The notes below the pieces were generated by a model, which saw nothing but the letters and a program-made list of their open reading frames with translations, did no database searches and was not told the DNA's origin. The translations under genes and the position numbers were made by a program. A stretch of DNA of 63,326 nt, the filler included, from Octopus bimaculoides (Eukaryota), in assembly GCF_001194135.2 (NCBI RefSeq). It is 7 parts of 6 records of this genome, joined end to end, with 100 filler letters (N's around TTAATTAATTAA, not from the genome) between each part and the next. Parts side by side here need not be neighbours in the genome. Positions count along the whole stretch, not along the records: positions 32,693 to 50,871 come from NC_068987.1; 6 more parts are not named here. The stretch is one strand, 5' to 3'. Shown one piece after another: positions 1-63,326 of the stretch; position 1 is the stretch's first letter, and each line of letters opens with the position of its first letter.

Positions 1-193
1 GGGGGGGGGGGTAGAGGGAAGAAGTTTATTGCATTGAACCGAGTGTTCAACAGGTACTTATTTCATCGACACGAAAATGAGAAATGCAAAGCCACCTCGG
101 CTGAATCTCAAAACAAATCCGATAACCCGGAAAAGATGATGTTAATCATGTTGTCCAGCGTGCTATTGATTCCGTCAGCTCGCAACGTTGCAC

Positions 194-195
<2 letters not shown>

Positions 196-253
<58 letters not shown>

Positions 254-467
254 GATCTACATTTCAAAGTAATCCTACAAGGATTGTGTTTACAAGTATC
301 GTTGACATCCTTAGAAAAACTCTATCGACTTAAATGGTTCTTCTGTATTATATGTATGTATTTCTGTACTACCATTCCTCACCAAGCCTTCAGGCATAAT
401 TCATCTTCTGTTAATACTCACTTGCTCAAGGCAGTGTGTGTATTTCTTCGAATGATTTCATTTGATT

Positions 468-540
<73 letters not shown>

Positions 541-878
541 ACCACTACTACTTCTTCTACTACTACTACTAATAATAATAATAAGAATAAGAAGAAGAAG
601 AAGAAGAAGAAGAAGAACAAGAAGAAGAAAAAGAAGAAGAAGAAGAAGAAGAAGACGAAGAAGAAGAAGAAGAAGAAGAAGAAGAAGAAGAAGAAGAAGA
701 AGAAGAAGAAGAAGAAGAAGGACAACAACAACACCAACAATAATAATAAGAATAACAACAACAACAATAAGAAGAAGAACAATAACAATAATAATGATAA
801 TAACTTGTCCCTTGAGGTCTCTGGGTGATACTTGGTGCCAAATTGTACAAATGCAAAGCAAAAGTCAAACATAACATG

Positions 879-903
<25 letters not shown>
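196..903. repeat. Compound trinucleotide microsatellite block (AAT)n, (CTA/CTG)n, (AAG)n, (AAC)n
   Basis: Directly visible. It produces the poly-N/I/L/R/S ORFs at 34-953. Confidence 0.97.
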
Positions 904-904
<1 letters not shown>

Positions 905-911
<7 letters not shown>

Positions 912-1310
912 GCCCTGATACAGTACCAGGCAGTGGCTTTCGTGGTTTTTCATCTTAACTGATTGGAAGTGTTACCATGTACATTGTTTTGTCGTGGTAT
1001 AAAAAAGATGGGATACAACAAATATTGTGCTCATTACCACAGACTTACTTGTCAGAAGATTGACCTTAATCAGTTAAGCGTGTCACTTAGTGGCTGACCA
1101 TATATGCATTTCTGAGCACGAACAGAAGTAGTGGAGGAGCATCATTGCCATGTATTAAGAGGAATTCTCTGGGTTTGAATAATTCGCCTCTGGAAACACG
1201 GGTGTTTTGTTTATCATCCTTAAGCAAACCTTATTCAGGAACCTTTAGAGCGGGATGAGTTACTCAACCTGAAGAAAATTCTAACTGGACCCCACCTGCG
1301 ATGTCATCCA
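905..1310. mobile_element. Probable interspersed repeat (retroposon 3' part), family unassigned
   Basis: Complex, GC-richer block next to an (AAT)n tail. No coding signal. Family not identified. Confidence 0.3.
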
Positions 1311-2099
1311 TTTATTTATCGCTACGGCGGAGGTAATATTTACTGATGACAGAGTAGAAGACACAATTTAAACATGCCACGATGCCATGACTAGTTCAAA
1401 ATCAATAACGATGTTTCTAATTAAAACATTACATCACAGTACGGTTTCTGTGAAAAAACATTGTTAAAATTGTGCCTTTTCATGAAATGTTTTTTACAAG
1501 GTGCCGTAATAAACTTTTGTCTACAACAAACGAACATATTGTATTTATGTTCATACAGGGAAATAAGTTTGGTATTAAGAAAAAGAACAGCGTCTACTGA
1601 TATATAAGATATGATCATTTGCAGCATAATATTGGTTTATACACGAGATTAACGGAGAGAATTATCCTTTTTTTTATGCAAATTATATAGCAGTTAGTGA
1701 TGTGAATAAGGTGGAGATATCTAAATCCAATAATATGATACAAAACCAATAGCTGTTTTAATCGAGAAACAACTAGCACAGTATTAATTATCCAATAATA
1801 GGATGTGTCATAAATTACGGCGTAGACTATCTTACCGATAAAACTTTTCGCACTAGAATTCAGTTACATCAAAAGGCAACCTGTAAAAATATTGAATTCA
1901 GGGGAAAATCCCTGAATAATAATGGATAAACACCTTCTTATTCTTGTCAATTGTGCGCTGTAACACCGATATTGAAAGCTAGAAACTATGGAGCCTTAAA
2001 TAGATATAGTTTATAGAATGGAAAACAGAAGGGTAATTAGGATTATTAATATTGGTTTCGAATTTGGGGTGAAGATGTTTGCTCTGTTGGTTTACGTGT

Positions 2100-2470
2100 T
2101 CATTTGTTTGTTTCAGTAATTTGACTGTGGCCATGCTGGAGCAACACCTTTAGCCGAACAGATCTACCCCAGGACGTATTCTTTGTAAGCCTAGTACTTC
2201 TTCTTTTGGCGAAAAGCTAAGTTACGGAAATGTATAGACATCAACATCGGTTTTCAAGTGATGGTGGGGGGACAAACACAGAGACACAAACGCGCGCGCG
2301 CACACACACACACGCACGCACACACACACACGCACACACACACACGCACACACACACACACACACACACACCCACACACATATATATATATATATATATG
2401 CATGTTACACAAAGTCGCACATCTGGCCAAGGATACTTTCGATGCTATTCTAGTGTGTATGTAGACTAGA

Positions 2471-2540
<70 letters not shown>

Positions 2541-2703
2541 CGACTGGCTTCTATCAGTTTCCGTCTACCAAATCCACTCAAAAGGCTTTGGTCGGCCAGA
2601 GATCATATTAGAAGACACTTGCCTTAGGTGACACACAATGGGACTGAACCCGGAATCATGTGGTTGGTAAGCAAGCTACTTATCACACAGCCACTCCTGC
2701 GCC
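2100..2703 (-). mobile_element. tRNA-derived SINE, family A, with internal (CA/TA)n linker
   Basis: Reverse complement matches the + copies at 45370-45790, 56918-57565 and 59312-59745 (head GCGCAGGAGTGGCTGTGTG..., tail ...CAGCATGGCC.CAGTCAAAT.ACTGAAAC). Confidence 0.88.
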
Positions 2704-3460
2704 TATTGTTATGCATATGAATGCAAGATCGTAATTTCGGTCTCTGAACTGGGCGGAATGTTGTGCATTGAGGAAATCGCTTCATTTCATTTGATATTGA
2801 TCCAGGATGATGATGATGATGATTATAAAAATAGTAAAACTGACTCAGTGCAGTCTGTGCAGTTTAATTCAGTTGAATTTTACATTGCGTTATCGTGCTT
2901 TAAGGGCGAACTGACACTTAACAAACACTAACACACACACACACACATATCGCTCGGGTAAGACAACGTAGTAACTCTATGTCTTTAGACTACATGGAAG
3001 TAACAATGGAAATGATTTACTAATAATCAATAAATATACAGCAGAATTGATTATCCATTACTGAATCATCAACAACAAACAATACACCTCATGATAATTC
3101 TCTTCTATTTTGTGTGAGAATTATATTTTAACAGATTTTATGCAGCCAGCAAAATGAATGAATAATTAAATAGTGATAACACCAATATTCGAATTGTTAA
3201 TTATCATAAACTATTTTAATAACGTAAATCGATTGAAACAAAGAAATTAAACTCGAGGTTTGCTCAGTGGAACAATATACATGGTATCAGACAAAGTACG
3301 GCTCTTTTATAGGAACAGATGCAGCAAAGTTTGGTAAGTGAACATATTGCTGATAAATTTAAATGATGTGTTGGTACCACGGCTGCCCCTAGTCTACATA
3401 CACACTAGAATAGCATCGAAAGTATCCTTGGCGAGATGTGCGACTTTGTGTAACATGCAT
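2398..3460. repeat. 76-bp inverted duplicate (2398-2473 versus 3385-3460)
   Basis: ATGCATGTTACACAAAGTCGCACATCTGGCCAAGGATACTTTCG...GTAGACTAGAGGC recurs in reverse complement with 2 mismatches. Confidence 0.95.
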
Positions 3461-4591
3461 AACAAATAAGAATGGTTGGAGAACTATGTGACTGGTGGCA
3501 AGTACGAACGATATCCGTTGTAATTTCATTATTAGCGTCGATGATGAGACGGTGGATTGGAAGCTTAATAAAAATATCGAAATAATACCTAACGGTATTA
3601 GTTCCACAGTTCTATGCTATGCGTTCAAATTGTGGAGGGATTAACTTTGTCTTTTATCACAACGGGTTCGATAAAATAAAATATCATTCACAGAATGGGG
3701 TCAACATAATCGACTAAAAATTTCCTTTCAAAAATTTTGACCTCATACCTGAATAAATTTTAAAGGAAAAAAGTTAGTATCAGCCGAGGCTATAGCTCAG
3801 CCAGTTGCACGTAAATTTCACGAGCAAGTTGTTGATCGTATCAGCTGGGACCCTTCTCATCGAAACCAACAGGGCGCTCATTTACATATATATATGAAAT
3901 TTTGAATCTAGTTCACAAACGCCCAGCCATACTTTTGCGGACCACAGATTGGGAACTATTGGTATAGTTTTCTTTTTATATACAGCAGCAAAATTTCCAT
4001 GCCTGTAAATTCCCAATATGGAATATATACAAGAGATTTGGGTTTTATTTTGATGTATGACTTTTTAAAAAAATAAAGTGATTTACATATTCAACGTCAA
4101 ATATTTCATCTTGTATTCTACATGCGACCAGCAGTAGCAACTGACATAATGGACACGAAGCATTATTCTTTATTCTTTCATAATAAAGATCTTAAACCAA
4201 CGTGAAGGATTTTTTATTAGCAGACATGCCAAATCCAATATTGCGATGAGTGTTACAGCACCGAAGTCGTTATATTTCAGCATTCGGCCATACAAAACAT
4301 CACTTTCAATTGTTATCTGTAAATGCATAAATATAAACTGAAGTATTGGAGATAATTCACAGCATTATACCTCTAATTTTTTTTCTTTTACTAGACGGCA
4401 AACATTCTGGGGCACCGTCTTGGATGATATAAGCCGAAGAGATCAATCTTGCTCCATTTGTTTATATATGGTAGTATTTATTTATCGTTGTTCCCAAAAA
4501 ATTCGTTTTCCTTCTTTTGGGATTTTATGTTCTCGTTTTGTCATGTTGTTTAGGTTTTTTTTAACGTCATGTACTTGTATATATGTATAAA

Positions 4592-4627
<36 letters not shown>

Positions 4628-4683
4628 TATATATATATCACAGTTTTGTCTCACACCTTCTTCTTGTTTCTGTTGTACCTGTA

Positions 4684-4855
4684 TTTCAAACGGTCAGCTT
4701 TGTCACACTCTGTGTCACGCTAAATCTTCCTGAGAACTACCTTAAGTTTACACGTGTCTGTGGAGTGCTCAGCTATTGCATGTTAATTCCACTAGCAGGC
4801 TGTTCCGTTCAGCGGATCAACTGGAACCCTCGTTGTCGTAACCGACGGAGTGCTG
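4684..4855 (+). mobile_element. SINE family C, 3' part (degenerate)
   Basis: Reverse complement of the copies at 31486-31665 and 34728-35086 (GGATCAACTGGAACCCTCG..GTCGTAA.CGACGGAGTGC). Confidence 0.85.
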
Positions 4856-5809
4856 TAGTAATTGATATCATTATCAAGTTACGTACACTAGGTCAATGTA
4901 ATCTGTTACAGCACTCTATCAAAAAAAGTTTTTGGCCATATTCCAACGGAAAGAAATCAATGTTAGTTCCATCACATCGCTAAAAGCAGAGATTCGGACG
5001 CGCTTCATTTACATTCTTATTAAATATGTTTAATTGTTTTTTTTTGCTCAAAAACATTATTTATGTTGCATTATGTACTTACAAGAGAAAGTGTGCGTCT
5101 AAATATTTTTCCTGCCTGAATATGTAAAAAGCATACATGTAAAAAGTTTCAGTTAACCCTTGTAACTAGACGTAATTTAAATTTTAACGATTTTCAGATT
5201 TTATCTCTTGCTTGTTTCACTCACTGGACTGCGGCCATCATGTTGAAACGCCAAAGAGGGTTTTATTCGAAAGTATCGGCTGCACTACTTACGTGTTTTC
5301 TTTAAGTCTCGCACATATTTTATCGAAACATTTGCCGAGCTACTAAGGTATGTGGACGTAAACACACCACCCTACAAATGACTGAAACAAGTAAAATAAT
5401 AAAAAAACATATAAATACATACACATGAACACACAGACACGTACATACAAGCAAACACATACACACACACTTTGTGTAATCTGTGTAATCTGCATGCATA
5501 TTCTAGCATGTGACTTTTCTACGATTCAATATGAGCCACGATATGTGTTTTCTTTGAGAGAAAGAGAAGTAGAGGAAGAGAGTGTGGCTGTATTTGCGTG
5601 TATGTGTGTATGTGTTTGTGTATGTGTTTGTGTATCTGTCTGTGTGTGAGCGTATCTTACAGTTCATTTTCTTATGTCGTTTCAAACTCGTCGTACAATG
5701 CGTTCTTTCACAGCATTCATGTTGAGATATATTATTTTTTTTTTCGCCATAACATACTTCTTCCAATACAGCTTTGTAGCTCCAGGATAGAAGTCATGTT
5801 CGAGTTATA

Positions 5810-6013
5810 TCATCGCTATCATCGATATGATGCTGATGATAGTCATCATCATCATCGTCAACGTTGTCAATATCATCATCATCATCATCATCACCATCAC
5901 CATTATTATTATAATTACCATTATCATAGTCATTATTGTTTCGTAGCATAATATTAGTACGAAACTTGATAGTTGCTGCAACAACTGTAGAAAAAAAATA
6001 AAAGCAGCAGAAT

Positions 6014-6095
<82 letters not shown>
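5810..6095. repeat. (ATC/ATT)n and (AGT)n microsatellites
   Basis: Directly visible. Confidence 0.95.
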
Positions 6096-6264
6096 AATTT
6101 TTCTTATTATCTGCACCAAACTGCGGTATCAGTATCCTTCTAAAAAAAAAATTTATACAACTTAACATTTTAGAGAAAACAGAAAACACGTGAAAACCAC
6201 TCCCACATACACATACACACACAATTACACTCACATAATTATAAGTACAAATATCCAAATACGT

Positions 6265-6315
<51 letters not shown>

Positions 6316-7087
6316 CACACACACACACATTATTTGTTTTTACATGACTGAACGCGGCGTCTCCAATTGTAAGTAGTTTTCGTAAACTTATATCTTCCGA
6401 CGCTACTCTATCTCTTTCTCTTTCTCTTCCTCTATCTTTTTCCCCCCCTCGTTCTTCCTCTTTACTACTACGTATCTCGCTTTACCCTTGTCGTTCTTCC
6501 TCTGTTACTACTACGTATCTCTTTCTTCCCCCTCGTACTTCCTCTCTTTCTCGTTTCCTCTCGTTGCTCACCTATTCTTCTACTTCCTCCCTTTGTTTCT
6601 CCCTTTACCGCTCTCTCTCTCTTCCCCTTACACCGGCATGGTCACATGCTTCCGGTCAATAATCCTTTTCTTCCTTGGCTATCGCCGAGCAAACACGCGA
6701 ACCTTCGTCCCATTCAAGTTCGTGCCTCACATCGTTCATACACACACAATTTTTCTCGTCTAGCCGTAAAGCCTTTTCTGTTTGTTTTCCTGTCTTGTTT
6801 TTTGTCCACCACTACATTCCTCCATGGCAAGATTTAATTTGCGTATACAAATTTAATCTGCGGTCCATGGGATGAGCCGTTTTAACGATGCGTCAGAATG
6901 TTCTCTATGTGGCTTGCGTGTTTTCTCGTCTACGTTTTGTTTGCAATGTCCTGTACCCAGATATGCACCTATACATACAGGTGGATGTCGGTATGCACAT
7001 ACCTGTACGTATATATGCATATACTCATTTACTATNNNNNNNNNNNNNNNNNNNNNNNNNNNNNNNNNNNNNNNNNNNNNNNNNNNN

Positions 7088-7121
<34 letters not shown>

Positions 7122-7158
7122 CACATATATCTACACACACACACACACACCTTATGTT

Positions 7159-7199
<41 letters not shown>

Positions 7200-8179
7200 G
7201 TATACGGTTACATATATGTATATATTGATATGTATATGTATATATATGTAGATATATTTTTTTATGTGTGTGTGTAGGTATATCTGTGTGTATATGCATA
7301 TCTATATAGAGAGATATAGATGTGTGTGTGAGTGTGTATGTATACGTTAGCAAACTTTCATAAACGAATATGTAACACAAATATAATCTGGAGAGTAGTG
7401 CAACGAGATTATGAAAAAGATAGATTATAAACGAATTTGTGTAGACGAAAGTTAATAAGAGAAAGTGTGAGAGGCAAATGTGATAAAAAGAATTTTTATG
7501 AGGTCAGTGTAACAATATATGGGAGAAACCTCGACAGAATGGAAACGCGAATATCGGGATGATTTTGATAGTTTATATAAGAAAAATAGAGTAGCAGCAT
7601 GGAATATAATTGAAGAGACACGATGAGCCATAAATAAGGAAATTAATAAATTTGAATTCAGATATTCCATGTTGAAGTATATTTAATTATTATGAAGAAA
7701 AGGAAGTATATTACAGAAAGTAATAATTAAAGACAAAAAATTCGGGAAGTAATGAATTATATTATTCTGATCGACATATAGATATGTAGACAGGTATGCA
7801 GGCAAATAGACAAGACTGAAGCAAGTGTATTCATCCGAACATGGATATACACAATCGCGTATATATATATCTGTATGTGTGTGTGTGTGTAACTCTGTAT
7901 ATGTATATATGAATACAGTGAGAGTGAGTGAGAGACAGGAACCGATGGATACAGAGACGGATATTCATGAAAATAGATTCGAAATTTAGTGAGAAAGTCT
8001 TTAGTAGAAAGTTTGAATATGTTAAATTAAGATGCATGATCGATATGAAGAAGTAAATATAACAGTGCGTGTGTGTGTTTACACACGAACATACGTTCAT
8101 CCATAGAGTCATAAATGTAAATGCATTTATTACATTCATACACATACACACGCATCTATCTACCTACCTAACTACCTAT

Positions 8180-8290
8180 TTAGAATAAGTACCAGGCTTA
8201 CAAAGAATATGTCCTGGGGTTGATTTGCTCGACTAAAGGCAGTGCTCTAGCATGGCCGCAGTCAAATGACTGAAACAAGTAAAAGTGTAA
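8180..8290 (+). mobile_element. SINE family A, 3' tail fragment
   Basis: AGAATAAGTACCAGGCTTACAAAGAAT...CTAGCATGGCCGCAGTCAAATGACTGAAACAAGTAAAA matches 57445-57560. Confidence 0.85.
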
Positions 8291-9137
8291 AATGAGTGGA
8301 AACTTTACCGGTGAGTGTGTTAAATTATAAATAATTAAAAGAGAATGACTCTCCCCATACACAACAGAATATATATTCAAATTCATATATATCTATATGT
8401 ACATATATATATGTATATATATATNNNNNNNNNNNNNNNNNNNNNNNNNNNNNNNNNNNNNNNNNNNNNNNNNNNNNNNNNNNNNNNNNNNNNNNNNNNN
8501 NNNNNNNNNNNNNNNNNNNNNNNTATATATAAATTTACATACATACACATATACATCGTTGTGTGAGTGTTGCGTGTGTGTATGTGTGTAAACCTAATGA
8601 AATTCCAAACTACTCTAAGCTACAATTCAATAACGCTACAGACGACAGCCATCTCAATATGGCGGTGATGGAAAAAAGCAACAATTGCGATATTACAGAC
8701 ACAATATCCCAGGGTAGATAACAATGGTAAAAAGCGATTATGAAGAAATATAAAAACCAGAGAATGTAATTTACTCAAGAGTTTGCTGTGAAATAGAAGA
8801 ACACCGTGCAGTAATAATAATTGGAGGTCTGCGGGTCGTTAAAAGAGAATTCTAAATTTCTTAAACAAGCTGGCACTGGAAACGATTTAGGAATATTTCC
8901 AACGATATTTCTTCTTCACTTTTGAATTGGCGAAATAAAGGTTTTGCGGTTTGGTTTTTAAGTTTTTTTTCTTGCTTTTTTTTTTACCTTTAACTAGCCA
9001 TACAATTCTGTCTCGTTCAGAATGTAAATAATTAAATACATTGATCGATTGTATGAAACTGTTGCTAACAAACAGCATCTTTCAGAACGCAACAGGGAAT
9101 TGTGTAACAAAATGCAATCTCTCTCTCTCTTTCTCTT

Positions 9138-9194
<57 letters not shown>

Positions 9195-9404
9195 GCATCG
9201 TCTACATAATATCTAAATAGTATTAAATGAGATCGAATGATATCAATATTTGTTGTTTATCTTTTATTTTGTTCCTTTTACATGTCTCAGTCACTGTGTT
9301 ACACCTTTAGGATCACATTGAAGGGTTAAATGGAACACATCGATCCCAAAATACATTATTTTCAAAATATGGCATTTATACTATTGTTCTCTTGCCGAAC
9401 CGCT

Positions 9405-9468
9405 AAGTTACTGGAATATAAGTTACTGGAATGTAAGTTACTGGAATGTAAGTTACTGGAATGTAAGT
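9405..9468. repeat. 15-bp tandem repeat (AAGTTACTGGAATGT) x4 inside a SINE A remnant
   Basis: Units start at 9405, 9420, 9435 and 9450, preceded by the SINE A segment GCCGAACCGCT. Confidence 0.92.
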
Positions 9469-9830
9469 CTTCTAGATCGTTACAGAGTCTTCTAGCCGCC
9501 ATCCAGCTGGTTACAAAACGAAATTCTTAATCATACAACCTTGCTAAATCAATCCATAATAGAAATTTTCATACAACTTTAAACGCAAAAATATTGAGAA
9601 TGTATTAAAACGAATGTTGAACCCTACAGAACGCAATTCGTAGTGTCCCTTTTCATTCAGTAAAGTAGGGGATCCTATTCGATGTCTTGCCAAAAATTCA
9701 CAACGGTAATTTATTCTCAGTAGAGTGTGCCAAACCTTCGGGAAGCGACATGCTGCACATCCACCACAAGCGAAAACATTCTCCTATACATCCTCCCCTC
9801 CGCCCTAACTCCTCCTCCTCCTCCTGCAAC

Positions 9831-9880
<50 letters not shown>

Positions 9881-9964
9881 GTAATGATTATAACAATAAT
9901 GATAATAATGATAACACGTTGGCAATAATGATTATATTGTTGGTGAATGAAGAAGTATATATGC

Positions 9965-10028
<64 letters not shown>

Positions 10029-10489
10029 ATATATACATCTGATGGGTTCAAAAGAAAACTTAATAAAGTAAACAAAAAAAATTCTCATAAATAAATTATT
10101 TTCTAATTAATCTTTGTTGATAATTTCGCACCCTGGAGTAATGATGTCACAGATAACGTGGACTGATTGTGAGTTCGGCATTTTAATTTTTTCTTTCGCT
10201 TTCGGTCTTTCCATTGATATAATTCTTGTTGTTACAATTGCTTTTTATTGCCCTTTTTGTTATTATTGTTGCTGTTGTTGCTAGTAGTAGTGGTGGTGGT
10301 GGTGGTTATGATGTTGTTAGTGTTGCTGTTGTTGACGCTGGTGATGTCGTTCCAGATTGATAATGGTGAATATCTTGGCTTCTACAATTTCGCTTCGGTA
10401 CATTTTTCTTCTTTCTTGTTACAAATTCTGTTCCTTTCTTTGTCGCTCTTCCGGTTTCCATTCTCATGTTTTCGCTCTTGTTAATTTTG

Positions 10490-10704
10490 CTCTTGTTGTC
10501 GCTGCTGCTGCTGCTGCTGCTTCTTCTTCTTCTTCTTCTTCTTCTTCTTCTTCTTCTTCTTCTTCTTCTTCTTTCTTTCTTTCTCTTCTTCCCCTTAATT
10601 CTTATTCTTCTACATGTTGTTGTTATTGTTGTTGTTGTTCTTCTTCCTCCTCTTCCCCTTCTTCACTTTCTTTTTCTACGTATGCTGCTGCTGCTGCTCC
10701 TACC

Positions 10705-10737
<33 letters not shown>

Positions 10738-11130
10738 TCGTCTACTTCTTTTTTCTTCTACTTCTGCCTCATCTTCTCTACGTTATCTACTTTTTTCTTT
10801 TTCATATTTTCTCCTTTTCTCTCCTTCTTTCTCCTGCGACCTCCTTCTGTCACTGCTACTCCTGCTGTTGCTATTTTCCTTCGAACATACATCCTCTCTG
10901 CAACTTTCTCCCATTCACCTCCACGTTTTTTTCCCCCTTTCCTACCTTTTCTCCATCTTCTTCATCGCATTTTTCGTTTTCTACCCGACATCGTTATTAT
11001 TCTATTAAGTTTTCGATCACCTTCCCTTCTCTCCCCTTCTCCTCCTCATTATTATTCTCTCCCCTCCTCCTCCTCATTATCATTCTCTCCTCTTCTTCTT
11101 CTTCCTCCTCTTCCTCCACCTCTCCCCCAA
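10490..11130. repeat. Pyrimidine-rich low-complexity tract with (GCT)n, (TCT)n, (CTA)n
   Basis: Directly visible. Source of the spurious 281/180/174-aa ORFs. Confidence 0.9.
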
Positions 11131-11664
11131 CCTATTAATACTACTGTAGTTCATCATATCTATTGGTTTCAGTTACGTTTTCTCTATGTCACGCTTTTCT
11201 AATATCTTTACCATATTTTTACACTTCCCACTTGTTACTGTCTCAGTTGTTAACTTATTTTACAGCTGTTCCAGTTTCTTTTGCTGCACAGTTTTACACT
11301 CTGCTCGTTTCAGATCTATGAACACTACATCCTTTTGTTATCGTCGTCTTCGTAGAACAGCCTCATTTCTCAAATTGCCATTGTTATTGTTATAACTGCG
11401 TTTCACGTTTCTTTTTTTTTGTTTTTTTTTTTTAATTTGTCGTTGTCAACAGGTAGCGTTCTCCCTTCTGATTAACTTGCTTCAGGTGTCGGAGCTAAGT
11501 TTGCCCTTCTCTTCTTTTTTCCTCTTTACCTGTGCAATCTCTTCATTTAATCTCCCCTCTCATTCACAATCTTTTAAAGCTTCACATAATAAAAATTTCT
11601 TTCGCTCTAATTTTCACTTCTTCAGTCCCTCTCCATTTCTCCTTCATTTCTTATTCTTCATAGC

Positions 11665-11698
<34 letters not shown>

Positions 11699-12496
11699 GC
11701 GCACGTGTGTGTATACATATATTTACACACATATATATATATACATGTATATACATGTGTATATATATGTATACATACATATATGTGTGTGTGTGTATGT
11801 GCATGTGCGTGTGTGTGTTTTAATGGAATTCTGTCCTCAACACATATTTTATTCCCCCTTCACTGCACCTCATCTATCATATATGCTTATCTTGATTATA
11901 TCTGTGCACGAGATCGCATTCTACTCTTAATTTCGCTCTCTCGCACACGCACTGCTTAATTATTCCTTCCTTATATCGCATTATACCTGATTAGTATTTA
12001 TGTCATTGCATACGCCTCTCTAGATACAAATGCTGAATTATCTTTTCATGACCATACAAGCATATTCACGCGTGCTCGCACATATGCATACCTAGAAACA
12101 AACATACATACAAACATACATACAGAAGGTATACATAATTAAGTACTTGTTGTTATGCATTCTGTGGTAATACTTTAATGTGATTTGTTGTTTAAGGCCA
12201 GAACAATCCGAGAAAGTAGAAATAATGTACAAAAAAAAAAGAGAACTAACCAAAGGCGCACTTTAATCTGTATTTCTGTATTTCAGTGATATTACCACTT
12301 CTTCCGCACATTTTGAAAAGCGAAAGACGGAAAAATCGTTGCACAGGTGGTGGGGGAAACAAGGAAAAAGGTGAAAGGTGATGTGCATTAGCTGGTGTTG
12401 CTATTGTAATTAGTCTGTTTCACATATTATGTTGTCAAGTATGAAGTTTGTAGAAAAGAAAAAAAAAAGAAGTTTGCTAATGTTTTATAAATATGC

Positions 12497-13006
12497 ATTT
12501 CGTATATCCATCGCAATACGATTTATATACGCGTATATCCATTTTGTATATCCATCGTAATACGATTTATGCAAACGTATATCTATTATATATGTACATC
12601 GTAATACGATTTATGTACACATATATCCATTACGTATATCTATTGTAATAAGATTTATGTACACGTATATCCGTTTTGTATATCTATCGTAATACGATTT
12701 ATGTACACGTATATCCATTATGTATATCCATCGGAATACGATTTATGTTCACGTACATTCATTATATATATCCATCGTAATATGATTTATATAAACGTAT
12801 ATGCATTATATATATCAATTGTAATAATATTTATGTCTACGTATATCCATGATATATATCCATCGTAATACGTTTTATGTATAGGTATACCCATTATGTA
12901 TATCGATCGTAATATGATTTATGTACACGTATATCCATTTTGTATATCCATCGTAATACGATTTATCTATACATATATCCATTATGCATATCCATTGTAA
13001 TACGAT
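12497..13006. repeat. 44-bp minisatellite, about 12 copies
   Basis: Consensus TATCCATCGTAATACGATTTATGTACACGTATATCCATTATGTA. The AATA(C/T)G core recurs at 12515, 12559, 12603 ... 12999 with exact 44-nt spacing. Confidence 0.95.
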
Positions 13007-13239
13007 CATTTTTCGACCGTTTCACTCTTTTACACGAAATATTTCCATGCTATTATTCATCTAATAATCTATGTGTGATGCAGTTAGCACTACTTGCAAT
13101 GCCTGGGAGGAAAAGATGATTGAACACTCAGAATAAAATTAAGTTTAAGATTCTGCTTAAAGGGGCCTGTCGCAAAGGAAACAATTGGAACTGAAGTCAG
13201 CAGTGAACGTTGGATATGTATTATGCCTTACCACTCTTA

Positions 13240-13420
13240 AATATTCTTTTCTACTCTGGCCACAAGGCCCGAAATTTTTGGTATTTAATTTTATCGACCC
13301 AGAAAGGATGAAAGGCAAAGTCGACCTCGGCGGAATTTGAACTCAGAACGTAAAGACAGACGAAATACTGCTAAGCATTTTGCCCCGCGTGATAAAGTTT
13401 CTGCCAGCTCGCTGCCTTAA
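13240..13420 (-). mobile_element. tRNA-derived SINE, family B
   Basis: ATCGACCCAGAAAGGATGAAAGGCAAAGTCGACCTCGGCGGAATTTGAACTCAGAACG is shared with more than 15 other copies in the window. Confidence 0.9.
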
Positions 13421-14884
13421 CACATTTACACATTAACTCATACGTATTTAGTTTGTTCCGTCATTCAATTTTATTGGCATTCGATATCATTTTCTTTATA
13501 TGTCCTTCAGATTCACATTTTTTTTTCCTTTTTACAATATCAACGTTTATGTGATGGCGCATGGCCTTGTGGATAGGTTGTTACAGACATGATCGCAAGG
13601 TCATGGGTTTGACCTCTGGACAATATGCCTTTGAGCAAAAATGCGATGGACTTTATTTCGCTTTATTTCGCTTTACAAAACACTTTATTTCGCTTTACTC
13701 ACGTTCCCTCAGTTGCATATGGGTAATTCTACCACTGTCTGGTGTCCCGTTGAGTAGGAGCATTGTAATCTCGGCCTTATACGGTTTGTAAACTCGGTAA
13801 ATGACTCTATGACTCCTAGGACACGAGACAGTACTTACTTCATTACTCTATTATCCGACTCTCAACGTAATTCATTAAGCGACATTTATAAACCACGTAA
13901 CGCATCACTTTCCAGCTTTCGCAAATCCTTCATATTTAATCAGATCTCATGAAAGACGTATTCCATTTTAAACTTAATAGATCATGGCTCATTATCGTAT
14001 GCCATATAGTATGAATACATTTCTTTCCTCTGCCTAGCTGATCATTAGTGCTCGCTTAATTATTATTCTTATGGCACCGTATCTTCATATTTGAACAATA
14101 AAACTGTTCATATTTCGAAGCACATGAATTTCATCTCCCACTTGAGCTAAGAATTTTAAAAAATGTAATATATTTCATATTTTTAGATTTGTAAATTTAT
14201 TTCTTTTTCTAAACGTTTTTTACTGGTATTCTAAGATATTTATTCATAAAGTTTATAGTTTTCTCAATTATTGTCTGCAACTCTCCAAAGACTCGGCATT
14301 TGTATTCAGTTTCCAGAACAGATTTGATTATTCAACTGTCAGTTGGTTTTTACGACATGAACCTCATCTAATATTCTTCTAAACATAAAGAATGCTAAAT
14401 CTTTTATATACTAAACGTCATGTAGATGTCAACTCCTTTGACAAAAGTGTTCACTTTTCTCTTACATGTTATAAAGTGTTTTCTTTTCCATAAGTTGTAT
14501 ATAATACGTAGGTGTCTCTATTTAATGTGCAATCCATTATAGACATTTAGCAGAAATAATTTTGAAGTTGATACACGATAACATGGAGTAAATGTTTCAA
14601 AGAATAATAATATTAAACTAACACCCTGAATTTTTTATACGATGGACTTAAGAATTCCAAATGCTTATAACTTTTCCAATTTTGATTTTATCACGGTCAA
14701 TTCTGTATTCAACAGCACAGAAATCTAGAGTTATTACATACGTTTCTGGTGACATGTTTGTGATTTGCATTTGGAAGTTTGCGTTGATAATTCCTACGTT
14801 TAATCATATAGTCCGTGGGTTGACAATTGTTTTGGCTCGGAGGTGGGGCATTTTGAGAGAGCCGTAGTTAGCGGAAGAATATTG

Positions 14885-15210
14885 TTAAGGCGGCGAGCTG
14901 GAAGAAACCTTATCACGCCGGGCGAAATGTAATTGACTTAATCCCTTTGTCTGTCCTTGTTTGTCCCCTCTATGTTTAGCCCCTTGTGGGCAATAAACAA
15001 ATAAGAAGCGTTAGCACGCCGAGCCAAATGCTTAGCAGTATTTTGCCTGTCTTTACGTTCTGAGTTCAAATTTAGCCGGAGTCGACTTTGCCTTTCATCC
15101 TTTCGGGGTCGATAAATTAAAGTACCAGTTGCGTACTGATGCCGAACTAATCAACTGGCTCCCTTCACACAAAAAAACCCTCGGGCCTTGTGCCTTGAGT
15201 AGAAAAGAGT
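14885..15210 (+). mobile_element. SINE family B, near full length, with internal insertion
   Basis: AAGGCGGCGAGCTGG...GAGTTCAAATT (B-box-like)...GTCGACTTTGCCTTTCATCCTTTCGGGGTCGATAAA...GGGCCTTGTGCC. Confidence 0.9.
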
Positions 15211-15677
15211 CACCATTGCTCAATGTTTTAATGATTAGGTGCAGAGAATAGTCTAGCTATAAAATGTTATCATTGGATACATATTTATACATATAGAAAA
15301 ATATATATTTTCAAAGCAAGAACAAACAATACAATTATAAATGTTAATAAAAAATATGTGAAACGAGAAAAAAAAAACCCCAAAAATGATCGTATATTAC
15401 CATATTCTGTTATTCGTCGATACAGATTAGCATGAAAGCTCCAGGTGGATATGTTAGGATGTCACTCGACGTTGATTCTAAATATTCATTCTTCTCGAAA
15501 ACATTTTCATGCATTTTTGCGGGGAGGGGATCCTGGTGTTTTAGCAGATACGTTTGGCTTCTATTATTTGCTTATTTCTACATTTTTTATTATTTGTGTT
15601 TATTCCTCGTGTTGTTCCTTCCGTTGTCATTGTTGTACTTTTCTGCCATTGCTGTTTTTGCCCTCGTTGTCGTTCCC

Positions 15678-15845
<168 letters not shown>

Positions 15846-15943
15846 GCACTTCTTTACTTTCTTCAGTTTCTTGACGCTGAATAATCGGGCGCTGTCACAT
15901 ATTTGTCTTCAGACACACATACACGCAGACACATACACACACA

Positions 15944-15980
<37 letters not shown>

Positions 15981-17757
15981 ATATAACACATAGACGACGA
16001 AACACGTGCCCATAAACACGCACGTAGACTTATCCACTTAGCAACCAGGTAGTTGAATGACTGATCGATAAAAATATGTGGAATTTCTCATGTATATTGT
16101 GCGTGAATGCATGAACGGGGAATCTCTCTCTCCCACAAACACACGCACAGACACACAAACACACACAAACGCACACATACGCATGCACAAATACNNNNNN
16201 NNNNNNNNNNNNNNNNNNNNNNNNNNNNNNNNNNNNNNNNNNNNNNNNNNNNNNNNNNNNNNNNNNNNNNNNNNNNNNNNNNNNNNNNNNNNNNNNNNNN
16301 NNNNNNNNNNNNNNNNNNNNNNNNNNNNNNNNNNNNNNNNNNNNNNNNNNNNNNNNNNNNNNNNNNNNNNNNNNNNNNNNNNNNNNNNNNNNNNNNNNNN
16401 NNNNNNNNNNNNNNNNNNNNNNNNNNNNNNNNNNNNNNNNNNNNNNNNNNNNNNNNNNNNNNNNNNNNNNNNNNNNNNNNNNNNNNNNNNNNNNNNNNNN
16501 NNNNNNNNNNNNNNNNNNNNNNNNNNNNNNNNNNNNNNNNNNNNNNNNNNNNNNNNNNNNNNNNNNNNNNNNNNNNNNNNNNNNNNNNNNNNNNNNNNNN
16601 NNNNNNNNNNNNNNNNNNNNNNNNNNNNNNNNNNNNNNNNNNNNNNNNNNNNNNNNNNNNNNNNNNNNNNNNNNNNNNNNNNNNNNNNNNNNNNNNNNNN
16701 NNNNNNNNNNNNNNNNNNNNNNNNNNNNNNNNNNNNNNNNNNNNNNNNNNNNNNNNNNNNNNNNNNNNNNNNNNNNNNNNNNNNNNNNNNNNNNNNNNNN
16801 NNNNNNNNNNNNNNNNNNNNNNNNNNNNNNNNNNNNNNNNNNNNNNNNNNNNNNNNNNNNNNNNNNNNNNNNNNNNNNNNNNNNNNNNNNNNNNNNNNNN
16901 NNNNNNNNNNNNNNNNNNNNNNNNNNNNNNNNNNNNNNNNNNNNNNNNNNNNNNNNNNNNNNNNNNNNNNNNNNNNNNNNNNNNNNNNNNNNNNNNNNNN
17001 NNNNNTGGTGGTGGTGGTGGTGGTGGTGGTGGTGGTGGTGGTCCGGGTGGTATTTTTACTGATGTATTTTCCATAGGATTATTATTGCTCTTTCTATTTC
17101 CTGTTTAACTGTTTCCGCTCATTAGATATTTAATTATTACAATTATTACAATTCCATCTGAAGCGAGAGCCTCGATCTCCTCACGCGTACGCACAATTTG
17201 TGTAGAGATATGAACATAATTTTATATTTGTACACATTTCAAACCACCCCGCAACATTCTCTCTCTCTCCTCCACACTCTGTCTCCTTCTCTCTCCCCTT
17301 CTCTCTCCCCTTCTCTCTCTCTCTCTCTCTTTATATATATATATATATATGTATTCTTAAGTGTCGACATACGCACGCGCCTGTGTATTTATACCTTTAT
17401 GTCTGTGTTTTTTTGTATCTTTAATTATGAGGCTACAGGCGTGTGGTGTAAGTTACGTGTATTTACATGGTACCTAGTACTAATTTAGTAATCCTCTTGA
17501 TAAGTATATATATGTGTGTGTGTGTGTATGTGTGTGTGTGTGTGTGTTTGTGTATGCGTGCGTATGAGACACACACAAATACATGTATATATGTATATGT
17601 ATATATATGTATGTTTGTGTGTGTATGCAGGTATAATTCATTCGTTCGTTATTTTATTCGCAAATGTATGTTGTATTCTAGTGAGTTGCGCGCGTGAGAG
17701 TTGACGTGTCGATATATGTGCTCGAACACGCGTCTATTTTGGCATCCGTGTATCAAA

Positions 17758-17838
<81 letters not shown>

Positions 17839-18944
17839 GAATGCAAGGAGAGAATGTACAAGTGCTGTCACACACATACGAGAACATCAATAACCAGTGA
17901 CAGAGATAGGCAAAATTGTTTCCTAATTAAAATCAAAGAAAATTTGTTTAAAATTCAATGAAAATTAACTTGTTAACAAGATTTTTCCAAACACTTTAAT
18001 GAAATTAGGCAAGACGTGCCATTCTTAGCTTGTTTATTTTCTCTACCTATACATATATCAGCTGTAGAAACCGTTCTCATGTGAGGAGAATTGCAACAAT
18101 GTTTCATTTAAAACGCGAGAGAAATTAGCGCAGACACAAAACTAAAATCGTATTTTAAAAAAAAAATGGAAAAGAAAAGACAGAAGTAAAAAGGTACAAT
18201 AAACTATAGACGCTATATTAAAATAGTTTCTAAATGATGTTCGCTGAAAGGTAAGAAAGTAGGAAAACAGTTATTGTTAGACAATGGGAGACATGTTCGG
18301 AGAAAAGGAAAATTTGATTACATTTTATCAATGTAAACGTTTTTCTCTCCTTGTCTCTAGCGGAAAACAGGTCCGGAATTTTTTTCAGAAATTTATTACC
18401 CGAATTGAAGAAACCTGACAGCTTGACAGCCTCTATCTGCTGACAGTGTTATCTATATATGTATGTATGTATGTGTATATATATTTATATATATATAAAT
18501 ATATATNNNNNNNNNNNNNNNNNNNNNNNNNNNNNNNNNNNNNNNNNNNNNNNNNNNNNNNNNNNNNNNNNNNNNNNNNNNNNNNNNNNNNNNNNNNNNN
18601 NNNNNNNNNNNNNNNNNNNNNNNNNNNNNNNNNNNNNNNNNNNNNNNNNNNNNNNNNNNNNNNNNNNNNNNNNNNNNNNNNNNNNNNNNNNNNNNNNNNN
18701 NNNNNNNNNNNNNNNNNNNNNNNNNNNNNNNNNNNNNNNNNNNNNNNNNNNNNNNNNNNNNNNNNNNNNNNNNNNNNNNNNNNNNNNNNNNNNNNNNNNN
18801 NNNNNNNNNNNNNNNNNNNNNNNNNNNNNNNNNNNNNNNNNNNNNATATGTTATTTCTGTAGCCTGGGATACGTTTTTACAGGATGGGTAGTGCTATCTC
18901 TATGCCCAACCTCCTTTATTTTAATCCGGGTCTGGGCTTTTTAA

Positions 18945-19335
18945 AAAAATAGGAGGTGTTTCAAAATAAATGTTTATGAAAATGTTTGAAGGCGTATTGG
19001 GCGAATATGATTTCCAGTAACCAACGACACGCCAAGGCTAACGTGAAACCAATAAGAGAAACTATTAAAGCAAGGTGATGGAAATGGCTGCGTCGAGGTT
19101 GTCGCTGTGGACCTAGTTCAATTGTCAGGATCGCTTTGCCAAGGGTTCCACAAAATAAAAAAAGACGTTGCTGACCAAATCAAACGTGGTGGAAAACAAT
19201 AAGAAGAGACCTTAAAAGCAGATGGTTAACAATGAAACAAGCAATCAAGGATGCTTTCAGTGTTAGAAGGTTGAAGCATGTTGCTATTGCATCAGTGCTA
19301 CAAAGTACAGTGAGAACCGAATGAATGAATGAATA
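18945..19335 (+). mobile_element. Non-LTR retrotransposon (RTE/L2-like) 3' end, pseudogenised RT C-terminus
   Basis: Translates FQNKCL*KCLKAYWANMISS...ETIKAR*WKWL...IVRIALPRVPQNKKRRC*PNQTWWKTIRRDL, matching the LINE C-terminal motifs FQNKCLR.IL, RRW.W.GH and RGRP..TW. Ends in a (TGAA)n tail. Has in-frame stops. Confidence 0.8.
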
Positions 19336-19454
19336 TACATATGTGTGTATGTGTGTGCATGTGCGTGTATACACATACATACAAGGATACACACACACAC
19401 ACACACATATACACCTATAAATCAGTGTATACATCTACCTACGTAAATGCTTTC

Positions 19455-19570
19455 TAGGTGCGCGGCCCAGTGGTTAGAGCACAGCAGTGACATCCCCAAA
19501 ATCCTGGTTTCGATTCCAGGATCGGGTAGTGTGGTGTATTCTTGAGCAAGACACTTCATTTCACTGTGCC
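19455..19570 (+). mobile_element. tRNA-derived SINE head fragment
   Basis: GGCCCAGTGGTTAG (A box), GGTTTCGATTCC (B box), then TTCTTGAGCAAGACACTT as in 41880-42214. Confidence 0.75.
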
Positions 19571-20977
19571 ATTGAAGCTCTTATTTCTTACACCACTGAT
19601 TCGCGTAGCATTTGCCTTTGATTCATCATTGTACATTTTCGACCCTCCATCTCCCTCCCTGCTCATCAGTATTTAGTGCGGAGAAGATATATCCTAGTCA
19701 TATATTCAATTTTGTTTTATTTCTAATAACAAAACACATGATTGTTGAAATTCCAGCCATGGTCATTACATCTATTTTTTTCATTGTTAACCATAGACAT
19801 TACTGCTTCAAGTTTTAGGATTTACAATAGGGCCGGTTACTTGGTCCCCGTGGCGTATAAGAAACCACTCCTAAACGAGACGCCACACCATCACAGACCT
19901 ACATAGTTAGTGGAGAGTGGGTTGGAACAATGCGGAATGCTTTGCTCAAAAACACAACGCAGTGCCTGAACTGGGAATTGAAACCACTATTATGCGATTG
20001 TAATTGCAAGAAGATATCAACTGAAGTGGATTTACCACCTATTTATACAAGACTAGCACACTACATACATTTGAGAGATAACGCTATTCCTTCATCGTTA
20101 ATCCAATAATATTTTTAAAGTAATCAATATACTTTTATATTAAATAACGTAAAGTTAGGAACCCATAGAAGTGCTCCAGAAATCAGCTATGCCTCTTGAT
20201 AATTTCAAACTGAAGCACTTCCTCTTCTTTGCCATAGAAAACAGCAAAAAGGACATTTCGTCGTATTTCAGTACCACTTCGCTAATCTTTTTACCATCTT
20301 TACTACCATTTACACAAAGGTAGAATTATTCACGAAATATTTTCTTCTGTTAAATAAGAATGGAAATCATGCAATTTATGTAACTACAGTTAAAATATTG
20401 AAATTTTTTTTAGATAATTTGTTGAATATTCATAATGTAATTTAATTTAATATAATATTTTTTTTTATAAAGGTCAAAATCGTTAAACTACCCAGAGAAT
20501 ACAGAATGTCTTTGTACAATAATGACAATAGAAAAAAAATATAGTTGAAAATAATCAATGACCGAAATTACTAATAAAGAAAAAGTTAAAGAATGAACAT
20601 GAATACTTAAATATGACATGAATAATTAAATATTCTTAGCGTCTTAAGCCATAATATGTTCCAAGAGGTGAAACGGTTGATATGGTTTGGTTATGGTTAT
20701 TGCAACATGGTAGATGTATCACGAGTTCAAATCCACTGATGTTCTCACAATTTACGCCGAAGTTGAACCCTTTATTCCACAACGCCTTTGCTTGGAACCC
20801 CTTAAAATTCCCAAAGTCGAATCCTATATTTCTGGAGTGGTTGTTTTTTGCATTGTTGTTTATCACCCATACGTCCCTAATGCAAAAGATCTAAGATTAC
20901 TACTGTTCTAGCGATGAAGAGGCTCCGTTTTCTGTCTGTTTGTCTCTCTCCCTCTCTCTCTCCCTCTCTCTCTCCCC

Positions 20978-21041
<64 letters not shown>

Positions 21042-21060
21042 GTGTGTGTGTGTGTGTGTT

Positions 21061-21567
21061 CAAAACATATAAGCTAAAAACATTAATGAAATTGTCCTCG
21101 AACCGCAAGTCAGTAAGATATAACATCACAGAAATTGACTGTTGTTTGTAGCGAATCGAAAGACCACTTACGAGATTCGTTGTTAGATTATCGAAGCCGA
21201 TATGTTCTGCAACAACACGTCGAGAATTATGTGTGATAACACGGAAACCTGACACCTCTTCTGGTATATAAACATTGAATTCGTTCAAATCAAAACGGCA
21301 GGTTAATAAAACGTTGTCAATTTGAAATATGTGATTACAGCTATGTTGCTTCCCAACGAAGTAGAAATGCCTTAAAGTGAGGCTGTCTAGGTTGTCATGA
21401 ACTAAGCAGACGAAGCGTGTAGTGGGGCCTCCTAGAGCTGATAAAAGGATGCAGATTGACGTTCTCCTTTCTATAGATGATCGTAAAGTAGTAACCTGTC
21501 GGATGTGAATATAGAACAGGAGTGTCAGAAGAATTCCGCTCAGAGATCCGGAAGATTTGGCATTCAT
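21061..21567 (-). other. Unassigned stop-free frame of about 170 codons of non-repetitive sequence (candidate exon or ORF)
   Basis: MNAKSSGSLSGILLTLLFY...FINVFSLYVL is open in AT-rich DNA and contains a possible CAG acceptor and a CTC|GTAAGT donor. No family recognised. Confidence 0.25.
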
Positions 21568-23659
21568 ATGTATATCTATATACATATATGTATATATATA
21601 AACATATATATATGNNNNNNNNNNNNNNNNNNNNNNNNNNNNNNNNNNNNNNNNNNNNNNNNNNNNNNNNNNNNNNNNNNNNNNNNNNNNNNNNNNNNNN
21701 NNNNNNNNNNNNNNNNNNNNNNNNNNNNNNNNNNNNNNNNNNNNNNNNNNNNNNNNNNNNNNNNNNNNNNNNNNNNNNNNNNNNNNNNNNNNNNNNNNNN
21801 NNNNNNNNNNNNNNNNNNNNNNNNNNNNNNNNNNNNNNNNNNNNNNNNNNNNNNNNNNNNNNNNNNNNNNNNNNNNNNNNNNNNNNNNNNNNNNNNNNNN
21901 NNNNNNNNNNNNNNNNNNNNNNNNNNNNNNNNNNNNNNNNNNNNNNNATATATATATATATATGTATGTATGTATGTATGTATATATATATGCATGCATT
22001 CGTGCACACCTGTATGCGAATATTTTCGGAGGATAATGTATAAAAATATAAGAATTATTATACTAAGATAATTACTAGCCTGAGATTTTAATTTGTAACA
22101 GCGCATTGATGTGACTCTAAACCTACGCCTATTATTACTTAGCAAGCTTTCGTGTTACTCATTGCATAATTGTAGGATAAAGCCACATGCAAATGCCATC
22201 CCTAAAATAGGTTTTATATTTTGTATGAATTTCTCTTTATCTTTTGGCTAGAACAACTTACCTAAGAGATGCTATTCAATAGATGCAGCGTAGGTTTTTC
22301 GAAGATCTATGTTGCACACTAACCTTAATAATAGGAACAAGATATAAATTAACTAACGTGTATTTTAATATAAACGATATTAGACATCATACATATGTGA
22401 TATTTAATATCGTTTATGTCAATAAGCTTTGGAGTTAAAGGCTACCGCGCGTTATGATTGAAGGTTTTTTTTATGAGAATCAAACATTAAGAGCATGTGT
22501 AAATTACAAATTAATGCACAGAGATTTAATAAATAGGATATTACATATCATACTCACGTACATATTTAATATCGACTTTATTAAAAACATCATCCGTTAA
22601 TTAAACTTTTTACCCCGCATTTTATGGTTTATTTTATTCTAGAATATTCAGGTAAGTAGGCAGACTTAACATCCATACCATGGACATTCGTGACTTTTGT
22701 CTTACACGGTTCTCCCGGTTAACATGGCAATGCGACTCAGAAACTCGCTTTCTACCCACAAAACTGGAACATAAGTTTCTGTCCCACTGTGTGGCAACTT
22801 GGCCAAAGATCCTCTATTATGGCCGTGAGGTGACCTATGGCTTCTGATTAACTTTGCTTGAAGGAAAATTTGCGGATTCCCGTTCCTTTATAACTGTGTG
22901 TGTGTTTGCTGTGTCTACTGTGTGCATGGGCGCGTGTGCGTTTCTTCCCACTACCTATTGACAACCGGTGGTTTCCTTACGAGCTAGTGCCTGTCATCAA
23001 AAGACAAAAATAGAATAAACATCAAATTTAAAGTAATCTTTAGAGTGAATCTTTTGACTAAATCTTTGAAGACGGTGGTACAACATCGCTAGAGTGCAAT
23101 AATCAAAACAACTAAATCATAAAAGATAGAAGATACAGTGTTTTTCATGGAACTACGTGAAGTTGAACGATTCTGTTTGTTTTGCCCGTGTTATAATTGG
23201 GATGAGCTTTAACACAGTTGCAATATCTTTGATTTAATGTGCAAATAACTCTACTAGTTTTATAGTTGTTAGTATCTTATTTATTGAAACAACTTCTTAG
23301 ACTGTTTGGAATATTTTCATCTGCTTAGAGTTCATTTAAATGCTAATACTGCTCTTTTGTTCAGTCAGATGTGCATCTTGTTCTTTTGTGTCATGTTGTA
23401 TCACAATACAATGTTGGGAAGTTTTGCTGTGAACTGTATTTTAGTTTAATTGCCATATTAAAAGTGACAATATCGTGCGTGCAATTAAATTGGAAAATAT
23501 TTGTAAAAACAAACCTGCTTTATTTTGTTTACTCACGGGTATCGAAGGCAGATATTTCTCAAGTAATTATCATTCATTTTATCAAGTGTGCTAAAGAAGA
23601 TTGCATAACTTTAGTCTGGCTTCGGAGCAAAATGTATACACGTGTGAACGCTTTAAAAA

Positions 23660-23662
23660 TCA

Positions 23663-23722
<60 letters not shown>

Positions 23723-23827
23723 TAATAATAACAATAACAACAACAGTAATAATAATACTAATGATAATAATAAAACAATAAAGATAATAATAAGAGGTAT
23801 AAAAAATAATAATGAATAAAATAACGA

Positions 23828-23882
<55 letters not shown>

Positions 23883-23885
23883 CGC

Positions 23886-23939
<54 letters not shown>

Positions 23940-24048
23940 GGTCGTCGTCGTCGTCGTCATCGTCGTGGTAGAGTTCATGGCAGCAGTGGCGGCGGTGGAA
24001 GTATTAGTAATGATGATGATGATGATAATAATAATAATAATAATGATG

Positions 24049-24081
<33 letters not shown>

Positions 24082-24177
24082 TAATTCTTCTTCTTCTTCT
24101 TCTTCTTCTTCTTCTTCTTCTTCTTCTTCTTCTTCTTCTTCTTCTTCNNNNNNNNNNTTATTCTTCTTCTTCTTCTT

Positions 24178-24272
<95 letters not shown>

Positions 24273-24340
24273 CATTATGACAATAAGAATATTAATAATA
24301 ATAATGTTGAAGATGATAATAATAATAATAACAACAATAA
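23660..24340. repeat. Compound microsatellite (AAT)n,(AGT)n,(GTC)n,(TTC)n,(ATT)n
   Basis: Directly visible. Confidence 0.97.
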
Positions 24341-24812
24341 AAACAATGAGTTATATGAAATAGAATAGAATTAAGACTGACTAACGTAATTTATCGTTTT
24401 CCATTTTATATATTCAATGAGAAAGTTTTCATAAAAAATAAAAAAATCGCCGAACGGTTTATTACAAAAGTTCACACTTTTACAAAAATGTCCATTGATT
24501 AATTATTCAATATGATATAAAGTGCTAAACATTTTAAAGAACATTAAGAATATTAGAATTAACTGAGAATAAAACAGATTTGCATTTTATCTCAACATTG
24601 ACTTGGATTGCTAAATGTTTAATTTCAAGAATTATTGAAAATAAATCGAAAACACCATACATGCACACGACCATTCATATAAATATATATATATATGAGT
24701 GTGTGTGTCTGTGTGTATGTACAACATAGATATGTGTTAGTTAAAAGAGCATTATATGTATATATATACCTACGCACACATGCACACGCACATATATATT
24801 GTATGTATATAC

Positions 24813-24859
<47 letters not shown>

Positions 24860-24903
24860 NNNNNNNNNNNNNNNNNNNNNNNNNNNNNNNNNNNNNNNNN
24901 NNN

Positions 24904-24915
24904 TTAATTAATTAA
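24904..24915. other. Artificial assembly linker TTAATTAATTAA inside N gaps (also 27689, 32637, 50916, 58423, 61828)
   Basis: The same 12-mer, with stops in all six frames, occurs six times and is always embedded between N runs. Confidence 0.9.
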
Positions 24916-24989
24916 NNNNNNNNNNNNNNNNNNNNNNNNNNNNNNNNNNNNNNNNNNNNGTGAAAGCAAGTTATAAAAATAAAACTACT

Positions 24990-25036
24990 GAACAATAATA
25001 ATAATAATAATAATAATAATAGTAATAATAATAATA

Positions 25037-25111
<75 letters not shown>

Positions 25112-25117
25112 GTAATA

Positions 25118-25162
<45 letters not shown>

Positions 25163-25165
25163 GTA

Positions 25166-25203
<38 letters not shown>

Positions 25204-25230
25204 TATACCACTAATCATAACAACAATAAT
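24990..25230. repeat. (AAT)n microsatellite
   Basis: Directly visible. Confidence 0.97.
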
Positions 25231-25377
25231 AATATAAGTAATAATAATTTGAAAATTACGAAAATAATTACATAAAATAAATGTTAGTGTATCTTCTAAG
25301 TAAAATTATGTTATATATACTAAATATACACCTAACCGAAAAAGGCAGATCCAACCTATTACGTTAAGGGACACTAA

Positions 25378-25411
<34 letters not shown>

Positions 25412-25880
25412 GTTGTTGTTGTTGTTGTTGTTGTTGTTATTATTATTATTATTATTATTATTAAGTGGATTGGCTAAATCCATTTCAACAAAGTCGCTTG
25501 ACTGCCTAGCGTGATGCGTTATTATAATTACAGCTAAATTTCTAGTTTAATTCACGAATTTAACTATATCTGTTAAATGACCAACCATATTTACTTGATG
25601 GCAGAAGTGCTAGTCTAGAACCACGAAAAATTTACCTGGTATATTTGTGGCTCTTAGGTTCCATATGGAGCAGTATACCACGTAACCTGTCTCATGCTAA
25701 CTCTCCGCTTTCTAGAATTAATAGTATAGTTACTATTTCTTACCATATCCCCATATATATAGCTATTAGCAAAAAATGTGAAGGGAACCTTATTCAGCCT
25801 CGTAGTTCGTGTCATTCATATTCTTATTATTATTCCTATTACTACATTTTTTGTTCTTTCTGTAATTAGTACAACTATTA

Positions 25881-25911
<31 letters not shown>

Positions 25912-25912
25912 A

Positions 25913-25956
<44 letters not shown>

Positions 25957-26904
25957 CCTTATTAACATTCTTATCGTTGCCGGCGTTATCATTATTACTA
26001 TTATCAGCATCATTATTATTAGCCATATTACGATTCGTAGGTTCCTTGGTTGTTAAAATGTCCTTATCAATATTAAATTTGTCTCCTAAGTTCACATAGT
26101 TACTCTACTCTCCATTTCACCGTTTCTGTTAATAAGATTTTTTTTCCTAGTTGCTCACTTTATCTACACTTCTTTTCCTATTATCAACAGAATTTTTCTT
26201 ACTATTCTTCATATTAAAGTACATCTTAATATTTTTGTTCTTATTCTTATAGTGATTGCTGTCATTATTCATCCGTTCCACTACTTCTGTGTCTTTGTGT
26301 ATTTTTAATGTCACCATTACAAATATAATACATTTTCTCCTTATAACCAGCACCAGCTAAAGCTATATTATAGTATTCCTCCTTTTGTCTAAATATTTTC
26401 CCTTAGCTGAAGGTTTGGAGATTTTAAACATACGCTCTTAATTATAGAATTCATAATTGTTTTCGGATGATTGGATTTTCGACCAATGTATTCAAGGTTC
26501 TTATTTGGCTTGTGGTACGGATGATACAGCGCCACATATATTTAAACACCCCCACACACACACAGGCACACACACACACACACACATACACATATTATTA
26601 AACAACAAAACTTCTTTGAGTCGCCTTGGGGTTTAGAGATAATAGCTAAATCCTCCTTTAAACAATAGCCTACTGATTTATGAAAAATATAAGGATTCAT
26701 TGTTTTATTAAAGAATATAGATTCCTTGTTCAGGATATGAAAAGGCATGCTGGTTACGATATGAATGCCTTTAGTCTTGAGTTTATTCTATCAGAGTTGA
26801 TCTAGAGTTAAACAACAGCAAAAGCACCTATTTATCAGACCGGAAATATCAAACACTGTTAAAAGTTATCTTAGGTACTATTCTTCTGGTAGACTTAAGA
26901 TTCA

Positions 26905-27069
26905 TTATATTTTCAACATGACCATTTGGTCTTCTGGTGCTTTTAGCGGAGTCAGTTCCTGTTGCTGCAAGAATTGGAACCAGGTGTCCATCTTAAAGAT
27001 AACCTTCTCTATCATTCTAACCAGTCTTAAGAGAACTGAAACGATCATTGATGCCACGCTGCGTGCTCT
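26905..27069 (-). other. Candidate terminal exon (unassigned)
   Basis: Strong acceptor TTACTGAC..TTCTTTTATTTTTTATATGGCTTTCAG| followed by an open phase-0 frame RARSVASMIV...DQMVMLKI*. Confidence 0.25.
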
Positions 27070-27768
27070 CTGAAAGCCATATAAAAAATAAAAGAAGTCA
27101 GTAATGTTTGAAGTCAGAATGATGAAGAACAAATTAGATATTAAATATATCCTGTTTTCATGTAATATCTCAAAGGTTCTAAAGGGATACTGAGGCATAA
27201 CAAAAGGTTTTTGGAAAATATACAGGTTCTTGCTACGTATCCATTCCGTGCGATACTTGGGTAGGTCTCTTATATAATGTATGTATGTATGTATGTATGT
27301 ATGTATGTATGTATGTATGTATGTATATTTTTGTATGTGTATGCATGACATTAATGTATGTAAGTATATATGTATAAATCTATCTACCTGCTTGCATATA
27401 TATATATAAACTTTAGACCAGTTCAAACACATGTGGGACGTACTTTATTCAGTAAAGGGGTTTTATTGCTGATTTTTCAGGGAGAAAAATGTTTTCGGCT
27501 TAGACAAACAAATGTTAGACCATAGTCAGACCAAAACGCCTTCTATAATCTAGTGGACATATTTCAAACCCTTTAGTTCTCGAGAGAAAATACCAAGAGA
27601 AGCGTGTCCTAATCTTGTATATATATATATATATATATATATATNNNNNNNNNNNNNNNNNNNNNNNNNNNNNNNNNNNNNNNNNNNNTTAATTAATTAA
27701 NNNNNNNNNNNNNNNNNNNNNNNNNNNNNNNNNNNNNNNNNNNNTATATATATATATATATATATATG

Positions 27769-27834
27769 TCCACACGGTGATGGAATGACTTGAAACTTAA
27801 AGGGACTGATGATGTCATTCCATCAATGTGTGGA
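27769..27834 (+). ncRNA. Candidate pre-miRNA-like hairpin (or tiny TIR element)
   Basis: Arms 27769-27789 and 27814-27834 give 19 WC pairs, 1 GU and 1 mismatch, with a 24-nt loop. Strand not firmly determined. Confidence 0.4.
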
Positions 27835-28049
27835 TGCTGGTTGCGCTCATTCATACTCTAGATTCGAATTTCTATAGTTTCGAATTTTTGTCACTTTCTG
27901 TTTTGAACTTGACAAAGACAGGCTTGCTGTTGAAATATTGTTCAACCAATAAAATATCTATTGCTATCACATCGTGCTCTTTGTCTTGTCTAATAATAAT
28001 AATAATAATGATAATAATGATAATAATAATAGTAATAATACTTTCTACT

Positions 28050-28255
28050 AAAGGCACTAGGTCTGGAATTTGTGGGGAGTGGGATAGTTATTTACATCAA
28101 CCCCATTGTTGCACTAGTACTTAAATTTATTGAATCAGAAAGGATGAAAGGCAAAGTTGACCTTGGTGGAATTTGAACACAGAACATAAAGTTGGACTAA
28201 ATGCTGCTAAGCATTTAGCCTAGCATGCTAACAATTCTGCCAGCTTGCTGCCTTA
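28050..28255 (-). mobile_element. SINE family B
   Basis: AAGGATGAAAGGCAAAGTTGACCTTGGTGGAATTTGAAC...CTGCCAGCTTGCTGCCTT. Confidence 0.88.
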
Positions 28256-28267
28256 ATAATAATCATT

Positions 28268-29272
28268 ATTATCATCATCATCATTTAACGTTCGCTTTCC
28301 ATACTGGCTGGCATGGGTTGGACAGTTTGACTGAGAGCTGGCAAGCCAGAAGGCTGCACCAGGCTCCAATCTGATCTGGCAAAGTTTCTATAGGTGGAAG
28401 CCCTTCCTAACGTCAACGACTCCGAGAGTATAGTGGGTACCTTTTATGTGCCTCCAGCATGAGGGCTAGTCAGGTGGCACTGGCAACAACCACGCTCAAA
28501 TGATGCTTTTTACATGCCATCAGCACAGGAGCCAGTCAGGTGGCACTGGCATCAACCACGCTTGAATGGTGCTTTTTATGTGCCACTGGCACAGGAGCCA
28601 GTGAGCCGGCACTGTCAATGATCATGCTCGAATGGTGCTTTTAAATGTGCCACTGACATTAACCATGCTCAAAAGGTGCTTTTTACATGCCACCGGCGCA
28701 GATGCCAATCAGGCGGTACTTTTGTCAGCCATGACAACAATTTCACTTGCTTCAAGAGGTCTTCGCAAGTGAAGTTTATTGCCCAATGATTGAAAGGTAC
28801 TCTTAAATCAGCTAGTTATGCTGCACTGACATAGGCCACTTGGTCTCCCTTGGCTTGCCGGGTCTTCTGAAGCACAGCATATCTCCAAAGGTCTCGGTCA
28901 CTTGTCATCGTCTTGGTGAGACCCAAAGTTCGAAAGTCATGCTTCACCACCTCATCTCAGGTCTTCCTGGGTTTACCTCTTCCACAGTCTCCCTCTATTG
29001 CTAGGGTGTGACACTTTTTCACACNNNNNNNNNNAACACATGACCATACCAGTGCAGTCGTCTCTCTTGCATACCACATCTGATGCTTCTTAAGTCCAAC
29101 TTTTCTCTCAGGGTGCTTACACTCTGTCGTGTATGCTCACTAACATTACTCATCCAGCGGAGCATACTAGCTTCATTCCTTGCAAGCTTACGCATGTTCT
29201 CAGCAGTCATGGCCCATGTTTCACTGCCATGTAGCATGGCTGTTTGCACACATGCATCATATAGTCTCCCGT
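28268..29272 (-). mobile_element. RTE-clade LINE, 5'-truncated 3' end, with 66-bp tandem repeats in the 3' UTR and (GAT)n tail
   Basis: GRLYDACVQTAMLHGSETWAMTAENMRKLARNEASMLRWM...RRLHWYGHV...GKPRKT*DEVVKHD..LGLT..MTSDRDLWRYAV is a typical RTE ORF end. UTR repeat units start at 28465, 28531 and 28597. Confidence 0.9.
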
Positions 29273-29279
29273 TATACTA

Positions 29280-29441
29280 TAGGCACAATTTTATGGGAGG
29301 GGGCCAGTTGATTGCATCGACCCCATTGTTTTACTGGTACTTAATTTATTGACCCTGAAAAAATGAAAGGCAAAGTCAACCTTGGCTGAATTTGAACTCA
29401 GAACGTGAAGACAGATGAAATGCCACTAAGCAGTTTGCCCG

Positions 29442-29476
<35 letters not shown>

Positions 29477-29685
29477 TAACCCTTTCTTGTATATGCACAA
29501 GATCTGAAATTTTGGGGGAGGAGGCCAGTCGATTAGATCGAACTCAGTAGACAACTGGTACTACATTTATTAAGGATGAAAGGCAAAGTTGACCTTAGTA
29601 GAATTTGAACTCAGAATGTAAAGACAGATGAAATGCTGCTAAGCATTTCGCTCGGCGTGCTAACAATTCTGCCAGCTTGACACCT
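29280..29685 (-). mobile_element. Two tandem SINE family B copies (about 29280-29440 and 29480-29685)
   Basis: Shared GGATGAAAGGCAAAGT.GACCT...TTTGAACTCAGAA core. The copies are separated by (AAT)n. Confidence 0.85.
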
Positions 29686-30104
29686 TAATAATAATAATAA
29701 TAATAATAACAACCCTATTGTAGATGCAAGGTCTGAAATTCTGGCGGGTGGGAGGACTAGCCAGTTACCCAATACCAAGCAATAAAAATTTTATTATCAT
29801 CAAATAATTTTCATACATTTGTTTTGTACACACACACACAAATATACATGCACATATACACACACCCATACATGCACATATATTGACTCAAATACAAACA
29901 TGCATACAGATACCTATGTGTGTGTATATACAAACACACATGCACATAGATATGTTTGTATATTTCTTTGTAAAAGGAGGAGGAATCCCAAGGTTTGTTA
30001 TTAACTTATTGGCTGTTTTGTTGAGAACTTAAACTGTTGCCACAGCAACTGCTCTCTGATTTGGTCCCTTCTGGAAATGGAGAATTGTTACTGATATTCA
30101 CAAG

Positions 30105-30900
30105 TGTTGGTGGTGGTTGTGCCGGGAGGTGGTGAGCAACTATGATGGTTGATAAGTGGTTGTGGTGGTAGATTAGACTGATCGTAAATGTTGTTATGGT
30201 GATGGTAGTTTGTGGTGGTGGTTGTTGTTGTTGTTGTTGTGATGGTAGTTGCGGCTGTTGTGGTAGTTGCGGCTGTTGTTGTTGTTGTTGTGGTGGTGGT
30301 GGTAGTTGTGGCTGTTGTGGTAGTTGTAGTGGATGTAGTTGTGGTGGTGGTAATTTTGACTGATCGTAGATATTGTTGTGGTGACAGTGGTAGTGGTAGT
30401 TGTAATGTTTGTGGTTGTTGTGGTGATAGTGTTGGATGTTGTAGTAGTAGTAGTAGTAAAAGTTGTTGTGGGGGTGGAAGTAATTGTGGTAGTTGTGATG
30501 GTTTATGTTATGTGTTTCCCCCCCTCAGTAGGGAAGGAGTTATAGAGGGATTTATTCACACCCTGGGTGTGTAGATGTGACCTGTTCAACTACCTCCATC
30601 TCTCAACAAATGCTTGCAACAAATGGATGACACTAGGGAAATTGCAGTGATGACAGATGTTTAGCACCACCATCACTACCCCACCATCACTACCCCACCA
30701 TCACTGCCTCCAACCTCACACCTCCATCACCACTGCCTCCATCACATCTCTGCCACTACCATCACCGCCTACACCCTCACGACCTCCACCCTCACTACTT
30801 TCACCATCACCACCTACACCCTCACCACTTCCACCATCACTATCTTCACTATCACCACCTCCATCACTCCCACAATCATCACCTTCACCATCACCACTTG
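30105..30900. repeat. Degenerate (GTG/GTT)n tract and complementary (CAC/ACC)n tract
   Basis: Directly visible: 30105-30500 is G/T-rich and 30660-30900 is C/A-rich. Confidence 0.85.
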
Positions 30901-31485
30901 GTTGCCTCCCCACTTGCATATTGTTCATACCTCCATTGGACATACAAACTGAGCAGGAACCCATCCCCTTTCTGTCTCACAAGCCTGTTCAAGTTATGGG
31001 CATATCTTTCCTTCCTTCTCTAAGTCTTATTTATGAGTTTTCCTTTCAAGCATATTACCAGAAAACATCCACTCTATTATAATATCATCTTTAATTAACT
31101 ATGGGCGGGGATTATGGTGATGATGGATTAGTAGAATCGTTTTAGTATTGGAAAAGATTGCTTCAGCAGTATTTGTTCCAGCTCTCTGTGTTCTAGTTTC
31201 AATTCCCTACTAAAATCAACTCTGCCTTTCTTCTATTCAGGTTCAATAAAAAATCACCTGTCTAAGTACTAGCATTGACAGTATTAACTAATCCCTGACT
31301 CCCATAAAAAGTCCTGGCCTTGTGTGACTAAATCAGGTGTTTGTTTTCTTAGACTTTTTGTTACCTTATATTTCGCTTGAAATATACTGCTTTTATTTTG
31401 GGTATCTCTATAAAATAATAACTTATATAAATGTTTATTTGTTTGTTGGTTGGCTGGTTGGTTGGTTGATATCTCTTTTTTTTTT

Positions 31486-31665
31486 TGTTGGCACTCCGTC
31501 GCTTACGACGTCGAGGGTTCCAGTTGATCCGATCAACGGAACAGCCTGCTCGTGAAATTAACGTGCAAGTGACTGAGCATTCCACAGACACATGTACCCT
31601 TAACGTAGCTCTCTGGAATATTCAGCGTGACACAGTGTGACAAGGCTGACCCTTTGAATTACAGG
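31486..31665 (-). mobile_element. SINE family C, 3' part (runs into gap)
   Basis: Nearly identical to 34730-34910. Confidence 0.92.
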
Positions 31666-32406
31666 NNNNNNNNNNNNNNNNNNNNNNNNNNNNNNNNNNN
31701 NNNNNNNNNNNNNNNNNNNNNNNNNNNNNNNNNNNNNNNNNNNNNNNNNNNNNNNNNNNNNNNNNNNNNNNNNNNNNNNNNNNNNNNNNNNNNNNNNNNN
31801 NNNNNNNNNNNNNNNNNNNNNNNNNNNNNNNNNNNNNNNNNNNNNNNNNNNNNNNNNNNNNNNNNNNNNNNNNNNNNNNNNNNNNNNNNNNNNNNNNNNN
31901 NNNNNNNNNNNNNNNNNNNNNNNNNNNNNNNNNNNNNNNNNNNNNNNNNNNNNNNNNNNNNNNNNNNNNNNNNNNNNNNNNNNNNNNNNNNNNNNNNNNN
32001 NNNNNNNNNNNNNNNNNNNNNNNNNNNNNNNNNNNNNNNNNNNNNNNNNNNNNNNNNNNNNNNNNNNNNNNNNNNNNNNNNNNNNNNNNNNNNNNNNNNN
32101 NNNNNNNNNNNNNNNNNNNNNNNNNNNNNNNNNNNNNGAGTATATGACAAGGTGGTTATGGGAGGAATCATACAAAGGAGAAATTTGTTTTAATTTTTAT
32201 CTTAAGGTAATATTCAAATTTTGAAAATTAGTATTCATTTCATCGTTTTGTATAAACGCCAAAAAAAAAAAAAATGATAAAAATTAAATTATCGTATAAT
32301 TAGCGTAAGAATGCCATATTTCTTGATATTACCTATGATGGTAAAAATTTGCTTCCAAAGTTACGTGCCATATAATGAGTAACACTCTGGTTTTGAAAAT
32401 AATGAA

Positions 32407-32575
32407 GGCGCAGGAGTGGCTGTGTGATAAGTAGCTTGCTTACAAACCACATGGTTCCGGGTTAAGTCCCACTGCATGGCACCTTGGGCAAGTGTCTTCT
32501 ACTATAGCCTCGGGCCAACCAAAGCCTTGTGAGTGGATTTGGTAGATGGAAACTGAAAGAAGCCTGTCGTATAGA
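32407..32575 (+). mobile_element. SINE family A head
   Basis: GGCGCAGGAGTGGCTGTGTG..AAGTAGCTTGCTTAC...GGCAAGTGTCTTCTACTATAGCCTCGGGCC...GAAACTGAAAGAAGCC. Confidence 0.9.
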
Positions 32576-32692
32576 TGTATATATATATATATNNNNNNNN
32601 NNNNNNNNNNNNNNNNNNNNNNNNNNNNNNNNNNNNTTAATTAATTAANNNNNNNNNNNNNNNNNNNNNNNNNNNNNNNNNNNNNNNNNNNN

Positions 32693-32725
<33 letters not shown>

Positions 32726-32913
32726 TATAGAGAAGCTCACACCAATACACACACACACACTCATGCACACGCACATACACGCACGTACGCACATACACAC
32801 ATATATTTATATACGTCTGCACCCGCACATGCACATGCACATATACATCTATACACACACTATACATACGCATACATATAATACGTATATACGTACGTAT
32901 GTATATATGTATG

Positions 32914-32974
<61 letters not shown>

Positions 32975-33084
32975 TAAAACGTTCAGACAGACGATACAAA
33001 AGCGGACAAGAAGTATGTATATATTCATGCATGTATATATATATATGTATGTGTGTGTGTATACATACACACACACACATATAT

Positions 33085-33129
<45 letters not shown>

Positions 33130-34007
33130 TGCACTTATATAAGTATATTTTATAGATATGTGTCTCTACTGACGCATAACTAAATTAGTAATGTTGGTCA
33201 AACTAAAAATAACATCGTTTCCATCATATTTGACATTTTATTGGATCCAAGACAAAACAAGACAAAACAAGACGAGAATATTATACCGGAAGTTGCAAAC
33301 TTCATATTACCAGACCAATGTAATGGAATAGACGTTAATGCTAGGATCAAAACAATGTATTTTAAAGGGAAATAACTATGAAAATGATCATTAACTGAAC
33401 ATCGTTGGGTAGTGTTTGCTTCTTTTGTTTTTTGTGTGTTTTTGTTATCTTCTAGTTTCTTTTATTGTGACTTTTGAGTTGGTTTCATCCGCCATTAGTT
33501 GAATAAAATGCGTCTGAGATTTTCAGCGGGGTCAAGGTCATTGTCTGTGATTTATTTTTCATAAAGGGACATTTTCGCCGTGGCACAATTGGATGATATG
33601 TTAGAACGCAGAATACTGTGATACCATGAGCTCTTATATGATTTTGCGGTGCATATAAGCACTCTTGCTTATATCGCTAGCGGGAGACAATCACTGTCAT
33701 TGCCGTCGCCAGGACTACCATATCACGAGATTCCGACCTTCCTTGATCTTGTCAATGGTTGACGCCTAACCGCTGAAAATAGCGGCGACCGCTCCGCTAG
33801 AGATATACATAGAATTACAATGTGCCTAACCAGGCACTGGTGCCGCGTATGTTATTGTTGTTTGTTCCTTCTCGAGCCATGCCTGGCTCATAAGGGCCGG
33901 TTTCCCCGCCTCTGATTGGAACTCTCCCGTATGACATGTACGCATGCTCAGTGACTTGCTTTAACTTCCGCGGACGAACGATTCACAGGCTGTACTGATC
34001 GGTTAAT

Positions 34008-34275
34008 ATGTCTCCCAAGAAATCACGCAAATACTGTTGTATATGCAGCAATTATAGAGAGAAGAATTGTAGACGGCAATGTTATTTCACTACATAGATA
34101 TCCTGCAAACGTAGCTATTCGTCGTATTTGGCTTCAGAGGTCGAGACTTGTGAGGAAAGACTCTGTTTACACTGCAAATAGCCAAATGTGTTCCCAGCAT
34201 TTCGTCAATTTTAATGGACTATCGAAAGATCACCCCTTGCCATCCGTTTTTCCAAACAAAGTATTTAAAATATCA
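34008..34275 (+). pseudogene. THAP zinc-finger domain, N-terminus of a probable transposase (frameshifted)
   Basis: MSPKKSRKYCCICSNYREK /frameshift about 34065/ IVDGNVISLHRYPANVAIRRIWLQRSRLVRKDSVYTANSQMCSQHFVNFNGLSKDHPLPSVFPNKVFKIS|GTAAGT. It has the THAP hallmarks: N-terminal CxxC, (F/Y)P, W, CS.HF and the PSVF (AVPTIF-box) motif. Confidence 0.85.
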
Positions 34276-34505
34276 GTAAGTGCATGATCATATACGCAGT
34301 TAGTAGATGAGTGAAATGTCTCTTTGATTTATCTCCTCATTAACAGATTAGAACATGTTAAAATTCAAGAGGGAAACACAAATTCGAGTGGTCTACGTTG
34401 GTCTAAACACGAAAGTTTAATCTAATAAGTGTTGTGTTGATGTACATGTATTTTTAATAAAGCATTTTGCATTCAAAGAATAAATACATTGAAATTATTA
34501 CATAC

Positions 34506-34555
34506 CCACAAGGGCATGTAATGAAGCTCCGATATGGTTACAGGCTTCTCCTTGC
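34506..34555 (-). pseudogene. 50-nt exon encoding the second half of a SWIM zinc finger
   Basis: tatttcttatttaag|G CAA GGA GAA GCC TGT AAC CAT ATC GGA GCT TCA TTA CAT GCC CTT GTG G|gtatgt translates as QGEACNHIGASLHALV, matching the G.GEACSH.AA.L.AL motif of transposon SWIM fingers. Confidence 0.65.
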
Positions 34556-34727
34556 CTTAAATAAGAAATAGACTATTAGATAAACTTCAGAGATATGTGT
34601 ATGTGCATTTGTATTTGATAAATATGACAGGAATAAAAAAAAAATATTCAAAATTAAGACTCATTTATTTATTGCTTTAATTATAAATTTATTTACTTAC
34701 ATCCATAAAAAATACAATTTATTGTTG

Positions 34728-35086
34728 TATTGTTGGCACTCCGTCGCTTACGACGTCGAGGGTTCCAGTTGATCCGATCAACGGAACAGCCTGCTCGTGA
34801 AATTAACGTGCAAGTGGCTGAGCACTCCACAGACACGTGTACCCTTAACGTAGTTCTCGGGGATATTCAGCCTGACACAGTGTGACAAGGCTGACCCTTT
34901 GAATTACAGGCACAACAGAAACAGGAAGAAAGAGTGAGAGAAAGTTGTTGCGGAAGAGTACAGCAGGGTTCGCCACCATCCCCTGCCGGAGCCTCGTGGA
35001 ACTTTAGGTGTTTTCGGTGTGGGAATCGAAACCGCGATCCTATGACCGCGAGTTCGCTGCCCTAATCACTGGGCCACTGCGCCTCC
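34728..35086 (-). mobile_element. SINE family C, near full length, inserted into the SAP/SWIM gene
   Basis: tRNA-like head on - (GGCGCAGTGGCCCAGTGATTAGG...GGTTTCGATTCCC) and 3' end ...CGACGGAGTGCCAACAA. Confidence 0.9.
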
Positions 35087-35452
35087 ACCATGGTAAAATA
35101 TGCTACTCCTTAACTGTTGCTTTGCCTTCATCCGTAGCACGAGGTAATTGTGAATATCATTATCTGTGAAATTCGGCAACTTATAAAGATCTTTAGTCCA
35201 ATCTTCTAAGCAGATTGGGATCAGGTAAAACTTCACCGAGAGGAGATATAAGCTTCTGCTTATTCCTGTCTGAAGTACACTTATCGTCCGATGAATTTAA
35301 TTTGTTGACATTCTTCATCGACAGAATTTTCATACCTTTTAACCTTTCAACCAAGTCCGCTTTTCTTCCAGTAACATACTGTCCATATAATCTTAAATAA
35401 TTCCTTAACTCGGGAACAGTAAGTGCTTCGATAGCTGAGTCATCATATCCAT
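35087..35452 (-). pseudogene. SAP-domain protein N-terminus (ORF2-like of ISL2EU/Harbinger-type elements), frameshifted
   Basis: DDSAIEALTVPELRNYLRLYGQYVTGRKADLVERLKG (SAP core 35423-35340)...EVLPDPNLL /frameshift about 35207/ EDWTKDLYKLPNFTDNDIHNYLVLRMKAKQQLRSSIFYHG. The probable ATG at 35452 is out of frame by 1 nt. Confidence 0.8.
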
Positions 35453-35564
35453 GATAAGACGTAAAACAATAACAATAGCGTGGATCGTCTTCGGAAGTTT
35501 GTCTATATGGAGCGCCGCCTAGCTAAGGGAGATAACCTACTCATCGGAAAGCCCTATTCCCCAC

Positions 35565-35737
35565 CTGGACGCTGTTTATCTTGATATGCGATTGCCATGT
35601 CGTGCACACATGGTTGTGATTCATGTGCCTGGTGTACCCTTATCATACGGGTAGTGATGATGGGTATGTTGGACTTCATATACTTGTACCCCGATGTCAC
35701 TTTGATGGCACGCATTGTTCTCTCACTCAATAATAAA
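35565..35737 (+). mobile_element. Probable retroposon 3' end with (TAA)n tail
   Basis: Complex block ending CTCTCACTCAATAATAAAAATAA. Family not assigned. Confidence 0.45.
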
Positions 35738-35744
35738 AATAATC

Positions 35745-36057
35745 CTTTCTCCTAAAGGCACAAGGCCTGAAATTTGGGGGAGGGAGTGTTTCACTGGTAC
35801 TTAATTTATCGACCCCGAACGTAGTGACAAACAAAATACTGCTAAGCATTTCGCCCGGTTTGCTAACGATTCTGCCAGCTCACCGCCTTTACATCGACCC
35901 CAGCATTTGACTGGTACTTATTTCATCGACCCAGAAAGGATGAAAGGCAAAGTCGACCTAGGTGGAATTTGAACTCGGAACGTAGCGACGGGCGACATAC
36001 TGCTAAGCATTTCGTTCAGCGTGCTAACGATTCTGCCAGGTCGACGCCTTCAATAAC

Positions 36058-36092
<35 letters not shown>

Positions 36093-37305
36093 TGATGATG
36101 ATGATGATGATGATGATTATGATTATGATGATGATGATGATGATAATAATAACAATAATAATGATGATGATAATAATATGAACAGAATGTAGATACAGAA
36201 GGAGTGGTAGTTCAATTCAATTCAATATCCTATTCTACTCCAAGCACAAAGCCCGAAATTTTGGGGGAGAGGGGGGTCTGTCGATTGGATCGACCCCAGT
36301 ACGCAACTGCTACTTGATTTGGCGACCCCGAAAGGATGAAAGTCCAAGTTGACCTCGTTGGAATTTGAACTCAGAACGTTAAGACCGACGAAATACCGTT
36401 AATACCGTTTCTGCCAGCTCGCAGCCTTAACTCAATTCAATATCGATTCACCAATTTCCAATAATCCAATAATGTGATTATGAATTAATCACAAAGGTTT
36501 TATTGTAAATGACATGACGAGATTCTAAGCTGGGAGTTTTAAAAAAATGCTTCTGCTGCTTTCCCTGGTCATGAACGTTAGTGATTACACTACAGTGAGT
36601 ATACCATCTCGTGTTAGCAAATTCAGGACGTTTATTTGGTAGAACTGTTAGCACGCCGGGGAAAATGCTCAGTCGCATTTCGTTCCTCTTTATGCGTTCT
36701 GAGTTCAAATTACGCTGGTGTTGACTTTGCCTTTTATCCTTTGGGGGTCAATAAAATAAATGCCAGCTTAGTACTGGGAATCGATGTATTCGACTAACCC
36801 CTTCCCCTAATACTTCAGGTATTGTGCCTATAGAAAAAAGGATTATTTTATCAAATTCATTGACACACCGGGCAAATTGCTATCAGTAACATTTCGTTCG
36901 TCTTTTCGTTCTGAGTTCAAATTCCGCCGAGGTTGACTTTGCCGTTCATCCCTTCTAGGGTCGATGAAACCAGTACCAGTTGAGCACTGGGATCGATGTA
37001 ATTGTCTTCCTGCTCCCACCAAACTTACGACCTTGTGCCTATAGTAGAAAGGGTTATTTTAACTGTATATGAAAAGGGAAAGAGAGTAGGTGTCCTGTAA
37101 TGTAAAAAAAATCCTTTCTAATTTAGTCATAAAGTCAGCATTTTTGAGGGGAGGGGAGGGGAAAATGGTTTTCATCGATTCCAGTGCTCAATTGATACTT
37201 ACTTTTATCGACCCCGAAACAATGAAAGGCAAAGTTGACACCAGTGATATTTGAACCCAGAACGTGAAGAGCCGGAAGAGCAATTTGTAACGATTCTGAC
37301 AGCTA
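35745..37305. mobile_element. Cluster of about six SINE family B copies in both orientations
   Basis: Minus: about 35745-35890, 35890-36050, 36230-36430, 37140-37305. Plus: about 36640-36840, 36860-37055. All share the GTCGACTTTGCCTTTCATCC core. Confidence 0.88.
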
Positions 37306-38007
37306 ACCGTCGTACTGTGGTGCAAAAATCGTATAATCGATAAAGTGGTTGTTCTATAAACACAGCAACAGATATAAGATTCTACCGCCATTCATGGGCT
37401 AGTGGTTTCGAAATCTAATCCCTATAATCCGAAATATAACACCCGTAGGGATTTATGTGTTTTCATTCTTTGGATTTTCATTAATAAAAAGTGAAAAAAA
37501 AAAAAAAAGGAATATAGCAGAGAGATCGATAATGTTCACTATTGATAAATTTCCTGTTATGACGCTAAATAGGTTTGATCCTAAAATAGGTTAGCCATAA
37601 AGCCATGATGTTCTAATAGGAATCTGAAGTTATGAGAAATATTGTTAGTCTGGCATTAGAGGAACCGTCTTTTGTGATTTACGGTTAGCCTAATCGATGC
37701 AGTATTTCCAATAATTCACGCACGCTTTTTCCATGTTCTTATTGCTCCACTGTCTATGTTTCCGCTCTTTCTCTCTCTCTCTCTTTCTCTATCTATCTCT
37801 TTATCGCGTTCTACCTCTCTATCCCTCTCTCGCGCCTCTCTCTTTCTCTTTCTCTTGTGCTTGCTCTTCACTTCACTCTCATTATAATTTCTATGTGAAA
37901 TATTTCCAAGTTGCACATGAATTTCTGGATGCATGTGTGCGTGTGCGTGTATGTATATTAGTACGTGTATGCGTATGTAAATATGTGCATATATGTGTGC
38001 CTCTATC

Positions 38008-38042
<35 letters not shown>

Positions 38043-38399
38043 GCTATTGTGTTGTTTTCCTTCAGCATCGTACTTGTCCTATTTTATTGTGTTGTTTTGT
38101 CTCGTTTTCTTTACATTGTAAGAAGAGAACTGATTTTTTCATCACCCCTTGACCTAACCATGCGTCTTTTCATAGCGTTTATTCTTTCTGCGTTTCAGTA
38201 GGTAACACACCATTAAATGCTTTACCTGTGTTTGTGTCCTTATTATTTTTCCGTGTTTTTTAAAATTCAATTTTTGAGTGGTTCATTTTTAGTATTCTCG
38301 TTTGATGAGAGCAGTCGAGTTTATTTCAGATATTCTCATTTTAAAAATCATCTCCGGCTAATCGTTAAGAGGACATTGGAGTTGCCTTGGCGGAGGTTT

Positions 38400-39200
38400 A
38401 CGCTCTCTGAGTGCTCTTGTTACGTTGCTATTGTTGTTGTTGTTATCATTATAATTTTCCGATTGATTTGCAGTGCTACCGGGGAGTTTTGCCTGTTTTG
38501 GAGATAAACTTTACAGGCACGGAAGTGCCCTTCAGCCGAGCATGTCCGAGATGCGCGCAGGACGACGAGACGGTTCTGCATGCACTCGTGCAGTATCCGA
38601 GCATTGCTGACCTGTGGGTTTATGCCGAATATCTGCTGTCGCGTGTGGGACGGCTCCGGCTGTCAACTGTTTGAGATGGATTCGGCTTCAACGAGATTGA
38701 AGGGGCTGAAGACAAACACTTTTCTCTTTGGCCAATCACTGATGAACTTCAAGTTTCACTTGAAGGGTGTTACGTTCCAAAACCTCCCAGAGATATAAGT
38801 AAAATCTAAAAAAAATATAAATACCTATTGGCCGCAGAAACCCGGATATATTGAGGAGTCTGTGATATAAATTTACATATATTAACCAGAAAAATCCACG
38901 ATGTACTGAGGGCGCGATAAGTGAACCGCGATATGATGAAGGATTACTGTATTGTCTTCTAGTCAGTTTGCTGAACGGTGGATGAACGAGAATGGTGCGA
39001 GCGAACGACGAGCGAACGGGCGAGAATGGTACGAGCGAACGGGCCTGCCCTGAGCATATGCCTATAGTTGGAAAAAGGACAGGAAAAAAGACACTTACCC
39101 CATAAGTCAGGGTGCCCATGGTTTTTTATGGGTTTTTTCCATGAGCAGCCGTCGAACGTTCCCTTCCTATTGAGGATTGCACTTTCTTTCTTTCTTTCTT
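38400..39200 (+). mobile_element. L1/Tx1-like LINE ORF2 C-terminus (zf-RVT) and 3' UTR, decayed and interrupted
   Basis: CYRGVLPV / GDKLYRHGS / CPRCAQDDETVLHAL (C..C....ET..H) ... TRLKGLKTNTF...FKFHLK. The frame resumes after 38950 as LSSSQFAERWMN / ARMVRANGPALSICL*, then a T-rich UTR. Confidence 0.75.
38885..38949. mobile_element. Tigger/pogo-like DNA transposon terminus inserted in the LINE
   Basis: Reverse complement TA|CAGTAATCCTTCATCATATCGCGGTTCACTTATCGCG resembles Tigger TIRs (CAGTAATCCCTCG...) with a flanking TA. The other terminus was not found. Confidence 0.5.
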
Positions 39201-39665
39201 TCTTTTTTATTTTGTTAGTCTTGTTTACACGCAAAACCCCCAATACACATTCACACATACACACACACTCACACACATACACACACACACTCACACACAT
39301 ATACACACACACTCGCACACATATACACACACGTTCTTTGTTTTGTCCTGTGCTGTCCATAATGTTTTCCTTAATCTTCTTGTGGTTAATAAATACATCA
39401 TCATTATCATTTTTTTTTGCCTCTGTATACCTAGTGGAAGAGTTACCACAATCCTATAAAACATTACCAAAAATGAAGTAGATTGACAAGTTTATTTTTT
39501 GAACCTGCGGAAAGTGTGCTAGATGCCGAAATATCGTTCACTTGATAACAATGGCACTCTTCTTTTTTTGATCGGAACAACTGGAACTCCCGTAGCCGTA
39601 ACACACAGCGTATCCGTTAAATCTCTCTCTCTCTCTCTCTCCTTCTCTATCTCTCTCTCCTTCTC

Positions 39666-39759
<94 letters not shown>

Positions 39760-40969
39760 TCTCTATGTAACGTACCGTTGTGGATAGCCGGCATCTATAT
39801 CAATTTGAGAGATAATTTCGGTATCCACCAGGATAACTTATCCCCATATATATATATATATATGAACCCGGGACCATGTGGTTGATAAGCAAGCTACTTA
39901 CCACACATATATATGCATACATATATATGTGAGTATGTGTGTGTATGTGTGTGTGTATTTATGTATATATGCACGTTAACAATATCATTATGGAATCTAT
40001 ATAATGGCTAAGAAATTCGCTTCGCAACTATGTCATTCCGAGCGTGTTCTTGTTGAGCGATTCTGTATGGATGTGACTCTTCTGTATATTTAAAACGTAG
40101 AACGCTCCTTTGGAGTAATGTCAGCCAACCTAACTGTATGTGGGGATGGAGTCGGGTGTGCGTTAGTGCCTGTACATGTGTGTGTGTGTGTGTATGTGTG
40201 TGTGTGTGTGTGTGTGTATGTGTGTGTGTGTGTGCGCGCGTATATGTGACTGTGTATATGTAACTGTGAATATGTGTGTGTTGCATACATGCACACAAAC
40301 ATGCATAGCTGCATATATTTCGTCTGCTGGGATATTGAATGTTAAACTAATTCATAAATATACATGCACAAGACAGACAGACAGACATATGTATGTAGAT
40401 ACGTACATATACTCACATACACACACACACATACACACATACGCATACATATATATATTTATATTGATATATATGCAAATAAATCTATATTACCCCATAA
40501 GTATGTATATATGTCTGTGTATATTTATGTACCTGTATATGTATACGTATATACATACACACACGCACATATATGTATATATTTATACGAATATATACGT
40601 GTATGTGTTTGTTTGTGTGTGTGTGTGTGCACAATTACATATACATGTATACGTGCATATACGCACACACGTAAGAATACTTAAGTCTCTAACGTGTTGT
40701 GACACATCTTAAAATGTTGAACAAAGTTGTTCTGGAACAAATTCCATATATTCATTAAATGGTGTTGTTCCAAGTTGGTTAGGGAATTTAAGTTCGTGTC
40801 CTCCAGAGAATAGCATGACAAAGACGCCGAGGTCTGTATATTAATGTTTTCTTCTGATAATCACTATTTTCGTTTGTAAATTTTCCTTCGTTTTAAACTG
40901 AAAACTAAATCGATAAACAAATCGATATTATTTGTACATATAAATGTATTTATTCATGCGTGTGTGTGT

Positions 40970-41042
<73 letters not shown>

Positions 41043-41182
41043 TACGTGTTTGCTTGTATACTCTAATAGGCGCTTCCTTATTTTTGGTTGTGTAGTTTAA
41101 TCAGTTATTGGAAATTCTGTTTACCAAATTAATGTTGAGCCGTTCGTATTCTCCGGTGTAGTGTTTAGTTATTACAGGAAGT

Positions 41183-41242
<60 letters not shown>

Positions 41243-41384
41243 CGTGTGTGTATGCGTGTGTGTGTGTGTGTGTCTGTGTGTGTGTGTGTGTGATCAATGT
41301 ATCATATATCCGAAAAGGAAGCACATTCGAAAGCATAGAACAGTAATGTATTTGTATCCAGTTAAGTCTAAGTACGGCCAAGGA

Positions 41385-41472
41385 GTGACCAATGGTTTCG
41401 CACCCACAAAGGCCTTAGCCCCGTGAACGTTTCGGGACTAAGCCCTTTGCGGATGCGAAACACATTTGTCAC
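41385..41472 (-). ncRNA. Candidate pre-miRNA hairpin
   Basis: On -: a 28-position stem (24 WC, 3 GU, 1 mismatch) and a 9-nt loop AAACGUUCA. A lower stem GUGAC..AAUG/CAUU..GUCAC adds about 10 bp. Three of four mismatches become GU only on this strand. Confidence 0.65.
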
Positions 41473-41523
41473 TCTCACTCTCTCTCTCTCTCTTTCTATA
41501 TATGTATATATATGTTTCCTCAT

Positions 41524-41557
<34 letters not shown>

Positions 41558-41575
41558 NNNNNNNNNNTATGTTTC

Positions 41576-41620
<45 letters not shown>

Positions 41621-41879
41621 ATATATATGTATATGTATATGTATATAAGGAAACAAAGAAAATGGAGATAAAATTGATAATTGATAAACATCAATATTGT
41701 AGTTAAGCTTGATAATACCTTGAACAACGCCAAGAGAAACAGCTGTCAGATGAGATACTGTCATTTTATAACCAATAAATGATAATTGTCGTTTATCAAT
41801 TATCTATTTTATCTCCATTTTCTTTATTTCCTTAAATAGAAACTTCGGTTTATTCTTGTTCTTACCTATCATTCGTGAA

Positions 41880-42214
41880 GGCGCATGGCTCAGTGGTTAG
41901 AGCGTCGAGCTTACGATCGTGAGGTTGTAAGTTCGAATCCCGGACCGGGCTGCATGTTGTGTTCTTGAGCAAGACACTTTATTTCACGTTGCTCCAGTTC
42001 ACTCACCTGTAGAAATGAGTTGCGACGTCACAGGTGCCAAACTGTATCGGCGCCTTTGCCTTTCCCTTGGATAACACTGGTGGCGTGGAAAGGGGAGTCC
42101 GCTATGCATGGGTGACTGCTGGTCTTCCATAAAAACAACCTTGCCCGGACTTGTGCCTTGGAGGGTAACTTCCAAGGTGCAATCCCATGGTCAGTCATGA
42201 TCGAAGGGAGTCTC
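41880..42214 (+). mobile_element. tRNA-derived SINE, family D, full length
   Basis: A box TGGCTCAGTGG (41886) and B box GTTCGAATCC (41931), followed by about 270 nt of non-tRNA body. No acceptor stem. Confidence 0.85.
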
Positions 42215-43107
42215 AGTAGAGCCTATATTTTATGAGCATTAGTACTAATACTCCTAATCACATATAGGTAAGACACCAGTTAATTCAAGTATCCCTTAGA
42301 CGATTGTTATAACCTCTAACTTAAGGCAGAGAGACAGACAGAGACAAACAGACTGACAGACAAACAGACAGGCAGACAGATAGATAGATAGATAGATAGA
42401 ATATCAGGAAAACGCAATGAATAATAGAGACCCGGTAAATAAAGGGAATGCGATTATTTTGTCAGTTTATTTACCTGTCTGATAATAGCTACTCGGATTG
42501 GATATGTAATGTTAATACTCATATAAACGGAACTATTGTAAAAAGCCGCTTTGCTTAACAAAGTCGATACGACATAGCAAACATATGTAAACAAATAAAT
42601 ACACCAGTTTCGTTTCCATAATGGAAGAACGTTAAATTTTGCGCTGACGCCCATTTTAGATTTTAAAAAATTAAAATTATCAGTGCCATGTGATTGTATC
42701 TGGTATGCGGAAATTGTGCAGAATCCTAATACGTATGCCTACTTAACAAGCTACATGCTTATTTACCTACCTAATTTCCTATCAATGCTTCGCGTTACTA
42801 CATAGAGAAAAACTGAAGTGCGTGAATTTGAGAGGGGAACATGTTGAATAAAATCATAATTCACTGATTTTCCTGTATTTTCTTTTACCCAGAATCAGGA
42901 ACTTTTCAGTCTTTTACCAACCACCTACTTGGTAGCAAGGTCGTCAAGGAAAGTATTTCGTTTTAACCACCATCCTTTAAGTCTTAAGAATGTCTTGCAA
43001 ATTTTTATTGTCGTAAATATCGTGATCATTTATAGCATATGAATTAAGGATTTTCCCAATTAAGCATGTGTATGTATGTATGTATGTATGTATGTATGTA
43101 TGTATGT

Positions 43108-43276
43108 ATCATCATCATCGTTTAACGTCCGCTTTCCATGCTAGCATGGGTTGGACGATTTGACTGAGGACTAGTGAAACCAGATGGCTACACCAGACTC
43201 CAATCTGATCTGGCAGAGTTTCTACAGCTGGATGCCCTTCCTAACGCCAACCACTTCGAGAGTGTAGTGGGTGCTT
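43108..43276 (-). mobile_element. RTE LINE extreme 3' end inserted in a (TATG)n microsatellite
   Basis: Homologous to 28268-28440 (CATCATC.TTTAACGT.CGCTTTCCAT...CCCTTCCTAACG.CAAC). Flanked on both sides by (TATG)n. Confidence 0.88.
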
Positions 43277-43323
43277 ATGTATGTATGTATGTATGTATGC
43301 ATGCGTGTATGTATGTATAACTA

Positions 43324-43816
43324 CAGGGTGTCCCAGAATGAGCTTTTCCAATTAAATCGGGCAAATTTTAAATGACAGAACTGTATGTTTATTACTTAAT
43401 TATGGAACCAAAACAAACAGATTTATAAGTCGGATGTCAAAACTTTATTGAAAATCTTTTATCGTCTGCTCCGTCTGTATCCCTGCAAATTTCAAATCTA
43501 TCTTTAGCATTGCGAAACACATTTTGAAGCATTTCAGGAATTATCTTCTGCGCTGCTGACTGAAGGCGTTCTTTAAGTTCAACTAAACTTTTGCTCCATC
43601 CTGGGGGTGGATGTAAAGAAAAATTTTGTAGCTAAATTGAAAAAAAAAATGCTGTCGTGGACAGATAAGCGGGATCCAACAGAAGCGAAAATAAAATTTA
43701 ACAAAAAAATTCATAAAATTAACATTTATTGAACATGATAAACATAACTAAAAGTGAGTTTTCTTTAAAAGACTCACTATTTCACTGATACAAATAATTA
43801 ATTCTGAAACACCCTG
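43324..43816 (-). mobile_element. Internally deleted Tc1/mariner element
   Basis: TA|CAGGGTGTCCCAGAAT ... ATTCTGAAACACCCTG|TA (TIR 14/16, TA target duplication). The minus strand encodes SLVELKERLQSAAQKIIPEMLQNVFRNAKDRFEICRDTDG, a Tc1/mariner transposase C-terminal signature. Confidence 0.85.
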
Positions 43817-44009
43817 TATAAATACGTCAAATAACACAAGAAAAAGAAAGCCTGTAAAAATAAAATTTTATTTACTTTAGATATATAATAGCATGAAAGA
43901 TTTCAGCTGTTTTATGATTTTGCGTATTCGTTTAGTTTGCAACACAAATGAAGATATCAGCAGTTTATTGGTTTATAATACAATTCTCTCAATAATAATA
44001 ATAATAAAT

Positions 44010-44930
44010 ACTTTTAATTTATGCACAAGGCCGGTAATTTTTAAGGTAGAGCGGGTGAACGACTTGACTGCTACTTTATTTTGTCTACCCTGGAGAAATT
44101 TAAAAAGCAAAGTTGACAACAGCGGAATTTGAACTCAGAAAGTAAAGCGACCGAAACGTACTTCTCTGACGTCTCAACCGGCAAAGCCACTTTTAATAAT
44201 TATTAAGGGCAAGGCCACTATATTTTTTTAAGGTGACAGGGATAGTCGATTACAATGATCCTCACCCCACCTACCTTCACCAAACACTTTACTCATACTT
44301 TATGCTATAAACTACGTTTAGATGAATGACAAAGTTAACCTTGGTGGGATTTAAGTTCGTAATGAAAAAAGCTGGAACAAATACCGCAAGGCACACTTCC
44401 CAAACTTCTAACGATTCTGCCAGTTCCACCCTTCTGTAAAGTAAAAATTCTTTCAAGGCCTGAAATCTTGGGGTGGGGAGCTAGTCGAGTATATGAACCT
44501 TACCACTCAGCTGGTGTTTATTTAATCCACCCTGTGGAACAAACAGAGACGGAAAAAATGTCGCTAGTTATTTTGTTCGGCATTCCAATTATTGTACCAG
44601 CTTGCTGTCTTCTTAAAAGCTGCACTAAAGATTTCTATATAACCAAGGAGCCAAACCTCAAAGGAAGAGGTTCAATTCTTTGAAATCATCTTCATTACTT
44701 CACTGGTAGCTTTTTATCAATCTTAGTGTGATGTCCACCGCCCAGCCGAGGCAACCAATTCACAATCCTCTTACTAAAAGTTATAATAATCTTTACTTTA
44801 AACACAAACGTTAAGGGAGAAATAGTTAATTAAATCGACTCCTGTATTTAATTGGAATAGAGGTAATGTTGACTTCGGCGGGATTCAAACTCGGAAAATA
44901 AAGGGACGCAACTAAATATCGCTACATAAG
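44010..44930 (-). mobile_element. Several degenerate SINE family B copies
   Basis: Recurrent AAAGTTGAC...GG(A/G)ATTT(G/C)AACTC motifs at about 44105, 44330 and 44865. Confidence 0.65.
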
Positions 44931-45369
44931 CATTCCGTAATGTTAAGAAATTCAACTTCAAGGAGCTCATTTATTGAACTTTCTCACCATTCTATATATG
45001 GTTCAATTATGAAAACTTAATGAATATTTTTTCCTAACGAAAGCCTACAAATATCTTTCTGCTTTCACTTTTAAGTCGATTTTTATTGCTTCCAAATCAT
45101 AAACATATGATAATATAATATATCACTCAAAACCGCATTTCATTAAAGTGTTTTGTTCAATTAAAAAAAACCATTATTTTTTAAAATGAAATTTTATGGA
45201 TCATTAAGTAAATATAACTAAAAGAAACATGCAAATAAACAGTTAAAAAAATAATGTAAATAAACAAATACTTCTAGTCTCTTCAAAATAGAATCACTGA
45301 TAAATGTAATTTTGTTACAAATAATTTTAAAAAATGTAAAATATTTTAATGGGACAATTATTTATAAAT

Positions 45370-45529
45370 AGGTGTGGGTGTGTGGTGAGAAGCTTGCTTC
45401 TCAATCACATGGGAGTAGGTTCAGACCTACTACGTGGCACCTTAGGCAAGTGTCTTCTACTATAGCCTCGGGCCGACCAAAGCCTTGTGAGTGGATTTGG
45501 TAGACGGAAACTGAAAGAAGGCCATCGTA

Positions 45530-45571
<42 letters not shown>

Positions 45572-45790
45572 TGCGTGCGTGCGTGTGTGTGTGTCCACAC
45601 CAACGCTTGAGAGCCGGTGTTGGTGTGTGTTTATGTCCCCTTAACTTAGCGGTTCGCCAAAAGTTACCGAGAGAAGAAGTATTAGGCTTTAAATAAAATA
45701 AGTCTTAGGGTAGACTTCTTCGATTAAAACCCTTCAAGGCGATGTCCCAGCATGGCAGCAGTCAAATGGTTGAAACAAGATAGAAAGACA
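45370..45790 (+). mobile_element. SINE family A, full length, antisense just downstream of the toxin-like gene stop
   Basis: Head, (GT)n linker and tail CAGCATGGCAGCAGTCAAATGGTTGAAACAAG are all present. Confidence 0.9.
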
Positions 45791-45867
45791 GAAAAAAAGA
45801 TAAAATGTACTGGAAAATGGCGACGGCTTAAAAAACGAGCCTGTTTTTTTTTTTGTCTCTCTGTATT

Positions 45868-46269
45868 TCAGGCGTCAAGGGGTTCTTCATCAATTTTTAT
45901 ATGTTGTTCGACACCGTAACGGAATTTACTTTTCCCCGTTACACTCCATATAAGGCAACCATTTTCTCTTCTACAATTTCTCATTATATCTTGATGCGAA
46001 CTCAAGAGCTGAACAATGTTTCCCTCAACGACCGATAAGAATGAATTGTTGTCTAGCAAGTTGGTCAGTACAACAACGATACGCCCTCGAATACGAACAG
46101 ACAAACGGAAGTCACAGTGGAACTCCTCTTCTGTTACCACCAAAGAAGCCGTCGTACGATGTTTTGGTCGTACTTGCACAGAACTATTCGCTGTCCATGT
46201 CAAACTCTCTTCGTGTGTTTCTTCACTTCCTTTCTCCATAGTCACCTCACGACCGAATCCTGTACTCAC
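45868..46269 (-). CDS. Aerolysin-like ETX/MTX2-family pore-forming protein, last coding exon (133 aa + stop)
   Basis: Acceptor TTCTTTCTTTTCTTTTTTTTTTTTTCAG| then, in phase 0, VSTGFGREVTMEKGSEETHEESLTWTANSSVQVRPKHRTTASLVVTEEEFHCDF...VTGKSKFRYGVEQHIKIDEEPLDA*. Motifs EE.LTW..NS.V.V.P...T.A.LV..E and G...FRYG.EQ.I are typical of invertebrate ETX/MTX2-like proteins. Confidence 0.88.
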   Translation of the reverse strand: MSTGFGREVTMEKGSEETHEESLTWTANSSVQVRPKHRTTASLVVTEEEFHCDFRLSVRIRGRIVVVLTNLLDNNSFLSVVEGNIVQLLSSHQDIMRNCRRENGCLIWSVTGKSKFRYGVEQHIKIDEEPLDA

Positions 46270-46483
46270 CTGAAAAAAAAAAAGAAAAGAAAGAACATGT
46301 CTTTACTCTGCAGGTGCATCATGTTACCACATGAATTTTCTCCCCTGTAGCAACAGGGCAGTGGCAGGGTAAACAATTCTAGAGAAAATGTAATGTACTA
46401 AAGGTTAATTTAATGTCACTTTTAATATGCCCAGTATAAGATCTGAAATTCTGGTCATACTGATGTCTCTGCCATCTCACCGC

Positions 46484-46895
46484 CTTAATAATAATTCTTT
46501 CAAATTATAAGGCAGCGAGCTTGCAGAATCGTTTGTACGCCGGACCAAACGCTTTGTAGGATTTCGTCCATCTGTATGTTCTAAGTTCAAATTCCGCTGA
46601 GGTCTACTTTGCCTTTCATCCTTCCGGAGCTGATAAAATTTATACCAGTTGAACTCTGGGATCGATTTAAATCTGCTGGCTTTGTGCCAAAATTTGAAAC
46701 AAATTATCCTTTTAAATTTTGGCACAAAACAAGAAATTTTCAGGGGAGGGGAAAGCTGAATACATCGAACTCATTGCTCGACTGATCCTTATTTTATCGA
46801 CCCTGAAATGATGAAAGGCATAGTCGACCCCATCTGAATTTGAATTGAGAACGTGAAAAACGCCATTAACTATTTTTTGCTACAATTGCGCTAGC
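46484..46895. mobile_element. Tail-to-tail inverted pair of SINE family B copies in the toxin-like gene intron
   Basis: + copy about 46484-46700 and - copy about 46715-46895. Confidence 0.82.
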
Positions 46896-47059
46896 TCACT
46901 GCCTTTCATCAAAATTTAAATCAGAAATTTACATCGTACTGCAACTTTGATCATTTCACTTAAGAAACGAAAATAATATCTAACAGTGCATGGGTTCATG
47001 GCGGACGTAAAGAATGTGGACCGCACCCACTTTCGTTATTTTTATTTATTTTTATTTTT

Positions 47060-47099
47060 TACAGAATCCCCCATTTTTGAGTACCGAGATTCTGATTCT

Positions 47100-47131
<32 letters not shown>

Positions 47132-47405
47132 NNNNNNNNNNNNNNNNNNNNNNNNNNNNNNNNNNNNNNNNNNNNNNNNNNNNNNNNNNNNNNNNNNNNN
47201 NNNNNNNNNNNNNNNNNNNNNNNNNNNNNNNNNNNNNNNNNNNNNNNNNNNNNNNNNNNNNNNNNNNNNNAAAAAAAAAAAAAAAAAAAAAATTCTGAAA
47301 AAGTGAAAATTGAAGAATTTGGGGGAGGGGGAATTCAAATTTTAAAATGGCGTTTTTTTTTTTCGCAAAATCAGAATCTCCGTACTCGAAAATGGGGGAT
47401 CTGTA
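47060..47405. mobile_element. MITE-like element with about 45-bp terminal inverted repeats (spans a gap)
   Basis: ACAGAATCCCCCATTTTTGAGTACCGAGATTCTGATTCTGC versus the reverse complement of GCAAAATCAGAATCTCCGTACTCGAAAATGGGGGATCTGT, about 5 differences. Confidence 0.6.
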
Positions 47406-47895
47406 TAAAAAAATTTTGGCGGAGGGAGCCAGTCGATTAGAGAAAAATGTACTAAATGAATTAAATAGAAAATAATTTAAGGTGTCAAAACTTGTGAATA
47501 AATATGTATATCTGTATGTGTAAAACGATGACTTGATTGGCACTATATTTTGTCAAGCTCAGAAGGATAAATGGAAGGAAAATTTGATCCCGACCGGATA
47601 TAAACTAAGAACGTGAAGTGTGTTAATGAATACTGCAAAGTTTTTTTGTTTTTTTTTCTTGACATCATTGTAACGATATTAACTGCTCGCTATCTGTCAT
47701 TCTCTGTGAAATACTTACTACAAACTATTCAAATCATCTCTTCACCTCTTCAGATTTGAAACCTCGCACCAATGTTTAAAAACCATTATTTGAATTAAGC
47801 AACCGTTCCACTGAAAACGTGAATGGGAAATAGAAACGAAAAGATAAGGTTAAAAATAAACTGAAAACAAACCAGTTACCAAATGCGCTACTGAC

Positions 47896-48258
47896 CTCCA
47901 TAATATCCTCAGGGAGGGCTAACTTCAGTTCAATATTAAATCCTTTCGAGAAACCTTGAGTCAAAGCTGTGGTACATGTAGAAGTAGTGGTTCGTTCTGT
48001 AGTGAAAGAGTTCTCCTGATTTTCCTTCGTATTATTTTCGTAGATGGATTTAAATACTACTTGCGACCTCTGACCTTTGCTACGATCCTTGTTTAGATAT
48101 TCCAAGTCGAACGTGCTAAATTCCGTGTGGTTCCAATTGATCTTCAATAGTACGTTTTTGTATTCGTGCTTTTTAGCGTCCTTACTAGACTTCTGAAATT
48201 GCGTCCAAGCCCAGTTCTTAATAAGTGGATCCAAATCAACAATGTTGGCATAGTCCAT
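47896..48258 (-). CDS. Aerolysin-like ETX/MTX2-family pore-forming protein, first clear coding exon (121 aa)
   Basis: MDYANIVDLDPLIKNWAW...VVFKSIYENNTKENQENSFTTERTTTSTCTTALTQGFSKGFNIELKLALPEDIME|GTCAGT. Family motif F...Y.N.T...Q...F.T.R.T.S followed by an amphipathic hairpin. The phase-0 donor matches the phase-0 acceptor at 46269. An acceptor TAG at 48266-48264 implies an upstream exon. Confidence 0.88.
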
Positions 48259-48699
48259 GTTCACTATATGGCCAAAAAAAAAAATAGATAAATAAATAAA
48301 AGACCATAGGCATTAATTTTAGATGAATTTTCAGGGATAATATTTTTAAAATATTGATCTTTCAGTGAGATCCAGAAAATAAAAATACATATAAAAATTT
48401 AAAATAGAGTCAAGTGATCGCAACTCTCAAGCAGAAGGGGAGATAAGTTTAGGACATCCGGTATATATTCTAGGGAATATAGTCTAGAGACCCAATTCTG
48501 GACTATGTATGCTATGGCTTGCTGTCAGTAAGTAAATACTATATGGCCAAGGGCATTGATTTCTTAGACGGCCCTGATGACCACTGGCACCACCACTACC
48601 AACTACCACGACAGCAACTACATCTGCAAGAATAGTACAACCACTACTACGACCACTACCACTACTACCATCACCGCCATCGCCAGCACCATCACCACC

Positions 48700-49110
48700 C
48701 TACCCCTAAAACACGAACCCTAACCCTAAAACCCTAAAGCTAAAACCAGTACAAACGCACGGACGATGTCATAAATAACAGTACCACGGATAGTTGTTGT
48801 TGAGAAACTACGGCACTAATTTTATTCAAGGGAAAAGATCCCATGACACCGTTAGAACATGTTGTTTACATTCCACGGCAGTAATTGTTTTCACCTCAAT
48901 AGACGTCAGTGATTGGTTNNNNNNNNNNACATGTTGTTTACATTCCACGGCAGTAATTGTTTTCACCTCAATAGACGTCAGTGATTGGTTGAAATTACCG
49001 AAATACGACAATTTTTTACATGGAATAACTTCGAATACAAAAATTTTTATCTTTTCTAATAACACAAAATATACAAGTATACGAAGTTTGAAAGTGTTTC
49101 GGTACCAAAA
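48700..49110. repeat. Probable non-autonomous transposon remnant with CCCTAA-like motifs
   Basis: ACCCTAACCCTAAAACCCTAAAGCTAAAACC followed by complex sequence. A 61-nt part is duplicated exactly across a 10-N gap. Confidence 0.4.
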
Positions 49111-49808
49111 ACACTGCATAAAGCATAAATGAAAAGTGTTGCCCGTCAAATCAAAAAGATCCATTCGGTGTTCAAATCCTAGCCATATTGACTTCGCTCT
49201 CCTGTTCGTTAAAAATACAATTTACCCGTCTTATACAAAACTGTGGCGTCATATGCTACGTAAAAAATAATCATTATTTGATTACACTTTGTTATATTAT
49301 CATTCATTACAGTTACTATATTTAAACTTTTGATAAACTGCAACGTCATAAATTTGGTGATCAATGTGAAAAAAATGTACAAAGAAAGAAAATAACAAAA
49401 AATCATAGAAAGAAGGAGAGACTGTATGAAAGGAAGAAATTATGTGGTGAAAGAAGAGAGAATATTTTAAAAGTCAAAATAACTGTAATAATGGATTCTC
49501 TCTCTCTCTCTTTCTTTCTTTCTCTTTTTCTCTCTCTCTTTCTCTGTCTCCAACTCTCTTTTTTTACTTCCGCTATGTCGTCCCATTCTCAAATTAGTTA
49601 CAAATATTTAAAATTTCCCAGCTATTTTATTTCTCTATGTCTCTTGTGTATTTTTTTCCCCCTTCCTCTTACATTCTCCGAATTTATTCGGACGCGTTTT
49701 CTTTTTATTTCGAACGCAAATGTATGTTAGTTGGCGCTTGCGTTAATACGTCATGGCGGCCAGGAGTCGTCGATGAAACAATATAATGGTGTCGTATAAT
49801 TTACTCAC

Positions 49809-49835
49809 GTTGTTGTTGGGAAGAGAGAAGCGCAA
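49809..49835 (-). other. Candidate 27-nt upstream micro-exon of the toxin-like gene
   Basis: tttgttttacattag|TTGCGCTTCTCTCTTCCCAACAACAAC|gtgagt. Symmetric phase 1 and stop-free when joined to 48263. Confidence 0.3.
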
Positions 49836-50164
49836 CTAATGTAAAACAAATAAACACTACCCCCCACCCCCCACCCCCGCACATGCATGCATGCATATAC
49901 ACAATCGCGCATATGTACGTAGTCAAGTATGCATATGTGATTTGAATATTTCGTATGTATATATGTATGTGCGTGCGCTATAGGCACAAACTTATGTCCA
50001 TATGAACTGCATACGTATGTGTTTATCCCGGGGCTGAGGAATATATAAGCGTTTATTGTTTATACCACTTAAATGCAAATATATGTGTGTGTGTGTGTGT
50101 GTGTGTGCAGAAGAAAGTGAGAATTTGTGTTTACATTCATCCATCCATGCATGCATACATACAT

Positions 50165-50195
<31 letters not shown>

Positions 50196-50284
50196 TGTGT
50201 GTATACATTTATGCATATGTACGAACACACACATAAACTTCAGTGTATGTGTTGTATGTGTGTGAGTGTGTGTGCGTATAAATA

Positions 50285-50343
<59 letters not shown>

Positions 50344-50344
50344 A

Positions 50345-50410
<66 letters not shown>

Positions 50411-50797
50411 CTTATATAAAGACATATATGTACGTGTGTGTATATGATATGCATGTATGTATGTATATATATATGTGTGTGTGTCCGTGTGTGTACACAC
50501 ATACACACACATGCATAGGTGCACACATAAATAAGCGTCTAAATCTATTCCAATATATAAATCCATTCATCCTGCGCACACCATCACGAACTTTCTCATA
50601 TAGACATATAAACACATAAACCATACATTCATGCGCATAAATACACAGACACACACACACGCACATACATTCTATATGTGTGTATAGAAAGAAATACGTA
50701 CACGCATAAATACCTAAACGTATACATACATACATACATAAAATATTTTTTCAGTGTCATAAGATATAATAAACTTCAAGTTATTTTCTTCAACTAT

Positions 50798-50871
<74 letters not shown>

Positions 50872-50971
50872 NNNNNNNNNNNNNNNNNNNNNNNNNNNNN
50901 NNNNNNNNNNNNNNNTTAATTAATTAANNNNNNNNNNNNNNNNNNNNNNNNNNNNNNNNNNNNNNNNNNNN

Positions 50972-51007
<36 letters not shown>

Positions 51008-51009
<2 letters not shown>

Positions 51010-51123
51010 GATGGGCTTCTTTCAGTTTCCGTCTACCAAATCTACCGACAATGCTCTGGTCAGCCAGAAGCTATAGTAGAAGACACTTGCCGAAGATGGC
51101 ATGCAGTGGGACTGAACCCGGAA
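51008..51123 (-). mobile_element. SINE family A head fragment
   Basis: GGGCTTCTTTCAGTTTCCGTCTACCAAAT...AGAAGACACTTGCC...GGGACTGAACCCGGAACC. Confidence 0.85.
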
Positions 51124-51431
51124 CCCGCTGCGTTGCATGGTTTAGCTTCGTTACTATGTCCGGATACTTATTGATCAAACCTAGTATACCACTCTATACG
51201 AGTGAGTGTCAATAGATTTGGTTTGAAAAAAACAGGTGTCGTTTATCTTTCATACCGAACTGCAGCGTGGGCATATCAATAGAGAACGAAAAAATGAGTC
51301 CCAATTTGAAAAAAAATTGTGTCAACAGCCGATATTATTGACTAAAAGATTTTGGGCGGTGGCCCTCTGTGAAAGCGACCTATTAACAAAAGCCATTAAA
51401 CGAATAAAGAAAAGTGCTCTTACACACACAG

Positions 51432-51467
<36 letters not shown>

Positions 51468-52358
51468 AGTGTGCGTGTGATGTTATGAAAGTGTGTGTGT
51501 GCATATTTTTGTATACGTATATGTGGTGAAGAGATTTTAGTCCCTGTATATTGTCTTGAAAATGCGAATGCGTTCTAGGTCGATCGTATTATATCAATTT
51601 ATTCTTCACAGTCAACAGAATGACGCAACATCTTTTGTATAATCCTGTTATATGTCCCGGCTTCATGTCTTCTAAGAGCAACACCTACGAACAGCACAAG
51701 TGTTACACTGTATTGCCTTTGTAGTTGTATGTATGTGTGTGTATATATGTATATAAATATGTGTGTGTGTCTANNNNNNNNNNNNNNNNNNNNNNNNNNN
51801 NNNNNNNNNNNNNNNNNNNNNNNNNNNNNNNNNNNNNNNNNNNNNNNNNNNNNNNNNNNNNNNNNNNNNNNNNNNNNNNNNNNNNNNNNNNNNNNNNNNN
51901 NNNNNNNNNNNNNNNNNNNNNNNNNNNNNNNNNNNNNNNNNNNNNNNNNNNNNNNNNNNNNNNNNNNNNNNNNNNNNNNNNNNNNNNNNNNNNNNNNNNN
52001 NNNNNNNNNNNNNNNNNNNNNNNNNNNNNNNNNNNNNNNNNNNNNNNNNNNNNNNNNNNNNNNNNNNNNNNNNNNNNNNNNNNNNNNNNNNNNNNNNNNN
52101 NNNNNNNNNNNNNNNNNACCGATGCTGGTGTGTTTACGTCCCCGTAACTTAGCGGTTCGGCAAATGATAACCGATAGAATAAGTACTAGGAATACAAAGA
52201 ATAAGTCCTGCCCTAACTCTTCGAAACGCCAGTGTTATAATGATGGCAGCTGATGAAGGAAACGTTCTCTATGTGGCCTGTGTACTTTCTGTACCCAGAT
52301 ATGCATATACATGTAGATGAAGGTATGTACATACATGTACATATATATGCATATACAC

Positions 52359-52399
<41 letters not shown>

Positions 52400-53739
52400 C
52401 CTGAAGGATTAAAATTAATCAGAACAAAATGGCGATTTAAATAAGAGTTTTTTGACTGCTATTTCCAGCAGGTAGACATACTTAGTGTGTCCTTTGATTG
52501 ATGTTAATTCTTCAACTTTTTAATGCTTTTTTGGGCCTGGAATCCCCTATATCATTGATTCTGTTATTATCATTTTTAATTGTTATACTAGATAATACTA
52601 GAATCAATAATATCTTCGCAAATATTATCTCCTGAATTATTTGCTCTGTATTGATATATAAATATATATATAATTGAAGAGCTTACTTTCAAAACCAGGT
52701 ATATACGTATATATATATATATATATATATAATCGTCACTAATTATAACTGACGGTCGAGCCGAGGCACCCACAGTCATTGTTAGTCACGATGAAAATTT
52801 TCCTTTATGATATTATATTGTACCTAACTATTTATATTAATTTTAAACACACGCACTCACACACACACACACACAGATAATAAGCTGCGAATTATTTGAA
52901 GACTCGTCGAATATTCTCCATGGTTAAATACTTCGTTTAGACTTCAATGATACTCGCTGTAGTCTGTGATTCACTATTTTCGATGGAAACTTGTCCTGCA
53001 TCTCAAGCAATATAACTTACTATATTTTTACCCCAGTACAGTACAACTACCGCCAAGTGCATTTCACTATCTCACTAAGACAGACAATTTTATCCGATTA
53101 TATATATATATATATATAAAAGATTTAGATTTATATTCAAAATTGAATATGGTACTTATGTTTAGGCACCAGAATATAGTATGGTATTATCCAAAAACCA
53201 TTCTAAAAATGAGGAGATCAAAAAATCAAAATAAGCAACACGGATATGGTTATGTCAAGATGGATTTTTATGCATTCTTCTTCCCACTTGGATTTTAAAT
53301 GTTGCCACAATTATAATATGTCTATTCTACTGTAATTTTCTACATTTTTGTGCAGCTGAAGATTGCTCTACATATTGCATTTAATGTAATGCTCGCATTA
53401 CTTAAATAAATGGAGTAGCATGAAACGTGCGTACTGCAATCATCTTTAACAGCGCTAACTTCGCTGTCTTTTGTTTGCCTGTGGCCGACATTTTACGTAA
53501 AGCGTGGCACAATGAGAATCTGGTGTTTATTATTAGCAACAGGGAAGGGAGGAATGGCGATACCACGTAGTATTTAATGATGGATAATTTTGTGTCCTTG
53601 TGTGTGTGTGACTGTATTCGAGGTGGTGCAATTGACTACATAAATACTTAAATACTATTACTAGGTGTATAAATTACTATTATTAGTGAGAAGTGAAATA
53701 ACAATAAATATACGGCAAGAGAAAAATAATCATATATAT

Positions 53740-53795
<56 letters not shown>

Positions 53796-55337
53796 NNNNN
53801 NNNNNNNNNNNNNNNNNNNNNNNNNNNNNNNNNNNNNNNNNNNNNNNNNNNNNNNNNNNNNNNNNNNNNNNNNNNNNNNNNNNNNNNNNNNNNNNNNNNN
53901 NNNNNNNNNNNNNNNNNNNNNNNNNNNNNNNNNNNNNNNNNNNNNNNNNNNNNNNNNNNNNNNNNNNNNNNNNNNNNNNNNNNNNNNNNNNNNNNNNNNN
54001 NNNNNNNNNNNNNNNNNNNNNNNNNNNNNNNNNNNNNNNNNNNNNNNNNNNNNNNNNNNNNNNNNNNNNNNNNNNNNNNNNNNNNNNNNNNNNNNNNNNN
54101 NNNNNNNNNNNNNNNNNNNNNNNNNNNNNNNNNNNNNNNNNNNNNNNNNNNNNNNNNNNNNNNNNNNNNNNNNNNNNNNNNNNNNNNNNNNNNNNNNNNN
54201 NNNNNNNNNNNNNNNNNNNNNNNNNNNNNNNNNNNNNNNNNNNNNNNNNNNNNNNNNNNNNNNNNNNNNNNNNNNNNNNNNNNNNNNNNNNNNNNNNNNN
54301 NNNNNNNNNNNNNNNNNNNNNNNNNNNNNNNNNNNNNNNNNNNNNNNNNNNNNNNNNNNNNNNNNNNNNNNNNNNNNNNNNNNNNNNNNNNNNNNNNNNN
54401 NNNNNNNNNNNNNNNNNNNNNNNNNNNNNNNNNNNNNNNNNNNNNNNNNNNNNNNNNNNNNNNNNNNNNNNNNNNNNNNNNNNNNNNNNNNNNNNNNNNN
54501 NNNNNNNNNNNNNNNNNNNNNNNNNNNNNNNNNNNNNNNNNNNNNNNNNNTATATATATATATATGCAATAATTAATTCCGAGTTTAGTTGATATCGATA
54601 TGGTTGCTATTGTGTGTAGCAAACATCGCGTGGTGTGTTTCTCTTCATTGGTTACCGATTTGAAAGCGCGTCTCTTAACAGTTAGACCTCAAGCCTATGA
54701 CCACGAAGCCACGGTTTCGATTCCTTGGACGAACGGTGCAACGTGCTCTTGAGCCAAACACTTCATTCTCTCATTTCTTTTCTCTGCAGGCTGCAAAATT
54801 TATAAAATAAATTTGGCGAGATATTTCTTAAGCTGCAATTGTTGTTAAGACCCCAGGACAGAGCTCTCACCAAGCAAACCAATAGCCAATGCGCTCTAGC
54901 CATGACCATCCTTCCCTATGCACCAGTGTCTCATACATCAATGTCTTCCTTATACACCAATGTCCAATGTCCAATGTATCCTTCAGTTTTTAAAGCAGTT
55001 GCTATGTGATTAAAAGGTTTACTTGTTATTTTTAGCAGGATGACAAACCACGTACAGGCTCTCTCTCACGTACCCCTTCTCCTTCCATCTCCTCCACCGT
55101 TTTCTTGTCTCTCTTCCTGACCGTCACCGTTCTTTCTGCTCCCACCCCCACCTAACCCGCTCCTTGTTTAGCCTAAATAATTTTAGCTTATCACTAATTT
55201 TCAAGTCAGTTCTGATGAAGCAGGACATGCGTATTGTCAAAATACAAATCATCCGTGACCAACTAGTCGAGTATTTATTTCACGATACATTTAGAACCAC
55301 GTTGCTTTTCAAATGTGTCCCTTCCTTTCTCTGCCAG

Positions 55338-55416
55338 TGTGTATGAAGTGAAGGAGATTTCGCTACTGTGTCGAGCATGTCGAGCATGTCGAGCGACCAG
55401 AAGTTTCGTGGTGACC
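55338..55416 (+). other. Candidate 79-nt exon (unassigned)
   Basis: Acceptor CCCTTCCTTTCTCTGCCAG| and donor GACC|GTAAGT. An internal ATG at 55377 gives MSSMSSDQKFRGD. Confidence 0.3.
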
Positions 55417-55789
55417 GTAAGTTACTGGGTTCAATCAACAGAGATGACTGGGTGGGTGGGGAAATGGAGTAGTGTAGCGATTGGTAAAGTNNNNNNNNNN
55501 NNNNNNNNNNNNNNNNNNNNNNNNNNNNNNNNNNNNNNNNNNNNNNNNNNNNNNNNNNNNNNNNNNNNNNNNNNNNNNNNNNNNNNNNNNNNNNNNNNNN
55601 NNNNNNNNNNNNNNNNNNNNNNNNNNNNNNNNNNNNNNNNNNNNNNNNNNNNNNNNNNNNNNNNNNNNNNNNNNNNNNNNNNNNNNNNNNNNNNNAGAAT
55701 GATTACTGTGTCAAACTAATGTCACGCGGAGCGAAGGTGGTTGGGGGCGGTAGAGAGAGATTAATTTTCTGTCTCCTTTTCGTTTACTT

Positions 55790-56135
<346 letters not shown>

Positions 56136-56793
56136 TGGTGGAACTCCCGCCGCTGGAAAGCGGAACCCGATAGTCTCCATAACGCTACCTTGTTATCTAT
56201 GCATATATTCTGCACCCGCTTACATATATACATGCTATACACACACATACATGTGCATACATTCACACACACACGCACACGTACATATTCACAAGCAACC
56301 ATACATACTCTTACACATACACACACATATCCAAATGTGGGCATATAGATTTGAGGACGTGGAGGTCTATCATTGTGTATCTCGTGTGTGTGTGTGTGTG
56401 TGTGTGTATCTGTGTGTGTGTGTATGTGTGTGCGTGTATACATACCCTAGCACACGTACATATAAGTACACGTGTGTATGTATGTGTGTGAGAAGAGGTA
56501 ACTTGCATGCATGTTTTACTCACATGTATGTCTGTGTGTATGCACACAGGTATGTATGTATGTATGTATGTATGCATGCATGTATGTATGGTTGGATGGA
56601 TGGATGGATGAATGGATAGATATATGGATGTATGGATGTACGAATGTATGTATGTATGTATGTATGTATGTATCAATGTATGTATCAATGTATGTATGTA
56701 TGTAGGAGAATATACAAATAATAACAACAGACGAGGACAGGTGGTGTAAATAACAAAAGTATATATTAGTATGACGCTCGGGAATACGGAAAG

Positions 56794-56830
56794 TCTTTGA
56801 CGTTTCGAGCTACGCTCTTCAACAGAAAGA
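56794..56830 (-). ncRNA. Minimal type-I hammerhead-ribozyme-like motif (core variant), probably within a Penelope-like/retrozyme remnant at about 56705-56880
   Basis: UCUUU-CUGUUGA-A-GAGC-GUA-GCUC-GAAA-C-GU-C-AAAGA: stem I 5 bp, stem II 4 bp, loopless palindromic helix III (ACGU) and a GUC site. Position 6 is U instead of A. Confidence 0.5.
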
Positions 56831-56917
56831 ATACGGAGACAAGGAGAAAAACACGGAGAAAAAAAATTGAATAGTGTTCAGTCAACGGTCAATCATAATA
56901 GTATTTGTGCAAATATA

Positions 56918-57098
56918 TAGGCGCAGGTGTGGCTGTGTGGTAAGTCGCTTGCTTACCAACCACATGGTTCCGGGTTCAGACCCACAGCGTCGCACCATGG
57001 GCAAGCGTCTGGGGCCGACCAAAGCCTTGTGAGTAGATTTAATAGACGGAAACTGGAAGAAGCGTGTTGTACACACACACACACACAGACGTGTGTGT

Positions 57099-57159
<61 letters not shown>

Positions 57160-57565
57160 TGCGTGTACGTTTGTGTGTCTGTTTGTCCCCTACTTTCGTT
57201 TGACAACCGATGTTGTTGTGTTTGCGTCCCCGTAACTTAGCGCAGGCAAGTGTCTTCTACTATAGCCTCGGGCCAACTAAAGCCTTGTGAGTGGATTTGG
57301 CAGATGGAAACTGAAAGAAGCTCGTCGTATATATGTATATGTGTGTGTGTTTGAGTGTTTGTGTTTGTTCCCCTAGCATTGCTTGACCACCGATGCTGGT
57401 GTGTTTATGTCCCCGTCAGCTAGCGGTTCGGCAAAAGACAACCGATAGAATAAGTACTAGGCTTACAAAGAATAAGTCCCGGGGTCGATTTGCTCGACTA
57501 AAGGCGGTGCTCCAGCTTGGCCGCAGTCAAATGACTGAAACAAGTAAAAGAGTAAAAGAGTAAAG
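56918..57565 (+). mobile_element. Head-to-tail dimer of SINE family A
   Basis: Copy 1 (56918-57243) lacks its tail. Copy 2 (57244-57565) starts at GGCAAGTGTCTTC and ends in an (AGTAAAAG)n tail. Confidence 0.88.
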
Positions 57566-57899
57566 ACACGTACGCACATCTACACGCACAGGTATACATG
57601 CACACATATATACATACATATAAACATACATATATACATACATATACACATATATTCACAAGCAAACATACACACACACATATATATATATGTACACACG
57701 CGCGCGCGCGGTTGTGTGTTTATTTGTGCATGTATGGATGACAGGATGGATGAATTGATGGATGAATGCATAAATGTGTGTATATATGTATGCGCGTGTA
57801 TACAGCGTATATTGACGTGTGAGTATATTTACGAGTGGGGGTTGAAGCAGGTGTTCCCCCTAATCCCTTTCACCGTCCCATCAACGATGAATCACGCAC

Positions 57900-58038
57900 C
57901 CAGGTCATTGAGAGAGGCATTGCTGCTGCTGCTGCTACGGTTACTGTCGCCGCTGCTGCCCCTACCACTGCTGTTGCTGCGCGTTTGCTTGTTTTGCTTT
58001 ATGGCTAAGTTCGTGTGTGTTTCATTGTTGGTGTTCAT
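57900..58038 (-). other. Candidate first coding exon (Ser/Asn-rich), phase-compatible with the toxin-like gene
   Basis: ATG after an in-frame TAA: MNTNNETHTNLAIKQNKQTRSNSSGRGSSGDSNRSSSSSNASLNDL G|gtgcgt (phase 1). Lies in a GC-richer island with a CCAAT motif at about 58046. Confidence 0.2.
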
Positions 58039-58329
58039 AAATTAGCCAATGGCTTCCAAGTACGATTGCTTCTCCCCCACCCCCACCGCTTTTCGGCCGA
58101 GTGTGAAAATGACGCACTAAGTAAATACCGGGAGGACAGCGGGTGGTCCCTTGATGAGGGATTCATGAAGGGGAGTGGCTTATGTTAGTTGAGGGAAAGG
58201 CCACGGAGAAGCCTCGGAGAGGCAGTGGCGAAGACGTAGAGTGGCAATGGAGAAGCAATGGGAAGGCGGCGGGGTGGCTTCGGTGATGCTTTTGAAGTAA
58301 CGGAGTGGATATTAGAGTTTTATTTTTGA

Positions 58330-58378
<49 letters not shown>

Positions 58379-59311
58379 NNNNNNNNNNNNNNNNNNNNNN
58401 NNNNNNNNNNNNNNNNNNNNNNTTAATTAATTAANNNNNNNNNNNNNNNNNNNNNNNNNNNNNNNNNNNNNNNNNNNNATATATATATATATAAGGTTAC
58501 AAGACGTCACCAACAGTAAAAATATGAAATACAAAAACAAATGAGTAAAATACGCAAACAATGAGAGAAACAAATGGAAAACAGGAAAAGTAACACAAAG
58601 AACGACCCATCATCAGTTGTCGGCTGTGTATCTACTCCTCATTTCGAGCATTCAACGACAATATGAATCTTCGAAGATAGTTGCTCCCATAACTTCCAAA
58701 ATATATTTTGGATTTTATGGACGGTCAAAGTTGGGAAGAAAAACTTGGTGGTGGAGATATCCAAGGAAACCGAACGGAAACAAATATAGAAGGTCGTTAG
58801 ACCAGAACAAGGGTAAAATAGCGAACGCTATTATATAATTATAAATCAAAGCAAGGAAAAAAACCATTTCCTTCAAAAGGATGGACAAGATTCAGTTTTG
58901 ACTGGTACTACAGTTGAATACCACAAATAAAATGGTATAATTACAATATATAAATAAGAAATAACAATTTTACATTATATTATATCTTATTATAATATAA
59001 ATAAATTTTTAATATGAGAATTGTATTCCTCTATTTCCTTTAATGGATGTAAATAACAAGGGGAAACTCGTCGTTTTCGCTGGTATGCCTTTAATTTAAT
59101 TAAATAGCAAAGAAGAAGGAAGCAATGATGAAGGTAGCATTTACGATCGTTTCGATTTACTAGTTTTAGTAAATCTCTTCAGAATGCGGAAAATAGAGAC
59201 TGTACCTACCCAGGTAATAACCAGGAGCGACTTTGGATTTAATTACCCCTTAGAGGTATTAAACTCTTCTAACTGATACCTACACTATATATATATATTT
59301 AAACTGTTGCT

Positions 59312-59452
59312 GTAGGCGCAAGCTCTGAGGTATGAAGCTTGCTTCCCAACCACACGGTACCGGGTTCAGTTCCACCATGTGGCATAAACCTCGGATCGGC
59401 CAAAGCCTTGTGAGTGGATTTAGTTAACTGAAACCGAAAGAAGCTTATCGTG

Positions 59453-59510
<58 letters not shown>

Positions 59511-59745
59511 TATATATATATATATTTTCGTCTTTGTCTGTCTCCGCCCACCACTTGACAACCGGTGTTGGTGTCTTTACGTCTCCGTCACTTAGCGGTT
59601 CGGCCAAAGAGAACGCTAGAATAAGTACCACGCTTAAAAAAATAAAAACAAATAAGTACCGGGGTCGATTCATTCGATCAAAAACTTCCCCAATCTGGTG
59701 CCCCAGCATGGCCGCAGACAAATTGCTGAAACAAGTAAAAGATAA
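59312..59745 (+). mobile_element. SINE family A
   Basis: Head, (TA)n linker and tail match the other copies. Confidence 0.87.
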
Positions 59746-60690
59746 ACAATAAACGCAATATATATATATATTTCTATTTAAACTTTTGCTATTCATTCAT
59801 CCATGAAATTACACAATATCGTTCAGAGTTTTTTTTTTTTTCAATGAATGTAACAATCACCAGAGATCCATCTTAAATTCCTCTCTCTTCACTTCAGTGG
59901 GGAGACTGTTATTCTTGTGCTATCAGTATCGATTAAGCGTTAATCTCTTCTTTAGTCTTCTGACAATCTCCTCGTTTCGGGTTTGTATAAATGTGACAAC
60001 TTAAATCGCGCTCAAATCTGATGCGGCTTTACTTTTTGTATTTGTCATTGCTTAACGTTTATCGTCAGGCATCGACTGACTGACTAACAGTGTTCGTGTG
60101 GTCCCTTTTCTTCAGAATAGGCAGCAGAGTGTAATAAACTATAGACAGACACAAAGACAGGGAAAATGAGCTTGCTAATTGAAATTGAGAAGGGAAAAAA
60201 AATGCAAACGTTAATCATAGCTAAATAAGTGTGTGTGTGGGGGGGGGGGCAAAGATAAAAGCTTGTTGCAACGTTTTTCCTTCATGTAAAGCCAAGAGAC
60301 TTCTCTGATTGAAATAAAGTATGGAATGATATAGTGTTGAAAGAAGAGGAAAATGAATTTACATCTGCTATTGTTTGTGCTAATAGCTGCCAGGATGAGC
60401 CCTTTTGTGTGTGTGTGTGTGTGTGTGTTTCTTGTTGTTGTTATTAGAGAGAAGCAGGAATAAACACTTGAAAGCAGAGGGAGCAACATTCGGGCCTTTC
60501 GGATTGGCGCGTAAAAAGACGAGTAACTTAGACACATACACAAAAGAAAAAAAACAGATACAAACGCATCCACACTTATAACATACAAATACCCACATAC
60601 ACATACATACACACACACACACACATACACACACGCATACACACACACAAATATGTATGTGTGTGTTTAAACTTTTACAAGAAGAGGTTC

Positions 60691-60927
60691 ACAGTAACTT
60701 CGAAGGTTTGATTAGCTCGCCTTCGTCAGACTTTGGAAGCCGCAGCGAATCTTTTCCTTGTAAGAATTTAATAAATATATCCGCCATTAGAAAGCATTTA
60801 AATGTGTATCTGATTTTTTACAAGATTGACAGTAACTTCGAAGGTTTGATTAGCTCGCCTTCGTCAGACTTTAAAGGTGGCAGCAAATCTTTTCCTTATA
60901 AGAATTTAATAAAAATATCCGCCATTA
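60691..60927. repeat. Direct repeat of about 99 nt (60691-60789 and 60829-60927; period 138)
   Basis: The first 44 nt are identical (ACAGTAACTTCGAAGGTTTGATTAGCTCGCCTTCGTCAGACTTT). Confidence 0.93.
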
Positions 60928-60974
60928 TAAAGTTTTGAGTAAACATTCAGTTTAATGTTAATTCAAACTGCGTG

Positions 60975-61783
60975 ACACCTTAGGCAAGTGTTTTCTACAA
61001 CAGCCTCGGGCCGACCAAATGTTTGCCAATGGAATTGGTAGATGGCAACTGAAAGAAGCCTGTTGTGTGTGTGTGCGCGTGTGTGTTTCTGTATTTGTCC
61101 CCAACCACCGCTTGAGGACCGGTGTTGGTGTGTTTACGTCCCCGTAACTTAGCGGCTCGGCAAAAGCGGCCGATAGAATAAAGTACCAGACTTTAAAAGA
61201 AAATTAGTACTTGGATCGATTCGTTCCACGAAAATTCTCCAAGGTGGTGCCCCAGCATGGCCGCAGTCTAATGACTGAACATAAGCAAAAGAAATTATAT
61301 ATTTTTTTTGTTGTTGTTTTAGTCTTTTGACTGCGGCCATGCTGGAGCACCGTTTTCCTTTGCTGAACCGCTAAGTTTCGGTGATGTAAACATACCGACA
61401 TCGGTGGTCAAGCGATGGTGATGGGGTCAAACACAAACACACAAACACATTCACACAAATATATGCATACACACACACACACACATACACACACACATAT
61501 AAATGATAATATATTTACTCTTTTACTCTTTTACTTGTTTCAGTCATTTGACTGCGGCCATGCTGGAGCACCGCCTTTAGTCGAGCAAATCGACCCCAGG
61601 ACTTATTCTTTGGAAGCCTAGTACTTATTCTATCGATCTTGTTTGCCGAACCGCTAAGTTACGGGGACGTAAACACACCAGCATCGGTTGTCAAGCGATG
61701 TTGGGGGGACAAACACAGACACACAAACACACATACACACACACATATACATATATATATATATACATATATACGACAGGCTT
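60975..61783. mobile_element. SINE family A cluster: + copy 60975-61290, - copies about 61305-61440 and 61520-61783
   Basis: Shared CGGTGCTCCAGCATGGCCGCAGTC and CCCCGTAACTTAGCGG motifs in opposite orientations. Confidence 0.87.
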
Positions 61784-62297
61784 NNNNNNNNNNNNNNNNN
61801 NNNNNNNNNNNNNNNNNNNNNNNNNNNTTAATTAATTAANNNNNNNNNNNNNNNNNNNNNNNNNNNNNNNNNNNNNNNNNNNNATATATATATATATATA
61901 TATATATAGGGGAATCAGGAAATATATATTTTTTAAATGTCGATGTCATATGATACTGGTAATCTGTGAATACAGTTCGCATACATACGCACCGGATATA
62001 CATCTACCCATCCATAGACACACATACAATTATATATCCATTTATATATGCATAGACATACTGATATACATATATATAAATATAAATGTATATATGCATA
62101 TACTCATATATTGTTTATATGAACTGATTTTGCGTTTAATACGACCGCTTCCGACAACAAACAACAATTTCGGTTAAATGTCTCACTTCGAAATATTNNN
62201 NNNNNNNNNNNNNNNNNNNNNNNNNNNNNNNNNNNNNNNNNNNNNNNNNNNNNNNNNNNNNNNNNNNNNNNNNNNNNNNNNNNNNNNNNNNNNNNNN

Positions 62298-62331
<34 letters not shown>

Positions 62332-62540
62332 ATACATACATGTGTATGCATGTATATGTGTGTATACATATGTGTATGCACGTATGTATGTGTGCAGATA
62401 TCATGCTGGTTGGGAATACACGATGTGTAAAGTATTTCTGCACTTAAGCTCTGAAATGTATCTTACGCAGAGAAATGATAATAATAATAATAATAATAGT
62501 AATAATAATAATGATGACGGTGATGATGATGATGATGATG

Positions 62541-62582
<42 letters not shown>

Positions 62583-62693
62583 CCTCTGTTAACAACAGCA
62601 AAAGTAATCTAAAAGATTTTTTTTAAAAATTGAATTAAAAAGAAATGGAAACATCAAATAATTACAACAAAAAGCAACCGAAACGAAGAGATG

Positions 62694-62754
<61 letters not shown>

Positions 62755-62894
62755 GCATAAGTATATATATAAGTTTGCATATTTATGTAGATTTATGTAT
62801 GTGTAGAAATATATTTATATACATATACATATATATATATATATACATATATATATATGCATACATATATATATCTACAAATATACAAATGCGC

Positions 62895-62933
<39 letters not shown>

Positions 62934-63326
62934 TGAATGCGGGATAAATGCCGAGCTGGGGACAAGTGAATGATTTCCAGCCGTGTCCGTGAATATTTAT
63001 GTGAACCTACGGCTGTGCACGGGAGTGCATCGATGTGAGACTAGTGTTATATATCTCGGTACATGCCCTTGGCAGCAATAGTCAGACGAAAAGCGCTAGC
63101 GTAACACGTTGCCTTATGATAACAACAACAACAACAACAACAACAACGACGACAACAACAACGACAGCTGCAGCAACAACAACAATAACACTAGCGCCAC
63201 CTACAACAACAATAACAGAAATGGCTGCAGCTACAACATTGGCGACAAGGATAACGTTATTCGAACTCATACGCATTGTTTTTTTGTTTTTGATGTTATG
63301 TTTGTATCCATATATATATATATATA

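Follow-up and report, generated by a model that had tools for sequence, protein, structure and literature searches.

A leaderless ETX/MTX2 protein of the glabralysin type, predicted to form β-barrel pores, in Octopus bimaculoides

Gene structure and genomic setting

We analysed a window of 63,326 nucleotides (the whole stretch, filler included) made up of seven parts of the Octopus bimaculoides assembly GCF_001194135.2. A protein-coding gene lies on the minus strand of the piece taken from NC_068987.1 (positions 32,693 to 50,871), which is byte-identical to chromosome CM046607.1 of GCA_001194135.2 at ~8.48–8.50 Mb. Direct reading and scripted splicing place coding exon A at 47896..48258 (-) (363 nt), running from the ATG at 48258 through codons 1–121. 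Coding exon B, placed in the same way, spans 45868..46269 (-) (402 nt) and supplies codons 122–254 and a TGA stop (45870–45868). The intron between them (46270..47895, (-), 1,626 nt as assembled) has the donor GTCAGT directly after exon A and a T-rich tract with CAG before exon B. Because both exon lengths are multiples of three, the intron is in phase 0 and the product has 254 residues.

The spliced product is identical over 254 of 254 residues (100%) to the RefSeq entry ‘uncharacterized protein LOC106877292 [Octopus bimaculoides]’. The first-pass annotation of this DNA, which had proposed a probable cephalopod source, an ATG at 48258, a junction joining 47896 to 46269 and a product of about 254 amino acids, was thus exact in its gene model and right about the organism. 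Support for the splice junction comes from the RefSeq model, the canonical signals and conservation: intron position and phase (after codon 121, phase 0) are shared with gap-free introns in O. sinensis (1,790 nt) and Argonauta hians (1,553 nt). The coding sequence is uninterrupted in a chiton orthologue and in another relative, with no extra residues at the position of the octopus junction. The gene is an intact, two-exon, real locus of O. bimaculoides.

An assembly gap of 139 N (47132..47270) lies inside the intron between poly-T and poly-A runs. Around it, a palindromic inverted-repeat element (47066..47400) has 48-nt arms at 47066–47113 and 47353–47400 that are 92% complementary, and this palindrome probably explains why the assembly breaks off here. 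The gap flanks are collinear with the gap-free O. sinensis intron, where the corresponding interval is ~118 bp long, forms the A/T-homopolymer centre of a palindrome and is devoid of coding potential; the homologous long palindrome is intact there (L003, 11060–11340). We considered an exon hidden in the gap and ruled it out, given this non-coding interval and the lack of an extra exon in the gap-free O. sinensis and Argonauta introns. As the orthologous introns are gap-free and the chiton and the other relative have no extra junction residues, the reading frames to either side of the gap run on without a break in the mature mRNA.

The surroundings of the locus are rich in gaps and microsatellites. 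Within the piece, tblastn with the product matched the two exon blocks only, and we found no tRNAs or other convincing open reading frames. The first-pass annotation had proposed looking for tandem paralogues; there were none in the piece or within ±10 kb of the gene in O. bimaculoides, O. sinensis, Argonauta and Liolophura. The gene is apparently single-copy, within ±10 kb and at the sensitivity of a word-indexed protein search.

Family assignment and predicted fold

Comparison with Pfam assigned the protein to ETX_MTX2 (PF03318; 43.7 bits, where the family cutoff is 22), with residues 69–253 aligned to profile positions 32–220 of 228; at E = 3.7e-11 the match is far beyond what chance would give. 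At E ≤ 10 this was the only family returned, with no aerolysin-family match and no lectin domain. Sequence matches in the PDB included Dln1 (E = 6e-8), LSL, lamprey immune protein and parasporins. An AF2 model built from 72 sequences (pLDDT 93.3, pTM 0.81) superseded an earlier AlphaFold model from 11 sequences (pLDDT 71.5), in which the hairpin was disordered. All 39 Foldseek matches to the PDB with E ≤ 1e-3 were aerolysin-family pore formers, and the best whole-chain TM scores were obtained with 2D42 (0.63 over 262 columns), Cry23Aa1 (0.54), Cry51Aa1 (0.52), epsilon toxin (0.49) and parasporin-2 (0.45–0.47). The predicted fold is elongated, β-rich and single-lobed, as in three-domain ETX/MTX2 toxins. 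By sequence and predicted structure, the protein is a member of the ETX/MTX2 branch of the aerolysin superfamily, as the first reading of the DNA had held.

The gene divides the predicted functional elements between its exons (Ser/Thr-rich tract, hairpin arms and head helices all on the minus strand). Exon A encodes the N-terminal head helices with their WAW motif, long β-strands, a Ser/Thr-rich tract and, of the hairpin, arm 1 with the tip; exon B encodes the second arm, EESLTW (residues 141–146, with an invariant W146), further long β-strands, the C-terminal GKSKFRYGVEQ strand and an EEPL tail. The intron thereby splits the hairpin-coding segment after Glu121, and residues 100–136, which cross the junction, read TQGFSKGFNIELKLALPEDIME|VSTGFGREVTMEKGS. 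Arm 1 and tip (47896..47952, residues 103–121) comprise F103 to L115, the invariant P116, E117 and D118, and I119 to E121; arm 2 (46237..46269, residues 122–132, V122 to M132) includes a conserved GFGREV motif. Directly before the hairpin, the Ser/Thr-rich tract (47956..48006, residues 85–101) is 59% Ser/Thr, against 18% for the whole protein. Averaged over 72 homologues, hydropathy alternates at residues 107–115 and 119–132, and P116 is invariant in these 72 sequences. In the predicted fold the hairpin packs against the middle of the molecule. An amphipathic insertion hairpin flanked by Ser/Thr-rich sequence is typical of ETX/MTX2 proteins, and the hairpin, the EE.LTW motif and the C-terminal strand (GKSKFRYGVEQHIKI, residues 233–247) singled out by the first-pass annotation are all present in the spliced product, as are its Ser/Thr-rich strands beside an alternating hairpin.

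At the N-terminus, residues 9–30 (48169..48234) carry a conserved D8/W16-A17-W18 motif and are modelled as helices H9–24 and H26–30 with pLDDT > 90. Since the model aligns full-length with the three-domain toxins 2D42, Cry23, Cry51 and epsilon toxin, these helices, probably with residues ~200–225, would form an epsilon-toxin-type head (domain 1). The first-pass annotation had described a minimal protein with no lectin receptor-binding domain: a lectin module is indeed absent, whereas the full-length alignment with three-domain toxins speaks against a protein that lacks a receptor-binding part.

The 5′ end and absence of a signal peptide

Upstream of the ATG, a polypyrimidine tract followed by AG (48259..48290, (-)) places the AG at 48265–48264, 5 nt from the start codon. 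This AG is probably the acceptor of a 5′-UTR intron, with the 5-nt spacer untranslated. The same layout of tract and acceptor precedes the ATG in Argonauta and in O. sinensis, where the spacer is 6 nt and contains an in-frame TGA. In one relative, such an acceptor lies 8 nt before the ATG and marks the exact point at which an RNA-derived contig diverges from the genomic sequence, so a spliced 5′-UTR exon is transcribed there. An upstream signal-peptide exon spliced to this AG was considered and ruled out, as the spacer frame differs between Octopus species (5 versus 6 nt, with TGA).

The octopus N-terminus (MDYANIVDLDPLIKNWAW) shows no signal peptide: it has no hydrophobic core, with a maximum Kyte–Doolittle value of 1.05 in a 10-residue window. 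This absence, noted in the first reading and borne out here, was judged from hydropathy, the conserved start Met, the upstream spacer and the leaderless family. The position of the start Met is common to nearly all homologues. Approximately 165 of 167 N-complete relatives lack a signal peptide, with about one having a signal-peptide-like start, and the leaderless relatives span molluscs, annelids, flatworms, rotifers/acanthocephalans and nematodes. The octopus protein therefore falls outside the classically secreted toxins, which carry an N-terminal signal peptide.

Selection and distribution

The open reading frame is free of stops in all four species compared. The dN/dS ratio is 0.30 against O. 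sinensis and 0.06–0.07 against Argonauta; for residues 102–136, spanning the hairpin, it is 0.02–0.13, the lowest among the segments for which it could be computed. Substitution patterns therefore indicate a gene under purifying selection.

The family comprises 823 representatives over protostome phyla, and orthologues of equal length are present in animals without venom, namely chitons, abalone, mussels, annelids and parasitic worms. A search seeded with a nematode (Trichinella) sequence recovered members in Trichuris, Soboliphyme and Strongyloides, and a 72-sequence profile run against a word-indexed database of 5.8 billion proteins gave 17 matches with no new names. Patterns from the mollusc alignment matched 52 times in the GTDB species set, and none of these bacterial or archaeal matches was a close relative, a weak negative bounded by the patterns used. 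Spliceosomal introns, the probable 5′-UTR intron, the protostome-wide representation and this lack of a close prokaryotic relative together indicate, on comparative grounds, an old animal gene and not a contaminant or recent transfer.

Relationship to known pore formers

The closest described counterparts are the glabralysins of the snail Biomphalaria glabrata (Gla1Aa1, Gla1Aa2, Gla1Ba1, Gla1Ca1 and Gla2Aa1; Lassalle et al. 2020, PMC7016736). Like the octopus protein, they are mollusc-encoded, intron-bearing, single-lobe, three-domain ETX/MTX2 proteins with the same Pfam domain and the same best templates (2D42 and 4RHZ, TM > 0.5). The octopus gene has the combination that defines the glabralysin type: an intron-bearing, single-lobe ETX/MTX2 gene of an animal (lophotrochozoan or nematode) modelled best on 2D42/4RHZ. 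Glabralysin termini deduced from primers (MSLQVVDLE and MPIDLVDL; VKVTQAPL and IKITETKL), each 8–9 residues long, fit the octopus family pattern (MDYANIVDLD ... IKIDEEPLDA). The snail has five paralogues with 3–4 introns at varying positions, whereas the octopus has one copy, as searched, with one CDS intron in the hairpin segment. Using the primer-derived termini and cluster look-ups, we found no Biomphalaria glabralysins among the retrieved family members. By domain, templates, description and short termini, the octopus protein is the probable cephalopod counterpart of the glabralysins. A Cephalopoda cluster is already present in the published glabralysin tree (PMC7016736). The same study reports expression in snail tissues including haemocytes, with two glabralysins induced approximately two-fold by a parasite, leaves functional activity to future work and does not discuss signal-peptide absence or lipidation motifs.

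Bacterial ETX/MTX2 (Mpp-class) toxins share the Pfam family (2D42, Cry23Aa1, Cry51Aa1/2, parasporin-2, Mpp75Aa1 and Clostridium perfringens epsilon toxin) and likewise combine the head, the hairpin and the oligomerisation domain within a single elongated lobe of ~250 residues. Against the octopus model they reach whole-chain TM scores of 0.43–0.63 and E values down to 2e-14, at an identity of only 15–18%. Bacterial toxins of this kind are exported or crystallised, and proteolytic removal of terminal peptides is what usually activates them. By contrast, the octopus product is leaderless, leaves no room for long propeptides and comes from an animal gene that contains spliceosomal introns. The Bacillus thuringiensis structure 2D42 is Cry45Aa1 by name in PMC7016736.

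Among animal proteins, zebrafish Dln1 (4ZNO) is the best PDB sequence match (residues 70–182, including ‘PE-I-EVSTGF’). Dln1 and lamprey LIP (5ZU4) are immune-associated and, like the octopus protein, are animal proteins with an aerolysin-type pore module, and the matches cover the C-terminal ~110–220 residues of their 313–335-residue chains. In both, a jacalin-type lectin module makes up the N-terminal half and provides target recognition. The octopus protein has an ETX-type head instead, with no lectin module of the jacalin or DM9 type, which sets it apart from natterin-like proteins. Aerolysin proper and Biomphalysin belong to the same superfamily and presumably share its pore mechanism; Biomphalysin is described as a secreted, soluble anti-parasite effector of a mollusc, encoded by an intronless gene (PMC7016736), in contrast to the leaderless, intron-bearing octopus gene. 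[quoted passage not shown]

Proposed role and alternatives

We consider it probable that LOC106877292 is a leaderless, single-lobe β-pore-forming ETX/MTX2 protein, the counterpart of glabralysins, that would perforate membranes and most likely serves in constitutive innate defence. Pore formation is inferred, and in the mechanism we propose the protein would be made as a soluble cytosolic monomer whose head (WAW helices, probably with residues ~200–225) binds a membrane component, after which monomers would oligomerise into a ring. The hairpin (residues 103–132, tip P116-E-D) would then unfold from domain 2 and join those of its neighbours to build a transmembrane β-barrel, thereby perforating the membrane of the target. 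Lacking a signal peptide, the protein could reach its target by either of two routes: it may be set free when cells are damaged or leave them by unconventional secretion, or it may work on intracellular membranes from their cytosolic side. Both localisation and release route are pure inference.

A classical secreted toxin of venom or saliva, used in predation, would suit the fold, which potent toxins of bacteria and animals share, and would suit octopods, which are venomous; aerolysin-like proteins are also reported to have been recruited into other animal venoms, those of centipedes and asp caterpillars among them. We nevertheless judge such a role highly improbable, and the least likely on offer, because the gene is apparently single-copy, with no tandem copies across the piece or across ±10 kb of flanking sequence in three octopods, encodes a leaderless protein for which an upstream coding exon is excluded, and has same-length orthologues in non-venomous animals. 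Selection on it is purifying, not diversifying, the literature searched gave no link to octopus venom, and searches with the locus identifiers returned no papers. Of the first-pass suggestion of an immune or venom effector, the venom half thus fares poorly, while a part in innate defence, or in perforating membranes inside cells, is more plausible.

The fold itself does not guarantee lytic activity, since the best match, 2D42, was deposited as a ‘non-toxic crystal protein’, and the octopus protein might have kept the ETX/MTX2 fold and lost pore formation, acting as a non-lytic binding, regulatory or storage protein. In keeping with this, PMC7995273 presents the toad aerolysin-family paralogue BmALP3 as inhibitory, a negative regulator, C. 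elegans LIN-24 is reportedly metabolic and cytoprotective (PMC12945463), and no family member has demonstrated activity, the glabralysins included (PMC7016736). Loss of pore formation is still unlikely, because the hairpin is the most constrained segment measured and, in 72 divergent homologues, retains both the polar/apolar alternation and the invariant Pro at its tip, as selection for membrane insertion predicts. A pseudogene, prediction artefact, bacterial contaminant or recent horizontal transfer could be suspected from the gap- and microsatellite-rich setting, from a fold best known in bacteria and from the intronless coding sequences of the chiton and the other relative. These readings are effectively refuted by an undamaged open reading frame in all four species compared, where dN/dS stays far below 1, a canonical spliceosomal intron kept in three octopods, a location on a 110-Mb chromosome scaffold, transcription with a spliced 5′-UTR exon in one relative and, within the limits of the patterns, no close relative in the GTDB species set.

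A bolder proposal is that glabralysin-type proteins, the octopus one included, are not secreted humoral toxins but cytosolic β-pore-formers acting from inside, a protostome analogue of the gasdermin/MLKL executioners. They may be anchored at, or recruited to, the cytoplasmic side of membranes and open pores in the plasma membrane, in phagosomes or in vacuoles that contain pathogens. The proposal draws on the leaderless family, on recurrent lipid-anchor starts and on the LIN-24 precedent. N-terminal extensions fitting the N-myristoylation consensus occur in five or more independent clusters (Mytilus has two, Haliotis and the acanthocephalan Pomphorhynchus have one each, and there is one other), beginning MGQCLSG, MGSVICCCCC, MGLLCCCG, MGTCCST and MGNLLSN, most with adjacent cysteines of the N-myristoylation/palmitoylation type. 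Modification of this type is known only from cytosolic proteins. Gain-of-function alleles of the aerolysin-like C. elegans LIN-24 kill the cells that express them (PMC12945463), a precedent for a superfamily pore-former acting inside cells rather than an established homologue of the octopus family; LIN-24 was not returned among the matches of the Trichinella-seeded search. We regard inside action as possible but rather doubtful.

Implications

The protein was already in RefSeq with an ETX_MTX2 domain assigned, a published tree contains a cephalopod cluster, and mollusc ETX/MTX2 genes had been catalogued before (five in Aplysia and five glabralysins in Biomphalaria), so the octopus gene alone adds little to existing knowledge. 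It offers a clean, apparently single-copy and well-conserved representative of the glabralysin type from an animal well provided with tissue-level resources. Should the family-wide absence of a signal peptide and the recurrent lipid-anchor motifs mean intracellular action, the family would constitute an unrecognised class of intracellular β-barrel pore-formers in protostome immunity or cell death.

Gene model and surroundings

The gene comprises exon A (48258–47896, minus strand, 363 nt), which opens with the ATG at 48258 and is followed by GTCAGT, and exon B (46269–45868, minus strand, 402 nt), which is preceded by a T-rich tract and CAG and closes with TGA. With both lengths divisible by three, the intron is in phase 0, and splicing yields a product of 254 aa. 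Along its whole length, this product matches the NCBI 'uncharacterized protein' LOC106877292 of Octopus bimaculoides with 100% identity, and CM046607.1 (GCA_001194135.2) at ~8.48–8.50 Mb is identical, in bases and in gaps, to the piece carrying the gene (32693–50871). The first-pass annotation, which had proposed a two-exon gene from a probable cephalopod, was exactly right on both points, and each motif it quoted is found in the spliced product where it was placed.

The intron (46270–47895) contains an assembly gap of 139 N (47132–47270) with homopolymer runs on either side, bracketed by an inverted repeat (47066–47113 and 47353–47400) with 48-nt arms that are 92% complementary. In the orthologues of O. 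sinensis (87% protein identity) and Argonauta hians (74%), introns of 1790 nt and 1553 nt, both free of gaps, occupy the identical site, phase 0 after codon 121; the coding sequence (CDS) is uninterrupted in the chiton Liolophura and one other relative, and aligning the proteins reveals no extra residues at the exon junction. We therefore conclude that no exon is hidden in the gap. The O. sinensis gene aligns collinearly on both flanks of the gap, and the matching interval of ~118 bp, which is the middle of the equivalent long palindrome, has no coding potential. Judged from these sequences, the reading frame runs on from exon A into exon B in the mature message.

The palindromic element around the gap (47066–47400) is long and rich in A/T homopolymers, and its intact homologue in the O. 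sinensis genomic sequence (L003, ~11060–11340) carries arms some 110 bp long. The element resembles a MITE or foldback-type repeat and is probably why the assembly breaks here. CDS introns number one in octopods (inside the hairpin), three to four in the glabralysins of the snail Biomphalaria (PMC7016736) and none in the chiton (L002, 10001–10756) or another relative (L006, 8001–8756; L007, 6533–7288). A 5'-UTR intron ending 5–19 nt ahead of the ATG seems common to these genes, and together with the differing intron numbers it makes the CDS introns look like lineage-specific gains. The protein of that other relative, P0008 (251 aa), is encoded twice in ERZ25084522 (ENA), on contigs L006 (139.5 kb) and L007 (71.7 kb), both at about 15x coverage and with 99.8% and 98.7% identity to an RNA-derived contig; these represent two haplotypes or, alternatively, the copies of a very recent duplication.

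No further gene was found in the piece, and the public chromosome has none called up to 10 kb away, although its far upstream side has large N gaps. The flanks (32693–45600 and 49400–50871) are mostly di- and tetranucleotide microsatellites (AC/TG, TC/GA, TA, TATC, CAGA), and their long 'ORFs' are all repeat translations. A short interstitial telomere-like repeat (48699–48747; about 2–3 copies of CCCTAA/CCTAA-type units) sits some 450 bp ahead of the start codon. About 600–730 bp upstream of the ATG, a 62-nt perfect direct duplication (48857–48918 and 48929–48990) on either side of a 10-N gap (48919–48928) almost certainly reflects two contigs left unmerged where they overlap at a scaffold join and has no biological meaning.

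Predicted fold and insertion hairpin

ETX_MTX2 was the single Pfam family reported (43.7 bits against a cutoff of 22 bits, E 3.7e-11, residues 69–253). Among solved structures, the top sequence match was zebrafish natterin-like Dln1 (E 6e-8), which has PE-I-EVSTGF within the hairpin in common with the octopus protein; LSL, a haemolytic lectin of a mushroom, lamprey immune protein, Bt parasporins and Cry23/Cry51 were further top matches. An AlphaFold model from 11 input sequences was mediocre (pLDDT 71.5), and one from 72 family members reached pLDDT 93.3 and pTM 0.81. All 39 Foldseek matches to the PDB at E ≤ 1e-3 were aerolysin-family pore formers, which, with the Pfam score, bears out the ETX/MTX2-type aerolysin fold first proposed.

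The best whole-chain templates were small three-domain toxins, led by 2D42 (TM 0.63 over 262 columns) and including Cry23Aa1 (0.54), Cry51Aa1 (0.52), epsilon toxin (0.49) and parasporin-2 (0.45–0.47), whereas Dln1, LIP and aerolysin matched through the pore module only. The octopus protein is thus more than a bare pore module. In epsilon toxin the head domain binds receptors; from whole-chain alignments, without residue-level mapping, we infer that the N-terminal helices bearing D8 and W16-A17-W18, probably with residues ~200–225, are the modelled counterpart of this domain, correcting the first-pass suggestion that the protein may be 'minimal'.

In the 72-sequence alignment, mean hydropathy alternates per residue at 107–115 and 119–132, with an invariant Pro116 and then acidic residues between these arms, and residues 85–101 ahead of them are 59% Ser/Thr. 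Alternation also occurs in other long strands, as expected for the fold, and is hence not unique to the hairpin; position, conservation and the match to the Dln1 hairpin identify this conserved amphipathic segment as the canonical insertion hairpin. Its coding segment, interrupted by the octopod intron after Glu121, is under the strongest constraint among segments measured (dN/dS 0.02–0.13).

Distribution and selection

When 1.8 billion representatives were searched exhaustively with a profile, 823 relatives emerged (117 at E ≤ 1e-30), mostly of 250–290 aa and aligned from their first residues. The named members, each annotated as uncharacterised, belong to bivalves (Solemya, Mytilus), gastropods (Haliotis, Gigantopelta, Elysia, Plakobranchus), a chiton, the annelid Paralvinella, the schistosome Heterobilharzia, acanthocephalans, Seison and nematodes (Trichinella, Trichuris, Soboliphyme, Strongyloides). 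No close bacterial or archaeal relative turned up in a pattern-based scan covering one genome per species; given this and the spread across animal phyla, we reject a contaminant or recent transfer. This is a long-standing animal gene family. By the Nei–Gojobori method, dN/dS was 0.30 against O. sinensis (dS 0.21) and 0.06–0.07 against Argonauta (dS saturated); the octopus gene is intact, conserved, selectively constrained and functional.

Trichinella models (P0076 and its cluster, 781–1171 aa) labelled 'DNA excision repair protein ERCC-6' have the ETX/MTX2 family domain at the C-terminal end (residues about 877–1137). Stand-alone proteins of 258–292 aa in Trichuris, Soboliphyme and Strongyloides make it probable that this fusion arose from the merging of gene models.

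Leaderless and lipidation-type starts

The absence of a signal peptide, already suspected, is upheld. The octopus N-terminus has no hydrophobic core. A polypyrimidine tract and an AG, probably the acceptor of a 5'-UTR intron, precede the ATG by 5–6 nt in all three octopods. An upstream exon supplying a leader is ruled out, because the spacer (5 nt in O. bimaculoides; 6 nt, with an in-frame TGA, in O. sinensis) is non-coding. One relative has an RNA-derived contig that stops matching the genome precisely at an acceptor of this kind, 8 nt ahead of the ATG, so transcription and this layout exist within the family.

The conserved helix lies within 8 residues of the start in 94 of 167 relatives with complete N-termini, and only about one of the 167, a 458-aa Seison protein, begins with a signal-peptide-like sequence. 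The N-myristoylation consensus fits 22 of 73 relatives with extensions of at least 8 aa; these extensions span 17–29 residues. Such starts (MGQCLSG, MGSVICCCCC, MGLLCCCG, MGTCCST, MGNLLSN; most with adjacent cysteines) form at least five independent clusters, all outside the window: two in Mytilus (P0043/P0183, P0051/P0194), one each in Haliotis (P0032/P0179/P0182) and Pomphorhynchus (P0061), and one further (P0097/P0201). The octopus protein itself lacks the motif. Leaderless starts and myristoylation-type extensions suggest that the whole family is cytosolic or membrane-tethered.

Relation to known systems and proposed role

Among described families, the glabralysins of Biomphalaria glabrata (Lassalle et al. 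2020, PMC7016736) come closest. Their translated cloning primers give starts (MSLQVVDLE, MPIDLVDL) and ends (VKVTQAPL, IKITETKL) that fit the octopus termini and the family consensus; the comparison covered these termini. Glabralysin expression is a mosaic across tissues, with one of the genes expressed in haemocytes, and Schistosoma induces two of them about two-fold; lytic activity was left as future work, and signal peptides, lipidation and intracellular location were not discussed (PMC7016736). Five ETX/MTX-2 genes also figure as putative antimicrobial pore formers in the Aplysia immunome (PMC9334734). We found no mention of the octopus locus in the literature searched. In Caenorhabditis elegans, gain-of-function alleles of aerolysin-like LIN-24 are described as killing the cells that express them (PMC12945463), which offers the octopus family a functional precedent; LIN-24 was absent from the hits of a search seeded with the Trichinella member.

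We propose that the head domain would bind a membrane component, monomers would oligomerise and the hairpin would be extruded to form a beta-barrel pore, with the protein reaching its target either from the cytosolic side or once damaged cells, or an unconventional secretory route, had released it. Its proposed role is innate defence, not venom, the least likely of the options offered by the first-pass annotation, whose interpretation is otherwise supported once the head domain is also corrected. The octopus protein is probably a cephalopod addition to a known, named family of putative pore formers; what might be novel is limited to the family-wide leaderless starts and lipid-anchor motifs.
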